38,956 nt of DNA, from positions 1 through 38,956 of the IMG/VR virus record IMGVR_UViG_3300045988_057840. One strand, given 5' to 3'. The position numbers were made by a program, and so were the translations under genes. The stretch comes from a virus. Under the pieces are notes generated by a model, which worked only from the letters and a program-made list of their open reading frames with translations, was not told the origin of the DNA and did no database searches. This document shows, piece after piece, positions 1 to 38,956 of this stretch; within the stretch, counting starts at the first letter, position 1, and each line of letters opens with the position of its first letter.

Positions 1-55
1 CAAGCCTTTAGGTGAATGCCTAAATAAAATTGAATATTGAGTTATGTAACATATA
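1..55. repeat. Terminal direct repeat, copy 1 (identical to 38902..38956)
   Basis: caagcctttaggtgaatgcctaaataaaattgaatattgagttatgtaacatata is read at both ends. It contains the last 40 nt of the ORF ending at 38941. Confidence 0.95.
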
Positions 56-67
56 GCATAGCATTTT

Positions 68-105
68 ATACGCCCTTTCATGTGTGATGATTGGGCGTAT
101 TTTTA
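68..105 (+). terminator. Intrinsic terminator downstream of the putative immunity ORF
   Basis: Stem ATACGCCC (68..75) pairs with GGGCGTAT (93..100). A T-run (tattttta) follows. Confidence 0.6.
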
Positions 106-169
106 TTGGTGTAATTAGGAGGAGTCCTATTACATATATTTTCACTCATGTTATTACGGAGGTTACAAC

Positions 170-784
170 ATGAACATCGCAGAAGTTTATCAAGCACTCG
201 AACAATTGGAGAACGGTCAAGAGCTTATCACAGCTATTAAGGGGGAGACGTCCCGTCTTAATAATGAGGCTAAGACAACACGTGAAAAGCTACAACAACA
301 AATCACGGAGTTAACAGGTGAACGTGATACGTTAACAACTCGTGTTACCGAACTAGAACAGTCGGCAGGGGCCAATACTGGATCTAATTCTCCTGAATAC
401 AAAACGCTTGAAAAGCAATTAAAGGCTATGAGCGAGAAGTTCGAACTTGCAGAAACTAAGGCAAAAGAGGCTGAGGCAAAACGCATTCAATCAGAAATTA
501 TGGCACAAACACTTGACGCCTTTACTAAGGCAAATGCGGTAGATCCGCAAGAGTTTGCAAGATTGGTTGCCAATGACATTAAAGTACAAGCCGATGGCAC
601 TTATGGTTACGAAAAAGAAGACGGCACAATTGGATCTATTCAAGATCGTACAACTGAATGGTTGCAAGGTAAAACATGGGCCGTTAAAGCTACTGGCAAT
701 GCAGGTAGTGGACAAGGTGGCAATAGTGGTAATGGCGATACTATAATGAATGAATTCGCTGCTGCAGCCGGTGTAAAACTTTAA
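170..784 (+). CDS. Head scaffolding protein (coiled-coil, Gly-rich C-terminus)
   Basis: GGAGG SD upstream. The 204-aa protein is rich in E/K/Q/L heptads. It sits directly upstream of the capsid gene and after the portal and MuF genes across the circular junction. Confidence 0.7.
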   Translation: MNIAEVYQALEQLENGQELITAIKGETSRLNNEAKTTREKLQQQITELTGERDTLTTRVTELEQSAGANTGSNSPEYKTLEKQLKAMSEKFELAETKAKEAEAKRIQSEIMAQTLDAFTKANAVDPQEFARLVANDIKVQADGTYGYEKEDGTIGSIQDRTTEWLQGKTWAVKATGNAGSGQGGNSGNGDTIMNEFAAAAGVKL

Positions 785-811
785 TTATTTAACTAATGGA
801 GGCTATACAAA

Positions 812-1732
812 ATGGCAATTAACACACTTCAATATTCTCAACAGTTCCAAACTGTACTTGACGCACAAATGTTAGCAGGTGCAACAACTGCTTTTATGGA
901 GGCTAATGCAGGCCAAGTCAAATATGACGGTGGCGATACTGTGCATATTCCTGAAATTAGCATGCAAGGTCTTGCGAAGTACGACCGTGATAATGGTTTT
1001 AATCAAGGTTCCGTTACTTTGAAATTCAACCCTTACAAAATGACTCAGGACCGTGGCCGTACATTCCAACTTGACGCAATGGACGTTAATGAAACTAACT
1101 TCGTTGCAACCGCTGGTACTGTAATGGGCGAATTCCAACGTACACAAGTTATTCCGGAAATTGACTCCTATCGTTATTCCAGAATTGCTGCGTTAGCAAC
1201 TGCAGCCAATAAAGTTACAGCTAACTTTACACCAACAGCAACAACAATCTTGGAAAAATTAGAGGAAGAAATTACAAATATTATTGATGTAGTAGGCGAA
1301 AACGAACCTCTAATTGTTGTAATGTCTACTAAATTACGTACTATGTTAAACAACTCCGATAAATTTAATAAATTCCTTGATGTTACTACATTCCAAAATG
1401 GTGCAGTAAATACGAATGTTAAATCTTTCAACGGTGTTCCTATCCTTACAGCTCCATCTGCATGCTTAAAAACACAATATGTATTTAACGATGGTACAAC
1501 TGCAAACCAACAAGCAGGTGGCTTTAAAGCCGATACAGGTGCAAAAGATATTAACTGGATCATTATGCCACAACGTGCACCTATCGCAGTATCTAAAACA
1601 GACAAAGTACGTGTGTTCACTCCAGATGTTAACCAAAAGGCAGACGCTTGGAAAATCGACTACCGCAAATATCATGATTTGTGGATTCCTAAAAATCGTT
1701 TTGCTGCAATTCGTGTTAATACTGGTGCGTAA
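812..1732 (+). CDS. Major capsid protein
   Basis: 306 aa with a GGAGG SD. Position between scaffold and head-tail genes. Strong T/A-ending codon use typical of a highly expressed late gene. Confidence 0.8.
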   Translation: MAINTLQYSQQFQTVLDAQMLAGATTAFMEANAGQVKYDGGDTVHIPEISMQGLAKYDRDNGFNQGSVTLKFNPYKMTQDRGRTFQLDAMDVNETNFVATAGTVMGEFQRTQVIPEIDSYRYSRIAALATAANKVTANFTPTATTILEKLEEEITNIIDVVGENEPLIVVMSTKLRTMLNNSDKFNKFLDVTTFQNGAVNTNVKSFNGVPILTAPSACLKTQYVFNDGTTANQQAGGFKADTGAKDINWIIMPQRAPIAVSKTDKVRVFTPDVNQKADAWKIDYRKYHDLWIPKNRFAAIRVNTGA

Positions 1733-1749
1733 TTAAGGGGTGTTTATAA

Positions 1750-1926
1750 ATGACAAGACTTGTACGATTGAATGAAGTTCAATACGTAGAAACAGATTAT
1801 GATATTGAACGTTTACAGTCCGAGGGCTTTGCAGTTGAGAAGTTGGAAGAAACAGAACCAACTGACGATACTGAGGACACAGACGAAAAGCCTAAACGTG
1901 GTGGCCGTAAGAAAGCTGAGGCGTAA
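1750..1926 (+). CDS. Small hypothetical protein (58 aa), acidic core with basic tail; not in the supplied ORF track
   Basis: ATG at 1750 follows aaggggtg. Hand translation: MTRLVRLNEVQYVETDYDIERLQSEGFAVEKLEETEPTDDTEDTDEKPKRGGRKKAEA. It fills the gap between the capsid gene and the next gene exactly. Confidence 0.55.
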   Translation: MTRLVRLNEVQYVETDYDIERLQSEGFAVEKLEETEPTDDTEDTDEKPKRGGRKKAEA

Positions 1927-1928
1927 TC

Positions 1929-2405
1929 ATGTTACCAGCTGAGGTGTTCGAAAGACGGTTGAGACAGGCCGTTAAATCGAGCACCTTTATGGTGCAAGAT
2001 GAGGCACAAGCAAGACATAACTTTATATCTAGGACAGCTCAATTAGAACGTGCTATTGATACACGGTTCGACTTTGATAATGGCAATAATATTGGGGTTG
2101 TATATCTTGACGATAAGGCTGTACCTTATGGGGCGTTTGTCCATGAGGGTACACGACCTCATATTATTCGTCCTAAGACAAAAAGCGTTTTGCGATGGGC
2201 ACCTATGGCCGGTAATGGTTTTATATTTTCTAAAGAGGTTCACCATCCAGGAACTAAATCTAATCCATTCCTATATGACGCTATTAATCGTAAGCGTGGC
2301 GATGTATATGCTACATTCGCAAAGGCTACGAATATGGCACTTGAAGATATAAGCGGCAGCGATTGGCTTGGAAAGGCAGACCATGAAATTAGAATTCGAT
2401 TATAG
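1929..2405 (+). CDS. HK97 gp10-family head-tail joining protein
   Basis: Motifs GTRPHIIRPK...LRW and HPGTKSNPF are characteristic of the HK97 gp10 family. Position after the capsid gene. Confidence 0.7.
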   Translation: MLPAEVFERRLRQAVKSSTFMVQDEAQARHNFISRTAQLERAIDTRFDFDNGNNIGVVYLDDKAVPYGAFVHEGTRPHIIRPKTKSVLRWAPMAGNGFIFSKEVHHPGTKSNPFLYDAINRKRGDVYATFAKATNMALEDISGSDWLGKADHEIRIRL

Positions 2406-2413
2406 GGGGCTCA

Positions 2414-2794
2414 ATGTTATACGACTACACGGAAATGCAGTTCACCGATGAGCTATTAGGCAAAGAGGTACTGCCACAACATGTCGAACGTGCTGAGCAA
2501 GGTTTATACGCATTCGCTAAACGGTTAGGGGTTCCACAGAATGATGTTATTAGGGGCTATCTAGCAGACGAACTAGTACAACTATATACATATCGTTTCG
2601 TATGCTTTGACAAGGCTTATGCGTTGCCGGGTGCTTATACTATGGACGGTTCGACTGATGATTTCTACAGTAAGAAATTACTGTATCTCGATGAACGCAT
2701 TAAAATTTTAGAAAAGCAGATAACTCCGGAAGATTTAACAGGCGATGCGAAGAAATATGCTCGTTATCGTACCGTTGAAATATACAGGGGGTAG
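2414..2794 (+). CDS. Head-tail connector/adaptor candidate (hypothetical)
   Basis: AGGGGG SD. 126 aa. Assigned by position in the neck module only. Confidence 0.45.
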   Translation: MLYDYTEMQFTDELLGKEVLPQHVERAEQGLYAFAKRLGVPQNDVIRGYLADELVQLYTYRFVCFDKAYALPGAYTMDGSTDDFYSKKLLYLDERIKILEKQITPEDLTGDAKKYARYRTVEIYRG

Positions 2795-2795
2795 T

Positions 2796-3272
2796 ATGTG
2801 GCTAGAATTAATGCAACATATTAAATCTACTATCGAGAATAGCGGTGCTGCATTTAATGTCATGCTAGGTGCTATGCGACCACAGGCAGCAAAGATTGAC
2901 GAGAATGGCGTTATTATGGTTATTCGTGGGGAAACTACGAGGGGAGATAACTCCGTTCAATCTGAATTGCAACAAGAACTTTATATCGAGGTTTGGGGAC
3001 GCAATGACAACCCTGACTTGGAAGTCGGATACGAAGTTATTGCTAATTTCGAGGAAAAGTTCGAGGCAATCATTAATGATCTACGCAAACGATGTGGTGA
3101 ATTAGACGAAAAGGCATGCATATTGCAGTCTAATGGCTATCAGATTATAGATTTGGTATGTACAAATAAAACTGGCGACCATGACAGTGTACGTCCTTTA
3201 ATAGGTACGCAATATCGCTTTATGGTTCGCCTTATTGATTTAAAAGAAGAAACTAACGGAGGTATTTTCTAA
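2796..3272 (+). CDS. Neck / tail-terminator candidate (hypothetical)
   Basis: ATG at 2796 lies 1 nt after the upstream stop and follows CAGGGGG. I preferred it to the 2745 alternative start. The stop overlaps the next ATG (TAATG). Confidence 0.45.
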   Translation: MWLELMQHIKSTIENSGAAFNVMLGAMRPQAAKIDENGVIMVIRGETTRGDNSVQSELQQELYIEVWGRNDNPDLEVGYEVIANFEEKFEAIINDLRKRCGELDEKACILQSNGYQIIDLVCTNKTGDHDSVRPLIGTQYRFMVRLIDLKEETNGGIF

Positions 3273-3751
3273 TGACACCAGCAGCACCATCTGCAACACC
3301 TAAAAAATTATACAAACCGGCTCAAACTGCAATGCCTACAGCCGGCAAGAATTATCTCATTTATTTGAATGTAGGCACTGACGAAACAACAGGCGCTGAT
3401 TGGCTTTTATTAGGTGGTCAACGTTCTGGTGATGTATCTCGTAAAGCAGATAGCATCGACGCGTCTCATAAAGGCACTAATGGTTGGAAGTCTACCATCC
3501 CAGGTCTTAAAGAATGGTCCATCGACCTTGAGACATTGCTCATGCCTAACGAAGAATCATTGCAGTTGTTAGAAAAAGCATTCTTGAATGATGATCTTAT
3601 CAACATCAAGATTGAATATCCTAATAAAGCCTACATGACAGGTATTTGCTCCATTACAGAATTGTCTATGAACACACCACATGACGATGTGGCAACGTAT
3701 AAAGGTAGTTTAAATGGCGTAGGTGCATTGTCTGAATTGAAACAACCATAA
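3272..3751 (+). CDS. Major tail (tube) protein
   Basis: 159 aa, directly upstream of the chaperone pair and the tape measure. Resembles the TP901-1/phi13-type major tail family (YLIYLNVG...LLGGQRS...S). Confidence 0.75.
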   Translation: MTPAAPSATPKKLYKPAQTAMPTAGKNYLIYLNVGTDETTGADWLLLGGQRSGDVSRKADSIDASHKGTNGWKSTIPGLKEWSIDLETLLMPNEESLQLLEKAFLNDDLINIKIEYPNKAYMTGICSITELSMNTPHDDVATYKGSLNGVGALSELKQP

Positions 3752-3780
3752 TTTATATTTGATATAAGGAGTGCACACTT

Positions 3781-4170
3781 ATGAAAAAAATTACATGTGA
3801 TGTATTTAATACTGGCGAAACAATTTATTTTACGATTGGTCGAATTGCTGAACTTGAACAGCTATGGGGTGAACCTATTTTTAAGGCGGTTCAAGCTGGT
3901 GCTATGACATTCAATCAATTAATTACGGCATTTGTTGTAGGAATGAAACATGAGGGCCGTAAACGCGATTACATTTATTATCAAGAAAAACTTCAACAAT
4001 TATTTGATGAAGGTTCGGTTCAATATGCAGACCTCGTGCAATTGATTGTTAAAGCATTAATCGGTAGTGGTGTATTTGGCAAAAAAGCATATTATGCTTC
4101 ATTCCCAGAAGAGGCTGACGAAAAAGCACAATCTGAGGTAGAAGCAGAGGAAGCAGAAGCAAAAAACTAG
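3781..4170 (+). CDS. Tail assembly chaperone, gpG-like (zero-frame product)
   Basis: 129 aa with an acidic C-terminus. Lies between the major tail protein and the tape measure. Ends in the slippery site A_AAA_AAC followed by TAG. Confidence 0.75.
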   Translation: MKKITCDVFNTGETIYFTIGRIAELEQLWGEPIFKAVQAGAMTFNQLITAFVVGMKHEGRKRDYIYYQEKLQQLFDEGSVQYADLVQLIVKALIGSGVFGKKAYYASFPEEADEKAQSEVEAEEAEAKN

Positions 4171-4502
4171 AAGGGGGCTATACAGCCCCCTCTTTTAATT
4201 TATGGATAACAAAGGCCGAGCGTATGGCGTATGGTCCACTCAATTTGAAGCCTTGGGAGTTTATGAAACTAAGCCCTATGGAATATTACAAACTGGTGGA
4301 AGGGTACGAATTGCGAATGGAGATTGAGGACCGTAGACAGGCTTATTTTACATGCATAATGACAAACGTTCATATTGCTGGCAATAAGCGATTAAAAGTT
4401 GAGGACATCATGAAGCAATTACACCCTATGACGTTGGCGCAACGCAAAACAGAGGAAAAGTTATTCATGGAAGAATTCAGACAGGCGGGAGGTGAGATAT
4501 AA
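3781..4502 (+). CDS. Tail assembly chaperone GT-like fusion made by a -1 programmed frameshift at 4161..4167 (about 240 aa)
   Basis: The -1 frame is open from 4137 through 4502. The listed ORF 4224..4502 lies in that frame and has only a weak SD. Confidence 0.65.
4161..4190 (+). promoter_or_regulatory. -1 ribosomal frameshift signal: slippery heptamer plus stem-loop
   Basis: A_AAA_AAC (4161..4167) is in the correct phase. A 5-nt spacer is followed by the hairpin GGGGGCT-ATAC-AGCCCCC (4173..4190). Confidence 0.65.
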
Positions 4503-4506
4503 GAAA

Positions 4507-7500
4507 ATGGCAGATTCACAAATCAATGTTCGCATAGTTGGTTCATCTAGTGGTGCGGAACAAGCACTTGATAGGGTGGCTAAGAAAGCGGAAAATGCAC
4601 TAGGAAAAGACGTTACTGCTTCAATGGAGGCTGTTAAAAGCAAAGCGCAGAAGATCTTCGGTATAGAAATTCCTAGTATCATGAACGCTGCCAAAAGTGG
4701 CGCTGCATTTGGTGCTGCGGCAATAGGTATTGAAGCTGCAGGACGAGCCATGAAAGATATGGCAGTTAGTGCTGTTCAAACTACCGACCAACTTACACAG
4801 ATTAGGGCACGTATCAATCTAATTAATGACGGCAGTCAGTCTACTGCTGAAATTATGGACAAGATTTATAGCGCAGCTAACCGTTCTCGTGGTAGCTATT
4901 TAGATATGGCCGACAGTGTGGCTAAGTTGAACATGCTTGCAAAAGACGCTTTTTCATCTAATGACGAAGCAATCTATTTTGTTGAACAGTTGAATAAACA
5001 GTTCAAGATCTCCGGTGCTAGCGTTGAAGAAACAACATCAGCTATGTACCAGTTAACGCAAGCAATGGCAGCTGGTAAGCTACAAGGGGACGAATTCCAC
5101 TCAATTATGGAAAACGCTCCGATGTTGGCACAATCTATTGCCAGTGAAATGGGCTTGACTGTAGGTCAATTGAAGGAAATGAGTTCGCAAGGGCTCATTA
5201 CTGCTGACATTATCAAGGAAGCCCTATTCAATAGTGCAGAAGAAACAAACGCTAAGTTTGCAGAAATTCCTATGACGTTCCAAGACATAGGAACGCAAGT
5301 TCAGAACGAATTAATAGCTGCATTTCAACCAGCTATGGAAGAAATAAGCAACATGACAAGTTCGGGTGTATTAAACGATGCACTTGCTGGGTTGTCTATT
5401 GCCTTTCGTTTGGTTGGCACTGCTGCACAAGCAGCCATTATTACTGTAAGGGGTGCATTTAGTGCGTTATCAGTTGTAATTGGTACAGCTAAGAATATTG
5501 TTACGAGCTTTGCGAACCTGTTTAGAACAGCCATGCCAGGAGTTGCTACTGCTATTGTAGGTGTTACAACTGCATTTATTACTTATAAAGCGACAGTCGC
5601 ATTATGTAGCGCTCAAACTGCTGCATTGACTGTAAAAACTGTAGCATTAAAAACTGCACAAGTCGCCTCTGCGATTGCAACTAGGTCTTATGCGTTAGCA
5701 ATGACTGTTGTTAAAGTGGCAATTCAAGGCACTATCTTATCAATAGGCGCATTGACTTTGGGGACAACTGTCCTCAAATCATTATTTCTAGCATTAAGAA
5801 GTAGTACATTAGCTGCGGCTACTGCTCAGCGTGTATTAAATGTTGTAATGAAGGCGAACCCAGTCGGAATATTAATATCCGTTATAATGACTTTGGTCGG
5901 CGTGTTTGCGACTGCATCTGCTGCGTCTAATGGTTTCGGTAATACGTTAAGTTCGGTATTTTCAACTATTGTGCATACCGCTGTTTGGGGTGTGAATAAA
6001 ATTATCGAAGGGCTTAACTGGTTAATTGCAAAACTCAACAGTGTAGGTGATAAAGTCGCAAAATTCTTTGGCACATCTTTTACCGCTATTCAACAAGTTG
6101 ATACAATCAGTGCTGAAACGGCACAAGATATTGTAAATACTGGCGTTAATATGGCTTCACAAATAACACAAGGGTTATCCGGTGGCGGTGATACAGGCCT
6201 AGACGTTGGCGGTGGTGGCGTAGATGATGGCGGTTCCGCTGGTACCGGTAAAGGTGGAAAAGGTGGCGGAGGTGGTAAAGGCCACTCCGGAAAGGATCTT
6301 GCAAAAGAGGCCAAAGAGGTCCACGAAAAAATCTTGCAATCGTTCTTGGAAATGCAAGGCAATCAAGTCGAACTAATCGAATTGCAATACAAAAAGGAAC
6401 TCGATGAGCTCAATAAATCAAAGAGTGCTAACGTTAATTATCAAGAAGATTTAAAGAACCTTAACGATGTTTATGCGGATAAACGTATCAAGGCTAAGCA
6501 AGAGGAATTTACAAAACTTCGAGCTATTGAAACTGGTATTCGTGATATGCAACAAGATTTTGCATTTAAAACTTCAAGTAAAGATAGTACAGGCAGTGTA
6601 TCTCCTGCCGTGCAGTTGGCAACAGATTATGCCAACGCCATTGACGAAATCGAGGACCGTTATGCAGAAATGGTCGATAAGTTCATGAAAATGGACAAAA
6701 TGGAGCAACAACATCATATTGATCTGTTAAAACAACGAGGTGTTGAATTCGAAATGAGTGCTGACGGACAAATTTCCTACGAGAAAATGAAAAATGAGGA
6801 GTTGTTAGCGGCACAAGATGAGTACGCTAAAAAGGCATTACAACAACGTACCGAGCTAGTTAACGAGAAGTATGCTATTGAAGAGGCTATGCGTACTCAG
6901 AACTTCGAAGCGTTACAAGCTGCGTTAAGCGATGAATATATAGCTGAGCAACAGCATTATGACTTGAAGAAACAGCTACTTGAAGAATGGAAACAGGCTG
7001 TATTCGATGCTCATTGGAATGGACAACAAGTTCTGTTCGATGCTGCACAAGCAGGGTTAGACAGCTTGCAAGGTTCTATCTCAGGACTTATTCAAGGTAC
7101 AACAACACTTATGCAAACATTCCAAAATCTTGGTAAAGCTATCCTCAAAACTATTGCTGATAGTGTGGCTCAATGGATAGCCGGTCAAATTAAGCAAGCC
7201 GTTTTTGGGAAAATGATGGCAGCTCAACAGGCTGCAACTGGTACTGCTGCGGCTAATGCTCAATATCCGGCATGGTCTGCGTTAGCTCAACAAGTTAGTA
7301 TGGCAACATTTGGTGCCAGTGCTATCGCTGGTATGGCTGCATGGAGTGCTAACACGGCAGCTGGTGCAGCTCAAACAGCTACACAAAGTGCATTCTCCGG
7401 TATGTTCAACTCCGGCTCAAGTGGATTTAGTAGCAATCTATCGTTACCTAAATTGGCAAGCGGTGGTGTGGCTTATGGCTCGACATATGCTGAAATTGGC

Positions 7501-7731
7501 GAAGGTAAGTATAAAGAAGCTGTATTACCTTTGAGCGAAAGTACATACGATGAAATTGGTGGCGGTATAGCTCGTGCCAATGGTGGCGGTGCTGGTAGTA
7601 TTACGTTTAACGTATCTGCTATGGACGCTCAATCGTTTGGAACATGGCTCGAAAACTCAGCAGGACGCTCGCTAAGACAGTTTTTAGTTAACCAGGATAG
7701 GGAATTTATAGCAACGGAGGGGACGTGGTAG
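4507..7731 (+). CDS. Tape measure protein
   Basis: About 1074 aa from the ATG at 4507 (GGAGGTGAG SD). It has a central block of hydrophobic helices, a Gly-rich stretch (GGGDTGLDVGGGGVDDGG...GKGGGGGKG) and long coiled coils. Confidence 0.9.
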   Translation: MADSQINVRIVGSSSGAEQALDRVAKKAENALGKDVTASMEAVKSKAQKIFGIEIPSIMNAAKSGAAFGAAAIGIEAAGRAMKDMAVSAVQTTDQLTQIRARINLINDGSQSTAEIMDKIYSAANRSRGSYLDMADSVAKLNMLAKDAFSSNDEAIYFVEQLNKQFKISGASVEETTSAMYQLTQAMAAGKLQGDEFHSIMENAPMLAQSIASEMGLTVGQLKEMSSQGLITADIIKEALFNSAEETNAKFAEIPMTFQDIGTQVQNELIAAFQPAMEEISNMTSSGVLNDALAGLSIAFRLVGTAAQAAIITVRGAFSALSVVIGTAKNIVTSFANLFRTAMPGVATAIVGVTTAFITYKATVALCSAQTAALTVKTVALKTAQVASAIATRSYALAMTVVKVAIQGTILSIGALTLGTTVLKSLFLALRSSTLAAATAQRVLNVVMKANPVGILISVIMTLVGVFATASAASNGFGNTLSSVFSTIVHTAVWGVNKIIEGLNWLIAKLNSVGDKVAKFFGTSFTAIQQVDTISAETAQDIVNTGVNMASQITQGLSGGGDTGLDVGGGGVDDGGSAGTGKGGKGGGGGKGHSGKDLAKEAKEVHEKILQSFLEMQGNQVELIELQYKKELDELNKSKSANVNYQEDLKNLNDVYADKRIKAKQEEFTKLRAIETGIRDMQQDFAFKTSSKDSTGSVSPAVQLATDYANAIDEIEDRYAEMVDKFMKMDKMEQQHHIDLLKQRGVEFEMSADGQISYEKMKNEELLAAQDEYAKKALQQRTELVNEKYAIEEAMRTQNFEALQAALSDEYIAEQQHYDLKKQLLEEWKQAVFDAHWNGQQVLFDAAQAGLDSLQGSISGLIQGTTTLMQTFQNLGKAILKTIADSVAQWIAGQIKQAVFGKMMAAQQAATGTAAANAQYPAWSALAQQVSMATFGASAIAGMAAWSANTAAGAAQTATQSAFSGMFNSGSSGFSSNLSLPKLASGGVAYGSTYAEIGEGKYKEAVLPLSESTYDEIGGGIARANGGGAGSITFNVSAMDAQSFGTWLENSAGRSLRQFLVNQDREFIATEGTW

Positions 7732-7732
7732 C

Positions 7733-8299
7733 ATGGCAGATTTAATTAAATTTCCGGATATCAAATCCCTTGCGTGGAAGTCTACGAAGGCTCAAAAATG
7801 GGATACTAAAATAAAGCGTACTGGGAGCGGTCGGGTGCGTACCATGACAACGTGGCAGTATCCGCAATATACAATTACTACTGAATTTGCAATATTAACT
7901 CCAGAGGAGCATAAGCAAATCATGGGGTTCTATGCAAAAGTAAAAGGCGGTACAGTTCCTTTTCTTTGGTTGGATCCAGAAGATTTTGAGGAAAAGGGCA
8001 TTCGTTTAGGTACTGGAGCTCAATCTGAATGGCAAGCAGTTCGTTTGTATGGTGATTTTAGGGAACCGGTAGCACATATCGAAAACCTAAAATTATATGC
8101 TAATGGGACACCGATTAATGCTGTATCTGATAAGGGCGTAATTCGGTTAGCACAAGGGGTGACAGTAGCACCTACTGCTATTATTACAGCTGATTACACA
8201 TATTATTGGAAGGTAATGTTCAGCGGTGATTATACGGACGAAATTATTTATAAAGACATATTCAAGTCTAAGTCTTTTAAATTGGTAACAGTGAGGTGA
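7733..8299 (+). CDS. Minor/distal tail protein, lambda gpM / GTA g12 (DUF2460)-like
   Basis: First gene after the tape measure. 188 aa with the pattern F..K.KGG..PF.WLDPED. Confidence 0.6.
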   Translation: MADLIKFPDIKSLAWKSTKAQKWDTKIKRTGSGRVRTMTTWQYPQYTITTEFAILTPEEHKQIMGFYAKVKGGTVPFLWLDPEDFEEKGIRLGTGAQSEWQAVRLYGDFREPVAHIENLKLYANGTPINAVSDKGVIRLAQGVTVAPTAIITADYTYYWKVMFSGDYTDEIIYKDIFKSKSFKLVTVR

Positions 8300-8303
8300 G
8301 TAA

Positions 8304-9155
8304 ATGAAGGAAGTCGGACAGATTTTAAGCAATCATTTAAGCACATCTCAATCATTCTTGTCATGTGATTTGTACGAGTTAAAACTAAAAAGCGGTATCA
8401 GCTATTACTGGGCCGATACCGATGCAGATGTTAATTATGGGGGCCACACTTATAAAGGTGATGGCCCTATTATTACGCGTGAAAAAATATCAACAAACAG
8501 TACTGTTAGCGTGGATAAATTAAGCGTAACTATTACCGCAAATCAAAATGACATGATAGGTGGTGTTCCTGTATTGGAAGTCGCTCATAATGGTGGGTTA
8601 GACGGCGCAACGCTTGATCTTCGCCGTGCATTTTTTGACGATGCTGGCAAGGTGATTGAGTGCATTGACCTATTCCATGGAATTTGCGAAGTAACACAGG
8701 GCGGTGGCTTTATATTGAAGATTAGTGCAAAGTCAGTTGTACAAAAGCTCAATATCGAATATCCAAACCGAAGATATTATCCTCAATGCCCTTATAGTAT
8801 TTACTCGAAGGAGTGCGGTGTCGATATTAAGGCTTATCGCAAGAAAGCAAAAGTAACGGCTGTTACTGGTACGAATACTGTACAAATCGATATACCGTTT
8901 GAGGACGGCTATTATACAGCCGGTGGTATGGAATGGATAAGCGGACCATTAGCAGGGCAAGCAACGCAAATTATGGACAGTAAAAATAGCACTATTATTT
9001 ATATGAGTGCGACTAACACATCACCTCGTGTTGGTGATGTAGCCTATATCTATCCAGGGTGCGACAAAACACCGACTACTTGTAAGAATAAATTCAATAA
9101 TTTTAGTCGGAATAGGGCGACACCTTATGTTCCTTTAAAGGAGACGATACGATGA
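8304..9155 (+). CDS. Minor tail protein, lambda gpL / DUF2163-BR0599-like, with a four-Cys cluster
   Basis: Cys162, Cys171, Cys253 and Cys260 (QCPYSIYSKEC ... PGCDKTPTTC) match the Fe-S-binding C-terminal domain known for gpL-type proteins. Confidence 0.7.
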   Translation: MKEVGQILSNHLSTSQSFLSCDLYELKLKSGISYYWADTDADVNYGGHTYKGDGPIITREKISTNSTVSVDKLSVTITANQNDMIGGVPVLEVAHNGGLDGATLDLRRAFFDDAGKVIECIDLFHGICEVTQGGGFILKISAKSVVQKLNIEYPNRRYYPQCPYSIYSKECGVDIKAYRKKAKVTAVTGTNTVQIDIPFEDGYYTAGGMEWISGPLAGQATQIMDSKNSTIIYMSATNTSPRVGDVAYIYPGCDKTPTTCKNKFNNFSRNRATPYVPLKETIR

Positions 9156-9610
9156 AATTAACAACAGGTGAACGTATAGCAAATGCTGCATGTGAATGGC
9201 TAGGCACTCCGTATCAAAATAATGCTATGGTGAAAGGTAAAGGGGTAGACTGCTCATATTTATTGGTGGCTGCAGTGGTTGATAGTGGCCTAATGAATAT
9301 TGCAGATTTCAATATCGAAAACTATTCCAATGAATGGCATTTACATCGTTCTGAAGAAAAGTACCTGAAATATGTCAAACAAGTAGCAGACGAGGTGCCA
9401 TTTGATGATCTTCGTATCGGTGATTTCTTACTATACCAATATGGACGTTGCATTTCTCACGGTGCCATTTACATTGGTAACAATTTAGTAATTCATGCGT
9501 TCGTTGACTTGGGCGTTATTCTTTCATCGATTGATGATGTATTATTTTATGACGCAAAAGGAAAAAGTCGCTTGCGTGCTGTATATCGTTTCAGGAAAGG
9601 TGGTAAATAA
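9152..9610 (+). CDS. NlpC/P60-family tail peptidase, gpK / GTA g14-like
   Basis: Catalytic-type motifs GKGVDCSYL (Cys) and ISHGAIYIG / VIHA (His). ATGA overlap with the upstream gene. Confidence 0.8.
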   Translation: MKLTTGERIANAACEWLGTPYQNNAMVKGKGVDCSYLLVAAVVDSGLMNIADFNIENYSNEWHLHRSEEKYLKYVKQVADEVPFDDLRIGDFLLYQYGRCISHGAIYIGNNLVIHAFVDLGVILSSIDDVLFYDAKGKSRLRAVYRFRKGGK

Positions 9611-12600
9611 TGGGCTTTTTATTTAATCGCGGTAAAAATACCACTAATCGAGCCAATATGATTGCTGATTTTCAAATCAACAGTGCTTCATATGGTGAGG
9701 TGGTGCCTGAAGTGTTAGGCACTACACGATTGAGTGGCAATATTATTTACTACGACGATTTTACACCTCATGAACATCGCAGTACGACGAGAACTGGTAA
9801 GGGTGGCGGTTCAAAGCATACAGAAATAACCTATACCTATACTGTTGCATGTGCTATTGGCTTATGTGAGGGTCCTATCGCTGGCATAGGGAAGGTTTGG
9901 CGTGACAAGGAGATATATACCTATCCGAGCGAAAAAATCGAACTGACGGCATATAATGGCGATTATGGACAAACTCCGTGGCCTTATGTTTTATCAAAGC
10001 ACCCTGAAAAGGCATTGCCTTATAGTGGCTTGGCATATATGGCTGGGGTGGTTGATTTAGGGGAAAGAGGGAGCCTACCTCAATTTAATTTTGAAATTAG
10101 AGGGAAGCTATTAGATACTGGCGACGGTATCGATGTAAACCCTGCCGATTATATTGTGCATGTGTTAAAGTCTATCGGCATTGACAATGTAAGCATAGAC
10201 GGATTAGACAATTATCGTGCATACTGCAAAGCAGCAGATATTCTAATTAGTACACCTCCGGACAGTAAAAGCTCAAAGGCTCAAACTGTAATTAATGATA
10301 TAGCCGAGATAACAAACAGCCTTGTCTTTTGGTCTACAGACCGTTTGAAAATTGTACCATTAGCCGATAAGCCTATTGGCGATTGGTCGCCATCTAATCA
10401 AATTCAATATAACTTAACGGCAGATGATCTTATTCCGGCTAGTGATGGACAACTTATTGTATATAAGCGAAAAGATAGCTCGGAAACATATAATCAGGCA
10501 ACAGTTGAGTTTATTAATCGTGCCAATAGCTACGAGAAAGAAACTGTATCATTCGAGGTGGTAGCAGACGTTCAAAAGAATGGCCTTAAACCAGCCTCTA
10601 AGAAGTCCGCTCATTATCTCTATACCAAGGCAAGGGCTCAATACTACGCTGAACAGCTGGCTATGAAACGGCTATATGCAAAGAATCAATATACATTCCA
10701 TCTCGACTGGGCGTTTTGCAGATTGGAACCGGGCGACCTAGTAACAATCACAGATGAGTTATGCGGATTGCGTGAGCAAATCGTTGTTATTACGTCCGTT
10801 TCCGAAGCTGCAGATGGACAACTAGAAATTACAGCAGAAGGTAAGCCTCCAGGAACGTATGCACCAGCAAAGTATAACGTTCATGAGAATGAACGTCCTT
10901 TTATTGATTATAATGTACCTGCTCCAAGTGTTAATGACGTGGCTATTATTCAACCCCCAGGTGATGTAGGCGGTAATGAATTATATATCGGTGTTAATTC
11001 AGAGCCTAACTGGGGTGGCTGTTCTATATGGTTATCCGACAATAACGAAAACTATAAACGAATTGGCAATATCTCACAACAGGCTCGAATGGGTAGGCTA
11101 AAAACAAACCTAATACAAGGAAGCAATACCGCTAATGTGATAATCAATCAAGGTGTATTAAAAGGTGGCAGTCATGTTGACGCTGAACGAGCCAACACTC
11201 TATGCTGGGTTGACGGTGAATGTCTATCTTATGAAACATCTCAATTGCAGCTTAATGGCGATTATGCTTTGGGTGGTATTATACGTGGCCAATATGGAAC
11301 TAATGATACAGCTCATAATGCTGGTGCTAGGTTTGTAAGAGTCGATGAGGCATTATATCATGCTCCGTACCGTAAAGAGGATATCGGAAAGCAGGTATAT
11401 TTTAAGTTTACGTCGTTTAACATGTATGGATCTAACGAACAAGGGTTAGATGAGGTGCAAGCATACCCATATACAATCACACCATACTATATTCCGGAAG
11501 TAAGCGATTTAGCATTATTTACTAAGTATTACGAAATTGGCGATGGTGTATTGTCATTTGATGTAGTGGCTGCATTTACTCAACCAACTATTAATACATT
11601 TGATACTGTCGAAGCATGGTATCGTGAAGGTACAAACGAATGGAAGTATGGCGGTAATGGTGATAATCAAATCGTTATTAGTGGTTGTGAATTAGGCCAT
11701 ACATATGAAGTGCGATTAAAGGTAAAGGACCGCCATGGAAATTACTCACAAGGCATTATCAAATCTGTATTAGTTGAGCTCAAATCAGAAGTGCCTAATA
11801 CTCCGCAAGGGCTGGGCGTTTCGTTTGGTGATGTTGCTACCTTTAATTGGTTAGAGGTGCGTAACGCTGATATTGATTTTTACGAGTTGCGATATGATCT
11901 GCACCCAGGTCAAGAGTATGGACTAATTGGTAAAAGCAATAATACTACTTTAAGCACTCTACTAACAGGACGGAGTGCAAAAGTATATTTATATGCTCAT
12001 AATCCTACAAAGGGATATAGCGCTCCGGCAGAATTGACATATAACGTACCTATTCCACCTAAACCATCTACTATCAAAATAGTTAGTTTGATTAATGGTA
12101 TCGGTATTACTACCGATAATATCAAGTTAGGTTGTAAAGGGGTTAATATTTACGTTGACGGCACTAGGTATTTTTTTACAACAAATGTAGCAACAATACC
12201 ATTGGAAAGCGGCGTTTATACAGTACAGGTTGCATTTGTTGATCTATTTGGAGAAGGTCCTAGAAGTGATGAGCAACTAGCGACAATCAAAGCTAAAATC
12301 GATAAGTCCCTACTAGATATGGAAAGCCTAGGCCTAGAGGGAATAGACAAAGCAGTAAATGACTTAAAGGGTGAAGTCGGCACAGTCAAGACCGCCGTCA
12401 ATGGTATGGGTAGCAAAATCATCGACCTTGGCAATGCATACCAGCGCACTTTGAGCGATTATCAAAATAACGTAAATTCACAAATCACGCAGATTTCAAG
12501 CGGTATTGATTTTAAAGTAACGCAAGCTATCAATAATATGGACGGCGCCGAACTGGTGAGCCGTATTAATTTGAGCCCAGCAGGTACACGCATAGACGGC

Positions 12601-12840
12601 AAAATATTGCATGTTACTGGCGAGGCATTGTTTGATAACAATATCATCGCTAAAGGAATGATACAGGCTGGGGCTGTTACTGCTGATAAAATGCAAGTTG
12701 ATAGCCTTTCGTCTATCACCGCAACAATCGGCACATTGCGAACTAAAACGAGTGGCGCAAGGGTTGAAATTAGCGATAATCTTATTGAAGTGTATGACGA
12801 TGACAATCAATTGCGAGTGAGGTTAGGCGTATGGGAATAA
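9610..12840 (+). CDS. Central tail fibre / host-specificity protein, gpJ-like
   Basis: 1076 aa. The N-terminus is typical of gpJ / GTA g15 tip proteins (FQINSASYGEVVPEVLGTTRLSGNIIY). FN3-like segments in the middle and a coiled C-terminal part. Confidence 0.85.
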   Translation: MGFLFNRGKNTTNRANMIADFQINSASYGEVVPEVLGTTRLSGNIIYYDDFTPHEHRSTTRTGKGGGSKHTEITYTYTVACAIGLCEGPIAGIGKVWRDKEIYTYPSEKIELTAYNGDYGQTPWPYVLSKHPEKALPYSGLAYMAGVVDLGERGSLPQFNFEIRGKLLDTGDGIDVNPADYIVHVLKSIGIDNVSIDGLDNYRAYCKAADILISTPPDSKSSKAQTVINDIAEITNSLVFWSTDRLKIVPLADKPIGDWSPSNQIQYNLTADDLIPASDGQLIVYKRKDSSETYNQATVEFINRANSYEKETVSFEVVADVQKNGLKPASKKSAHYLYTKARAQYYAEQLAMKRLYAKNQYTFHLDWAFCRLEPGDLVTITDELCGLREQIVVITSVSEAADGQLEITAEGKPPGTYAPAKYNVHENERPFIDYNVPAPSVNDVAIIQPPGDVGGNELYIGVNSEPNWGGCSIWLSDNNENYKRIGNISQQARMGRLKTNLIQGSNTANVIINQGVLKGGSHVDAERANTLCWVDGECLSYETSQLQLNGDYALGGIIRGQYGTNDTAHNAGARFVRVDEALYHAPYRKEDIGKQVYFKFTSFNMYGSNEQGLDEVQAYPYTITPYYIPEVSDLALFTKYYEIGDGVLSFDVVAAFTQPTINTFDTVEAWYREGTNEWKYGGNGDNQIVISGCELGHTYEVRLKVKDRHGNYSQGIIKSVLVELKSEVPNTPQGLGVSFGDVATFNWLEVRNADIDFYELRYDLHPGQEYGLIGKSNNTTLSTLLTGRSAKVYLYAHNPTKGYSAPAELTYNVPIPPKPSTIKIVSLINGIGITTDNIKLGCKGVNIYVDGTRYFFTTNVATIPLESGVYTVQVAFVDLFGEGPRSDEQLATIKAKIDKSLLDMESLGLEGIDKAVNDLKGEVGTVKTAVNGMGSKIIDLGNAYQRTLSDYQNNVNSQITQISSGIDFKVTQAINNMDGAELVSRINLSPAGTRIDGKILHVTGEALFDNNIIAKGMIQAGAVTADKMQVDSLSSITATIGTLRTKTSGARVEISDNLIEVYDDDNQLRVRLGVWE

Positions 12841-12896
12841 TTACATTTTTCAAGAAGTTATTTAAGCGATTATTTAAGCATGGGGGTGAAAATAAC

Positions 12897-13211
12897 ATGC
12901 CAGCTGGATTACAAGTATTTAATAAGAACGGCGTTCAAATTGTTAGCTTAACGGATAGACTTACAAAAGTATCTGGCGTTAAACGTTTTGACGTGATCGA
13001 GGAAAGCGGTAGCGCTACAGTCGAATTGAGCAAAGGTCAGCATATATGGTATTACTTAAATTCGTATGCAGGCGATAATGACGACATTTTGTATGGATTC
13101 GGGCCTAATTACAACATTGTTGTTGAGGGTGGTAAAATTTCGTGGAATTTAAAAGCACCTAATAACGTAAATAAACCTTGTAAAGTAGCATTAATCTATG
13201 GGGTGATGTAA
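12897..13211 (+). CDS. Hypothetical tail-tip-associated protein (104 aa)
   Basis: The ATG at 12897 follows GGGGGTGA. The 12831 start would overlap the gpJ-like gene. The N-terminus is MPAGLQVFNKNGVQIVSL. Confidence 0.55.
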   Translation: MPAGLQVFNKNGVQIVSLTDRLTKVSGVKRFDVIEESGSATVELSKGQHIWYYLNSYAGDNDDILYGFGPNYNIVVEGGKISWNLKAPNNVNKPCKVALIYGVM

Positions 13212-13212
13212 T

Positions 13213-14046
13213 ATGAAACATTTTGAAAGTCATAATAATGACAGCATAGTAACAATTAACGATACAGATAGTTGTTTGTACTTAAAATATAAAATTAGCC
13301 TCAAGGGCATGCCGATTAAACAGTCGATTGAAGTGGCACAAAATAAATATTACGGATACAATGGCGACGGAATTATATACGGCGTTCAGCGCACGCCAAA
13401 CGGTGATATATACCACGCTAATTTATACATTCCAATCTTACAGCGACAAGTCAACGAGCAATATGTATATGCTATGAGTACGAACATGCCTATCAAGGAC
13501 ATTGAACTTGCAGAAACAAGAAATAAGAACCACCCTACTCGCATCGGGAAATGGACGAATTACTTGCGAATCAGCTTTAAAATAGATAGCCTTGGAAACA
13601 TACGCAAGATTGCTGACACTATGGAAGTATATGTATTTTCTAACAAAATGCCTAAAACAGATAAATACGGCATGGAAATATACGATAAGAACGGCACTGT
13701 TATATTTAACAGCAATTTATTAACAATGCGGTTAGCATTAGTCATTCATAAGGATTATCCTGCTACATTCCTATCTAAGGAAGAATATGAAATAGGCAAA
13801 GTTAAATTTCATGGCATTAAAAAAGCTGGATTGAGTTTTGCTTACCCATTGGCAGCTATTAGCTCAGATAATGGCTACATGAGCCACAAAGTTAGCTGGG
13901 ACGGTGACGGTGTTGATGTTGTAACAACGTACGGCGGAAATGCTGGTGGCACTATTAGACAAAACTCAATCACAACAACCCAAGTATTGATCTGTGAACT
14001 AGACGGAACTCAAAATATTCCAGCTATTGAAATAATGATGATTTAA
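13213..14046 (+). CDS. Hypothetical distal tail protein (277 aa)
   Basis: Tightly packed + strand ORF, visibly AT-rich. It contains YGMEIYDKNGTVIFNSNLL, which resembles the N-terminus of the preceding protein. Confidence 0.55.
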   Translation: MKHFESHNNDSIVTINDTDSCLYLKYKISLKGMPIKQSIEVAQNKYYGYNGDGIIYGVQRTPNGDIYHANLYIPILQRQVNEQYVYAMSTNMPIKDIELAETRNKNHPTRIGKWTNYLRISFKIDSLGNIRKIADTMEVYVFSNKMPKTDKYGMEIYDKNGTVIFNSNLLTMRLALVIHKDYPATFLSKEEYEIGKVKFHGIKKAGLSFAYPLAAISSDNGYMSHKVSWDGDGVDVVTTYGGNAGGTIRQNSITTTQVLICELDGTQNIPAIEIMMI

Positions 14047-14059
14047 TAGCGAGGTACAT

Positions 14060-14380
14060 ATGAACTTTATCAGAAACGAGCCAGAAACATTACACATCGG
14101 CGCTGACTATCGTAGAGGGTACGAGGTCAGTGCCGATTTTGATTTAAGCAACTGCACGGCAATCATGAAAGTGCGGAGCGTGCAGGGCAAGCTATTGGCT
14201 GAGGCTGAATGTGTGGTTCATGAGAATATCGTTTACTGCACAATCACAGCCGAGGCAACTAAGACCATAGGCCGCAATTATAGGAGCGGTCAATATGATG
14301 TGTTCCTCATTCATGGGAACGATACCACTAAAATCGTAATGGGTGATATGAAATTCATTCATGATATTTCAGCACATTAG
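14060..14380 (+). CDS. Hypothetical protein (106 aa)
   Basis: GAGG SD. Position in the fibre module. Confidence 0.5.
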   Translation: MNFIRNEPETLHIGADYRRGYEVSADFDLSNCTAIMKVRSVQGKLLAEAECVVHENIVYCTITAEATKTIGRNYRSGQYDVFLIHGNDTTKIVMGDMKFIHDISAH

Positions 14381-14391
14381 GGGGTGCAATT

Positions 14392-15384
14392 ATGGAAGAT
14401 ACAAACAACTTTGAATATGTGGAAATTAAAGCAAAGGTTCCGAAAGTGATTGATATTGTTATTCCGGGGGCGCAAGGAGTACAAGGCGAGCAGGGAAAAC
14501 AAGGTCTAAAAGGCGACCCATTCCGATATGAGGATTTTACACCAGAGCAATTAGAGGCCTTGAAAGGCCCTAAAGGCGATAAGGGTGAGGACGGGCGAGA
14601 CGGCGCAAGTGCTACGGCCGATAATGCTCATCAGCTATTATTACAAGGCAATGTATGGTGCGAGAGTGCAAGCGTTGACGATGTACTCACAGCCATGATT
14701 GGAAACATTGGTAAGCCGTTCCCTCGGACTGAATTTAAGCCGTTGACTGTTCTTGGTGTTGTAAGAGGTCAGCGTGTTATTGGAATCAATGGCGAACCGC
14801 ACTACACCGTTAAAGTGGTAGGTAACGATACAGACGTATTCGGATTGAATGAGGCTGGCGTTGGTAACATTACAATCGAGCCACTAGGCGACGATGATGT
14901 GAAACTCACTTATCATAACTTTACAGGTGATAAAGTAGGCGATTATACAATCAAAGGCGTCCTTGATGATTCTGCTGTACAGCCTGACGAAACTTATGAG
15001 GATTTAGGCTCTAAATATTATAAGTATGGCCGTAAACTTGTAATTAATGTTACTAACCAACAAACAGATAGCGATTGGAATAGAAACAACTTCAACTTCC
15101 TTGGAAAATGGAAAGAACAGGACTTTGACTCTATTGAGATTGTAACGAACGGTAAAAAGTTACAATATATTTATTTAAGTTATAAAGGATTACCTCAAAT
15201 CCCTATTTTTATTAATAAACCAGCATTAATTATATTTAAACTTACATCTAGCCTTACAGGTAATATAAATATTAATATTGGTACTAAAGAACACGGCTTA
15301 AACAATGTTACTTACACACTTGATACTTTGGTATGGTCTGAATCTGACAATCGATACATTAGTACAGGTAATGCACCGTTATAA
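14392..15384 (+). CDS. Tail fibre / receptor-binding protein with collagen-like G-X-Y repeats
   Basis: GAQGVQGEQGKQGLKGDP and GPKGDKGEDGRDGAS triplet repeats near the N-terminus. The C-terminal third is AT-rich. Confidence 0.75.
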   Translation: MEDTNNFEYVEIKAKVPKVIDIVIPGAQGVQGEQGKQGLKGDPFRYEDFTPEQLEALKGPKGDKGEDGRDGASATADNAHQLLLQGNVWCESASVDDVLTAMIGNIGKPFPRTEFKPLTVLGVVRGQRVIGINGEPHYTVKVVGNDTDVFGLNEAGVGNITIEPLGDDDVKLTYHNFTGDKVGDYTIKGVLDDSAVQPDETYEDLGSKYYKYGRKLVINVTNQQTDSDWNRNNFNFLGKWKEQDFDSIEIVTNGKKLQYIYLSYKGLPQIPIFINKPALIIFKLTSSLTGNININIGTKEHGLNNVTYTLDTLVWSESDNRYISTGNAPL

Positions 15385-15408
15385 TAATTTAAGTTAAAGG
15401 GAGAACGT

Positions 15409-15939
15409 ATGCAAGAATTAACTAATTTCATGAGCGAGGCTTGGCGGACGTTGACGGATTCGTTCATTCTAAAAGCCTTGCTTGCCGTCATCGCTGATGT
15501 AGCGATATATATGATTGGCTTAAAACATGTGCAGGTGCTAGGGATATTTATATTACTGGTATTCCTAGACCTCATTACAAAATGGGCGGCTATATCGTAT
15601 CAAATGCTTGTAGATATGGGGGCGAATGCTGACAATCTAACCGCATTAGATAAATATATAGCGATTCCAGCCGCATGGGGTAAGGGGCTTATATCCTCAA
15701 AGCATATGCGAAAGCCTTTCGTTACAAAAGTTTTAACATATTGCCTTGCTACTGGCGCCGCATGGTGCTTTGACTATATGGCAGGTCAATACGCTTTCGC
15801 CGTCAATATTACATGGCTATATCTGGGCTCAGTAGAATTACTGAGTATTCTCGAGAATATGCGAGACGGCGGAAATACTACCATATCTGGCTTGCTTGAC
15901 GTGGTTCATGCAAGAGTGGATATGATTTTGAAAAAATAA
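15409..15939 (+). CDS. Holin (Phage_holin_4_1-like, about four TM segments)
   Basis: Multiple hydrophobic helices. FLDLITKW and VELLSILEN motifs are typical of this holin family. Lies immediately upstream of the endolysin. Confidence 0.75.
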   Translation: MQELTNFMSEAWRTLTDSFILKALLAVIADVAIYMIGLKHVQVLGIFILLVFLDLITKWAAISYQMLVDMGANADNLTALDKYIAIPAAWGKGLISSKHMRKPFVTKVLTYCLATGAAWCFDYMAGQYAFAVNITWLYLGSVELLSILENMRDGGNTTISGLLDVVHARVDMILKK

Positions 15940-15954
15940 TATAGTGTTGTTTGT

Positions 15955-15990
15955 GCCACGCTCACGATATATGGGCGTGGCTTTTATATT
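15955..15990 (+). terminator. Hairpin with T-run between holin and endolysin
   Basis: GCCACGC (15955..15961) pairs with GCGTGGC (15975..15981), followed by ttttatatt. Confidence 0.45.
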
Positions 15991-16011
15991 GTAGAAACAG
16001 AGGTGCATACA

Positions 16012-16401
16012 ATGAAAATTGGTACATATTTTGATGATTATGAGTTCGCTTGTAATTGTAACAGACATGAAGTCGATGAGACTGGACACAATAAGTTAGA
16101 CCATATCATCGACAAGCGTTTAGTGGATTTATTAGACGCAATTCGTGAACGTTTAGGGGTTCCGTTATATATCAATAGTGGCTACCGTTGCCCTGAACAT
16201 AATGCAGAAGTAGGCGGTGTGTCTAATTCTCAACATGTATTAGGGACGGCAGCCGATATCACCTATGACGGCATTGATGTTGATTACCTTGCACAAGTTG
16301 CCGAGGAATGTGGGGCGGATGGAATTGGCAAATACTATCACCAAGACTTCGTACATGTTGATGTACGAGGGTATGCAGCACGTTGGAATGATCTCGACTA
16401 A
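16012..16401 (+). CDS. Endolysin, peptidase M15 (zinc D-Ala-D-Ala carboxypeptidase-like) family
   Basis: SGYRCPEHN, SQHVLGTAAD and FVHVD make up the H/D/H zinc motif set. The ATG at 16012 is 6 nt after AGAGGTG. Confidence 0.85.
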   Translation: MKIGTYFDDYEFACNCNRHEVDETGHNKLDHIIDKRLVDLLDAIRERLGVPLYINSGYRCPEHNAEVGGVSNSQHVLGTAADITYDGIDVDYLAQVAEECGADGIGKYYHQDFVHVDVRGYAARWNDLD

Positions 16402-16415
16402 ATAAGGGGGCATAT

Positions 16416-16865
16416 ATGTATGCGACATTCAAAAAGTACTTCGATGCGGTTAAATCTCAGATTACTATTAAGCGGTTTATTATTGCTTGTGGTTGTGTGT
16501 TGCTCCTCATTGGTGCATGCCAACTCATTGACGGCTACTTCACCGCAAGAGGAAACTATCAACGTGCCATTGACAAGTTGGAACGAACTCAAAGGGAACT
16601 TGATACAAGCAGACGCATCAATCAAGAGCTCAAACTTGTCATTGAACAAGGCTCAGAGCTTAACCGTCAAGCAAGCGACCGAATTGAACGAATTGAAGAT
16701 TATCAACGAAGAACGGAGCAAGGAATTGACCGAGCTCAAAGCTATCAACAAGAAACAGGAGCAAGAGTTAGCGAAAGCATCGGAGCTAACAACCAAGCAA
16801 GCGAACTCATTGGACGCAGCTTACGCATCATCGAACGAGTTGAAAGCGGAAATAAAGAACAATAA
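16416..16865 (+). CDS. i-spanin-like protein (N-terminal TM segment plus coiled coil), frame A of a dual-frame locus
   Basis: FIIACGCVLLLIGACQLI is followed by an R/E/Q-rich helical region. The SD AGGGGG lies 5 nt upstream. Third codon positions have very little G, like other genes in the window. Confidence 0.5.
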   Translation: MYATFKKYFDAVKSQITIKRFIIACGCVLLLIGACQLIDGYFTARGNYQRAIDKLERTQRELDTSRRINQELKLVIEQGSELNRQASDRIERIEDYQRRTEQGIDRAQSYQQETGARVSESIGANNQASELIGRSLRIIERVESGNKEQ

Positions 16866-16953
16866 ACGAACAGAACAAAGGTTACGACGACAACGTGATA
16901 CATGGGCGATTAGTAATGCTGCATTATTCCTTGCAGGTGTGTTGCGTAGATAG
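16420..16953 (+). CDS. Alternative-frame ORF with u-spanin-like topology (signal/lipobox-like N-terminus, coiled coil, C-terminal TM segment)
   Basis: MRLNLRLLLSGLLLLVVVCCSSLVHA at the N-terminus, ELNELK/ELTELK heptads in the middle, and WAISNAALFLAGVLRR at the C-terminus. It shares the SD with frame A (9-nt spacing). Confidence 0.4.
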   Translation: MRHSKSTSMRLNLRLLLSGLLLLVVVCCSSLVHANSLTATSPQEETINVPLTSWNELKGNLIQADASIKSSNLSLNKAQSLTVKQATELNELKIINEERSKELTELKAINKKQEQELAKASELTTKQANSLDAAYASSNELKAEIKNNKRTEQRLRRQRDTWAISNAALFLAGVLRR

Positions 16954-17022
16954 ACGGAGGTGATCCAATATCTCCTTACTGCATAAAGGTGGATATGCAG
17001 ACAACTTTTGTTAGTTACATAT

Positions 17023-17060
17023 AGGGCACTTACTATAACAGTAAGTGCCCTTATTTTTTT
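17023..17060 (+). terminator. Intrinsic terminator ending the late/lysis operon
   Basis: An 11-bp stem, AGGGCACTTAC pairing with GTAAGTGCCCT, followed by ttattttttt. Confidence 0.8.
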
Positions 17061-17066
17061 GGTAAT

Positions 17067-17086
17067 TTTGACATCGTTTTGACATC
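17067..17086 (+). repeat. Two TTTGACATC direct repeats, 11 bp apart (candidate integrase arm-type sites, P arm)
   Basis: TTTGACATC at 17067..17075 and 17078..17086. Confidence 0.55.
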
Positions 17087-17180
17087 AATTTATATTAAAA
17101 TATACTGAAATATATAATTATATATGTAGTGTAAAATCTGATTAATACTGAATTCCTTGATTTTATAAATGTGTATTAAA

Positions 17181-17247
17181 TGCCACGCCATCTTGAGGGG
17201 GTGGTGAGCGTACGCTCGTGAGGGTTCAAGTCCCTCCAACCGCACCA
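17181..17247 (+). other. attP core: 3' about 67 nt of a tRNA-Leu(GAG) gene, from the D-arm 3' side to the CCA end
   Basis: Anticodon stem CCATC/GGTGG with loop TTGAGGG. Long variable arm GAGC-GTAC-GCTC. T-arm GAGGG-TTCAAGT-CCCTC. Acceptor 3' strand CAACCGC plus ACCA. No matching 5' acceptor strand lies upstream. Confidence 0.75.
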
Positions 17248-17259
17248 AGCTGATTAAAT

Positions 17260-17299
17260 AAGGGCTTACAGGTAATTCTGTAAGCCCTTATTTTTGTTT
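17260..17299 (+). terminator. Intrinsic terminator immediately after the tRNA fragment
   Basis: AAGGGCTTACAG pairs with CTGTAAGCCCTT, followed by atttttgttt. Confidence 0.75.
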
Positions 17300-17341
17300 G
17301 ACATCATAAAGTCTTGCGTGGTTTGACATCATTTTGACATC
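17297..17341 (+). repeat. Three further TTTGACATC direct repeats (candidate arm-type sites, P' arm)
   Basis: TTTGACATC at 17297..17305, 17322..17330 and 17333..17341. The last two are 11 bp apart, and the last overlaps the integrase stop codon. Confidence 0.55.
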
Positions 17342-18413
17342 AGAATATTTTAGAAATACGTTCTACGATGTCATCTTCCATTTTAGGTGTCACATGTGAG
17401 TAGGTATCCATCGTTTCTTGAAATGACGCGTGCCCTAGACGTTCTTGTATGGCTTTCATATTGGCTCCATTTTCGATGAGAAGGGTGGCATGGGTATGTC
17501 TAGTACCATGCATAGTAAAAGTGGGCTTACCGATTAAACTGGCGTATTTCTTACATAACTTGCTGACTTCATCAGGACAGCGAGGAGCACCCTTTATACC
17601 AGGGAATACAAGATTATTATTAATCCAGTTCATGGTTTTAATTCTACGCTTGTCTATGACTGTTTTATGCTTCATAAGCTCCTGGAGCGTTTCCGTATCA
17701 ATGGCAATTATCCGTTTTGAGGATGTGGTCTTAGTTGTATTAGATATAACTGCAGTAGATCCGATTTTGAGGGCTGTTTGTGAAATGGATATAGTTGATT
17801 TTTTGAAATCGATATCCGACCATCTTAAGCCTAATAATTCAGACCGTCGCATACCTGTTGCAAATGCTAATTTAAAAAGTGCATGATGCTCTACGTTAGA
17901 TATATTGGATAGGAAGTTTTTAACCTCATCTACAGATAACGTTACCATATGCCGAACTTTAACCTGCTTTGGCCTATCTATGTTTTTCATATAGTTCTTA
18001 GGGATGATGTCATCTTTTACCGCCTGCTCTAATATGGATCCTAGAATTGTCATGGTGTAGGATATAGTCCTTGATGATAATCCATCCATTGATTCAAAAA
18101 CATATCGTAATGTATTAGGTTTAATTTCGGCCAACTTTACGCCGCCGATTTTATCTCTGATATAGCGATTGATAATGCCTGTATAGCTTTGATATGTGGC
18201 AGGCGTTATAGTCTTTTCCTTTTGTTGTAACCATATATTAATCCAGGTGTTTAATGAAATAGTATCATCGAAATTAGCACATGCTTGATTAGTATTTACG
18301 TATTTCTCCATAGCTTCTATGGCAGCTTTTTTGGTGGTGCCATAAAAGAATTTACGCTTACCGTTGATGGTTTTCGATACCTGGTATCGTCCATCGGCTC
18401 TCTTTTTTGCCAT
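17340..18413 (-). CDS. int: Tyrosine integrase (phage integrase family with N-terminal AP2-like arm-binding domain)
   Basis: N-terminus MAKKRADGRYQVSKTINGKRKFFYG. Catalytic motifs ATGMRRSEL, HGTRHTHATLL and LGHASFQETMDTYSHV. AGGAGG SD. Confidence 0.95.
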   Translation of the reverse strand: MAKKRADGRYQVSKTINGKRKFFYGTTKKAAIEAMEKYVNTNQACANFDDTISLNTWINIWLQQKEKTITPATYQSYTGIINRYIRDKIGGVKLAEIKPNTLRYVFESMDGLSSRTISYTMTILGSILEQAVKDDIIPKNYMKNIDRPKQVKVRHMVTLSVDEVKNFLSNISNVEHHALFKLAFATGMRRSELLGLRWSDIDFKKSTISISQTALKIGSTAVISNTTKTTSSKRIIAIDTETLQELMKHKTVIDKRRIKTMNWINNNLVFPGIKGAPRCPDEVSKLCKKYASLIGKPTFTMHGTRHTHATLLIENGANMKAIQERLGHASFQETMDTYSHVTPKMEDDIVERISKIF

Positions 18414-18519
18414 AAAAATAACCTCCTAGGCCTAAATTTGGGTATGTTAAATAAGCCTTAGAGGTTTTGTGGTATAATAATAGTGTTCTTTGGTATATGC
18501 CTCTAAGGTGTGTATCATG

Positions 18520-18559
18520 GCCCCTATTCTGTTGGTAGCAGAGTAGGGGCTATTTTTTA
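18520..18559 (+). terminator. Hairpin with T-run oriented on the + strand, between the moron and int
   Basis: GCCCCTATTCTG pairs with CAGAGTAGGGGC (one G-U pair), followed by tatttttta on the + strand. No U-run follows on the - strand. Confidence 0.45.
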
Positions 18560-19018
18560 TTAGTTTTGTGTTTTAGGCGTGTACTTACCAGTGCGCTGTG
18601 CATTTCCTAGGGCACCCATAGCTTCTAGATACCCATAAGTATTAGGTTGTAATTCAACGCGTTTAGGCTTCTTAATAAATGAATGGAATATAACTCGACC
18701 GGATCTACCATCGTAGAATGTAGTTTCTATGATTTCCATTGTGATTGTATGATTTATAAAATCATAAGTAAATCGTTTAGTAGAGCTTGATATAGCAGTA
18801 TCTCCATTGTTATAGCCATATACAGGTAGAATGATTTCTAATTTGTTCCCATTGTCCTTTTCGGTCACTAACGATTCAATAGGTATAAATTGAATTTCGC
18901 CCATAGGATTTGGAATCTGCATATACCCATTATATGGGTTTAACTCTTGAAATGTTACAGCCTGTACCGGTAATGTAGATATTAAAGCTAATGCAGCAAT
19001 AATAATTAGTTTCTTCAT
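18560..19018 (-). CDS. Secreted protein of unknown function (moron candidate)
   Basis: Signal peptide MKKLIIIAALALISTLPVQA followed by VT. No lipobox Cys. Lies between int and the immunity genes. Confidence 0.7.
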   Translation of the reverse strand: MKKLIIIAALALISTLPVQAVTFQELNPYNGYMQIPNPMGEIQFIPIESLVTEKDNGNKLEIILPVYGYNNGDTAISSSTKRFTYDFINHTITMEIIETTFYDGRSGRVIFHSFIKKPKRVELQPNTYGYLEAMGALGNAQRTGKYTPKTQN

Positions 19019-19039
19019 GGTTTCTCCCCTTATGTGTAA

Positions 19040-19318
19040 TTACACATTAAAATGATGATAAAAGTCGATATTTTCTAATTCCGAATCATCTATATGTGAC
19101 CTACGAACCATTTGTTCGACAAGGTTCACGTGTTCATCTAAGTAAAAATCATCATTAATAATATGCATTAATTCATGTTTAATTTCCTCTCTCATGCGAT
19201 CATGAGGGAGGTTTTTGTTTATGTAGATGTTATGAGTATCTACATCTTCACATTCCTCTGACACAGCATTGGCATGTGGTAAGTCGCAGTAAATCAAATT
19301 TACAACCAACGATAACAC
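19040..19318 (-). CDS. Short ImmA/IrrE-like (DUF955/M78) metallopeptidase
   Basis: IYINKNLPHDRMREEIKHELMHI contains the HExxH motif in the family context. Lies directly downstream of the XRE repressor. Start uncertain: GTG at 19318 or the in-frame TTG 9 nt further in. Confidence 0.6.
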   Translation of the reverse strand: MLSLVVNLIYCDLPHANAVSEECEDVDTHNIYINKNLPHDRMREEIKHELMHIINDDFYLDEHVNLVEQMVRRSHIDDSELENIDFYHHFNV

Positions 19319-19333
19319 TCTCCCTTGTGTATA

Positions 19334-19711
19334 TTATTTGTGTTTAGATTTTAAGAACTCTATGTATTTGACTGTTTCTTCCATCTCCTCTGTAGACATA
19401 TCTTTTGCAGCAGAAAAAAGCATGCGTGCACCTGGTCTAGTGCGTAAGTATTCCGCGAACTCTGCTGCTTCAGGGTCTGTGTAGTAGCCTTCGGTATGTT
19501 TTTCAACCAGTTCAGATTTAGGGACGCCAAAATAATTTGCCAATAGTTCAATTTTATCGATTCTAGGATATGTATTTCCCTTTACCCAATCTGTAAACGT
19601 AGTATACTTTAGCCCTAAATCAGCACATATTTTATTGCGATCAATTCCGCGACTATCCATTAGCCGTTGAATATTCTCAGCCATAATAGCCTTGTTGCCT
19701 AAATCACTCAT
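19334..19711 (-). CDS. XRE-family HTH repressor (CI/ImmR-like)
   Basis: The HTH_3-like N-terminus reads ENIQRLMDSRGIDRNKICADLGLKYTTFTDWVKGNTYP. It is transcribed divergently from a cro-like gene. Confidence 0.85.
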   Translation of the reverse strand: MSDLGNKAIMAENIQRLMDSRGIDRNKICADLGLKYTTFTDWVKGNTYPRIDKIELLANYFGVPKSELVEKHTEGYYTDPEAAEFAEYLRTRPGARMLFSAAKDMSTEEMEETVKYIEFLKSKHK

Positions 19712-19753
19712 AAGAACCTCTCAAATCTGGAATATATTAATTAATATACTTAT

Positions 19754-19850
19754 ATATTACGATATTTTCGTAATAAAATCAATATTTTACGGAAATTTTA
19801 CGATAGTTTAAGTTTGGTTTATAGACATTACGGACAAACCGTAGTAAAAT
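19754..19850. promoter_or_regulatory. Divergent switch region: candidate leftward and rightward promoters with operator palindromes
   Basis: Leftward, on the complement: -35 TTGATT (19777..19782) and -10 TAATAT (19754..19759), with TTACGA-TATTT-TCGTAA (19757..19773) in the spacer. Rightward: -35 TAGACA (19822..19827) and -10 TAAAAT (19845..19850), with TTACGG-ACAAA-CCGTA (19828..19843) in the spacer. Half-sites TTACGG at 19787 and TTACGA at 19798. Confidence 0.55.
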
Positions 19851-19894
19851 GATGACTGTAAACAAGAGGTGATTATCGAGAAAGGAGGTAGCTT

Positions 19895-20083
19895 ATGAAG
19901 TATACATTAAAGATGTTACGGGCTTCAAAAAACTGGTCTCAACTTACGGCATCTAAAGCAATCGGCGTATCTGTTGATACTTGGGGAAATTGGGAGCGCA
20001 AACGCTCTTATCCTGATGTTCCTCACATAAAAAAGATACAAGAAGTATTTGGTGTAGCGTATGATGACATTATTTTTTTATAG
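19895..20083 (+). CDS. Cro-like XRE-family HTH protein
   Basis: 62 aa with GGAGG SD. First gene of the rightward operon. HTH segment WSQLTASKAIGVSVDTWGNWER. Confidence 0.75.
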   Translation: MKYTLKMLRASKNWSQLTASKAIGVSVDTWGNWERKRSYPDVPHIKKIQEVFGVAYDDIIFL

Positions 20084-20087
20084 TTGA

Positions 20088-20104
20088 TTACGGTTAAACC
20101 GTTA
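20088..20104. promoter_or_regulatory. Third operator-like palindrome TTACGG-TTAAA-CCGTTA
   Basis: Perfect 13-bp palindrome ACGGTTAAACCGT at 20090..20102. Same half-site and 5-nt spacer as the two sites in the switch region. Confidence 0.5.
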
Positions 20105-20117
20105 CGGGGGATAGGTT

Positions 20118-20366
20118 ATGAAAGAATTCGTAATCAGAATGTTCGGCGAATCCATTACGGAACGCATGAACGAGTTAGGCATGACTAAGACGGCGCTGAT
20201 TAAACAAGCTGAAATCTCGATGGATACATTGAACCGAGCTATCAAAGGACGGTCAGTACACATGTCGACAGTCGTTGGTATCTGCTATGCGTTGTGTGTC
20301 GATGATTCTGAAAGTCATGACTTTTGGGAAACCGATTACTACAACCCTAAGTTAGATAGGAGGTAG
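20118..20366 (+). CDS. HTH DNA-binding protein (XRE-like)
   Basis: LGMTKTALIKQAEISMDTLNRAIKG. GGGGG SD. Confidence 0.6.
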   Translation: MKEFVIRMFGESITERMNELGMTKTALIKQAEISMDTLNRAIKGRSVHMSTVVGICYALCVDDSESHDFWETDYYNPKLDRR

Positions 20367-20368
20367 TT

Positions 20369-20563
20369 ATGAATAAGATGTGCATTACGGTAGCGGAAGC
20401 TGCAGAGCTTGCTAGCGTACCGGAAACGGTCATCCGCGAATGGGCGCAAGATTTTGACTTTCCGTCCATGAAAATCGGTAAGCGTGGTGGCAAACGTCTT
20501 ATCCACGTTGAGTCGTTTAATGCTTGGCTTGCTAAACGGTGCCAGGCACGAATAGGAGAGTAA
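20369..20563 (+). CDS. Excisionase-family / MerR-like HTH_17 DNA-binding protein
   Basis: ITVAEAAELASVPETVIREWAQ...FPSMKIGKR..I....FNAWL matches the excisionase-type winged helix. AGGAGG SD. Confidence 0.6.
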   Translation: MNKMCITVAEAAELASVPETVIREWAQDFDFPSMKIGKRGGKRLIHVESFNAWLAKRCQARIGE

Positions 20564-20565
20564 AC

Positions 20566-20748
20566 ATGGTGAAAGTAGTTTATGCAGTGCGTATTCTCGC
20601 TGCAATTCTAGTAGTTGGAACAGTTGGATCGGTTGATATAGACCGTATCGATTTGTGGACAGGTATTTGCCAAGGTCTGCTAGGTATTACTCTTTGGATG
20701 CTAGCAGGCTACTGGCTAGAAGAAGTAAAAGAATATGGCAAAAGATAA
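20566..20748 (+). CDS. Small membrane protein (60 aa, two TM segments)
   Basis: The ATG at 20566 follows AGGAGAG. Hydrophobic segments VRILAAILVVGTVGSV and GLLGITLWMLAGYWL. Confidence 0.5.
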   Translation: MVKVVYAVRILAAILVVGTVGSVDIDRIDLWTGICQGLLGITLWMLAGYWLEEVKEYGKR

Positions 20749-20902
20749 ATTTTGCAAGGTGTGCAATAAAAAGATTAAAAGTCCTTACACAAACTGGTCT
20801 TACTTAACCGGTGAGCCACGTATCGTGTGCGATACCTGCAAAGAAATACATCCAATTGTTAATAGATACCGGATGCAGACCAAGATAACTCTTAAACACT
20901 GA
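20735..20902 (+). CDS. Small zinc-ribbon protein (55 aa); not in the supplied ORF track
   Basis: Hand translation: MAKDKFCKVCNKKIKSPYTNWSYLTGEPRIVCDTCKEIHPIVNRYRMQTKITLKH, with CxxC...CxxC. It fills the gap before 20916. Confidence 0.45.
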   Translation: MAKDKFCKVCNKKIKSPYTNWSYLTGEPRIVCDTCKEIHPIVNRYRMQTKITLKH

Positions 20903-20915
20903 TAAGGAGATTGAT

Positions 20916-21425
20916 ATGCCAAAAGTAAACATTACAAAATCAGCAGTTCGTGCCTTTGTCCGAAGCGAATATTTGAAAAAGCATGAGCCTTTGAGAAATG
21001 CACGAGTCGAGGCTTTGAGAAGTGCGATAGAGGCGAGTCCCCTATTTATAGATTTTAAAAACATAATGGCCTCTGCAGAATCGGTTGCAAGTGCGTTAGA
21101 AAAAGCTGGATACGGCTCAGGATTTAGGCAAAATCTTGTCTCTTGTGATAAGATGCTAAATCGTACAATACACAATTTATACACAGCACATATGAGTGAA
21201 CCAAAAGATGAAATCCGTAAATTATATGCGATTGCGAAACCGTATGATGAAAAGCTTGAAGCGATAGAGAAAGCTTACCAATTAGCGCGTAGTACCATCG
21301 ATAGAGCTCCGGGAGGTAAAGCAGCTGCTGATATTTTAAAGATGTCAGGACTCGACTTTTATGCGTGGCAAACTACTGACAGCGAAGCAGCATTAGATTT
21401 AAGCGCATTGAAGGGAAGTGATTAA
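20916..21425 (+). CDS. Hypothetical early protein (169 aa)
   Basis: AAGGAG SD. Same strand as its neighbours, so preferred over the antisense ORF 20804..21184. Confidence 0.6.
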   Translation: MPKVNITKSAVRAFVRSEYLKKHEPLRNARVEALRSAIEASPLFIDFKNIMASAESVASALEKAGYGSGFRQNLVSCDKMLNRTIHNLYTAHMSEPKDEIRKLYAIAKPYDEKLEAIEKAYQLARSTIDRAPGGKAAADILKMSGLDFYAWQTTDSEAALDLSALKGSD

Positions 21426-22005
21426 ATTGCGAGACTGTACAACGTGCCCTGATAAAGACTACTGCATTCCTGATGAATGCCTGGGCGCAAAAAAAATGCC
21501 CTCACGCACGGCAATGCATAAAGGGCACTTAGAAAAATATCCATTTAAAGTATATCACATCGTTAAACCGAAAGGAAACAGAACAATGATCGAGTTAAAA
21601 ATTACAGTAGATAAAGCAGTTGAATTAGAACAAGAAGTGAAAGACCTATATCAATCTATCGTAGGCGCACCTGTTAAAGAAGTCGAAAACTGGACAACAA
21701 ATGACGTTAAGCCAGCTAAGAAGGAAGCTCCAAAAGTAGAAGCTCCTGCTCCTAAAGTTGAACCGGTTAAAGAAGCGCCAGCACCTAAGGAAGAACCTGT
21801 AGAAGGAGCTCCAGTTAAAGCAGAAGTACCTAGCCTTGAAGCAACTCGTGCTGCTGTAAAAGATTACATCGACAAAGCAGCAGACAAGACACAAGCAAAG
21901 ACAGACTTTAAGGCGTTGTTGGATGAAATTGGCGCAGAAAAGGTGACATCTGCTACCGATGAACAACGTATCAAAATCATGGAATGGGTGAATAGCCGTG
22001 GCTAA
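21418..22005 (+). CDS. Hypothetical protein with a Pro/Lys/Glu-rich linker
   Basis: ORF open from a GTG at 21418. An internal ATG at 21586 (MIELK...) is an equally plausible start. PAKKEAPKVEAPAPKVEPVKEAPAPKEEPVEGAP. Confidence 0.5.
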   Translation: MIKLRDCTTCPDKDYCIPDECLGAKKMPSRTAMHKGHLEKYPFKVYHIVKPKGNRTMIELKITVDKAVELEQEVKDLYQSIVGAPVKEVENWTTNDVKPAKKEAPKVEAPAPKVEPVKEAPAPKEEPVEGAPVKAEVPSLEATRAAVKDYIDKAADKTQAKTDFKALLDEIGAEKVTSATDEQRIKIMEWVNSRG

Positions 22006-23140
22006 TAAACACGCCTTACTAGGTGCTTCAAGCAGTGCGAGGTGGCTAGTATGTACTCCTTCAGCAAGATTAGAGGCGATGTTCCCTGATGAACAATCTC
22101 CGTATGCTGCGGAGGGTACTGTTGCGCATAATCTAGCGGAAGCAATTCTCCGGCATAAGCTAGAAGGCAAGAAAGCCCCTAAGCTAGACGACTACTCTAC
22201 TGAAATGGTAGAAGCGGTTAATCGATATGTCGACATTTGCGAAGAGAAGGTAAACGAAGCACGTGCTCGCTCCGCTGATGCGGAAGCCATGATAGAAGCA
22301 CGGCTCGACTTCTCTCGTTGGGTACCCGAAGGCTTCGGTACCGGCGATATGGTTATCGTAGCCGACGGCATCCTAGAAGTGATTGACCTAAAGTATGGCA
22401 AAGGTGTTCCTGTTAGCGCCGTCGAAAACACACAAATGCGACTCTATGCATTAGGTGCCTATGATGTCAACGAGTACTTGTACGACATCAAAACAGTTCG
22501 CATGACAATCGTTCAACCAAGACTTGATAGTGTGTCTACCGACGAAATGTCACTTGAAGAACTTCTTGATTGGGGCGAAGATATCAAACCTATCGCACAA
22601 CGTGCCTGGGAAGGTATCGGCGAATGTACGCCTTGCGATTACTGTAACTTCTGTAAAGCACGGCACACCTGCCGAGCATTAGCAGATACTTGCCTTGATA
22701 CATTCTATAAGAATGGAGGCAAGCTCAATCAATTACTTACTGATAGCGAAGTATCTGACATCCTAGGGATGAAAGATTTAATCACGAAATGGATTAAAGG
22801 CGTGTATGATTTCGCTTACGAGAAAGCCTTATCCGGCGAGAAACAATGGCCAGGCTTCAAATTGGTAGAGGGTACGTCAAGACGTACTATCACGGATCCA
22901 GAAGCTGCAGCTAAAACATTACTCGATAACGGCTACAAAGAAGAGGACATCTTCAAGCCTCGAGAACTCGAAGGTATCACTAATCTGCAAAAGGTTCTTG
23001 GTAAAAAAGGCGTTGCCGAATACCTAGAAGCATATATCGACAAGCCTGAAGGCAAGCCTACGTTAGTCCCTGAGTCGGATAAACGCCCAGCAATCAATAC
23101 CGTAGAATCTATGGCTAATGAATTTACAGACGAGGAGTAA
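21998..23140 (+). CDS. DUF2800-family PD-(D/E)XK (Cas4-like) nuclease
   Basis: HALLGASSSARWLVCTPS at the N-terminus. GDMVIV...EVIDLKYGKG is the D..D-x-K motif. C-terminal Cys cluster CTPCDYCNFCKARHTC. Confidence 0.8.
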   Translation: MANKHALLGASSSARWLVCTPSARLEAMFPDEQSPYAAEGTVAHNLAEAILRHKLEGKKAPKLDDYSTEMVEAVNRYVDICEEKVNEARARSADAEAMIEARLDFSRWVPEGFGTGDMVIVADGILEVIDLKYGKGVPVSAVENTQMRLYALGAYDVNEYLYDIKTVRMTIVQPRLDSVSTDEMSLEELLDWGEDIKPIAQRAWEGIGECTPCDYCNFCKARHTCRALADTCLDTFYKNGGKLNQLLTDSEVSDILGMKDLITKWIKGVYDFAYEKALSGEKQWPGFKLVEGTSRRTITDPEAAAKTLLDNGYKEEDIFKPRELEGITNLQKVLGKKGVAEYLEAYIDKPEGKPTLVPESDKRPAINTVESMANEFTDEE

Positions 23141-23141
23141 C

Positions 23142-23456
23142 ATGCGCGTCGTGACTGTAAAAGCAATTGCCAAAGAGCTTCATGAGCGAGGGCACTACCT
23201 CGATGAGCTCTACCAAATTACTATTGCATATGCTACTAGCTTGCACACTCGCTACTGCGTAGTTGATGCAAGGTGCGATGCAATAGAACTTCGATATCAA
23301 ACAGAAGAAGAGTTGGGCCCCTATGAGTATCCCTGGTTAGAGGACGATGAGTGGAACCGGCTTGATGATGAACGTTCTGATATCGAAGATGAATTAGAAG
23401 AATTATTTAATACAGTAATAGGGTTCGAACATGACTGTAACCCATTTAAGAAATAA
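23142..23456 (+). CDS. Hypothetical acidic protein (104 aa)
   Basis: The ATG at 23142 follows GAGGAG. Position within the replication module. Confidence 0.5.
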   Translation: MRVVTVKAIAKELHERGHYLDELYQITIAYATSLHTRYCVVDARCDAIELRYQTEEELGPYEYPWLEDDEWNRLDDERSDIEDELEELFNTVIGFEHDCNPFKK

Positions 23457-23469
23457 GGAGACCGTAACA

Positions 23470-24030
23470 ATGGCTAAATTAACAACTGGTATCGTAAGAC
23501 TTTCCTATGCAAACATCGCTCAACCTCGTAAAAACGACGACGGCAAAGCAAAATACAGCTCTCAAATCATTATCGATAAAACAGATAAGAAAACAATCAA
23601 AGCATTTGAACGTGCGATTGAAGAACTTAAGGCTGATCCAAAAGCAGTAGCTAAGGTAGAAGGTAAAGCAGCATACCTTAAATTGAACTTACGTGATGGT
23701 GATACAGATGAAGCAGTAGCTGACCAACCTGAAACATACGCAGGCAAGTTCTTCATCAATGCGAATAGCGATAAACAACCTATCGTATTCACTCGTGACA
23801 AAATCAAGATGGACCAATTCGACATCGAAGAAGAAATTTACTCCGGTGTATACGCGCAGGTCGCATTATCCGTTTTCGCTTATAACTTCAATGGTAAAAA
23901 AGGTGTAGGCTTTGGCCTAAATGGTGTTCGTAAAGTTAAAGATGGTGACCGCCTCGGTGGCGTTCACGTATCTGCTAATGACTTCGGCGACGACGATTTA
24001 GGCGACCTAGACGATGACGAATTCATCTAA
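23470..24030 (+). CDS. DUF2815-family ssDNA-binding-like protein
   Basis: MAKLTTGIVRLSYANIAQPRKN is a typical DUF2815 N-terminus. Acidic SSB-like tail DDDLGDLDDDEFI. AAGGAG SD. Confidence 0.75.
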   Translation: MAKLTTGIVRLSYANIAQPRKNDDGKAKYSSQIIIDKTDKKTIKAFERAIEELKADPKAVAKVEGKAAYLKLNLRDGDTDEAVADQPETYAGKFFINANSDKQPIVFTRDKIKMDQFDIEEEIYSGVYAQVALSVFAYNFNGKKGVGFGLNGVRKVKDGDRLGGVHVSANDFGDDDLGDLDDDEFI

Positions 24031-24040
24031 GGAGGAAAAT

Positions 24041-25975
24041 ATGGAGCTCAGTATTGATGTGGAAACGTATTCTGACTGCCCTATTAAATATGGAGCACAG
24101 CGATACGTTGATGATACAACATTTGAAATACTGCTCTTTGCCTACAGCTTCGATGACGAACCGGTCGAAGCAATTGATATGACAAAGGATCCACTACCCG
24201 AAAGGGTGGTGGACGCTTTGTATAACAAGGAAATTACAAAGACCGCCTTTAACGCAGCATTCGAAATGCTTTGTCTTAAAAAGTATTACCCTGATGCGGA
24301 TTACACGAACTGGGAATGTACCTCTGTACTAGCTTTGTACTGTAGTTTACCTGCAAGCCTTGATAATGTGTCTAAGGCTTTACGATTAGGTGAAGCCAAA
24401 GACGCAAGAGGTAAACGACTTATCCAGTTCTTCTCAGTACCAAGAAAACCAACTAAGACAAATCCTAAGACACGAAATATGCCAGAGGATGCGCCTGAGA
24501 AATGGGCGGAATACATTGAGTACAATCGTCAGGACGTGGTAGTAGAAAAGGCAATTCGTAAGCGCTTACTTTCGCTGAAACCACCTGCTATCGAGCACGA
24601 GTACTGGTTACTCGACCAAGATATCAACTGGCGAGGCGTGAAAGTAGATATGGAACTCGTCGATGCAGCGCTTGCTTGTAACGACGAAATCGTGGAAGAG
24701 GCTACCGAGTCATCTAAACTATTAACCGGATTAGAAAATCCGAACAGTACCATGCAACTTAAAGAGTGGCTGACGGCAAGACTAGGATATGATCTAGAAA
24801 CAATGAGAAAAGACGATGTATCAAACCTCTTGGCACAGGATATCCCCTCTGATGTTCGCAAGGTACTGCAAAATAGACAGGTACTCGGTAACTCCTCCAT
24901 CAAAAAATACTTGGCCATGAAAAACGCTGTATGTTCAGATGGTCGCATCCACGGCATGCTTCAGTTTTATGGGGCTATGCGAAGTGGTCGCTGGGCGGGA
25001 CGTGTAGTACAGCTACAGAACCTCCCTCGTAACTACCTAGAAGATTTAGACACAGCTCGGGAAGTTCTTAAAAGTAGAGATGTAGAAATGCTAGACCTAC
25101 TATACGGAAACCCTGGCGACGTGATTAAGCAACTTATCCGTACCGCTCTAGTAGCAGAGGATGGACACCGCTTCATTGTGGCCGACTTTAGCGCTATTGA
25201 AGCCCGTGTTATCGCCTGGCTTGCTCACGAGCAATGGCGCCAAGATGTATTCGCTCAAGGCGGAGACATCTATTGTGCTTCTGCGTCCAGCATGTTCCAC
25301 GTACCAGTTGAGAAGCACGGTGTTAATGGGCACCTACGACAAAAAGGAAAGGTAGCTGAATTAGCGCTAGGGTATGGCGGCGGTGTAGGAGCTATGAAAG
25401 CGATGGATACTAAAGGAGAAATTCCTGAAAAGGAGCTACCAGGTATCATCGAAGCATGGCGACAAGCTAGTCCACGAATTACGAGATTTTGGAAAGATGC
25501 AGACAGCGCAGCAAAGCAAGTCGTGAGAACAGGAGAACCAGTACGAATCAGACAAGGCAATATTAAATTCTTTAAATCGAAAGGCTTCCTGTTCATTGAG
25601 TTACCATCCGGTCGAAGACTTGCCTACGCAAGACCTAGACTCGGACTTAACCGGTTCGGTAGTGAATCGATTGAGTATGATGGTATGGATCAGGTTAAGA
25701 ATACATGGGGCAGGGTTGAAACCTACGGTGGAAAGCTCGTCGAAAACATTGTACAAGCCGTAGCAAGAGATTGCTTAGCAGCAGCGATGTTAAGACTAGC
25801 AAAAGCTGGTTACAAAATTGTAGCCCATATCCACGACGAAGTGGTTATCGAAGCGCCAATAGGCGAAGGTAGTTTAGAAGAAGTTATAGATATTATGTGT
25901 GAACCTGAACCCTGGAATGAAGGGCTCATATTAAACGCAGCAGGGTTTGAGAACCCTTACTACATGAAGGATTAG
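24041..25975 (+). CDS. Family A DNA polymerase (phage type, with 3'-5' exonuclease motif)
   Basis: Exo I motif IDVETYS. Motif A is DFSAIEARV, motif B is RQKGKVAELALGYGGG and motif C is HIHDEVV. Confidence 0.9.
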   Translation: MELSIDVETYSDCPIKYGAQRYVDDTTFEILLFAYSFDDEPVEAIDMTKDPLPERVVDALYNKEITKTAFNAAFEMLCLKKYYPDADYTNWECTSVLALYCSLPASLDNVSKALRLGEAKDARGKRLIQFFSVPRKPTKTNPKTRNMPEDAPEKWAEYIEYNRQDVVVEKAIRKRLLSLKPPAIEHEYWLLDQDINWRGVKVDMELVDAALACNDEIVEEATESSKLLTGLENPNSTMQLKEWLTARLGYDLETMRKDDVSNLLAQDIPSDVRKVLQNRQVLGNSSIKKYLAMKNAVCSDGRIHGMLQFYGAMRSGRWAGRVVQLQNLPRNYLEDLDTAREVLKSRDVEMLDLLYGNPGDVIKQLIRTALVAEDGHRFIVADFSAIEARVIAWLAHEQWRQDVFAQGGDIYCASASSMFHVPVEKHGVNGHLRQKGKVAELALGYGGGVGAMKAMDTKGEIPEKELPGIIEAWRQASPRITRFWKDADSAAKQVVRTGEPVRIRQGNIKFFKSKGFLFIELPSGRRLAYARPRLGLNRFGSESIEYDGMDQVKNTWGRVETYGGKLVENIVQAVARDCLAAAMLRLAKAGYKIVAHIHDEVVIEAPIGEGSLEEVIDIMCEPEPWNEGLILNAAGFENPYYMKD

Positions 25976-25988
25976 GAGGACAATTCTT

Positions 25989-26360
25989 ATGAAACTCTCA
26001 AAACAACAAATTCAACAACAACGCGAAGCAATCGACGCTTTATATGAACTCGTAAAAGAAGCGCCAGCGAGTGAGCGTAAAGACTCCGCTATGGCATACT
26101 GTGAAGGCTGTATTGCTGCTTGTGATTTAGGTCTTAAGGTATTAAACGGCAAGAAAGCAGAGGCTCCTAAGACTGAGGAAACTCCAAAGGTAGAAGAAAC
26201 TACAGTTACAGAAGAGCCAAAAGCTGAAGAAAAGCCAAAACGTAAACGTACTACTAAGAAGAAAGAAGAACCAGTAGAAGAAACCTTGCCGGTGGTTGAT
26301 GAAGCTCCTGTAGTTGATGAAGCACCTGCAGAAGAAGACGATTTAGACGATTTGTTATAA
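25989..26360 (+). CDS. Hypothetical protein with a PEK-rich low-complexity region and acidic tail
   Basis: GGAGGA SD. The protein ends in EEDDLDDLL. Confidence 0.55.
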   Translation: MKLSKQQIQQQREAIDALYELVKEAPASERKDSAMAYCEGCIAACDLGLKVLNGKKAEAPKTEETPKVEETTVTEEPKAEEKPKRKRTTKKKEEPVEETLPVVDEAPVVDEAPAEEDDLDDLL

Positions 26361-26376
26361 GAAAGGATAGCGCCTT

Positions 26377-28050
26377 ATGAAGGTCTTATTCAATCTACAA
26401 GTACAACAGCTGTACGACCTAGTGCGGCGCAAACAAGTAACACCTAATACGCCTGCAAGCCATTACCATGTGGCTTGCGGACACTCCTTTAGCAATTTAT
26501 GGCCTATGAAGTCCGGCGGATTTGGACTTGTGACAATTCCTGAAGCAGATTCATTCTACTGCCCGATGTGCGGTGAGCTAATTAAGGCAAGCGGTTATAC
26601 TGCCGAAGTTGGATACCGAGGTACGGTTCCTATTTCTTTAGACTTATCGATAATCGATAGAGGCAATGTCTTGGATGTGCAGTTTGAGTACGACACTGTA
26701 TATGCTGATGGCGATACAGGAATGATCTACAAAGGATATAAGTCACATGTGGTTGATGTTCTCCGGTTTGACTTCAAACGTAGAACGTCCTCTATCGTAC
26801 TTAAGAAACGCTCACGCAGCAATGTCGTCGAAAAAGCGACAGTCTCCCCTTCTGGATTTAGAAATGGTCTTTTACCTTTACTGTGGATTGTGGCTACTCC
26901 AAACTGCAGACTGCATAACTACCAGGCTGAGCTGAAACGCTTTGCTAAGGTATTAAAGGATGTATTCTTTGAAAAGCTATCCAAGGTAGTGGGCTATAAA
27001 GTCAAATCCATTCGGCAGGGGATACAAGTTACTAACAAGTACGGAGCTTTAGATAACCTTCTTCATAATCTTGTATGGAAATTAGAAGCCCCTGATGCTC
27101 CTGCTATCAATGAAGACCTTAAACGAGACTATGATGACTTCTATAACAGAGCTTTCCCGTACGAGAAATTCGGCATGAGCGATGTATTAGCATTAACGGC
27201 CAATAGCAAGCCTTTTGTAAAAGCGCTGATTGAAGTACATAACTTGCCTGACACTCGCTGGTCTCGTAGGTTACTACACGATAGACCTTTCTTTTACGCG
27301 AAAGCGATTAAAGTAGTGTCTAAGTTATTTAGAAACAGAGACTACCAAAAGGCATTGTTAGATGTTATTAAAAGTAACTCTGATGATACAGGTTATATTC
27401 AATCGTGGCCAATATGGAGAAACGATCGTGACTTAGATATCATTAGTAAATTTGTACATATCTTAGGGCACCAATATGGTGAACGCCAGGCGTTCTTATT
27501 CATTCGGAATGCGCCGTCTTATCAAGATGTTCGAGATACAGCCAGTATGTATTATGAATTATCAAGAACTAGACGTAAAGAAGTTTGGGCGAGCCGGATT
27601 CAAGTACGAAGCTTACACGACACCATCACGAGAATGCAAAAGTTTGACAAAGTAGAAGACGAAATCGTACAGCAACGAAAAGCACATCGTGTACTAGCCG
27701 ATATGGTTAACGGCTACCGATTCACGGCGATTGGTTCTACTCACGGCATCATTGATATGGGTATTCAGCTTAACAACTGCGTAAGCTCTTATATCAAGAA
27801 AGTAAAAGCTGAAACCTGTGCTATCGTAGGTGTCTATAAATGTAACGAGCCTGTAGCGTGTATCGAAGTTAGCCCTGTAGATAACTCGGAAAACTTCATT
27901 GAGATACACCAGGCTAAACTAAAAAACAATCGTGGCGTATACGAAAACCACGATATTAATGGGGCAGTTAGTCAGTGGGTAACCTCTCACGGCTTACGTG
28001 TTCCTAGGTATGTAGGGGACATCCACTTTGCGAAGGGAGGAGCGATGTAA
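26377..28050 (+). CDS. Large hypothetical protein (557 aa): N-terminal zinc-ribbon-like Cys/His, C-terminal PcfJ-like segment
   Basis: HVACGHSF...FYCPMCGE at the N-terminus. C-terminal LNNCVSSYIKKVKAETCAIVGVYKCNEPVACIEV...IHQAKLKNNRG is reminiscent of the PcfJ-like domain pattern. Confidence 0.6.
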   Translation: MKVLFNLQVQQLYDLVRRKQVTPNTPASHYHVACGHSFSNLWPMKSGGFGLVTIPEADSFYCPMCGELIKASGYTAEVGYRGTVPISLDLSIIDRGNVLDVQFEYDTVYADGDTGMIYKGYKSHVVDVLRFDFKRRTSSIVLKKRSRSNVVEKATVSPSGFRNGLLPLLWIVATPNCRLHNYQAELKRFAKVLKDVFFEKLSKVVGYKVKSIRQGIQVTNKYGALDNLLHNLVWKLEAPDAPAINEDLKRDYDDFYNRAFPYEKFGMSDVLALTANSKPFVKALIEVHNLPDTRWSRRLLHDRPFFYAKAIKVVSKLFRNRDYQKALLDVIKSNSDDTGYIQSWPIWRNDRDLDIISKFVHILGHQYGERQAFLFIRNAPSYQDVRDTASMYYELSRTRRKEVWASRIQVRSLHDTITRMQKFDKVEDEIVQQRKAHRVLADMVNGYRFTAIGSTHGIIDMGIQLNNCVSSYIKKVKAETCAIVGVYKCNEPVACIEVSPVDNSENFIEIHQAKLKNNRGVYENHDINGAVSQWVTSHGLRVPRYVGDIHFAKGGAM

Positions 28051-28051
28051 T

Positions 28052-30472
28052 ATGGATACAAATATCATCATAGCTACGGGCAGAAGTCGCTCCGCCCGTA
28101 GCTGGAAGTCTCAGAAAATGACTTGGAGTGCTTTGGCCAATAAATTGGCAGAGCCAACTGTAACAAATGAAACAGCTGCTGAATACGCCAAGATGTCTAA
28201 AGCTGATCAAGGCCAAAAGAAAGACGTCGGCGGTTTTGTAGGTGGCTATATTCCTAAAAATGGTAGACGAGTAAGAGGCTCTGTTAAAGAGCGGTACTTG
28301 ATTACCCTTGATGCGGATAATCCTAGTGAGGACTTTCTATTAGACCTCGACATGGAATTAGGCGGAATGGAGTATGTACTTTACAGTACACACAGTCACA
28401 CGGATGCTAATCCACGATATCGCGTAATCATACCTGTCGATAGAGCGATGAAGCCAGATGAGTACCAGGCAGTCTCAAGACGGATTGCAGATAATATCGG
28501 GATTGAGTCTTTTGACCCATCCACACACCAGGCTGAACGGCTTATGTATTGGCCAAGTCATCCTAAAGATGTTGCCTACGTGTATCAACGAGGCGAAGGC
28601 AACCTAGTATCTGTTGATCAGTATCTAAGTACATATCGTGATTGGCGGGATACGAGTCTTTGGCCAACATCTGAAAAGGAATCACAAATCCGACTTGATG
28701 CTGCCAAGAAGCAAGGCAACCCGTTAGAGAAAAAGGGTTTACTCGGTGCCTTTTGTAGGTGCTACAGTATCACGGAAGCGATAGAAAAGTTCCTTCCTGG
28801 AGTGTATGAGCCGACACAAGTTGAGGACCGATACACGTATACAGAAGGTAGCTCAGTAGGTGGTTTAGTTATCTACGATAACGATACTTTCGCTTACTCC
28901 AACCACGCAACTGACCCTATCAGTGGTAAACTCGTTAATGCTTTTGACCTGGTCCGCATCCACTTATTCGGTGCCAAAGATGAGGGCGAAGACCCTGCGA
29001 CGGCAGTTACTAAACTGCCGAGCTACAAAGCTATGATAGACTTCGTCAACGAAGATGGCGCAGCACCAATCCTGCTCGATAAAGAACGCATGGCGGATAT
29101 GGAGTTTGAGGATATCACAGATGAAGAAGAGGACTTTTTGTCAAAGCTAAAGCGTGATAAAAACGGTACTCCCGAGTCTGATGTGTTCAACTGTTTGGTG
29201 GTACTTAAACATGACCCTGCATTAAAAGGTAAAATCCGTCTTGATGAATTCGCGCATCGGTTAGTCGTGATTGACGATCTTCCGTGGCGAGGTAAGGATG
29301 AAACCCAATACTGGACGGACACCGACGATGCGTGCCTACGTAACTACTTCGCCACAAAATACCTTATCAAGGGTAAGGGGATTATCGACGATGCCTTGCA
29401 GGAAGTAACGCAAGATAATAAATTCCATCCGGTACGCCAGTACTTAACTGGTTTAACTTGGGACGGTGAATGTAGAGTCGATACTCTATTTATCGATTAC
29501 ATCGGAGCGGAGGATACCGAATACATCCGAGCGGTTACACGTAAATGGATGTGCGGTGCCATCGCACGAGTAATGGAACCTGGCGTTAAGTTCGATACGG
29601 CGATTGTGTTATATGGCTCTCAAGGGCTTGGTAAATCATTAATCCTAGAGCGGTTAGGTCGTAAATGGTTTAACAACTCACTCGTTGATATCAAAACCAA
29701 AGACGCCTTAGAACAAATCCAGGGCTCATGGATCAATGAACTCGCTGAACTTGCACCTACCTATAAAAACGATAACGAAATCGTTAAGGCCTTTATCAGC
29801 CGTACCTCTGACAGGTTCCGTTCACCTTACGGTAGACGGACAGAAGAGTATCCTCGCCAGTGTGTATTTGCCGGTTCTACTAACAATCTTATGTTCTTAA
29901 AAGACCGAACCGGTAACCGCCGATTCTGGCCAATTACTGGAGATAAGGTACGCAAGACTAAGAACGCTTGGGAGTTGGCAAATGAAGAAATTGATCAATT
30001 ATGGGCGGAAGCATTCACGTATTGGGCGGAAGGTGAACCTCTCGTATTAGAGGGTGAACTCGAAGAAGAAGCCCTTAGAATTCAATTATCGCACACTGAA
30101 GGCGGTGAACTCGTAGGACTCATTGAGGAATACCTAGAAATGGAACTACCTGAAGATTGGGAGTCTAAAGACATCTACGATCGTAGGGAGTATATCCGGA
30201 ATTATGGCGATGACGACTATTGTGGTTCAGTGCAGCGGGAGCGGGTTTGTGCCCTTGAGATATGGTGCGAAGTAATGGAGGGTGACAGGAAGAACCTGCA
30301 GAACGCAAAAGCAAGAGAAATCATCGACATTCTGCAATCTATTAAAGGGTGGAGCCCTTATACAAAAGGTACAGGTAAAGCCCGGTTCGGTAAGCTTTAC
30401 GGTCCACAGAGAGCGTTCGTCAGAGATGGAACTGGACTTCTTGACATCTATAAAAAGAATCACAAGAAGTAG
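28052..30472 (+). CDS. VirE-family primase/helicase (N-terminal primase-like domain plus P-loop NTPase)
   Basis: Walker A is YGSQGLGKS. DRTGNRRFWPI is the typical VirE motif. The N-terminal YSTHSH...RYRVIIP segment is primase-like. Confidence 0.85.
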   Translation: MDTNIIIATGRSRSARSWKSQKMTWSALANKLAEPTVTNETAAEYAKMSKADQGQKKDVGGFVGGYIPKNGRRVRGSVKERYLITLDADNPSEDFLLDLDMELGGMEYVLYSTHSHTDANPRYRVIIPVDRAMKPDEYQAVSRRIADNIGIESFDPSTHQAERLMYWPSHPKDVAYVYQRGEGNLVSVDQYLSTYRDWRDTSLWPTSEKESQIRLDAAKKQGNPLEKKGLLGAFCRCYSITEAIEKFLPGVYEPTQVEDRYTYTEGSSVGGLVIYDNDTFAYSNHATDPISGKLVNAFDLVRIHLFGAKDEGEDPATAVTKLPSYKAMIDFVNEDGAAPILLDKERMADMEFEDITDEEEDFLSKLKRDKNGTPESDVFNCLVVLKHDPALKGKIRLDEFAHRLVVIDDLPWRGKDETQYWTDTDDACLRNYFATKYLIKGKGIIDDALQEVTQDNKFHPVRQYLTGLTWDGECRVDTLFIDYIGAEDTEYIRAVTRKWMCGAIARVMEPGVKFDTAIVLYGSQGLGKSLILERLGRKWFNNSLVDIKTKDALEQIQGSWINELAELAPTYKNDNEIVKAFISRTSDRFRSPYGRRTEEYPRQCVFAGSTNNLMFLKDRTGNRRFWPITGDKVRKTKNAWELANEEIDQLWAEAFTYWAEGEPLVLEGELEEEALRIQLSHTEGGELVGLIEEYLEMELPEDWESKDIYDRREYIRNYGDDDYCGSVQRERVCALEIWCEVMEGDRKNLQNAKAREIIDILQSIKGWSPYTKGTGKARFGKLYGPQRAFVRDGTGLLDIYKKNHKK

Positions 30473-30852
30473 GTGTGTCCAATTATTTGAGGTGTGTCCA
30501 ATTATTTAATAGGTACGAATGTTCGCAAAAATAATTATTCAAGCCTATACATAGATGAATTTTGATATAAGCTAATAATTGGACACACCAAACACGCATG
30601 GACACACTAATCGGACACGGGCAAAAAACAGATAACTACTAATCTGAATAGAGTTATGTATCTAGTGTGTCCAATTATTTATATAAAAATAAAAAAATAA
30701 ATATATGAATAATCGTATGTATAGGTATACACGTAAAAAACCCGTATACGCGTATATATATATGTTGGGAAAAAATTGGGCACTTCGGACACACTACCCA
30801 CACAAACCCAGTAACCATATAGGTTCGTAGGCGTGTCCGAAGGTGTGTCCGA
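30472..30852. repeat. Iteron cluster plus AT-rich tract: candidate replication origin
   Basis: GGTGTGTCCAATTATTT at 30472 and 30491. 16/17 copies at 30665 (direct) and 30574..30589 (inverted). Core GTGTGTCC/GGACACAC also at 30600, 30787 and 30844. Degenerate GTGTCC at 30613 and 30833. AT tract at 30681..30715. Confidence 0.6.
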
Positions 30853-30870
30853 GCATTAAATGAGAACGAG

Positions 30871-31212
30871 GTGAGAACGATAGAAAAAGATATCGAACGT
30901 TGGTTAGGAAATCAACTCAAAAAACTGGGGTGTATATATATGAAATTCGTATCACCTGGAAATGACGGCGTACCCGATCGGATTGTTATACTTCCCGGAG
31001 GTAGTGTTATCTTCGTCGAGTTAAAGTCCACACAAGGTAAGTTAATGGCCAATCAACGAGTACAGATTTCAAGGCTGCGTAAACAGGGCGCTTTAGTATT
31101 TGTCTTAACAGGGAAGCTGGACGCCAAGTTATTTGTAGACGATATAGAAAGGGTAATTCATGGACTTTCATCCACACGAGTACCAAGAGATTGCTATTCA
31201 GCGGATAATTGA
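30871..31212 (+). CDS. VRR-NUC domain nuclease
   Basis: GVPDRIVILPGGSVIFVELKSTQGKL contains the D...E-x-K motif. GTG start with a weak SD. Confidence 0.8.
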   Translation: MRTIEKDIERWLGNQLKKLGCIYMKFVSPGNDGVPDRIVILPGGSVIFVELKSTQGKLMANQRVQISRLRKQGALVFVLTGKLDAKLFVDDIERVIHGLSSTRVPRDCYSADN

Positions 31213-32533
31213 CCATTCGCATTATGGGCTCTTATTAGATATGGGCTTAGGCAAGACAATCTCCACGTTAATCGCAATAGAGAAACTTATGTATGATAGC
31301 TTTACTATCAAAAAAGTGTTACTTATTGCACCTAAGAAGGTAGCAGAGTCTACCTGGGCACAAGAAACAGAAAAGTGGAGTGCCACAAGATGTTTAACCG
31401 TGGCCAAGGTGTTAGGTTCAGAGAAAGAACGTATACACGCACTCGATAGTGAGGCTGATATCTATGTGATGAATCGTGAAAACGTGCAATGGTTATATGA
31501 TTACTATTTCGAAAAACCGAAAAAGAAATTCCCTTTTGACATGTTAGTGATCGATGAAAGTTCTTCATTTAAGAATCCACAGGCTAAACGGTTTAAGGCT
31601 ATGCGTAAAATGAGACCTCTCTTTAAGCGTATTGTTATTCTAACAGGCACGCCAGCGCCAAATACCTTAATGGATATTTGGGCACAGATGTATTTACTAG
31701 ATGGCGGGGACCGATTAGGTAAAACGCTTACCGAGTTTAGATGTCGCTACTTTACGCCGGACAAGACAAACGGGCACGTCGTGTATAGCTACCGATTACT
31801 ACCAGGTGGCGATAAGGCGATATTTGGTAAAATCCAAGACGTTTGTATGAGCTTAAAGGCTAAGGACTATCTCAAACTACCTGAGCGCATTGAAAACGTA
31901 ATTACTGTAGAAATGAGTCCTAAAGAATGGGCACTGTACAAAGAAATGGAACGAGAACATGTGCTAAGTATCGTAGATGATGACGATGTGAGCGCCCTTA
32001 ATGCAGCAGCACTCGCCGGTAAATTGTTACAACTGGCAAATGGATCCATTTATAACGATGAGGGTGAAATCGTAGTCGTCCATAACGAGAAGATTGAACG
32101 ATTGAAAGAATTGGTAGAAACGAATGAAGGAAAACCGATGTTAGTGTTCTATAACTTCAAACATGACCTTCAATCGATTAAAGAAGCATTCCCGAAAGCC
32201 GTTGAGTTAAAGACCGATGATGATGTAGCCGAGTGGAACAAAGGCAAGATTCAAATGTTACTGGCACATCCCGCATCAGCAGGGTACGGTTTAAACCTAC
32301 AAGCCGGCGGTAATATCATCGTATGGTACGGCCTGACATGGAGTCTTGAACAATATCAACAAGCTAATGCGAGACTACACAGGCAAGGGCAAACACAGCC
32401 TGTGATTATTCACCATCTAGTAACAAAAGGCACGATGGACGAGCAGGTTATGAAAGCATTAGAACGCAAAGAAGCAGGGCAAGATGCCCTCTTAGAAGCT
32501 ATTAAATATCGTAAAGAATTGTATAAGGAGTAG
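31160..32533 (+). CDS. SNF2-family DEAD/H helicase
   Basis: Motif I is DMGLGKT, motif II is LVIDESSSF, motif III is LTGTP and motif VI is QANARLHRQGQ. Confidence 0.9.
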   Translation: MDFHPHEYQEIAIQRIIDHSHYGLLLDMGLGKTISTLIAIEKLMYDSFTIKKVLLIAPKKVAESTWAQETEKWSATRCLTVAKVLGSEKERIHALDSEADIYVMNRENVQWLYDYYFEKPKKKFPFDMLVIDESSSFKNPQAKRFKAMRKMRPLFKRIVILTGTPAPNTLMDIWAQMYLLDGGDRLGKTLTEFRCRYFTPDKTNGHVVYSYRLLPGGDKAIFGKIQDVCMSLKAKDYLKLPERIENVITVEMSPKEWALYKEMEREHVLSIVDDDDVSALNAAALAGKLLQLANGSIYNDEGEIVVVHNEKIERLKELVETNEGKPMLVFYNFKHDLQSIKEAFPKAVELKTDDDVAEWNKGKIQMLLAHPASAGYGLNLQAGGNIIVWYGLTWSLEQYQQANARLHRQGQTQPVIIHHLVTKGTMDEQVMKALERKEAGQDALLEAIKYRKELYKE

Positions 32534-32537
32534 AGAT

Positions 32538-33053
32538 ATGCAAAAGAAATGCAGACGATGCGGAGACACATTTACAGTAAGAACACACGAGGACTACTGC
32601 CCTGCGTGTGAAAAAATTATGACACCTCCTGGTGGAGGAACTAGTAAAGAGTTAACTTGTGAAGGATGCGGCACAACCTTTATTCACAAAAAGGAAAAGG
32701 CGCAAGGCCGTTGGCCTAAATATTGCCCAGAGTGTCTTCCTAAATACTCTAAGGTGCCTAAGAAAAAGGAAGAGACAGTGCAAGCTATTGCAGAAAAGAT
32801 AGTGAAAGCTATCGAGGAGCCGGAAGTTAAGGTGACGCCTAAGAAAGAAGATGTCATCAATCATCCTTCACACTACACACGCGGTAATATTGAGGTTATC
32901 GATTTTATCGAGGATCAACAGCTTCCATATCATCTAGGTAATGTTATCAAGTACATCGCACGAGCAGGGCATAAGGGCGATAAACTTGAAGACCTAAAAA
33001 AAGCGCGGTGGTATTTGGACCGGTACATCAATGAGGTAATGCAGCATGAGTGA
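32538..33053 (+). CDS. DUF3310-domain protein with N-terminal zinc ribbons
   Basis: CRRCG...CPAC and CEGCG...CPEC at the N-terminus. C-terminal INHPSHYTRGNIEVIDFI...YHLGNVIKYIARAGHKG...DLKKARWYL is the DUF3310 signature. Confidence 0.75.
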   Translation: MQKKCRRCGDTFTVRTHEDYCPACEKIMTPPGGGTSKELTCEGCGTTFIHKKEKAQGRWPKYCPECLPKYSKVPKKKEETVQAIAEKIVKAIEEPEVKVTPKKEDVINHPSHYTRGNIEVIDFIEDQQLPYHLGNVIKYIARAGHKGDKLEDLKKARWYLDRYINEVMQHE

Positions 33054-33474
33054 CTATAAAGAAAAGGCGACAGCATATTTACAGGATATCAAGATGATAG
33101 CCATACGTATTCAATCCCTACGTCAGGATATTCGCAAACTGCAGTATGATATCATCACCTTATCGGCGATTGATTATTCCAAAGACCGAGTATCCGGGGG
33201 CGGTACTCCGGCAGGGCTTGAGGGGGATGTGGCTAGACTTGTTGATACGGTAGATGCCAAGAAACGGGAGATAGCAAAGCTTATTGCTAAAAGGGAAGAT
33301 GCAAGGGCTTTAATTGAAAAGATAGAATGTATACCAGGGCGTATTATATTAGCGCAAGAGTACATTAACGGGGCGTTTCCTAAGAAAGTACAAGCGATGA
33401 TATATTACGAAAAGAGCAGTTACTTCAATTTAAAAAATAAAGCATTGAACGAATTAGGGGAGCTACTTTCATAG
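33046..33474 (+). CDS. DUF1492 / RinA-ArpU-like late-gene transcriptional regulator (sigma region 4-like)
   Basis: The pattern YLQDIK..I..L...I..L......AIDYSKDRVSGG.....E..V..LVD......EI..L......A..LI..I......IL...YING matches the DUF1492 layout. Last gene before the packaging module. Confidence 0.55.
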   Translation: MSDYKEKATAYLQDIKMIAIRIQSLRQDIRKLQYDIITLSAIDYSKDRVSGGGTPAGLEGDVARLVDTVDAKKREIAKLIAKREDARALIEKIECIPGRIILAQEYINGAFPKKVQAMIYYEKSSYFNLKNKALNELGELLS

Positions 33475-33538
33475 TGGAGCACTTTGGACTGTTTTGGAGT
33501 ACTTTGGACTTAAATGAACCGACTTGACATAGTATAAT
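33475..33538 (+). promoter_or_regulatory. Candidate late promoter: two 16-bp direct repeats upstream of a TATAAT box
   Basis: TGGAGCACTTTGGACT (33475..33490) and TGGAGTACTTTGGACT (33495..33510) have a 20-bp period. TATAAT lies at 33533..33538. Confidence 0.5.
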
Positions 33539-33598
33539 GTAGTTGTGAAAGGTGTCTTTAGTCATCTAACACAAATCCTCTCTTATAAACAACTCGGC

Positions 33599-33633
33599 AA
33601 AAAGCACGGTGATGACGACCGTGCTTTTTGTTG
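33599..33633 (+). terminator. Intrinsic terminator inside the leader, about 60-95 nt downstream of the TATAAT box
   Basis: AAAAGCACGGT-gatgacg-ACCGTGCTTTTT, followed by gttg. Confidence 0.7.
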
Positions 33634-33798
33634 TATGTAGCATTGTAAATATAGGGGCCTCTATTTATGATGTAGGCGATCGCGTAAGCTAAGGAGAGGG
33701 AATATGTAAAAATGAAATTTACTGCACAATGAAACCAGGGCGAGCCGAATATGTCCACATTTTTAAAGCTTATACATTATGAGCTTGCCCTGTATCGT

Positions 33799-33888
33799 TG
33801 TACGCTGACATCTGATGACTAGACTATAAGTCCTCCAATAACTATATAGCCTAACAACAACCAACTAGTCATCGGATTTGAGCGTACA
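33799..33888 (+). other. Long imperfect hairpin (24-bp arms, 42-nt loop) in the non-coding leader
   Basis: tgtacgctgacatctgatgactag (33799..33822) pairs with ctagtcatcggatttgagcgtaca (33865..33888) with two mismatches and one G-U pair. Confidence 0.5.
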
Positions 33889-33910
33889 AATGTATTAAAG
33901 GTGAGAAGGT

Positions 33911-34105
33911 ATGAGCACAGAAGTCAAATGCATTAAACGTAAATGCCTTAATAACAAAAACGGCGTTTGCGCAGCAAAACTAATTGAATATGATGGACTG
34001 TGTCAAACGTATATCACACATGACCAAGCACATAAAAGTAATTGTGGATTATGCACTCGTTCTCACGGCCGATTTAAGAGAAACAGCCGTGATGTATTAA
34101 GATAG
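33911..34105 (+). CDS. Small Cys-rich protein (64 aa), DUF1540-like pattern
   Basis: VKCIKRKCLNNKNGVCAAKLIEYDG...C...C..C. GGTGAGAAGG SD. Confidence 0.5.
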   Translation: MSTEVKCIKRKCLNNKNGVCAAKLIEYDGLCQTYITHDQAHKSNCGLCTRSHGRFKRNSRDVLR

Positions 34106-34120
34106 CCAGGAGGTGAGATA

Positions 34121-34564
34121 GTGGCCGAGTTAAAGAACAAGAAACACGAAAAGTTTTGTAACGAATATATCAAGGATATGAATGCGACACAGGCCGCTAT
34201 TAGAGCCGGCTATTCCGAAAAAACTGCAGGTGCGCAAGCATCTAAATTGCTTAAAATAGTTAACATCAAAACAAGGGTTTCCGAGCTTCGTGACGCTTAT
34301 TTAGACGAAAACATTATGACTGCTAAACAAGTCGAGTATGAGTTAACAAGAATTGCCCTGGGGCTCTCAAATGAAAAACACGTCGTTATCGAAGGTACAG
34401 GTGACGGATACTCCGAAGCCCGCATTATCGATAAGCCACCTGACGAGAAGTCAAGACTGAAAGCACTGGAGCTAATGGCTAAACGCCATAGAATACTCAG
34501 CGGTGATACAACTATCGATATTAAGCCTGTAATCATCGTAGGTGGTGACGATATTGCAGACTAA
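34121..34564 (+). CDS. terS: Terminase small subunit (Terminase_2 / P27 family)
   Basis: KHEKFCNEYIKDMNATQAAIRAGYSEKTAGAQASKLL is the family signature. GTG start 7 nt after AGGAGG. Confidence 0.9.
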   Translation: MAELKNKKHEKFCNEYIKDMNATQAAIRAGYSEKTAGAQASKLLKIVNIKTRVSELRDAYLDENIMTAKQVEYELTRIALGLSNEKHVVIEGTGDGYSEARIIDKPPDEKSRLKALELMAKRHRILSGDTTIDIKPVIIVGGDDIAD

Positions 34565-35801
34565 CAGAGTGTACTTGCCTGATATCGTAGGTAAGGGATA
34601 CGGTGCTTTTTGGCGTTTCAAAGGGCGCTATAAAGTAGTCAAGGGTAGTCGTGCCAGTAAGAAGTCCTCTACGCAGTCTCTAAAAGTCATTATGGAGATA
34701 ATGGAGAACCCTTGTATAAACTGGCTAGTCGTTCGTAAGACAGAACGGACTTTGCGTGACAGTTGTTTCGCGCAGCTTAAATGGGCTATGCGCCAGTTGA
34801 GAGTGGAGCGTTATTTTAAATGTTCCGTATCGCCCCTTGAAATAACGTACATTCCGACCGGCCAGAAAATCTTATTTCGTGGTCTCGATGATCCTTTAAA
34901 GGTAACGTCCATTACTGTTGAAGTGGGGGCGCTATGTAGGCTATGGATTGAAGAAGCTTATGAGATTATGAGTGAAGATGCATTCAACAGACTGGATGAA
35001 TCTATTCGTGGTCAGTTACCCAAAGGGATGTATCACCAGGTAGTATTAACCTTTAACCCGTGGTCTGATAGGCACTGGTTAAAGAAACGCTTCTTTGATG
35101 AACCTAGCAAAAACGTGCTAGCCATGACTACGAATTACCTGTGTAACGAGTTCTTGAGTGACTCTGACTTAGTACTGTTCGAGGAGATGAAAAAGAACCC
35201 TAAGCGGTACCAAGTAGCAGGGCTCGGCAACTGGGGCGTTATTGAGGGACTGGTTTACGAAAACTGGAAAGAACAAGAATTTAGTATTGATGAAATACGC
35301 AAGTTACCAGAGGCCAAAGCTATATTCGGCTTGGATTTTGGATATACTACGGACCCGACAGCTCTCTTCTGTGGTGTCGTTGATTCTGCAGAACGACGAC
35401 TGTATGTATTCGATGAGCTCTACGAACTCGCTCTTACTAATAGCGCAATAGCTGAACGAGTAAAACGTTTGGGATATGCAAAAGAGACTATTATTGCTGA
35501 TTGTGCCGAGCCTAAAAGCATAGCCGAGCTGAGAGAATTTGGATTGACTCGAACTCAGGCATCTAAAAAAGGTGCAGATAGTATTCTGAATGGTGTACAG
35601 CGCATCCAGGATTATGAAATTATAGTGCACCCGAGATGTGTTAACTTTCTTACAGAAATCAGCCAATACCAATGGGAGAAAGATAGATTTGGTAAGTATA
35701 CAGGCAAGCCTGAAGATGAAAATAACCATTTAATGGATGCTATGAGGTATGCATTTGAGAAATTTGCTGTGGTTAAAACCGGCAAAGTTGATATTTATTA
35801 G
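34542..35801 (+). CDS. terL: Terminase large subunit (PBSX / Terminase_3 family)
   Basis: YGAFWRFKGRYKVVKGSRASKKS is a Walker A-like region. WIEEA is Walker B. The C-terminal nuclease motif is NHLMDAMRY. Exact start uncertain (GTG at 34542). Confidence 0.9.
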   Translation: MVTILQTNRVYLPDIVGKGYGAFWRFKGRYKVVKGSRASKKSSTQSLKVIMEIMENPCINWLVVRKTERTLRDSCFAQLKWAMRQLRVERYFKCSVSPLEITYIPTGQKILFRGLDDPLKVTSITVEVGALCRLWIEEAYEIMSEDAFNRLDESIRGQLPKGMYHQVVLTFNPWSDRHWLKKRFFDEPSKNVLAMTTNYLCNEFLSDSDLVLFEEMKKNPKRYQVAGLGNWGVIEGLVYENWKEQEFSIDEIRKLPEAKAIFGLDFGYTTDPTALFCGVVDSAERRLYVFDELYELALTNSAIAERVKRLGYAKETIIADCAEPKSIAELREFGLTRTQASKKGADSILNGVQRIQDYEIIVHPRCVNFLTEISQYQWEKDRFGKYTGKPEDENNHLMDAMRYAFEKFAVVKTGKVDIY

Positions 35802-35813
35802 GAGGCTTATTAT

Positions 35814-37214
35814 ATGGCAATATTAACAAATGCTCGTAATGAAGAATATGAGCTATTGCATGACGCTTATTACGGCACAGGTATGTTTGCAGCTGGTGGT
35901 GCATTACAAAAACACCCTAGGGAAAGTGCTGCAAATTATACTTTTAGACAACAATTATCTTATTACCTAAACCATACTGCACCTATCATTAATGCGTGTG
36001 TGGATCCCATTTTTAAAGATACGATTTCTCGTAATTATAATGAAAGCGAATTATTCAAAACGTTCCTTAATGATGTAGATAGATTAGGAACTACACTTCA
36101 AGAGTTTATGCGTTATAATGCCACGCAAGCAAAAATCTATAGTGTTATGTACATTTTGGTTGACAATGTATCTGAAATAGGCGAAACAGTTGCCGACCAA
36201 GTAAATAATAGGCAACTACCTTATTTGGTTGCTATTGAGCCTAAAAGCGTATATAAATGGCTTACAAATGATATTGGCGAACTTGATTTCTTTGCATACT
36301 CAACAACTGTATTTGATGATGAGGGCAAAACAAAAGCCCAGTACCATGAATGGACTCGAACATCATGGACTATCAAGAATGACGAACAAAAAGTCATTGC
36401 TACTGGTGAGCATAATCTTGGCAAAGTTCCTATTGTTCAATGGTTTGGTCGTTCATCTCGTAAAATTGATATTCTACCTCCACCAGAATACTTGACTCAA
36501 GCTCAAACAAATCATCAAGTGTATCATCTATGTTCACTATTAACTCAAATACTTAATATGCAGACTTTTAGCACATTAACATTGCCGGATAATGGACAGG
36601 GCGTTGATGATATTACACTAGGTACAAATAACGTATTGTTGTATCCGGCAGAAAGTAGTCATGCACCAGCTTTTATTGCACCAGATAGAGGGCCGGCAGA
36701 GATTATCATGAGCGTTATTAAAATGCTTGTCGATGATATGTATCGCCTATCCGGTGTTAATTCTGTTATAGGTGTAAAAGAGGCCAAAAGCGGTGTGGCT
36801 AAGCAATGGGATTTTGAACGTACAAACCAACGATTGGCAGATTTCTCCGTACAGTGTGAAAGTGCTGAATACGATATTATTGAGTTGTTTGAGCTATGGA
36901 CAGGCACGAACGTAAATTATAAATGCGACTATCCTCGTGAATTCAAAATTAATGATATTGCAGATAGCCTTGCACAATCTCAGGCCGTGTTAGATCTTGG
37001 ACTCGGCAGCAACACTCTTAAAGTTGAAACAGGCAAAAAGGTATTGGATAGTTACATGCCTAATATTGAGCCTGAAACGTTCGATGAAATTGTTGCCGAA
37101 ATTGAAGAAAGCGTTCAAAGGCAAGAGCAAGACGAAACATATCATAATAATGATGATGAAGTAGAGGGCGGTGCAGATAATGAGGACGCAACAAGAGATA
37201 AACAAGGCGATTGA
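35814..37214 (+). CDS. Portal protein
   Basis: 466 aa between terL and the MuF gene, with an acidic C-terminus. GGAGG SD. Confidence 0.8.
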   Translation: MAILTNARNEEYELLHDAYYGTGMFAAGGALQKHPRESAANYTFRQQLSYYLNHTAPIINACVDPIFKDTISRNYNESELFKTFLNDVDRLGTTLQEFMRYNATQAKIYSVMYILVDNVSEIGETVADQVNNRQLPYLVAIEPKSVYKWLTNDIGELDFFAYSTTVFDDEGKTKAQYHEWTRTSWTIKNDEQKVIATGEHNLGKVPIVQWFGRSSRKIDILPPPEYLTQAQTNHQVYHLCSLLTQILNMQTFSTLTLPDNGQGVDDITLGTNNVLLYPAESSHAPAFIAPDRGPAEIIMSVIKMLVDDMYRLSGVNSVIGVKEAKSGVAKQWDFERTNQRLADFSVQCESAEYDIIELFELWTGTNVNYKCDYPREFKINDIADSLAQSQAVLDLGLGSNTLKVETGKKVLDSYMPNIEPETFDEIVAEIEESVQRQEQDETYHNNDDEVEGGADNEDATRDKQGD

Positions 37215-38733
37215 TAGTTTTGAGCAAGAAGTCAAAGCACAATTAGCACTAGGGCTTAAACCTAATGAGGCCGTTAGAAAGGCATATGCAAAATATCCTG
37301 TAATGGATATGATGAAAGCTACCTTGCAAGCGGAATTGGTTAATACTTTTATGGCAGGGTATGGCGATAATGTCCCATACTCCGCTAAAAGTATTTCACA
37401 GGCTATGTCTGAAAGTTGGGCGAGTGATGATCTTACACTTTCTAAACGTTTATATAGACGGTCAAGCACTATACGTAATGAAGTGGCTGACACTATCAAG
37501 CAAGCGTTAAAGACAAATAAGACTGTAAAGGGGTTAGCAAAGTCAATCTTCGACGGCTATGGTAAAGGTGGTATTATTCCAGAGGCTAGCATACCGAAGT
37601 TCCTACGTAAGCTATCTGATATAAATATAAGTGGTGAGGCTACTCCTGAGGCTAAGCGTAAGCAACGTGAATTGCTGCGTAGTGTTAAAGGCAAAATATC
37701 AAGGCTTGATACTCCTTATGTTAGGGCTGCCTATAACGAAGTAGCTGCAGCCGTTGACGATGGTAACGAAATTAGACTGCAAAAGGCAATATATAATGCC
37801 ACGCAAGAAAAAGCACGTTATCACGCTGAACGGATAGCAAGGACTGAAAATGCAAGGGCTTATGCTGACGGACAGATGAATAGATTTCTTGACGATGAGG
37901 ATATTATCGCTTTTCAATGGAAGTTATCCGCTAATCATCCTCGATACGATATTTGTGATTTCTATGCAAATGCAGATTTATATGGGCTTGGCAAAGGAAT
38001 TTATCCAAAGGATAAATTCCCTCAACTACCTGCACATCCGCATTGTATGTGTCATATTAAGCCTATGACTGAGCTCGATATTGATGTTAATAAGAGACAT
38101 AATAACCTAGAACAGTCAGGGCTAGAATATATCAAATCTTTATCTAAGCAACATCAGGAAGTTTTACTCGGTGTAAATGGTCGAAATACTGTATTGAGTG
38201 GCAAAGGAACTTGGCAAACCTTTATGAGGGGCTGGACTGATAAAACCATCAATGTACGAAACCCTAATTCAATAACAAAACGTTTGCATAATAGCGGTGT
38301 TAATGGTTTAATTAAGTTAAAAGAGAATGACAAACCATTATTTGATCTACAACTATTCTCTAATAACGAAATTGATTTTGATAAGATAATAGACAAAACC
38401 AAAGGTCGATATAAGATTAAAACAAAATCAAACCCTAACGATGTTATTATGTATAAATCAAAAAATAGTAATGGTCAGCAACAACTCAACTTCTCTTTTT
38501 ATAATGAATTTGGGATATTATATAAACAGTTACACGGTGGCCATCATGGAAATGCTAAGCATCATAATGTTGGTACTAATGACAAACCTATATATTATCA
38601 TAAGCATTTTTATAAAATAGTAGGATATAAAAACAAAGATACGCCTATTTTGGAAGAATCAGAAATAAAACCATTAACAGAAAAAGAAAGGGGGTATTTC
38701 AATGACGAAAGACGAATTTTGGGAGGCAATTAA
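37180..38733 (+). CDS. MuF / SPP1 gp7-family head morphogenesis protein fused to a C-terminal extension of about 155 aa (candidate polymorphic toxin domain)
   Basis: The MuF core includes RIARTENARAYADGQ and HPHCMCH (38035..38055). Codons after about 38263 are visibly AT-rich and encode LHGGHHGNAKHHNVGTNDKPIYYHKHF. The ATG at 37180 lies 11 nt after GAGGG. Confidence 0.75.
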   Translation: MRTQQEINKAIDSFEQEVKAQLALGLKPNEAVRKAYAKYPVMDMMKATLQAELVNTFMAGYGDNVPYSAKSISQAMSESWASDDLTLSKRLYRRSSTIRNEVADTIKQALKTNKTVKGLAKSIFDGYGKGGIIPEASIPKFLRKLSDINISGEATPEAKRKQRELLRSVKGKISRLDTPYVRAAYNEVAAAVDDGNEIRLQKAIYNATQEKARYHAERIARTENARAYADGQMNRFLDDEDIIAFQWKLSANHPRYDICDFYANADLYGLGKGIYPKDKFPQLPAHPHCMCHIKPMTELDIDVNKRHNNLEQSGLEYIKSLSKQHQEVLLGVNGRNTVLSGKGTWQTFMRGWTDKTINVRNPNSITKRLHNSGVNGLIKLKENDKPLFDLQLFSNNEIDFDKIIDKTKGRYKIKTKSNPNDVIMYKSKNSNGQQQLNFSFYNEFGILYKQLHGGHHGNAKHHNVGTNDKPIYYHKHFYKIVGYKNKDTPILEESEIKPLTEKERGYFNDERRILGGN

Positions 38734-38941
38734 TACTGGCGGAAAAGTATATACATATAATGATGAAATCGATTTTTATGCCGTATTTACTAAGGGAGCA
38801 TATGAGATTTATCCTGTTCCAGTTCCTGATTATATAAATTCAGATAATTACGAAAAATATAAAACATTCGATGAAATGTTAAGAGGTTGTACGATTTTTG
38901 ACAAGCCTTTAGGTGAATGCCTAAATAAAATTGAATATTGA
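38702..38941 (+). CDS. Small protein (79 aa), candidate immunity protein for the MuF C-terminal domain
   Basis: AAGGGGG SD 7 nt upstream. Overlaps the MuF stop by 32 nt. AT-rich. A terminator follows at 68..105 across the circular junction. Confidence 0.55.
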   Translation: MTKDEFWEAINTGGKVYTYNDEIDFYAVFTKGAYEIYPVPVPDYINSDNYEKYKTFDEMLRGCTIFDKPLGECLNKIEY

Positions 38942-38956
38942 GTTATGTAACATATA
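38902..38956. repeat. Terminal direct repeat, copy 2 (identical to 1..55)
   Basis: Exact 55/55 match by eye to the window start. Confidence 0.95.

Follow-up and report, generated by a model that had tools for sequence, protein, structure and literature searches.

A temperate Veillonella phage carries, within its lysis cassette, two genes that are read in different frames from largely the same DNA, here called A and B; both look like real genes, and both frames are under selection. We consider it fairly probable (about 60%) that together they constitute a dual-coded, lipoprotein-free spanin equivalent, which would serve to disrupt the outer membrane. The window analysed is the 38,956-nt stretch of IMG/VR record IMGVR_UViG_3300045988_057840. 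Gene A (16416..16865, plus strand, 149 aa) lies for almost its whole length inside gene B (16420..16953, plus strand, 177 aa), which occupies the +1 frame relative to A; the stretch with both frames measures 538 bp, and the overlap of about 450 nt takes in the whole of A and 84% of B. The two ATG codons are 4 nt apart in the double start ATGtATG and are served by one ribosome-binding site, the Shine-Dalgarno sequence AGGGGG (16405..16410, plus strand), as read from the sequence, 5 nt from the ATG of A and 9 nt from that of B. These coordinates are exactly those of the first-pass annotation, which had singled out the two long ORFs after the endolysin gene as candidates at the spanin position. 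It had also noted that the third frame offers no short ORF, and between 16418 and 16953 that frame is indeed interrupted by 14 stops and nowhere stays open for more than 32 codons.

The pair is located directly downstream of the holin and endolysin genes. The holin gene (15409..15939, plus strand, 176 aa), first of the cassette, matches Pfam Phage_holin_4_1 with 26.5 bits (cutoff 22.2) and the holin family phrog_199, and the endolysin gene (16012..16401, plus strand) encodes a small, single-domain Peptidase_M15_3 protein without a wall-binding domain (PF08291, E = 2.6e-25; phrog_894, endolysin, E = 1.9e-42). Beyond B, a terminator-like hairpin with a T run (17023..17051, plus strand; a 12-pair stem with 6 GC pairs, then TATTTTTTT) is, by a consensus match only, the putative end of the lysis transcription unit. 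The pair is linked to lysis cassettes and across loci adjoins holins and four unrelated hydrolase types (Peptidase_M15_3, Amidase_2, GH25 and VgrG3-like_C). A close prophage copy of the locus is found in an 867-kb contig, where the genes flanking the prophage are those of Veillonella, and distant copies are present in Megasphaera genomes. The hosts are Veillonella, of which V. parvula is genetically tractable, and Megasphaera, and all members of the A/B family found here come from phages of diderm Firmicutes.

The pair occurs in about 160 related loci of Veillonella- and Megasphaera-type phages, with B identity falling to 22–36%, and the +1 offset of B relative to A holds in every lineage. Both frames are open in 20 IMG/VR relatives, where no indel is seen across the 538 nt, in a further 54 Veillonella-type loci, and in 2 Megasphaera genomes and 5 metagenome contigs; of 77 additional loci collected with a Megasphaera-type B profile, 75 have an open A frame, extending over 130–163 codons against a median of 13 for the control frame. 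The refuting outcome named in the first-pass annotation, relatives in which just one frame stays open, was not borne out by these loci, some 160 of which have both. Start signals are likewise maintained, in three differing forms: all 78 of 78 Veillonella-type loci have a Shine-Dalgarno sequence, a spacing of about 5 nt and ATGTATG, also where the upstream gene is a different one; Megasphaera-type loci have two TTG starts that are separated by 37 nt and each preceded by a separate Shine-Dalgarno sequence; and the L081 type has ATG and GTG 2 nt apart. Scanning genome contigs with the B alignment recovered the Megasphaera loci, a scan with A's own 8-mers recovered nothing, and tblastn searches of 50,697 GenBank phage records with A and B gave no match. 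The alignment of distant A proteins (A3) was too divergent to scan for loci. Gene callers report A or B, never the two together, so that one gene is missed in every automatic annotation.

The absence of stops is far from what the coding of either protein alone would produce in the other frame. When one protein was held fixed and synonymous codons were drawn from the usage of the phage (20,000 trials), 17.2 stops were expected in frame A with B fixed (minimum 6) and 10.1 in frame B with A fixed (minimum 1); none is observed in either. A stricter test permuted each gene's own codons among synonymous positions. With B fixed, it still predicts 3.9–8.4 stops in the A frame, and the chance of finding none is at most 0.006 in each of 8 diverged lineages; with A's codons permuted, B stays open in 2–23% of trials per lineage. 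The first-pass annotation had ascribed the lack of stops partly to a shortage of T. The stretch is mildly T-poor (21.9% versus 26.9% in the window), but the permutation tests indicate that this does not explain the open frames.

Synonymous change across homologues is suppressed in the overlap, 3–8-fold below the non-overlapped tail of B or the endolysin, as had been anticipated for dual coding: apparent dS within the overlap amounts to 0.216 (B) and 0.137 (A), against 0.58 in the B tail and 1.13 in the adjacent endolysin, and the B-synonymous sites of the overlap evolve 3–5 times more slowly than either. Variation is highest at third positions of B, and dNN/dNS for B is 0.43–0.46. B is the better conserved frame, ahead of A in almost every comparison. 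The third-position G counts made by hand in the first-pass annotation were reproduced over 16681–16863 (2 of 60 codons in frame A, 22 of 61 in frame B); its reading that codon usage weakly favours frame A runs in the wrong direction, given where variation peaks and the ratio for B. The tail of B, free of overlap, varies by 0.072, 0.062 and 0.263 at codon positions 1, 2 and 3 (dN/dS 0.08). For A, dNN/dSN is 0.67 (CI 0.44–1.0), and 0.875 (CI 0.65–1.18), not significant, in the larger set of 66 sequences. Since this OLGenie-type ratio is not significant in the larger set, the case for A is made by other evidence, namely the maintenance of its frame, its start signals and its conserved membrane helix, and not by amino-acid conservation. 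Constraint on A acts mainly on the openness of its frame and on the N-terminal membrane helix; at the amino-acid level it is weak. Along the DNA, the codons for core residues of A fall together with those for core residues of B (r = 0.57–0.61 at lag 0, about 0 at other lags); the hydrophobic heptad positions of the two proteins are encoded by the same nucleotides, which places both helices in one register along the DNA.

AF2 models A as one helix spanning residues 2–148 (pLDDT 84). The membrane helix, at about residues 21–38 (FIIACGCVLLLIGACQLI; 16476..16529, plus strand), has a Hessa-scale sum of -2.8 kcal/mol over 13–15 residues, and a strongly hydrophobic N-terminal segment is found in the A frame of all lineages; the DNA for this helix also encodes the hydrophobic core of the signal peptide of B. 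In an i-spanin, an N-terminal TM domain precedes a periplasmic part that is usually helical (PMC6139136). A has such an N-terminal TM segment and helical periplasmic domain, together with a lysis-cassette position and a two-membrane host. Its predicted topology is i-spanin-like and type II, of Rz-like build, as the first-pass annotation had supposed from its membrane helix and long helix. The A protein of the window belongs with phrog_18860, a family of unknown function (E = 2.9e-34), and shows no match to the Rz-like spanin families phrog_13, 89 and 214. Its Megasphaera counterpart matches phrog_18860 at E = 3.6e-7 (profile positions 14–131 of 141) and the three Rz-like families weakly (E = 4e-4 to 7e-4), while A proteins of Veillonella and Megasphaera have no detectable BLASTP similarity to each other (E = 0.11). 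A was also considered as a lipoprotein. The L-I-G-A-C lipobox at residues 31–35 is invariant in the first 20 relatives and not farther out, its Cys being absent from P0243, P0245, P0246, P0248, P0249, P0255–P0263 and Megasphaera A, and the idea was dropped. One JGI record labels an A homologue 'lipoprotein'.

B consists of a signal peptide, a short linker, a helix of about 125 residues, a cationic motif and a short hydrophobic C-terminus; AF2 places helices at residues 7–36 and 51–176 (pLDDT 86), the long one measuring about 19 nm. The signal peptide (residues 1–34; 16420..16521, plus strand) is present in every lineage. Its predicted cleavage point is VHA|NS, and the sequences of relatives read VHA|N, VLA|N, SLA|A, SHA|A, ALA|A or SFA|A there, from which B would be cleaved at an AxA-type signal-peptidase-I site. 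The first-pass annotation had described this N-terminus as lipobox-like. The Cys of the candidate lipobox VV[C/F]C is missing in L024, P0327, P0328 and P0332, the AxA site is the conserved feature, and B was accordingly rejected as a lipoprotein. Near the mature N-terminus is a conserved motif, T46–K58 (TINVPLTSWNELK; 16555..16593, plus strand), in which the Veillonella-type alignment shows no variation at I47, V49, P50, L51, W54, N55, L57 and K58; its Megasphaera-type counterpart, TVQMSLEQYNQLK, is recognisable. B has the same length in 66 sequences, with zero indels in the helix. The B-only tail, 88 nt beyond A (16866..16953, plus strand), contains the cationic RLRRQRDTW (16879–16905, plus strand) and a Gly/Ala-rich hydrophobic segment, AISNAALFLAGVL (16906–16944, plus strand), followed by RR and the stop; in all lineages an R-Q-R-D/N-x-W/Y motif precedes 13–17 apolar residues. 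The net charge of the tail is about +6, and its segment is weakly hydrophobic (+0.3 to +2 kcal/mol; -1.1 in Megasphaera), which is marginal for a membrane span. Its conservation and coding signature agree with the earlier observation that the hydrophobic end lies beyond the overlap and is not a by-product of it. B is homologous between genera (window versus Megasphaera prophage protein, E = 5e-8), whereas A is not recognisably so. Against the Rz-like spanin family phrog_214, B of the window gives E = 0.27.

For neither A nor B did the searches reveal significant similarity to a characterised spanin. All Pfam and NCBIfam matches are below cutoff and correspond to sub-threshold coiled coil. B-type proteins weakly match XhlA/hemolysin families (PF10779, E = 0.0055–0.02; phrog_937 and phrog_1193, E = 0.01–0.02), the best XhlA PF10779 score being 17.3 bits, under the gathering cutoff of 34.7, and the coiled coil and C-terminal anchor of B weakly resemble that part of the TIGR04211 model. 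A profile search of the PDB returned only non-significant coiled-coil matches (lamin, coronavirus spike heptad repeats; E at least 0.003), and a Foldseek search of BFVD with the B model returned nothing, single long helices being uninformative for fold searches.

Comparison with known lysis systems shows both familiar and unusual features. Embedded and other two-component spanin classes, including lambda Rz/Rz1, have been surveyed by Kongari et al. 2018 (PMC6139136). Like Rz/Rz1, A and B follow the endolysin and are two envelope proteins from overlapping frames, the second in +1, and A would sit in the inner membrane in type II fashion, held by its N-terminal helix and with a helical domain in the periplasm. 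The architecture is thus that of an embedded or overlapped two-component system, in which the extent of overlap and the common start site are atypical: the overlap extends to the whole of A, the Veillonella-type starts use one ribosome-binding site, and about 70% of the embedded o-spanins in the survey begin at 0.4–0.5 of the i-spanin length (PMC6139136). B also differs from Rz1 in being a non-lipoprotein that is longer than A, fully helical and hydrophobic at its C-terminal end, and it does not have the lipobox with invariant Cys that characterizes o-spanins. Periplasmic Cys residues for intermolecular disulfide bonds have been proposed to be near-universal in two-component spanins (PMC6139136); in most lineages examined neither A nor B has one, the exception being one in L081 B, and comparison with Rz/Rz1 revealed no significant sequence similarity. 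The first-pass annotation had seen in B the topology of a unimolecular spanin. In phage T1 gp11 the periplasmic domain is mainly beta-strand. Like gp11, B begins with an export signal and has a hydrophobic segment at its C-terminal end; however, B forms one helix, invariably comes with A, and has an AxA site and no conserved Cys where gp11 needs its lipobox for outer-membrane anchoring. Without a conserved lipobox, B lacks the defining feature of that class. An inner-membrane spanin of type I (N-out, C-in) has been raised as an unexamined possibility (PMC6139136), and B would fit this hypothetical class provided that its C-terminal segment halts export at the inner membrane; no characterised type I spanin was found for comparison. 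Two near starts behind one ribosome-binding site also yield two lysis proteins in lambda S105/S107, but those starts are in-frame and the proteins near-identical, whereas A and B are out-of-frame and unrelated.

The reading that we prefer can be stated as a sequence of events. Ribosomes at the single Shine-Dalgarno sequence would start at either ATG, giving two unrelated proteins from the same DNA. A would be a type II inner-membrane protein with a membrane helix and about 110 residues of continuous helix, and B would be exported through a cleavable Sec signal peptide, without a lipid anchor. Following the action of holin and endolysin, A and B would cooperate, probably as a coiled-coil complex crossing the periplasm, and this complex may disrupt or fuse the outer membrane, with B standing in for the lipoprotein o-spanin. 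Negativicutes have neither the Lol pathway nor outer-membrane lipoproteins (PMC11784454, PMC5491611), and a lipoprotein o-spanin would therefore not work in them; with an AxA site and no conserved lipobox, B is not a lipoprotein spanin. A more specific version, on which we place slightly less than even odds, is a lipoprotein-independent spanin particular to diderm Firmicutes, in which the co-encoded heptad cores pair in register and the C-terminal segment of B replaces the lipid anchor. Which membrane would hold that segment affects the argument. It may be an inner-membrane stop-transfer anchor, the direction in which the weak TIGR04211 resemblance points; A and B would then both be inner-membrane proteins with no evident outer-membrane link.

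Such an arrangement would suit the view that A and B are real lysis-cassette proteins serving as inner-membrane accessories, for example XhlA-like factors or proteins that time the holin, with the outer membrane breached in some other way. Phages of Negativicutes descend from Firmicutes phage lineages (bioRxiv 10.1101/606087), neither protein has an evident outer-membrane anchor, and XhlA of Bacillus prophage PBSX and the 'hemolysin' PHROGs, which B-type proteins match weakly, likewise combine a coiled coil with a C-terminal membrane segment in Firmicutes lysis cassettes. These matches and that to TIGR04211 are, however, sub-threshold and fall in coiled-coil regions. XhlA is much shorter than B and has no signal peptide, whereas that of B is conserved in every lineage, and we know of no overlapping partner gene for XhlA. 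Two periplasm-length helices (about 110–125 residues) would be unexpected in a timing regulator, and the family was found only in phages of diderm Firmicutes. We consider an accessory role unlikely.

Alternatively, just one of the proteins might be functional. B alone, as a lipid-free unimolecular spanin or as a stalk with a cationic tail like the phiKT disruptin, would account for its better conservation and for the weak amino-acid constraint on A, which would be open yet untranslated or non-functional; only B combines a signal peptide with a periplasm-length helix and a tail that is both cationic and hydrophobic. This is improbable, because with B's codon set fixed 4–8 stops are expected in frame A and none occurs in 8 lineages, nor in about 160 loci. 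Moreover, A always has its strongly hydrophobic N-terminal helix, has its own start codon and Shine-Dalgarno sequence in Megasphaera-type loci, and overlaps B exactly where B-synonymous change is slowed. The converse, a functional i-spanin-like A with frame B as a by-product of its sequence and composition, is very improbable. Gene callers choose A about twice as often (1277 versus 562 homologue clusters), a PHROG family exists for A, and B survives a fraction of the permutations of A's codons. Yet it is B that leads in conservation, is recognisably homologous across genera, keeps its length without indels in its helix and has an internal Shine-Dalgarno sequence in Megasphaera-type loci, and its 88-nt tail carries a clean coding signature.

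A literature search returned no description of how phages of Negativicutes or other diderm Terrabacteria breach the outer membrane, and no paper connecting spanins with Negativicutes. The locus is an unusually clean case of long-term dual coding, in which two full-length structured proteins share about 450 nt down to 22–36% identity. All known spanin types depend on an outer-membrane lipoprotein, which Negativicutes hosts apparently cannot make. A conserved candidate pair in hosts apparently devoid of outer-membrane lipoproteins therefore bears both on phage lysis and on this type of envelope.

Directly downstream of the endolysin gene (Peptidase_M15_3, 16012–16401, TAA at 16399–16401), AGGGGG (16405–16410) is followed by ATGTATG, from which two frames open: frame A, with its ATG at 16416 and its stop at 16863–16865 (149 aa), and frame B, in the +1 frame, with its ATG at 16420 and its stop at 16951–16953 (177 aa). 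These ORFs and their start region are present as the first-pass annotation described them, and its counts of third-position G hold (2/60 in A versus 22/61 in B). The third frame of the window contains 14 stops across the A/B stretch. The holin gene (Phage_holin_4_1, 15409–15939) lies 5′ of the endolysin gene, and a terminator-like hairpin (17023–17051) lies 3′ of B. Another terminator-like hairpin (15955–15981; 10 pairs, 7 GC, then TTTTAT) falls inside the lysis cassette, between the holin and endolysin genes.

Beyond B, TTTGACATC occurs in five exact + strand copies (at 17067, 17078, 17297, 17322 and 17333; 17067–17341), where 0.42 would be expected by chance. All five fall in the interval from the end of B to the integrase gene (17340–18413, − strand), and they flank on both sides a fragment (about 17183–17248) resembling the 3′ portion of a tRNA (…GGTTCAAGTCCCTCCAACCGCACCA); ARAGORN found no complete tRNA in the window. 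The fragment probably forms the core of an attachment site targeting a host tRNA gene, and the repeats may serve that attachment region as arm-type sites for integrase binding.

Gene callers have annotated one frame or the other, never the two at the same locus: 1277 protein clusters come from frame A and 562 from frame B. Both frames are open in all of 20 IMG/VR loci with A 58–89% identical (one is truncated at a contig end); every B is 177 aa long and no indel occurs over 538 nt. Both are likewise open in 54 further Veillonella-type loci, interruptions being limited to contig ends and, in L067, a frameshift late in B; the third frame of these loci is open for 4–19 codons only. The pair is also carried by two Megasphaera genomes, with B 22–26% identical to that of the window, and by five metagenome contigs of types more distant than these; B of the Veillonella phages is homologous to B of the Megasphaera phages (E 5e-8). 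Among 77 IMG/VR loci retrieved with a Megasphaera-type B profile, 75 contain an A-frame ORF of 130–163 codons that has a strongly hydrophobic N-terminal segment and stops 52–106 nt upstream of B's stop, while the median open span of the control frame is 13 codons. The exceptions are L115, in which B is interrupted, and L162, in which the profile match is apparently to the other frame. The refuting outcome named in the first-pass annotation, homologous phages with a single frame left open, was thus tested for and did not occur.

L067 and L115 are the only two loci with a broken frame B. In the former, the frameshift (near 2960–2978) falls within the RQRDTW motif and the remaining tail is readable in another frame; in the latter, A is open. 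These breaks could be sequencing errors or mark decaying prophages. Public databases also hold chimeric predicted proteins that switch frame partway: P0241 and P0261 pass from B into A, P0247 and P0253 from A into B's tail, P0253 having an internal deletion as well. Assembly indels may account for them, or they may be fusions of natural origin; a fusion running from A into B would carry membrane segments at its two ends.

Composition does not explain the open frames, since both codon-resampling tests predict stops. When codons were redrawn from the phage's own usage (20,000 trials), keeping protein B gave a mean of 17.2 stops in frame A (minimum 6), and keeping protein A gave 10.1 in frame B (minimum 1). 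A much more conservative test permuted each gene's own codons among synonymous positions only, in eight diverged lineages. With B fixed, 3.9–8.4 stops are predicted in frame A (P(none) ≤0.006 in each lineage); with A fixed, 1.1–2.3 in frame B (P(none) 0.02–0.23). T content is only mildly low (21.9% versus 26.9% for the window), and the suggestion that a T-poor stretch partly accounts for the missing stops was not borne out.

The start signals differ between lineages. In the Veillonella type, a Shine–Dalgarno sequence, ∼5 nt and ATGTATG are found in 78/78 loci, even where the upstream gene encodes an Amidase_2 instead of an M15 endolysin. In the Megasphaera type, A starts with TTG behind AGGAGGTG, and B's TTG, 37 nt downstream of A's, has its own GAGGAGG located within A. 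In the L081 type, a single GGAGG precedes both starts, B's ATG and A's GTG, which are separated by 2 nt. The relative frame, B = A + 1, is constant throughout. Three distinct ways to start both frames argue that both are translated. In seven loci (L002, L004, L006, L008, L009, L011 and L077), the start region (about 2997–3007) reads ATGTATGTATG, and a third ATG, 4 nt upstream of the double start, starts a mini-ORF of three codons (M-Y-V-stop) in the third frame.

In B's non-overlapped tail (16866–16953), diversity is 0.263 at third positions versus 0.072 at first and 0.062 at second, with a dN/dS of 0.08; B is therefore a coding gene. Within the overlap, diversity is 0.142 at B's third positions (A's first), 0.101 at A's third and 0.084 at A's second. 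The apparent synonymous rate there is only 0.216 for B and 0.137 for A, against a dS of 1.13 for the adjacent endolysin in the same phage set and 0.58 for B's tail. This is classic dual-coding suppression, the outcome of the synonymous-site check that the first-pass annotation had called for. An OLGenie-style partition gave 0.093 for changes non-synonymous in both frames (dNN), 0.217 for those altering A and silent in B (dNS) and 0.140 for those silent in A and altering B (dSN). With 20 sequences, dNN/dNS for B was 0.43 (CI 0.31–0.59) and dNN/dSN for A 0.67 (CI 0.44–1.0); with 66 unique Veillonella-type sequences, aligned without indel over columns 31–437, the values were 0.46 (CI 0.37–0.58) and 0.875 (CI 0.65–1.18, not significant). 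In our reading, B is the more strongly constrained protein, and the constraint on A concerns mainly an open frame, a proper start, the membrane helix and helical character.

Residues 21–38 of A are strongly hydrophobic, with a summed Hessa-scale energy of −2.8 kcal/mol (−3 to −5 in other lineages). AF2 models A as a single helix (residues 2–148, pLDDT 84). The lipobox-like LIGAC of the window had suggested a lipoprotein; its Cys is missing in distant homologues, and A is hence predicted to be a membrane-anchored type II protein. It matches phrog_18860, of unknown function (E 2.9e-34); Megasphaera A also hits that family (E 3.6e-7) and, weakly, three 'Rz-like spanin' PHROGs (∼5e-4).

The N-terminus of B, which had been called lipobox-like, lacks a conserved Cys and consists of an n-region, an h-region and an AxA-type end (VHA|NS in the window; VLA|N, SLA|A, SHA|A, ALA|A or SFA|A in relatives). 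A Thr/Ser-rich linker and a conserved T-I/V-x-V/M-P/S-L-x-x-W/Y-N-x-L-K motif follow. AF2 models residues 51–176 as one helix of ∼19 nm (pLDDT 94–97). The C-terminus comprises a conserved basic R-Q-R-D/N-x-W/Y motif, 13–17 Gly/Ala-rich apolar residues, marginally hydrophobic at +0.3 to +2 kcal/mol, and one or two basic residues. A's membrane helix is co-encoded with B's signal peptide. Hydrophobic core residues of A and B coincide on the DNA (correlation 0.57–0.61 at zero lag, ∼0 at other lags), an xTx codon in A giving a Txx codon in B; on the DNA, the heptads of both helices thus run in a common register.

In one prophage copy, on an 867-kb contig, A has 89% identity to that of the window, and the flanking genes encode the Veillonella proteins Der, ScpA and IspH-S1; distant copies reside in Megasphaera genomes. 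Both genera belong to the Negativicutes, which are Firmicutes whose outer membrane contains lipopolysaccharide. For this group, reviews and a V. parvula outer-membrane proteome (PMC11784454, PMC5491611) report no Lol pathway and no evidence of outer-membrane lipoproteins. The pair adjoins four unrelated types of peptidoglycan hydrolase (M15_3, Amidase_2, GH25 and VgrG3-like_C), usually with a holin nearby, which ties it to lysis and not to one particular enzyme. In Megasphaera elsdenii MSK.21.52 (L022, 3919–5734), A/B lies upstream of a putative holin and a GH25 endolysin, so that order within the cassette is not fixed.

The best-supported reading takes A/B as the dual-coded counterpart of a two-component spanin. 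A would be the Rz-like inner-membrane subunit and B a secreted coiled-coil partner that has no lipid anchor; B would contact the second membrane through either its C-terminal end, which is cationic and weakly hydrophobic, or its conserved N-terminal tip. A and B may pair; B's C-terminus would be held by one of the two membranes, and its Gly/Ala-rich segment may act as a releasable anchor or a fusion-peptide-like element. A role of A and B as inner-membrane accessory factors like XhlA would share the tie to lysis but seems unlikely. A functional B alone would accommodate the non-significant ratio for A and has the stops predicted in frame A against it; we consider it improbable. A functional A alone, set beside the constraint on B's tail, is the least credible of all.

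In its proposed action the locus resembles an embedded spanin pair, except that the overlap takes in all of A, not about half a gene, and that in Veillonella phages both genes start from one ribosome-binding site. A/B also lacks periplasmic Cys in most lineages examined, the L081 B protein having one. It falls outside both o-spanins and u-spanins on the lipobox, and the likeness to a unimolecular spanin first proposed for B fails on the same point. Our literature search found no paper tying spanins to Negativicutes, Veillonella or Megasphaera, and spanins go unmentioned in a preprint on the prophages of Negativicutes. Kongari et al. (PMC6139136) pointed out that spanins of different topology, for example a type I protein whose membrane domain is C-terminal, would be missed by the criteria of their search, and B fits this gap. 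A 2025 survey of lytic proteins likewise required a lipobox for o- and u-spanins, a requirement that the A/B pair would escape.

Follow-up and report, generated by a model that had tools for sequence, protein, structure and literature searches.

A late-gene control region with direct repeats, a conserved terminator and covarying RNA helices in a Veillonella temperate phage

The switching on of late genes decides whether a prophage packages its DNA and lyses its host, and the same switch drives the transfer of pathogenicity islands in Gram-positive pathogens. What, then, is the function of a 436-bp gap (33475-33910) that separates a regulator gene from the packaging genes in IMG/VR record IMGVR_UViG_3300045988_057840 (38,956 nt; this whole stretch is referred to as the window)? 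The gap is the control region for the late genes (packaging, structure and lysis) of a Veillonella temperate phage. How an RNA polymerase that starts at one end of it would reach the genes at the other end, with an intrinsic terminator in between, is the question that this locus raises.

The regulator gene and the first late genes

The gene that precedes the gap (33046-33474, + strand) is the last gene of the early/middle operon. It encodes a late transcriptional regulator of 142 aa with a pI of 9.08, a DUF1492/LtrB (RinA-type) member of the Ltr superfamily, which comprises RinA, ArpU, LtrA, LtrB/DUF1492 and LtrC (Ferrer 2011, PMC3152322; Quiles-Puchalt 2013, PMC3753634). A preliminary description of the region had called the protein DUF1492-like, and the match to Pfam DUF1492 (30.1 bits against a cut-off of 21.5) bears this out. 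The protein also matches phrog_36 (transcriptional regulator, 1e-14) in PHROG, and its C-terminus shows a weak match to ArpU. In an AlphaFold2 model (pLDDT 88), it consists of a long helical hairpin and a C-terminal three-helix HTH domain. Searches of the PDB by sequence and by fold returned no informative match, the best fold hit (E = 0.075) being a coiled coil. The Q family is absent from the Pfam, PHROG and NCBIfam scans, the regulator has no detectable sequence or fold similarity to Q proteins, and no homology to Alt of the lactococcal phage TP901-1 was detected. The setting is that of an Ltr region, where a basic Ltr-family protein, typically of ~130-140 aa, is encoded just ahead of the packaging genes; here, terS lies 650 bp downstream.

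On the other side of the gap, the ribosome-binding site AAAGGTGAG and the first late gene (33897-34105, + strand) are followed by terS (34121-34564) and terL (34542-35801), both assigned by Pfam. The first late gene encodes a 64-aa basic Cys-rich protein that matches phrog_33034 (3.6e-9) and no Pfam or NCBIfam family; its AlphaFold2 model (pLDDT 46) is unusable. In relatives, which carry one of three different packaging modules (terS/terL, ParB_N-DUF4417 plus terL, or a GpA-type module), a homologue of this protein comes right after the leader.

The region is 92-98% identical across 78 related IMG/VR loci, and a scan of viral contigs returned close relatives only. Two isolate genomes, those of IMG/VR records 643886074 and 2882406111, contain prophage copies. 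A blastn search of the region against 50,697 phage records gave short terS matches only and no close isolate. A tRNA scan of the window found none. The gap had been described as free of credible reading frames, and this was upheld: 21 of the 73 close variants interrupt a 66-aa ORF on the minus strand, diverged relatives align with many indels that are not multiples of three, and the conservation of small ORFs in the gap is limited to near-identical variants. The elements listed in the preliminary description were all found where it had placed them; the limits of some were refined, and two hairpins (P1 and P2a) were added.

Repeat array and promoter

Two 16-bp repeats, TGGAGCACTTTGGACT (33475-33490) and TGGAGTACTTTGGACT (33495-33510), start 1 nt past the TAG stop codon of the regulator gene (33472-33474), as first described. 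The description as a pair did not stand: they are parts of an array (33472-33511, + strand) in which four direct repeats follow one another every 10 bp, with TGGA cores at 33475, 33485, 33495 and 33505. With up to three mismatches, the repeat pattern occurs five times in the window against an expectation of 0.39, and the only exact matches are these two. Repeats at the stop codon of ltr genes are the recognition sites of Ltr proteins, necessary for activation and sufficient for Ltr specificity (PMC3753634). The position directly past the regulator stop codon, found here, is kept in 21 of 22 diverged leader types. The TGGA array would be the binding array of the regulator, at about -73 to -34 from the predicted transcription start.

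The core promoter (33510-33538, + strand) contains a consensus -10 hexamer, TATAAT (33533-33538), with a conserved ATAG just upstream. It lacks a usable -35 element, much as the preliminary description had noted. A perfect TTGACA (33524-33529) is mis-spaced, only 3 bp from TATAAT, and the -35-like TTAAAT (33510-33515), at 17-bp spacing, is weak. In 21 of the 22 leader types, repeats with a 10-bp period (3-6 copies) stand at the same distance from the -10 hexamer, the units starting at -60, -50, -40 and -30 from it; the repeat sequences themselves differ. Relative to the regulator stop codon, the position of the -10 hexamer ranges among leader types from 17 nt upstream to 58 nt downstream. Among relatives, the first gene lies 130 to 800 bp from the repeats, whereas the -10 hexamer keeps a constant distance from them. 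Diverged relatives keep GTRRRAGKT after the -10 hexamer, and in the 73 close variants positions 33500-33555 are nearly invariant while 33891-33897 are variable.

Four TGGA boxes in fixed phase with a -10 hexamer that lacks a usable -35 element strongly support an activator-dependent promoter geometry, and the late promoter of this kind proposed earlier agrees with the Ltr-family regulator, the repeats at its stop codon and the geometry of the relatives. This part of the layout, an activator plus its repeats, is established biology. A comparable arrangement is provided by TP901-1, where, as cited in PMC3152322, Alt occupies serial repeats (about -76 to -32) beside a promoter without a -35 element; as far as that citation describes it, the Alt/Plate geometry is like that of the 21 leader types. 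Late transcripts most likely start near 33545, and they must then pass the terminator at 33598-33634.

The terminator and the conserved leader RNA

This terminator, T1 (33595-33638, + strand), consists of a perfect 13-bp stem closed by a 7-nt loop and followed by the tail UUUUUGUUGU. Its 13-nt arms (33598-33610 and 33618-33630) are 100% complementary, the U-tract extends to ~33634, and the predicted folding energy is -18.9 kcal/mol, in keeping with the strong terminator initially reported. T1 lies ~55-90 nt into the predicted late leader, ending ~90 nt past the predicted start, and is the first strong + strand terminator after the ~13-kb early operon; a scan between 19800 and T1 revealed only two weak + strand hairpins (24190-24213 and 27481-27495). 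Further + strand terminators are present inside the late operon (4172-4191 and 15955-15981).

An early terminator in the leader proved to be a conserved feature. Among the 73 close variants, 26 variant cells keep the pairing of T1 and none breaks it, and relatives carry equivalents of T1 with seven different stem sequences. Between the -10 hexamer and the small ORF, at least one canonical intrinsic terminator is found in all 22 leader types. Most have two, and the window leader has only one. In the minimal leaders (132-143 bp), the terminator ends ~30 nt before the start codon. Both these and the T2-type leaders have a weak -10-like element (CAAAAT, TATAAA) after the terminator, as in 80alpha. 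In relatives, the stretch leading up to the terminator is a spacer rich in ARN units (A, purine, any base). An A-tract lies upstream of T1 and is able to pair with the U-tract, and such pairing may weaken termination.

No antiterminator hairpin that competes with T1 was found, and in truncated folds the 5' half of T1 is unpaired in four of seven leader types; therefore, read-through is not riboswitch-like. A competing pairing with the long downstream hairpin had been proposed for two octamers, TAGTCATC (33559-33566) and GATGACTA (33814-33821). Both are present, and their complementarity is close to chance level; the competition is broken in one close variant (L079) and absent in diverged relatives.

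Upstream of T1, the hairpin P1 (33544-33573, + strand) would form the 5' end of the late transcript, with the start placed at ~33545. P1 was found in the single-sequence fold, and the RNAalifold consensus contains eight of its pairs, two with compensatory change. Among close variants, 14 variant cells keep the pairing and two break it, and in the minimal leaders the stem covaries (ATTGGT/ACCAAT versus GTTGG/CCAAC). Between P1 and T1 lies a G-poor, unpaired spacer with the CU-rich box TCCTCTCTTATAAAC (33576-33590, + strand); of 12 leader types, eight have a CU box at +31 to +36. The window box has its complement in AAGGAGAGG (33691-33699), a Shine-Dalgarno-like sequence followed by a start-stop pair, ATG-TAA (33704-33709; whole element 33691-33709, + strand). 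This pairing is present in the single-sequence fold, seven variant cells of the close variants keeping it and six breaking it. In diverged relatives, complementary box pairs, read by eye, occur in other registers (CTAAGGAAA/TTTCCTTAG; GAGTGA/TCACTC). The boxA consensus GCUCUUUA or CGCUCUUA (PMC2724277) is matched with one to two mismatches in 9 of 12 leader types, eight of these matches keeping a constant position (+31 to +36), which is suggestive; shuffled sequences match equally well in 3-43% of trials. The window sequence CTCTCTTA differs from lambda boxA, CGCUCUUA, by one mismatch, which is within chance expectation for single sequences and not individually significant.

Downstream of T1, the hairpin P2a (33640-33673, + strand), present in the single-sequence fold, begins ~5 nt past the U-tract; 54 variant cells of the close variants keep its pairing and seven break it. 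P3 (33736-33792, + strand) is the 10-bp stem reported earlier. Its arms (33736-33745 and 33783-33792) form nine Watson-Crick pairs and one G.U pair (-18.0 kcal/mol), and the loop motifs CGAATAT and GCTTATACATTAT are conserved. In a 22-sequence alignment, 98.6% of the cells of P3 are paired, and four of its ten pairs have changed on both sides. P4 (33798-33889, + strand; loop CCTCCAA at 33832-33838), the long hairpin of the preliminary description, has arms of 25 nt (33798-33822 and 33865-33889) that are 88% complementary (-32.7 kcal/mol). Here, 99% of the cells are paired, and both partners have changed in 11 of 23 pairs. P3 and P4 thus contain 15 doubly changed pairs, and slid controls, in which every 3' partner was moved by 1-3 columns, are only 30-43% paired. 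P4 is the single copy in this phage of a hairpin module that is found zero to four times in tandem in relatives; its motifs occur nowhere else in the window, and the minimal leaders are without the P3/P4-type hairpins.

Taken over the consensus fold, 18 of 49 pairs are compensatory, and 104 variant cells in the leader helices of the close variants keep pairing while 12 break it. The fold z-scores are -5.4 (33544-33640) and -5.3 (33544-33915). The structured RNA that the preliminary description had offered as one possibility is therefore strongly supported, as a leader with the conserved + strand helices P1, T1, P2a, P3 and P4. The structure is specific to the + strand because the helices keep many G.U pairs, which are A.C mismatches on the opposite strand. 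A scan with Rfam, suggested at the outset, found no family match: the whole window gave none at the gathering threshold, the best hit for the region with the limit set at E ≤ 10 was a non-credible E = 0.086, and relatives gave tRNAs in other phages only. Two further candidates were rejected. A pairing of 33717-33730 with 33898-33910, from the minimum-free-energy fold, has 91 broken cells, and apical sub-helices of P3 and P4 are unsupported among the variants.

Passage of late transcripts through the terminator

The promoter abuts the 3' end of the activator gene, and in relatives overlaps it. T1 would lie inside the late leader because this arrangement leaves the early operon no room for a terminator upstream, and late transcripts would therefore have to get past T1 before the Cys-rich ORF, terS and terL could be transcribed. 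Active anti-termination, in the logic of lambda PR'-tR' and Q, can reasonably be inferred from such a layout. The reading tentatively preferred here, at slightly below an even chance, is that the late promoter is at the TGGA boxes, that transcription starts at ~33545 with T1 inside the leader and that polymerase started at this promoter is made resistant to termination. The activator would multimerize on the boxes (about -73 to -34) and recruit host RNA polymerase to start near 33545. T1 would shield the packaging and lysis genes from early read-through: early polymerase would halt there, and in the absence of the factor late transcription would yield a short RNA of ~90 nt. The resistance may come from the activator, which would then be functionally Q-like or GafZ-like, or from a factor that loads onto the 5' leader (P1 and the CU box). 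P2a, P3 and P4 would act after read-through, where our guesses are processing or stability (the arms of P4 are of a size suited to RNase III) and translational control. No report of anti-termination activity for any Ltr protein was found in the literature.

Analogous to lambda PR'-qut-tR'/Q, where the terminated product is 6S RNA, the layout is predicted to combine a late promoter, an intrinsic terminator giving a short RNA, late genes reached by read-through only and a DNA-binding protein that acts at the promoter. Unlike in lambda, the regulator is not of the Q family, its sites lie upstream of -34 instead of between the -35 and -10 elements, and no conserved sigma-dependent pause element is evident; inspection of the aligned leaders revealed no conserved -10-like (pause) hexamer in the initial transcribed region. 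The gene transfer agent of Caulobacter, with its activator GafY and antiterminator GafZ (PMC11150451), likewise places a phage-like structural cluster under two levels of control, with activation at the promoter and passage through a terminator close to where the cluster begins. It differs in using two proteins and IHF, in a terminator placed after the first gene and in having no homology to the Veillonella system. The order of a 5' hairpin and a CU-rich box before the first terminator recalls HK022 put and the boxA-boxB of lambda and rrn nut. A put site has two adjacent conserved stem-loops directly after the promoter, whereas P1 alone precedes T1 in this leader, as it does the terminator of the minimal leaders; in contrast to nut, the boxA match here is within chance for single sequences and no N-like protein is present.

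Could T1 simply be leaky? In a rather unlikely but serious alternative, transcription starts from the same promoter (33533-33545), and T1 is partial, passing a fixed fraction of the abundant late transcripts while stopping weak early read-through; the hairpins would stabilize or process the mRNA, and the short RNA would be a by-product. The single canonical terminator in the window leader suits this account, as partial read-through from a strong promoter could suffice, and so do the A-tract that can pair with the U-tract and the lack of any detected antiterminator protein family or alternative fold. P1 stands at the very 5' end, a position that resembles that of known 5' stabilizers. However, two terminators in series and the long hairpins of most relatives would multiply the losses, and a merely partial T1 sits poorly with a hairpin that is perfectly conserved in pairing among the close variants. 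In reporters of related systems, moreover, read-through from the foreign upstream promoter Pcad was essentially blocked without Ltr, and expression was seen with Ltr (PMC3152322, PMC3753634).

The published model for Ltr late promoters in Gram-positive phages places the start after the terminator. In the staphylococcal phages phi11 and 80alpha, the RinA-dependent 5' end maps 23-24 nt upstream of terS, downstream of a terminator and >155 bp from the RinA-dependent sequences; for 80alpha the mapping included a treatment that selects triphosphate ends, and in the authors' interpretation the terminator belongs to the early transcript (PMC3152322). These start sites argue against active anti-termination here. 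The resemblance is considerable. Ltr late promoters share with this locus the ~140-aa basic regulator next to the packaging genes, repeats at its stop codon, an intergenic terminator and an operon that starts with terS-side genes. In 80alpha, phiFL2A and TP901-1, too, the first late gene is preceded by repeats, then a -10-like hexamer and then terminator-like hairpin(s), and pneumophage IPP35 has a comparably long leader that ends in a terminator-like hairpin. TP901-1 has a long untranslated leader in a 576-bp intergenic gap with a terminator-like hairpin just before terS; it differs in that Alt is a DUF722 protein and its leader carries a tRNA gene, absent from the leader here. The locus departs from the described Ltr promoters in its diderm Firmicute host (Veillonella), its four boxes with a strict 10-bp period, its covarying multi-helix RNA leader and the conserved 64-aa Cys-rich gene before terS.

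Applied to the present gap, the published model would have T1 end the early operon only, with a late start downstream, activated at a distance from the repeats, and with the TATAAT at 33533 serving at most as a promoter for a short RNA. Such a start is distinctly unlikely. The -10-like elements that come after the final terminator in 80alpha, in phiFL2A and in both the minimal and the T2-type leaders speak for it; against it, the sequence right after T1 is occupied by covarying RNA helices, and no promoter fits between T1 and P2a. The sole promoter-like match after T1, TTGTAA-N17-TATGAT (33643-33671), lies inside P2a and is ruled out because its hexamers vary in ways that preserve the pairing of P2a. 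A TATTAA at 33892-33897 is too near the ATG to leave a ribosome-binding site and falls partly in the variable stretch 33891-33897. The constancy of the repeat-to-(-10) distance, against the varying distance to the gene, also fits poorly with a downstream start.

It is quite improbable that the main product is a regulatory small RNA of ~90 nt (33545 to ~33634), composed of P1, a CU/CA-rich single strand, the terminator hairpin and a U-tail and acting in trans or in cis, for example on the Shine-Dalgarno-like AAGGAG, with read-through being secondary. The unit from promoter to terminator is indeed compact and strongly structured (z = -5.4), the CU box can pair with AAGGAGAGG and, in the minimal leaders, with a real ribosome-binding site, and the ARN-rich spacer of the relatives would also be in character. 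Yet the late genes still need a promoter, none other is conserved, and the RNA has no Rfam family match. A pac site in the leader had been raised as a possibility in the preliminary description. A DNA-level role for the hairpins, as a pac site or other site recognized by terminase, would suit long inverted repeats that stand a short way before terS, a location of some pac sites (SPP1), but is very improbable: homologous leaders travel with the regulator and the Cys-rich ORF in front of three different packaging modules, the many G.U pairs would be A.C mismatches on the other strand, and the minimal leaders dispense with the hairpins altogether.

Termination resistance of polymerase started at this promoter remains the reading preferred for this locus. 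An extension of it, which we consider unlikely, would make the Ltr-superfamily activators (RinA, ArpU and DUF1492) promoter-loaded processive antiterminators, analogues of Q and GafZ with an unrelated fold. Their barriers would be the conserved leader terminators seen in phages of Veillonella, staphylococci, enterococci and other Firmicutes, and the multi-helix leader (P2a, P3, P4 and the tandem modules) would represent a new class of phage RNA. If true, the antiterminator reading would explain why RinA depends on sequences that lie >155 bp before the terS 5' end as mapped. What is new here is a promoter geometry fixed beside the repeats across many diverged Veillonella phages, the one or two intrinsic terminators that always separate this promoter from the first late gene, and a conserved, covarying leader RNA that is absent from Rfam. 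In 80alpha, phiFL2A and TP901-1, the terminator has so far been taken simply to close the early operon, with no explanation offered for the long distance between the RinA sites and the mapped start. The layout described here makes it testable whether a very widespread regulator family acts on elongation as well as on initiation.

Regulator Gene, Leader Types, and a Candidate Late Promoter

The leader, a non-coding gap at 33475-33910, follows the regulator gene (33046-33474, + strand), which encodes a basic protein of 142 aa (pI 9.1). This protein matches DUF1492 above the curated Pfam cut-off and PHROG 36 (transcriptional regulator), with a weak ArpU match at its C terminus; DUF1492 is family III (LtrB) within the Ltr superfamily of late transcriptional regulators (PMC3753634). 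The preceding gene (32538-33053), which overlaps the regulator start by 8 nt, encodes zinc-ribbon-like CxxC pairs at the N terminus joined to a DUF3310 domain, and DUF3310 is found upstream of the regulator in several relatives as well. On the 3′ side lie a 64-aa Cys-rich ORF (33911-34105), terS (Terminase_2), and terL (Terminase_3). Integrase and cI-like repressor genes are present in the window, and genome matches name Veillonella as the host. No close isolate phage was found in GenBank; the same region occurs at 92-98% identity in 78 IMG/VR loci.

Diverged relatives were identified by protein search and by way of the small ORF. Their regulators are only 26-55% identical, and the order of regulator, non-coding gap, and homologous 63-64-aa Cys-rich ORF is the same; after it come different packaging genes (terS/terL, ParB_N-DUF4417 plus terL, or a GpA-type terminase). 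Clustering of the leaders gave 22 types, with gaps of 132 to 1268 bp. In all relatives the late genes open with the small basic Cys-rich ORF, irrespective of the packaging genes, with C12, C20, and C31 invariant and C7 and C48 nearly so. It belongs to no Pfam or NCBIfam family, only to PHROG family 33034 (unknown function), and its AlphaFold2 model was unusable (pLDDT 46). The leader of a V. parvula relative (L183:1730-2997) has ∼800 bp inserted after a terminator like the second one of other relatives; ribosome-binding-site-like and terminator signals on the opposite strand suggest that the insert carries minus-strand genes.

All five elements of the preliminary description (two repeats, a TATAAT, a terminator, a 10-bp stem, and a long hairpin) were recovered where it had placed them. 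The two 16-mers (33475-33490 and 33495-33510) start 1 base past the TAG that ends the upstream gene, within an array of four TGGA cores (33475, 33485, 33495, 33505) with a period of exactly 10 bp. The TATAAT is indeed present at 33533-33538 (+ strand); as for the properly spaced −35 it was said to lack, only a weak TTAAAT occurs at 17-bp spacing, and a consensus TTGACA (33524-33529) lies just 3 bp from the −10. Upstream of a −10-like hexamer (TATAAT, TAGAAT, TATTAT, or TACTAT), 21 of the 22 leader types carry 3-6 direct repeats of 10-bp period, the units of which start in most types at −60, −50, −40, and −30 relative to the hexamer. The repeat sequence varies by type (TTGTCC, CTTTGG, ATGTCA, TGCCAA, ATTGCA, TCGGAA, CCGAC), and the hexamer, followed by a conserved GTRRRAGKT, lies at varying positions, at one extreme 17 nt within the regulator gene and at the other 58 nt past its stop. 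Among 73 close variants, 33500-33555 is almost invariant. TP901-1 Alt, as cited in PMC3152322, has repeats at −76 to −32, the same geometry as the window promoter, and the window geometry agrees with experiments in which Ltr specificity was set by repeats at the ltr stop codon (PMC3753634). From this geometry, its conservation, and the two parallels, the predicted late promoter is placed at the repeats and −10, with a putative start near 33545. The activator-dependent late promoter envisaged earlier is thus well supported, by the phased repeat and −10 geometry and by the Ltr-family regulator, and belongs to a known kind.

Terminator T1 and Selection on the Folded Leader

The intrinsic terminator T1 (33598-33610/33618-33630, + strand) has a perfect 13-bp stem, a 7-nt loop, and the tail UUUUUGUUGU (−18.9 kcal/mol). 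It is the first strong + strand terminator past the early operon in the window, a scan of 19800-33500 having found two weak hairpins only, at 24190 and 27481. When the pairing state was scored per variant position in the 73 close variants, 26 cells kept T1 pairing and none broke it. Each of the 22 leader types contains one or more canonical intrinsic terminators between the −10 and the small ORF, and seven different stems, all perfectly complementary, occupy the T1 position (GCACGGT, GCACGC, GCGCAC, AGCACGC, GGCGCCAT, ATGACGTC, GGGGAAC). With pairing intact and counterparts in all types, the early terminator is a real and conserved feature. Minimal leaders (132-143 bp) consist of the −10, the P1 hairpin, a CU-rich box, a C/A-rich spacer, a terminator, and the ribosome-binding site, and nothing else. 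Since the promoter adjoins or even overlaps the 3′ end of the regulator gene, the early-operon terminator must lie downstream of the predicted late start, and late transcripts would then have to traverse it. A second terminator (GAGGTATATCCACGGCGATATATCTC then U6), highly conserved, lies ∼30 nt before the small ORF in most non-window types. This element (AATGAGGTATATCCACGGCGATATATCTCATTTTTTG, as at L087:5098-5135) is missing from the window type, where only the downstream TGTATTAAAGG is kept.

The predicted transcript folds far more stably than shuffled controls (z-scores of −5.4 for 33544-33640 and −5.3 for 33544-33915). In addition to the 10-bp stem P3 (33736-33745/33783-33792) and the 25-nt inverted repeat P4 (33798-33822/33865-33889, 88% complementary), hairpins P1 (33544-33573) and P2a (33640-33673) were found, all on the + strand. 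For 22 aligned sequences, comprising the window type and diverged "group A" relatives, the RNAalifold consensus has 49 pairs, 18 with compensatory changes. In this alignment 98.6% of cells pair in P3 (33736-33792), with 4 of 10 pairs changed on both sides, and 99% pair in P4 (33798-33889), with 11 of 23 so changed; sliding the 3′ partners lowered pairing to 30-43%. Within the close cluster, P1, T1, P2a, P3, and P4 together gave 104 variant cells that keep pairing and 12 that break it. Many helix positions switch between G.U and A-U or G-C, which works on the + strand only. The leader is under selection at the RNA level, and the earlier suggestion of a structured RNA is borne out by covariation in relatives. 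No Rfam family matched the leader, and neither close variants nor alignment to diverged relatives revealed a conserved ORF in it.

P2a begins ∼5 nt past the T1 U-tract, which leaves no room for a promoter between them; RNAs with these selected structures must therefore have passed T1. A promoter-like scanner match (TTGTAA-N17-TATGAT) was rejected, as it falls within P2a, where its variation preserves pairing.

P4 is the sole window copy of a hairpin module with the conserved base TTGAAWAC... / ...GKWTTGAGYRTRYAA and a conserved G.G mismatch; relatives have 0-4 tandem copies. Tandem long modules in the leaders of L170 (e.g., L170:2550-2900), L194, L186, and L298 share the bases ATTGAAAACT... 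/ ...GTTTTGAGTRAT, again with a conserved G.G mismatch. The P4 arms are of RNase III size, and the CU-rich box (33576-33590) has its complement in an SD-like AAGGAGAGG (33691-33699); in minimal leaders, the box is complementary to the true ribosome-binding site. These features suggest, speculatively, that P2a, P3, and P4 act in processing, stability, or translational control. Mid-leader (33691-33709), the SD-like sequence is followed after 4 nt by an ATG-TAA start-stop mini-ORF. The P3 loop (33763-33784, TTAAAGCTTATACATTATGAGC) and the translation-initiation region of the small ORF (33895-33916, TTAAAGGTGAGAAGGTATGAGC) share 73% identity, and in variant L043 the loop segment is duplicated, giving one additional copy.

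Comparison with Studied Phages

The rinA-terS gap of 80alpha has two RinA boxes (TGGCAGT) directly followed by a near-consensus TTGATA-N15-TATGAT (L300:1422-1480), then ∼75 nt, a strong terminator, and terS 45 nt on. In phiFL2A (ArpU), three TTGGCGG boxes and TTTATA-N16-TATAGT precede a terminator-like hairpin by ∼110 nt; its long leader contains an unannotated tRNA and a second terminator-like hairpin just before terS. In TP901-1, the gap spans 576 bp and contains a tRNA as well as a terminator-like hairpin placed 10 nt ahead of the ribosome-binding site of terS; that of Pneumophage IPP35, which encodes a strong DUF1492 protein (168 bits), spans 434 bp, with a terminator-like hairpin at its end. 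The layout therefore recurs. The unannotated tRNA genes lie at L302:1637-1707 in TP901-1 (Rfam 55.3 bits) and L303:14630-14702 in phiFL2A (42.8 bits). The IPP35 locus gave no tRNA with ARAGORN, although T-arm (TpsiC)-like segments (GGTTCAAGTCC, GGTTTGATTCC) can be seen by eye in its leader; no tRNA was found in the window.

This layout is interpreted differently in the literature from the model proposed here. In the mapping by Ferrer et al., the RinA-dependent 5′ end falls 23-24 nt upstream of terS, past the terminator; these authors assign the terminator to the early transcript, and noted as unexplained a RinA requirement for sequences >155 bp upstream (PMC3152322). The location of TTGATA-N15-TATGAT is at odds with that published start. 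Quiles-Puchalt et al. found that upstream Pcad read-through is blocked without the Ltr protein, and that a 59-nt block past the ltr stop moves specificity to foreign leaders (PMC3753634); in 80alpha, this block contains both repeats and the TATGAT hexamer.

Proposed Passage of Late Polymerase through T1

In the proposed mechanism, the regulator would bind the phased TGGA boxes and recruit polymerase to the −35-less promoter, transcription starting near 33545. T1, with an efficiency that we infer, would stop early-operon polymerase, and late polymerase would read through because it had been modified at or just after initiation. Such anti-termination at T1 is plausible but unproven, and its main rival is passive partial read-through. 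Active read-through is favored by two terminators in series in most relatives, by the complete block of foreign read-through in published reporters (PMC3753634), and by further terminators inside the late operon (4172-4191, 15955-15981). Against it stand the 5′-end mapping in 80alpha and phi11 (PMC3152322), the lack of a Q-like protein signature in the regulator by sequence and fold comparison, and the lack of a significant boxA match. The two late-operon elements, strong + strand hairpins between structural genes and ahead of 16003-16401, would fit either a requirement for processive read-through or a control on stoichiometry.

A pac site, also raised in the preliminary description, is an unlikely role for the conserved parts of the leader, which accompany the regulator in front of three packaging systems and are strand-specific. 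A riboswitch-type attenuator was rejected: truncated folds of seven leader types gave no alternative antiterminator hairpin competing with T1, and the T1 5′ half was unpaired in four of them. The suggested octamer competition (TAGTCATC/GATGACTA) fails, its complementarity being lost in close variant L079 and absent from diverged relatives.

Our literature search turned up no proposal that Ltr proteins act by anti-termination; a conceptual precedent for combining activation with anti-termination comes from GafY and GafZ, regulators of the Caulobacter GTA (PMC11150451). The control region described here is a variant of the known Ltr system and offers a testable link to the question of how Ltr regulators work.

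Follow-up and report, generated by a model that had tools for sequence, protein, structure and literature searches.

Organization of the MuF locus

The window, i.e., the whole stretch of 38,956 nt analysed here, is a circular assembly of a 38.9-kb phage genome, in which positions 1..55 duplicate 38902..38956. Its packaging/head module has the gene order TerS, TerL, portal, MuF, small ORF, scaffold and major capsid. The MuF gene is located directly 3' of the portal gene, whose 3' end contains the MuF gene start. The phage is temperate: a tyrosine integrase is encoded at 17340..18413 (PF00589, 2e-30) in addition to a Cro/CI-type HTH protein, and a member of the family (P0059) is annotated in a V. 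rogosae genome (306-kb contig). The host is Veillonella, a Negativicute. The following features were assigned.

35814..37214, + strand: portal gene (context), between the TerL gene (PF04466) and the MuF gene
37180..38733, + strand: gene of the MuF-type head protein, 517 aa when read from ATG 37180, in a frame open from GTG 37171
37180..38268, + strand: MuF core, residues 1-363 (PHROG 1657 head morphogenesis, E = 8e-33)
38269..38382, + strand: linker, about residues 364-401, Lys/Asn-rich, predicted to be disordered (AF2 pLDDT 26-31)
38383..38730, + strand: domain A core (approximately residues 402-517), the candidate toxin domain; divergent MuF proteins have homologous C-termini
38533..38607, + strand: His/Lys motif H-x3-H-x3-K-x-H-x2-G-x8-H-x-H (H452, H456, K460, H462, H474 and H476 in the 517-aa numbering)
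38687..38694, + strand: Shine-Dalgarno of the small ORF (AAAGGGGG), read from the sequence and contained in the MuF coding region
38702..38941, + strand: ImmA, 79-aa acidic protein (pI 4.3), candidate cognate immunity protein, with a 32-nt overlap with the MuF gene
68..105, + strand: intrinsic-terminator hairpin and T-tract, between the cassette and the scaffold gene
170..784, + strand: scaffold gene (context), the first gene past the cassette; PF06810 Phage_scaffold is found there in relatives

The portal of the window is 91-94% identical to the portal-sized gene in related loci, and PF05133 SPP1_portal was found at the portal position in distant loci with the same gene order. For the MuF gene, ATG 37180 is a likelier start than GTG 37171, because GAGGG is located 11 nt upstream and the homologues begin with MRTQ and have 517 aa. 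The first-pass annotation had described an SPP1-gp7/Mu-F head domain of about 360 aa followed by an extension. The conserved core ends at residue 363, the exact stop point of a short 363-aa allele (...ARKPK), and the window protein runs 154 residues past it. The domain name held through the PHROG head-morphogenesis/minor-head families 1657 (8e-33), 115 and 581, while the Pfam PF04233 Phage_Mu_F match was below the threshold (16.4 bits against a cut-off of 29.6, E = 0.016). PHROG 115 and 581 are the best matches of P0152 and P0154, two distant homologues positive for PF04233 or PF06152. The N-terminal region is thus placed in the MuF superfamily by the PHROG matches and by the gene position after the portal, PF04233 alone being sub-threshold. 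Across 35 IMG/VR loci and upwards of 100 protein clusters, this core keeps about 90-95% identity.

All of the sequence features listed in the first-pass annotation, i.e., HPHCMCH (38035..38055), the His cluster, the 79-aa ORF and its 32-nt overlap, the Shine-Dalgarno sequence and the hairpin, are present. The His-rich stretch LHGGHHGNAKHH...HKHF begins at 38530, and the AAAGGGGG sequence lies 8 nt upstream of the ImmA ATG. We refer to the last approximately 154 MuF codons together with the overlapping 79-aa ORF as the cassette. As the first-pass annotation had stated for the extension, this region is AT-rich: the windowed GC content was 0.40 for the MuF core, 0.277 for the extension and 0.304 for the small ORF. 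The 673-nt cassette has a GC content of 0.287, which is below every sliding window of the same size in the genome (median 0.412) and makes it the most AT-rich stretch. Promoter scans for the small ORF gave counts no higher than those from shuffled sequence.

Since the window is circular, the hairpin is placed directly 3' of the small ORF. The terminator is real (-19 kcal/mol, z = -4.5; none of 200 shuffles folded as well), and a simple terminator scanner missed it because of an internal loop. We rejected it as a cassette-specific element, however, as the hairpin before the scaffold gene is common to the alleles A, B and C described below, and the allele without a cassette has an equivalent one in the same place.

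Properties of domain A and ImmA

Domain A is basic (pI 9.65), and its AF2 model consists of five beta-strands and a C-terminal helix, with a pLDDT of about 80 in the core and 59 overall. The AF2 model of ImmA has a pLDDT of 64. Both models are only moderate in quality. The linker that precedes domain A is not conserved among distant homologues. In the His/Lys motif, H456, H462, H474 and H476 are invariant in 10 sequences, down to 21% identity, and H452 and K460 are present in at least 90% of them.

The first-pass annotation had assigned the domain to no named toxin family, and the same result was obtained from our searches: domain A has no Pfam, NCBIfam, PDB-sequence or PDB-fold match to any known toxin. 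None of nine members of the domain A family matched Pfam even at E <= 10, and PDB sequence searches with single sequences and two profiles gave no match. Foldseek searches of PDB with the AF2 models of domain A and the small protein gave nothing significant (best E-values 0.2 and 1.5), and the Foldseek search of BFVD yielded just one further minor capsid protein, plus a protein of 148 aa that is labelled 'glycosyltransferase'. The only toxin lead is a weak match of the homologue from Streptococcus phage IPP40 to phrog_18811 'toxin' (E = 3e-4). For ImmA, no Pfam/NCBIfam match was found, and PHROGs gives only families of unknown function (3711, 15041 and 27650, which constitute the ImmA family).

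The His motif had also been suggested, expressly as speculation, to be of the GHH type and to indicate an HNH/EndoVII-fold nuclease. This idea was rejected because the GHH motif is not conserved among the homologues, in which GGHHG of the window reads YGNHG, YGSHS, SGAHG or TSDHG. Neither the sequence (Pfam) nor the predicted fold (AF2 and Foldseek against PDB) of domain A gave an HNH or Tox-GHH match. Domain A and Tox-GHH/HNH-EndoVII share the GGHHG string in the window protein only; unlike the beta-beta-alpha metal finger of HNH, domain A is predicted to fold as a beta-sheet with a terminal helix, and its PDB matches include no HNH fold.

Exchange of C-terminal domains together with their small ORFs

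The comparison of MuF homologues had been proposed as a check, in which a C-terminal region conserved in all of them as a structural domain would count against a toxin. The outcome favoured the toxin reading, as the C-terminus is not universal. Five C-terminal states, A, B, C, E and none, were found on a core about 90-95% identical, and domains A, B, C and E are mutually unrelated. The top 120 homologue clusters match the window protein at about 90-93% identity over its first 70% (a few, at 81-84%, over 78%); they comprise type B (565 aa) in 114 clusters, A in two, C in one and no extension (363 aa) in three. Type E was found in a single IMG/VR locus (L054). A word-indexed protein search missed the full-length 517-aa relatives, which reflects a limit of the tool and not biology.

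The small ORF is exchanged together with the domain. Each domain has its own overlapping small ORF, of 79 aa for A, 51 aa for B, 76 aa for C and 66 aa for E, and the short allele has none. Among 33 informative IMG/VR loci, we found A with 79 aa in 3, B with 51 aa in 14, C with 76 aa in 3, E with 66 aa in 1 and neither in 12; all 21 cassettes were cognate pairs, and no mismatched pair was observed (0/33). Within type B, domain identities of 97, 90, 85 and 82% are accompanied by small-ORF identities of 98, 86, 71 and 52%. In all four cassettes the domain is basic (pI 9.3-9.8) and the small protein is acidic (pI 4.2-5.7). Pfam/NCBIfam scans of cassettes B and C gave no match. The scaffold gene downstream is 90-99% identical in most related loci, whichever cassette they carry, 81-84% in two, and 80% in L013. 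The cassette is dispensable, as judged from the commonness of cassette-free alleles.

Mobility and distant homologues of the cassette

In the related locus L013, the portal and the MuF core are only 72% and 67% identical to those of the window, whereas domain A and ImmA are 90% and 87% identical; the corresponding dS values are 1.52 for the core, 0.37 for the domain and 0.55 for ImmA. This contrast and the lowest GC content of the genome indicate that the cassette is mobile.

When 1.84 billion proteins were searched exhaustively with HMMER, domain A turned up in only seven clusters, at the extreme C-terminus in all seven, and four of these (P0150 and P0152-P0154) can be clearly assigned to MuF, of either the PF04233 or the PF06152 type. 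Domain A was seen only on MuF proteins, except for two short or fragmentary proteins and the 148-aa BFVD protein, and among the homologues found it was never attached to another polymorphic-toxin trafficking domain. An ORF of 70-82 aa directly follows the domain in the three loci examined and in Streptococcus phages IPP40 and phi891591, and hhalign identifies them as ImmA homologues (probability 96.9%, E = 1.7e-10; PHROGs 3711, 15041 and 27650). The pair occurs at 21-43% identity on unrelated MuF backbones, including those of Streptococcus phages, and the sequences indicate that domain and small ORF are co-inherited across deep divergence. Megablast and tblastn with the window's own region against GenBank phages gave nothing, and the GenBank Streptococcus phages were found only with a more central family member as the query; tblastn with the small ORF of locus L020 gave no match.

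The dN/dS was 0.13-0.17 for the extension and 0.07-0.24 for ImmA, except for one near-identical pair at 0.50. Both are under purifying selection. These values bear on whether the extension and the small ORF are a non-functional AT-rich read-through or chance ORF, an explanation to which we assign a negligible probability. Low GC weakly favours long open frames, and the extension is split by a frameshift in one relative (L001). However, dN/dS was 0.07-0.24 in all but one near-identical pair, the pair is conserved, with His residues that do not vary, down to 21-30% identity in phages of Veillonella, of Streptococcus and from metagenomes, and the AF2 core is confidently folded. By the conservation data, a chance ORF is already refuted.

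Toxin-less arrays of putative immunity genes in Veillonella chromosomes

Homologues of ImmA, ImmC and ImmB (the small proteins of cassettes A, C and B) were also found in Veillonella chromosomes, between an MFS transporter gene and tRNA-Ser/tadA. They form strain-variable tandem arrays without MuF or a toxin domain, as follows.

L006-L009: ImmA, ImmC, ImmB, ImmB'
L016: ImmA and two ImmB
L024: ImmA and ImmB
L014 and L015: ImmA only
L021-L023: ImmA and truncated ImmC

No MuF gene was found within 3-6 kb of the array at L006-L009, L014-L016 and L021-L024. The L014 and L015 arrays show 94-96% DNA identity to window positions 38663..38956 plus 1..114; of domain A they retain only the last 21 codons, and they keep the ImmA Shine-Dalgarno AAAGGGGG with 39 nt of upstream sequence. 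L015 also has a domain C fragment, and the terminator that closes the array matches that downstream of ImmB in phage L010. When orphans were compared with phage copies, dN/dS was 0.08-0.16 for the diverged ones and 0.07-0.50 for L014, a recent capture. These sequences point to derivation of the orphan array from a toxin-bearing element through horizontal transfer. A decayed prophage of this phage family, or its attachment site, was rejected as the origin, as the array has no other DNA similarity to the window. This origin is also contradicted by the position of the MuF gene in the middle of the prophage and by the presence of three immunity types in tandem without toxins.

The arrays and the alleles together bear on a structural explanation, in which the extension is an accessory of the head (a decoration, portal- or DNA-binding module) and the small ORF is an assembly chaperone or an unrelated head-module gene. 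In line with it, the cassette lies among the head-morphogenesis genes, the domain is restricted to MuF proteins, and PHROG annotates the fusion simply as 'minor head protein'. We nevertheless consider it very improbable, because a near-identical backbone, next to a scaffold mostly 90-99% identical, bears any one of four unrelated domains or none, and the cassette is foreign in base composition and transferred between lineages. Moreover, clientless arrays of three 'chaperones' under purifying selection would be functionless.

Comparison with known systems

MuF polymorphic toxins of temperate phages have been described (Zhang et al. 2012, PMC3482391; Jamet et al. 2017, PMC5576092), and the characterised example is Apk2 with IapK and Aph1 from an S. 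pneumoniae prophage, for which the toxin/immunity logic was experimentally shown with Apk2 and IapK (PMC12226406). The present locus shares with this class the MuF gene after the portal, the conserved N-terminus, the variable C-terminus and the downstream ORF of less than 150 aa (PMC5576092), as well as the temperate phage and, in the broad sense, the human-associated Firmicute host. It differs in that domain A is neither a (p)ppApp synthetase nor a member of any toxin family listed for the class, the Pfam PF04233 score of the MuF core is sub-threshold and the host is a Negativicute. Of the toxin domains recognised in MuF proteins, 75% are reported to occur in other toxin families as well (PMC5576092), whereas domain A is neither a recognised toxin domain nor shared with other polymorphic-toxin families, and in the 2017 scheme the window protein falls into the class 'C-terminal extension with unknown domain'. 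In the portion of the supplementary-table text of Jamet et al. 2017 that is accessible, Veillonella and the relevant Streptococcus phages are not listed, and the accessible text of the paper does not mention Veillonella. The five allelic states in one phage lineage and the accompanying host-chromosomal arrays further distinguish the locus, and the searchable literature contains no report of immunity-only chromosomal arrays for MuF toxins.

Orphan cdiA-CT/cdiI modules and the acquired interbacterial defence (AID) clusters of Bacteroidales are orphan immunity clusters of contact-dependent systems. The arrays resemble them in having tandem, strain-variable immunity homologues without full toxins, some with toxin 3'-end remnants, in a hotspot beside mobile elements, and in their apparent acquisition by horizontal transfer from a toxin-bearing element. 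In contrast, the cognate candidate toxins of the arrays are on phage head proteins, not on T5SS/T6SS/T7SS substrates. Barnase/barstar and colicin E DNase/Im are pairs of a nuclease toxin and an acidic immunity protein. They share with the cassette a small basic enzyme-like domain, conserved His/Lys residues and an acidic protein encoded directly downstream; no sequence or fold similarity was detected, and nuclease activity of domain A is a prior expectation only.

Proposed function of the cassette

The comparison strongly supports the toxin/immunity reading of the first-pass annotation, through the swapping of domains with their own small ORFs, the co-inheritance over long distances and the toxin-less homologues on chromosomes. 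With a probability of roughly 75%, a temperate siphophage of Veillonella here carries a MuF polymorphic-toxin locus, with domain A as the toxin and ImmA as the immunity protein, and we regard the pair as a candidate new toxin/immunity family inside the known MuF polymorphic-toxin class. Residues 1-363 would be the conserved MuF/SPP1-gp7-type minor head protein, and residues 364-517 the horizontally exchanged part, in which a disordered tether (about 40 aa) leads into a basic, beta-rich domain (about 110 aa) whose His/Lys motif resembles an active site. The 79-aa acidic protein would be the cognate neutralising protein of this domain. During lytic growth, the small protein would be made from the same late transcript, using the Shine-Dalgarno sequence inside the toxin's coding region, and would bind domain A to shield the producer cell. 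By analogy with SPP1 gp7, the MuF core may carry the fusion into the procapsid via the portal, and the fusion may be ejected with the DNA upon infection. The domain would then act in the cytoplasm of cells without the immunity protein. Nucleic acid is the best guess for its target, from the charge complementarity, the His/Lys motif and the prevalence of nucleases among MuF toxins. Lysogens would be protected if the immunity gene is expressed, as would strains with toxin-less immunity genes captured beside tRNA-Ser(CGA).

Points against a toxin are that domain A has no similarity to known toxins and is nearly confined to MuF proteins, that the AF2 models are moderate, and that no promoter signal was found. 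The first two also speak for another explanation, in which the C-terminal domains are injected effectors that help infection (by anti-defence, host takeover or DNA-end protection, as in 'polyvalent' virion proteins), the small proteins are inhibitors or chaperones in the producer cell, and the arrays defend against phages by disarming the effector as it enters. The pattern of paired cassettes and orphan neutralisers fits it equally well, and the arrays occupy a tRNA-linked hotspot with mobile islands next to it, a frequent setting of defence genes. We consider this explanation unlikely. Cassette-free alleles are frequent in about 90-95% identical phages, so the domain is unneeded for infection; the need for an inhibitor in the producer and the basic/acidic pairing in every cassette suggest harm to a cell of the host species; and the known MuF C-terminal domains that were tested are growth-inhibiting toxins (PMC12226406).

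Returning to the toxin/immunity reading, we would give even odds to a more specific proposal: that Veillonella chromosomes keep a strain-variable, toxin-less immunity array matching the alternative MuF cassettes of their own temperate phages, and that the domain represents a new toxin fold that depends on His residues, partnered by an immunity family that is likewise new (PHROGs 3711, 15041 and 27650). MuF toxins are widespread in phages of human-associated Firmicutes, and to our knowledge, the (p)ppApp-synthetase type is the only one studied biochemically. The locus adds to these a candidate toxin-domain/immunity pair common to phages of Veillonella and Streptococcus (pneumoniae, mitis, suis), and a very clean natural polymorphism with five states on one near-identical backbone. 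Orphan immunity arrays on the host side would imply selection by an incoming toxin. If the array genes are protective, their presence in genomes would be evidence that MuF toxins reach non-lysogenic cells in nature, and that this delivery is costly enough to select for captured immunity. The five-allele locus would lend itself naturally to tests of what MuF toxins do biologically.

The pair had been proposed to be undescribed. It is indeed uncharacterised, but the family is already present in GenBank Streptococcus phages, where the homologous small ORFs are labelled 'RimM' (a mislabelling), 'isoleucyl-tRNA synthetase' or hypothetical.

Phage genome and MuF gene

The window represents a phage genome of 38,901 bp assembled as a circle, as a 55-bp direct repeat at its ends (1..55 = 38902..38956) indicates. 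The 3' end of the ImmA ORF and the window start are the same sequence by virtue of this repeat. The phage is temperate, and its genome encodes a tyrosine integrase and a Cro/CI-type HTH protein. The late operon runs in the order TerS, TerL, portal, MuF gene, 79-aa ORF, hairpin terminator, scaffold and major capsid.

17340..18413, tyrosine integrase gene
35814..37214, portal gene
37180..38733 (+), MuF gene, encoding the core (residues 1-363) and C-terminal domain A
38702..38941, 79-aa ORF, encoding the candidate immunity protein ImmA
68..105, hairpin and T-tract
170..784, scaffold gene

The MuF ORF is open from GTG 37171, but the start codon is most likely ATG 37180, because GAGGG lies 11 nt upstream and the homologues are 517 aa long and begin with MRTQ. 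The resulting protein has 517 aa, on which our residue numbering is based. Its match to Pfam Phage_Mu_F was below the threshold (16.4 bits versus 29.6), while PHROG head-morphogenesis/minor-head families matched strongly (1657, 8e-33; also 115 and 581), and families 115 and 581 are also the top matches of bona fide PF04233 and PF06152 proteins. The gene is located directly 3' of the portal gene, a position that serves as a contextual criterion for MuF proteins (Jamet et al. 2017, PMC5576092). As judged from sequence and gene position, the N-terminus of the 517-aa protein is a MuF-type head protein.

The HPHCMCH motif (38035..38055), the His-rich stretch beginning at 38530, and the small ORF with its 32-nt overlap and own SD were all found as the first-pass annotation had described them. 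The AT-richness that it noted for the extension was also borne out: the GC content is 0.277 in the extension and 0.304 in the small ORF, down from 0.40, and the 673-nt cassette of domain plus small ORF lay below every sliding window of equal size in the genome.

The packaging module upstream of the portal gene (34121-35801) was mosaic in comparison with the related loci L001-L005 and L013. In the window and the related locus L010 the small subunit is a Terminase_2 and the large subunit a Terminase_3 protein of 415-419 aa; L001-L005 and L013 have instead a 470-aa Terminase_6C/T7-like large subunit, with TAGT (PF20691) upstream and, in most, ParB_N genes. The portal and MuF genes of L001-L005 are 92-95% identical to those of the window (L013: 72% for the portal and 67% for the MuF core). 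Differing terminases beside similar portal and MuF genes therefore place a recombination junction between the terminase and portal genes.

Exchange of the C-terminal domain and the small ORF

The full-length MuF protein, used as query, had 810 relatives, including one annotated in Veillonella rogosae. Over the first 70% of the query, the best 120 clusters typically shared about 90-93% identity with it, and beyond that they diverged; a few were 81-84% identical over 78% of the query, and two (P0029 and P0030) share the domain A C-terminus. Homology between the alleles stops exactly at the end of the extension-less allele D, ...R-x-P (residue 363).

Alleles of the MuF locus (MuF protein; small ORF)
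A (window): 517 aa; 79 aa
B: 565 aa; 51 aa
C: 517 aa; 76 aa (called as 86)
D: 363 aa, without extension; no small ORF, scaffold gene about 115 nt on
E (L054): 510 aa; 66 aa

In an independent sample of 35 IMG/VR loci, 33 were informative. Domain and small ORF were paired as A with ImmA in 3, B with ImmB in 14, C with ImmC in 3 and E with ImmE in 1, and 12 had neither; no mismatched pair occurred among the 33. The N-terminus is thus conserved while the C-terminus and the downstream ORF swap together, the outcome that the first-pass annotation had proposed to look for. Within B, domain identities of 97, 90, 85 and 82% are paralleled by small-ORF identities of 98, 86, 71 and 52%. All four cassettes are more AT-rich than the MuF core, and each combines a basic domain (pI 9.3-9.8) with an acidic small protein (pI 4.2-5.7).

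Compared with the window, L013 is 72% identical in the portal and 67% in the MuF core, but 90% in domain A and 87% in ImmA, with synonymous divergences of 1.52 (core), 0.37 (domain A) and 0.55 (ImmA). The cassette travels as one unit. The dN/dS values were 0.13-0.17 for domain A and 0.07-0.24 for ImmA, except for 0.50 in the near-identical pair of the window and the chromosomal locus L014.

The intrinsic terminator reported in the first-pass annotation as interrupting the head-gene operon is real (68..105; -19 kcal/mol, z = -4.5), but it is not specific to the cassette. The same terminator is found in alleles A, B and C, and allele D has its equivalent; it characterises the phage family and does not mark the cassette. 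Cassettes B, C and some A alleles have a second hairpin and T-tract between the small ORF and the shared terminator, directly behind the ORF (L010:5838-5870; L011:5751-5785; L002:6238-6272); the window's A allele has no clean version of it.

Cassette B, the commonest allele, has a 202-aa C-terminal domain (L010:5057-5695) containing VVIHNHPKNITFSVTD, which by eye resembles the JAB/MPN (JAMM) metalloprotease motif H-x-H-x6/7-S-x2-D; Pfam, NCBIfam and PDB sequence searches with this domain gave no match. Cassette E (L054:3557-4221), previously unseen, places an unrelated 144-aa C-terminus on the 510-aa MuF protein; its very acidic 66-aa small ORF (pI 4.2) overlaps the MuF gene by 4 nt, and no homologue was found in the chromosomal arrays analysed. 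In the close relative L001 (5900-6420), a frameshift in the linker splits the MuF gene into ORFs of 388 and 135 aa, which reflects either an error of sequencing or a toxin domain that has naturally become separate from its head protein.

Conserved residues and predicted fold of domain A

Two alignments of domain A homologues (A2 and A6) showed invariant histidines at H456, H462, H474 and H476, conservation of H452 and K460 in at least 90% of the sequences, and conserved P-N-x-V-I (upstream) and Y-D-x-x-G motifs. The GHH motif, from which an HNH-type nuclease had been suggested, is not conserved among the homologues, and that idea found no support. The AF2 model of the domain was of moderate confidence (pLDDT 59 overall, about 80 in the core); it has five beta-strands and a C-terminal helix, places the His cluster on a loop, and leaves a tether of about 45 residues disordered. 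Nothing alike was found in the PDB by sequence or fold; the BFVD matches were limited to a 148-aa protein and one other minor capsid protein, and the ImmA model (pLDDT 64) gave no fold match. We infer that domain A may be a His/Lys-dependent hydrolase, perhaps metal-dependent, acting on nucleic acid, because of its charge complementarity with the partner, the His/Lys motif, and the share of nucleases among MuF toxins, which is more than half of those recognised (Jamet et al. 2017, PMC5576092).

Distant homologues of the pair

When 1.84 billion representative proteins were searched exhaustively with residues 363-517 (HMMER), only seven clusters matched; in each, the homologous segment (core about 402-509) forms the extreme C-terminus. 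Of these, P0150, P0152 and P0153 are MuF proteins of the PF04233 type, and P0154 is one of the PF06152 type. All three distant loci that were located have an ORF of 71-82 aa directly after the domain gene and before the scaffold gene. Along their full length these ORFs are homologous to ImmA (hhalign probability 96.9%, E = 1.7e-10), and they fall into PHROG 3711, a family of unknown function (E 1e-17 to 5e-10), which ImmA itself matches at E = 0.003. The pair is an old one, carried on different MuF backbones.

With one distant domain, tblastn matched 12 GenBank Streptococcus phages: IPP15, IPP38, IPP40, IPP61, Spn1 and phiARI0468b-3 of S. pneumoniae, MissB1, MissE1 and Javan316 of S. mitis, and phi891591, phi7917 and Javan578 of S. 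suis. In each of the 12, the match runs from the end of the head-morphogenesis gene at the MuF position into the start of another annotated gene, which in the two phages examined in detail is an overlapping 70-75-aa ORF of the related PHROGs 15041, 27650 and 3711. GenBank labels this second gene 'RimM protein' (IPP40, IPP15, IPP38, IPP61 and MissE1), 'isoleucyl-tRNA synthetase' (Spn1) or hypothetical; to judge by the sequences, the first two labels look like annotation errors. The IPP40 ORF (L025, KY065480.1, 2812-3039; 75 aa) belongs to PHROG 15041, a family related to ImmA, and the IPP40 domain homologue weakly matches the C-terminal end of phrog_18811 'toxin' (E = 3e-4). The pair, proposed at first as undescribed, is indeed uncharacterised but already present in databases, unannotated or misannotated.

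Arrays of candidate immunity genes in Veillonella chromosomes

The ImmA family comprises 27 clusters, many of them outside phages. Veillonella chromosomal contigs (up to 135 kb) have one locus, between an MFS transporter gene and tRNA-Ser(CGA)/tadA, with strain-variable tandem sets of homologues of the small ORFs of cassettes A, B and C.

Arrays in Veillonella chromosomes
L006-L009 (L006:2822-3760): ImmA, ImmC, ImmB, ImmB'
L016 (6001-6671): ImmA and two ImmB
L024 (5001-5469): ImmA and ImmB
L014, L015 (L014:1495-1846): ImmA only
L021-L023 (L021:3900-4248): ImmA and truncated ImmC

No MuF gene or toxin domain was found near the array in any of these loci. At the DNA level, L014 and L015 match window 38663..38956 plus 1..114 with 94-96% identity, covering SD, gene and terminator; of domain A they preserve just the final 21 codons, and L015 has in addition a 17-codon fragment of domain C. 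The last terminator of the array matches that after ImmB in phage L010. The array as this phage's attachment site or a decayed copy was rejected, because no other similarity links the array loci to the window.

The Veillonella arrays show the pattern by which orphan immunity genes are classically recognised in polymorphic-toxin systems, namely immunity-gene copies without their toxins. No report of this pattern for MuF toxins was found in the searchable literature.

By every comparative criterion that we applied, the locus appears to be a MuF polymorphic-toxin/immunity cassette, with uncharacterised toxin and immunity domains in a known class. The cassette-less allele, the orphan arrays and the selection data are poorly compatible with the extension being a structural accessory of the head protein, or with the ORFs having arisen by chance. 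The main alternative is that the domain may be an injected pro-infection effector accompanied by its inhibitor, with the host arrays serving as counter-defence; its logic of neutralisation is the same as that of toxin and immunity.

Several strains have a small integrative island immediately next to the immunity array (L006:4062-9061; L021:4498-9142; L023:735-4438), its insertion presumably being on the tRNA-Ser side. With its tyrosine integrase, HTH repressor-like genes and D5_N/DUF5906 primase, the island looks like a phage satellite or PICI.
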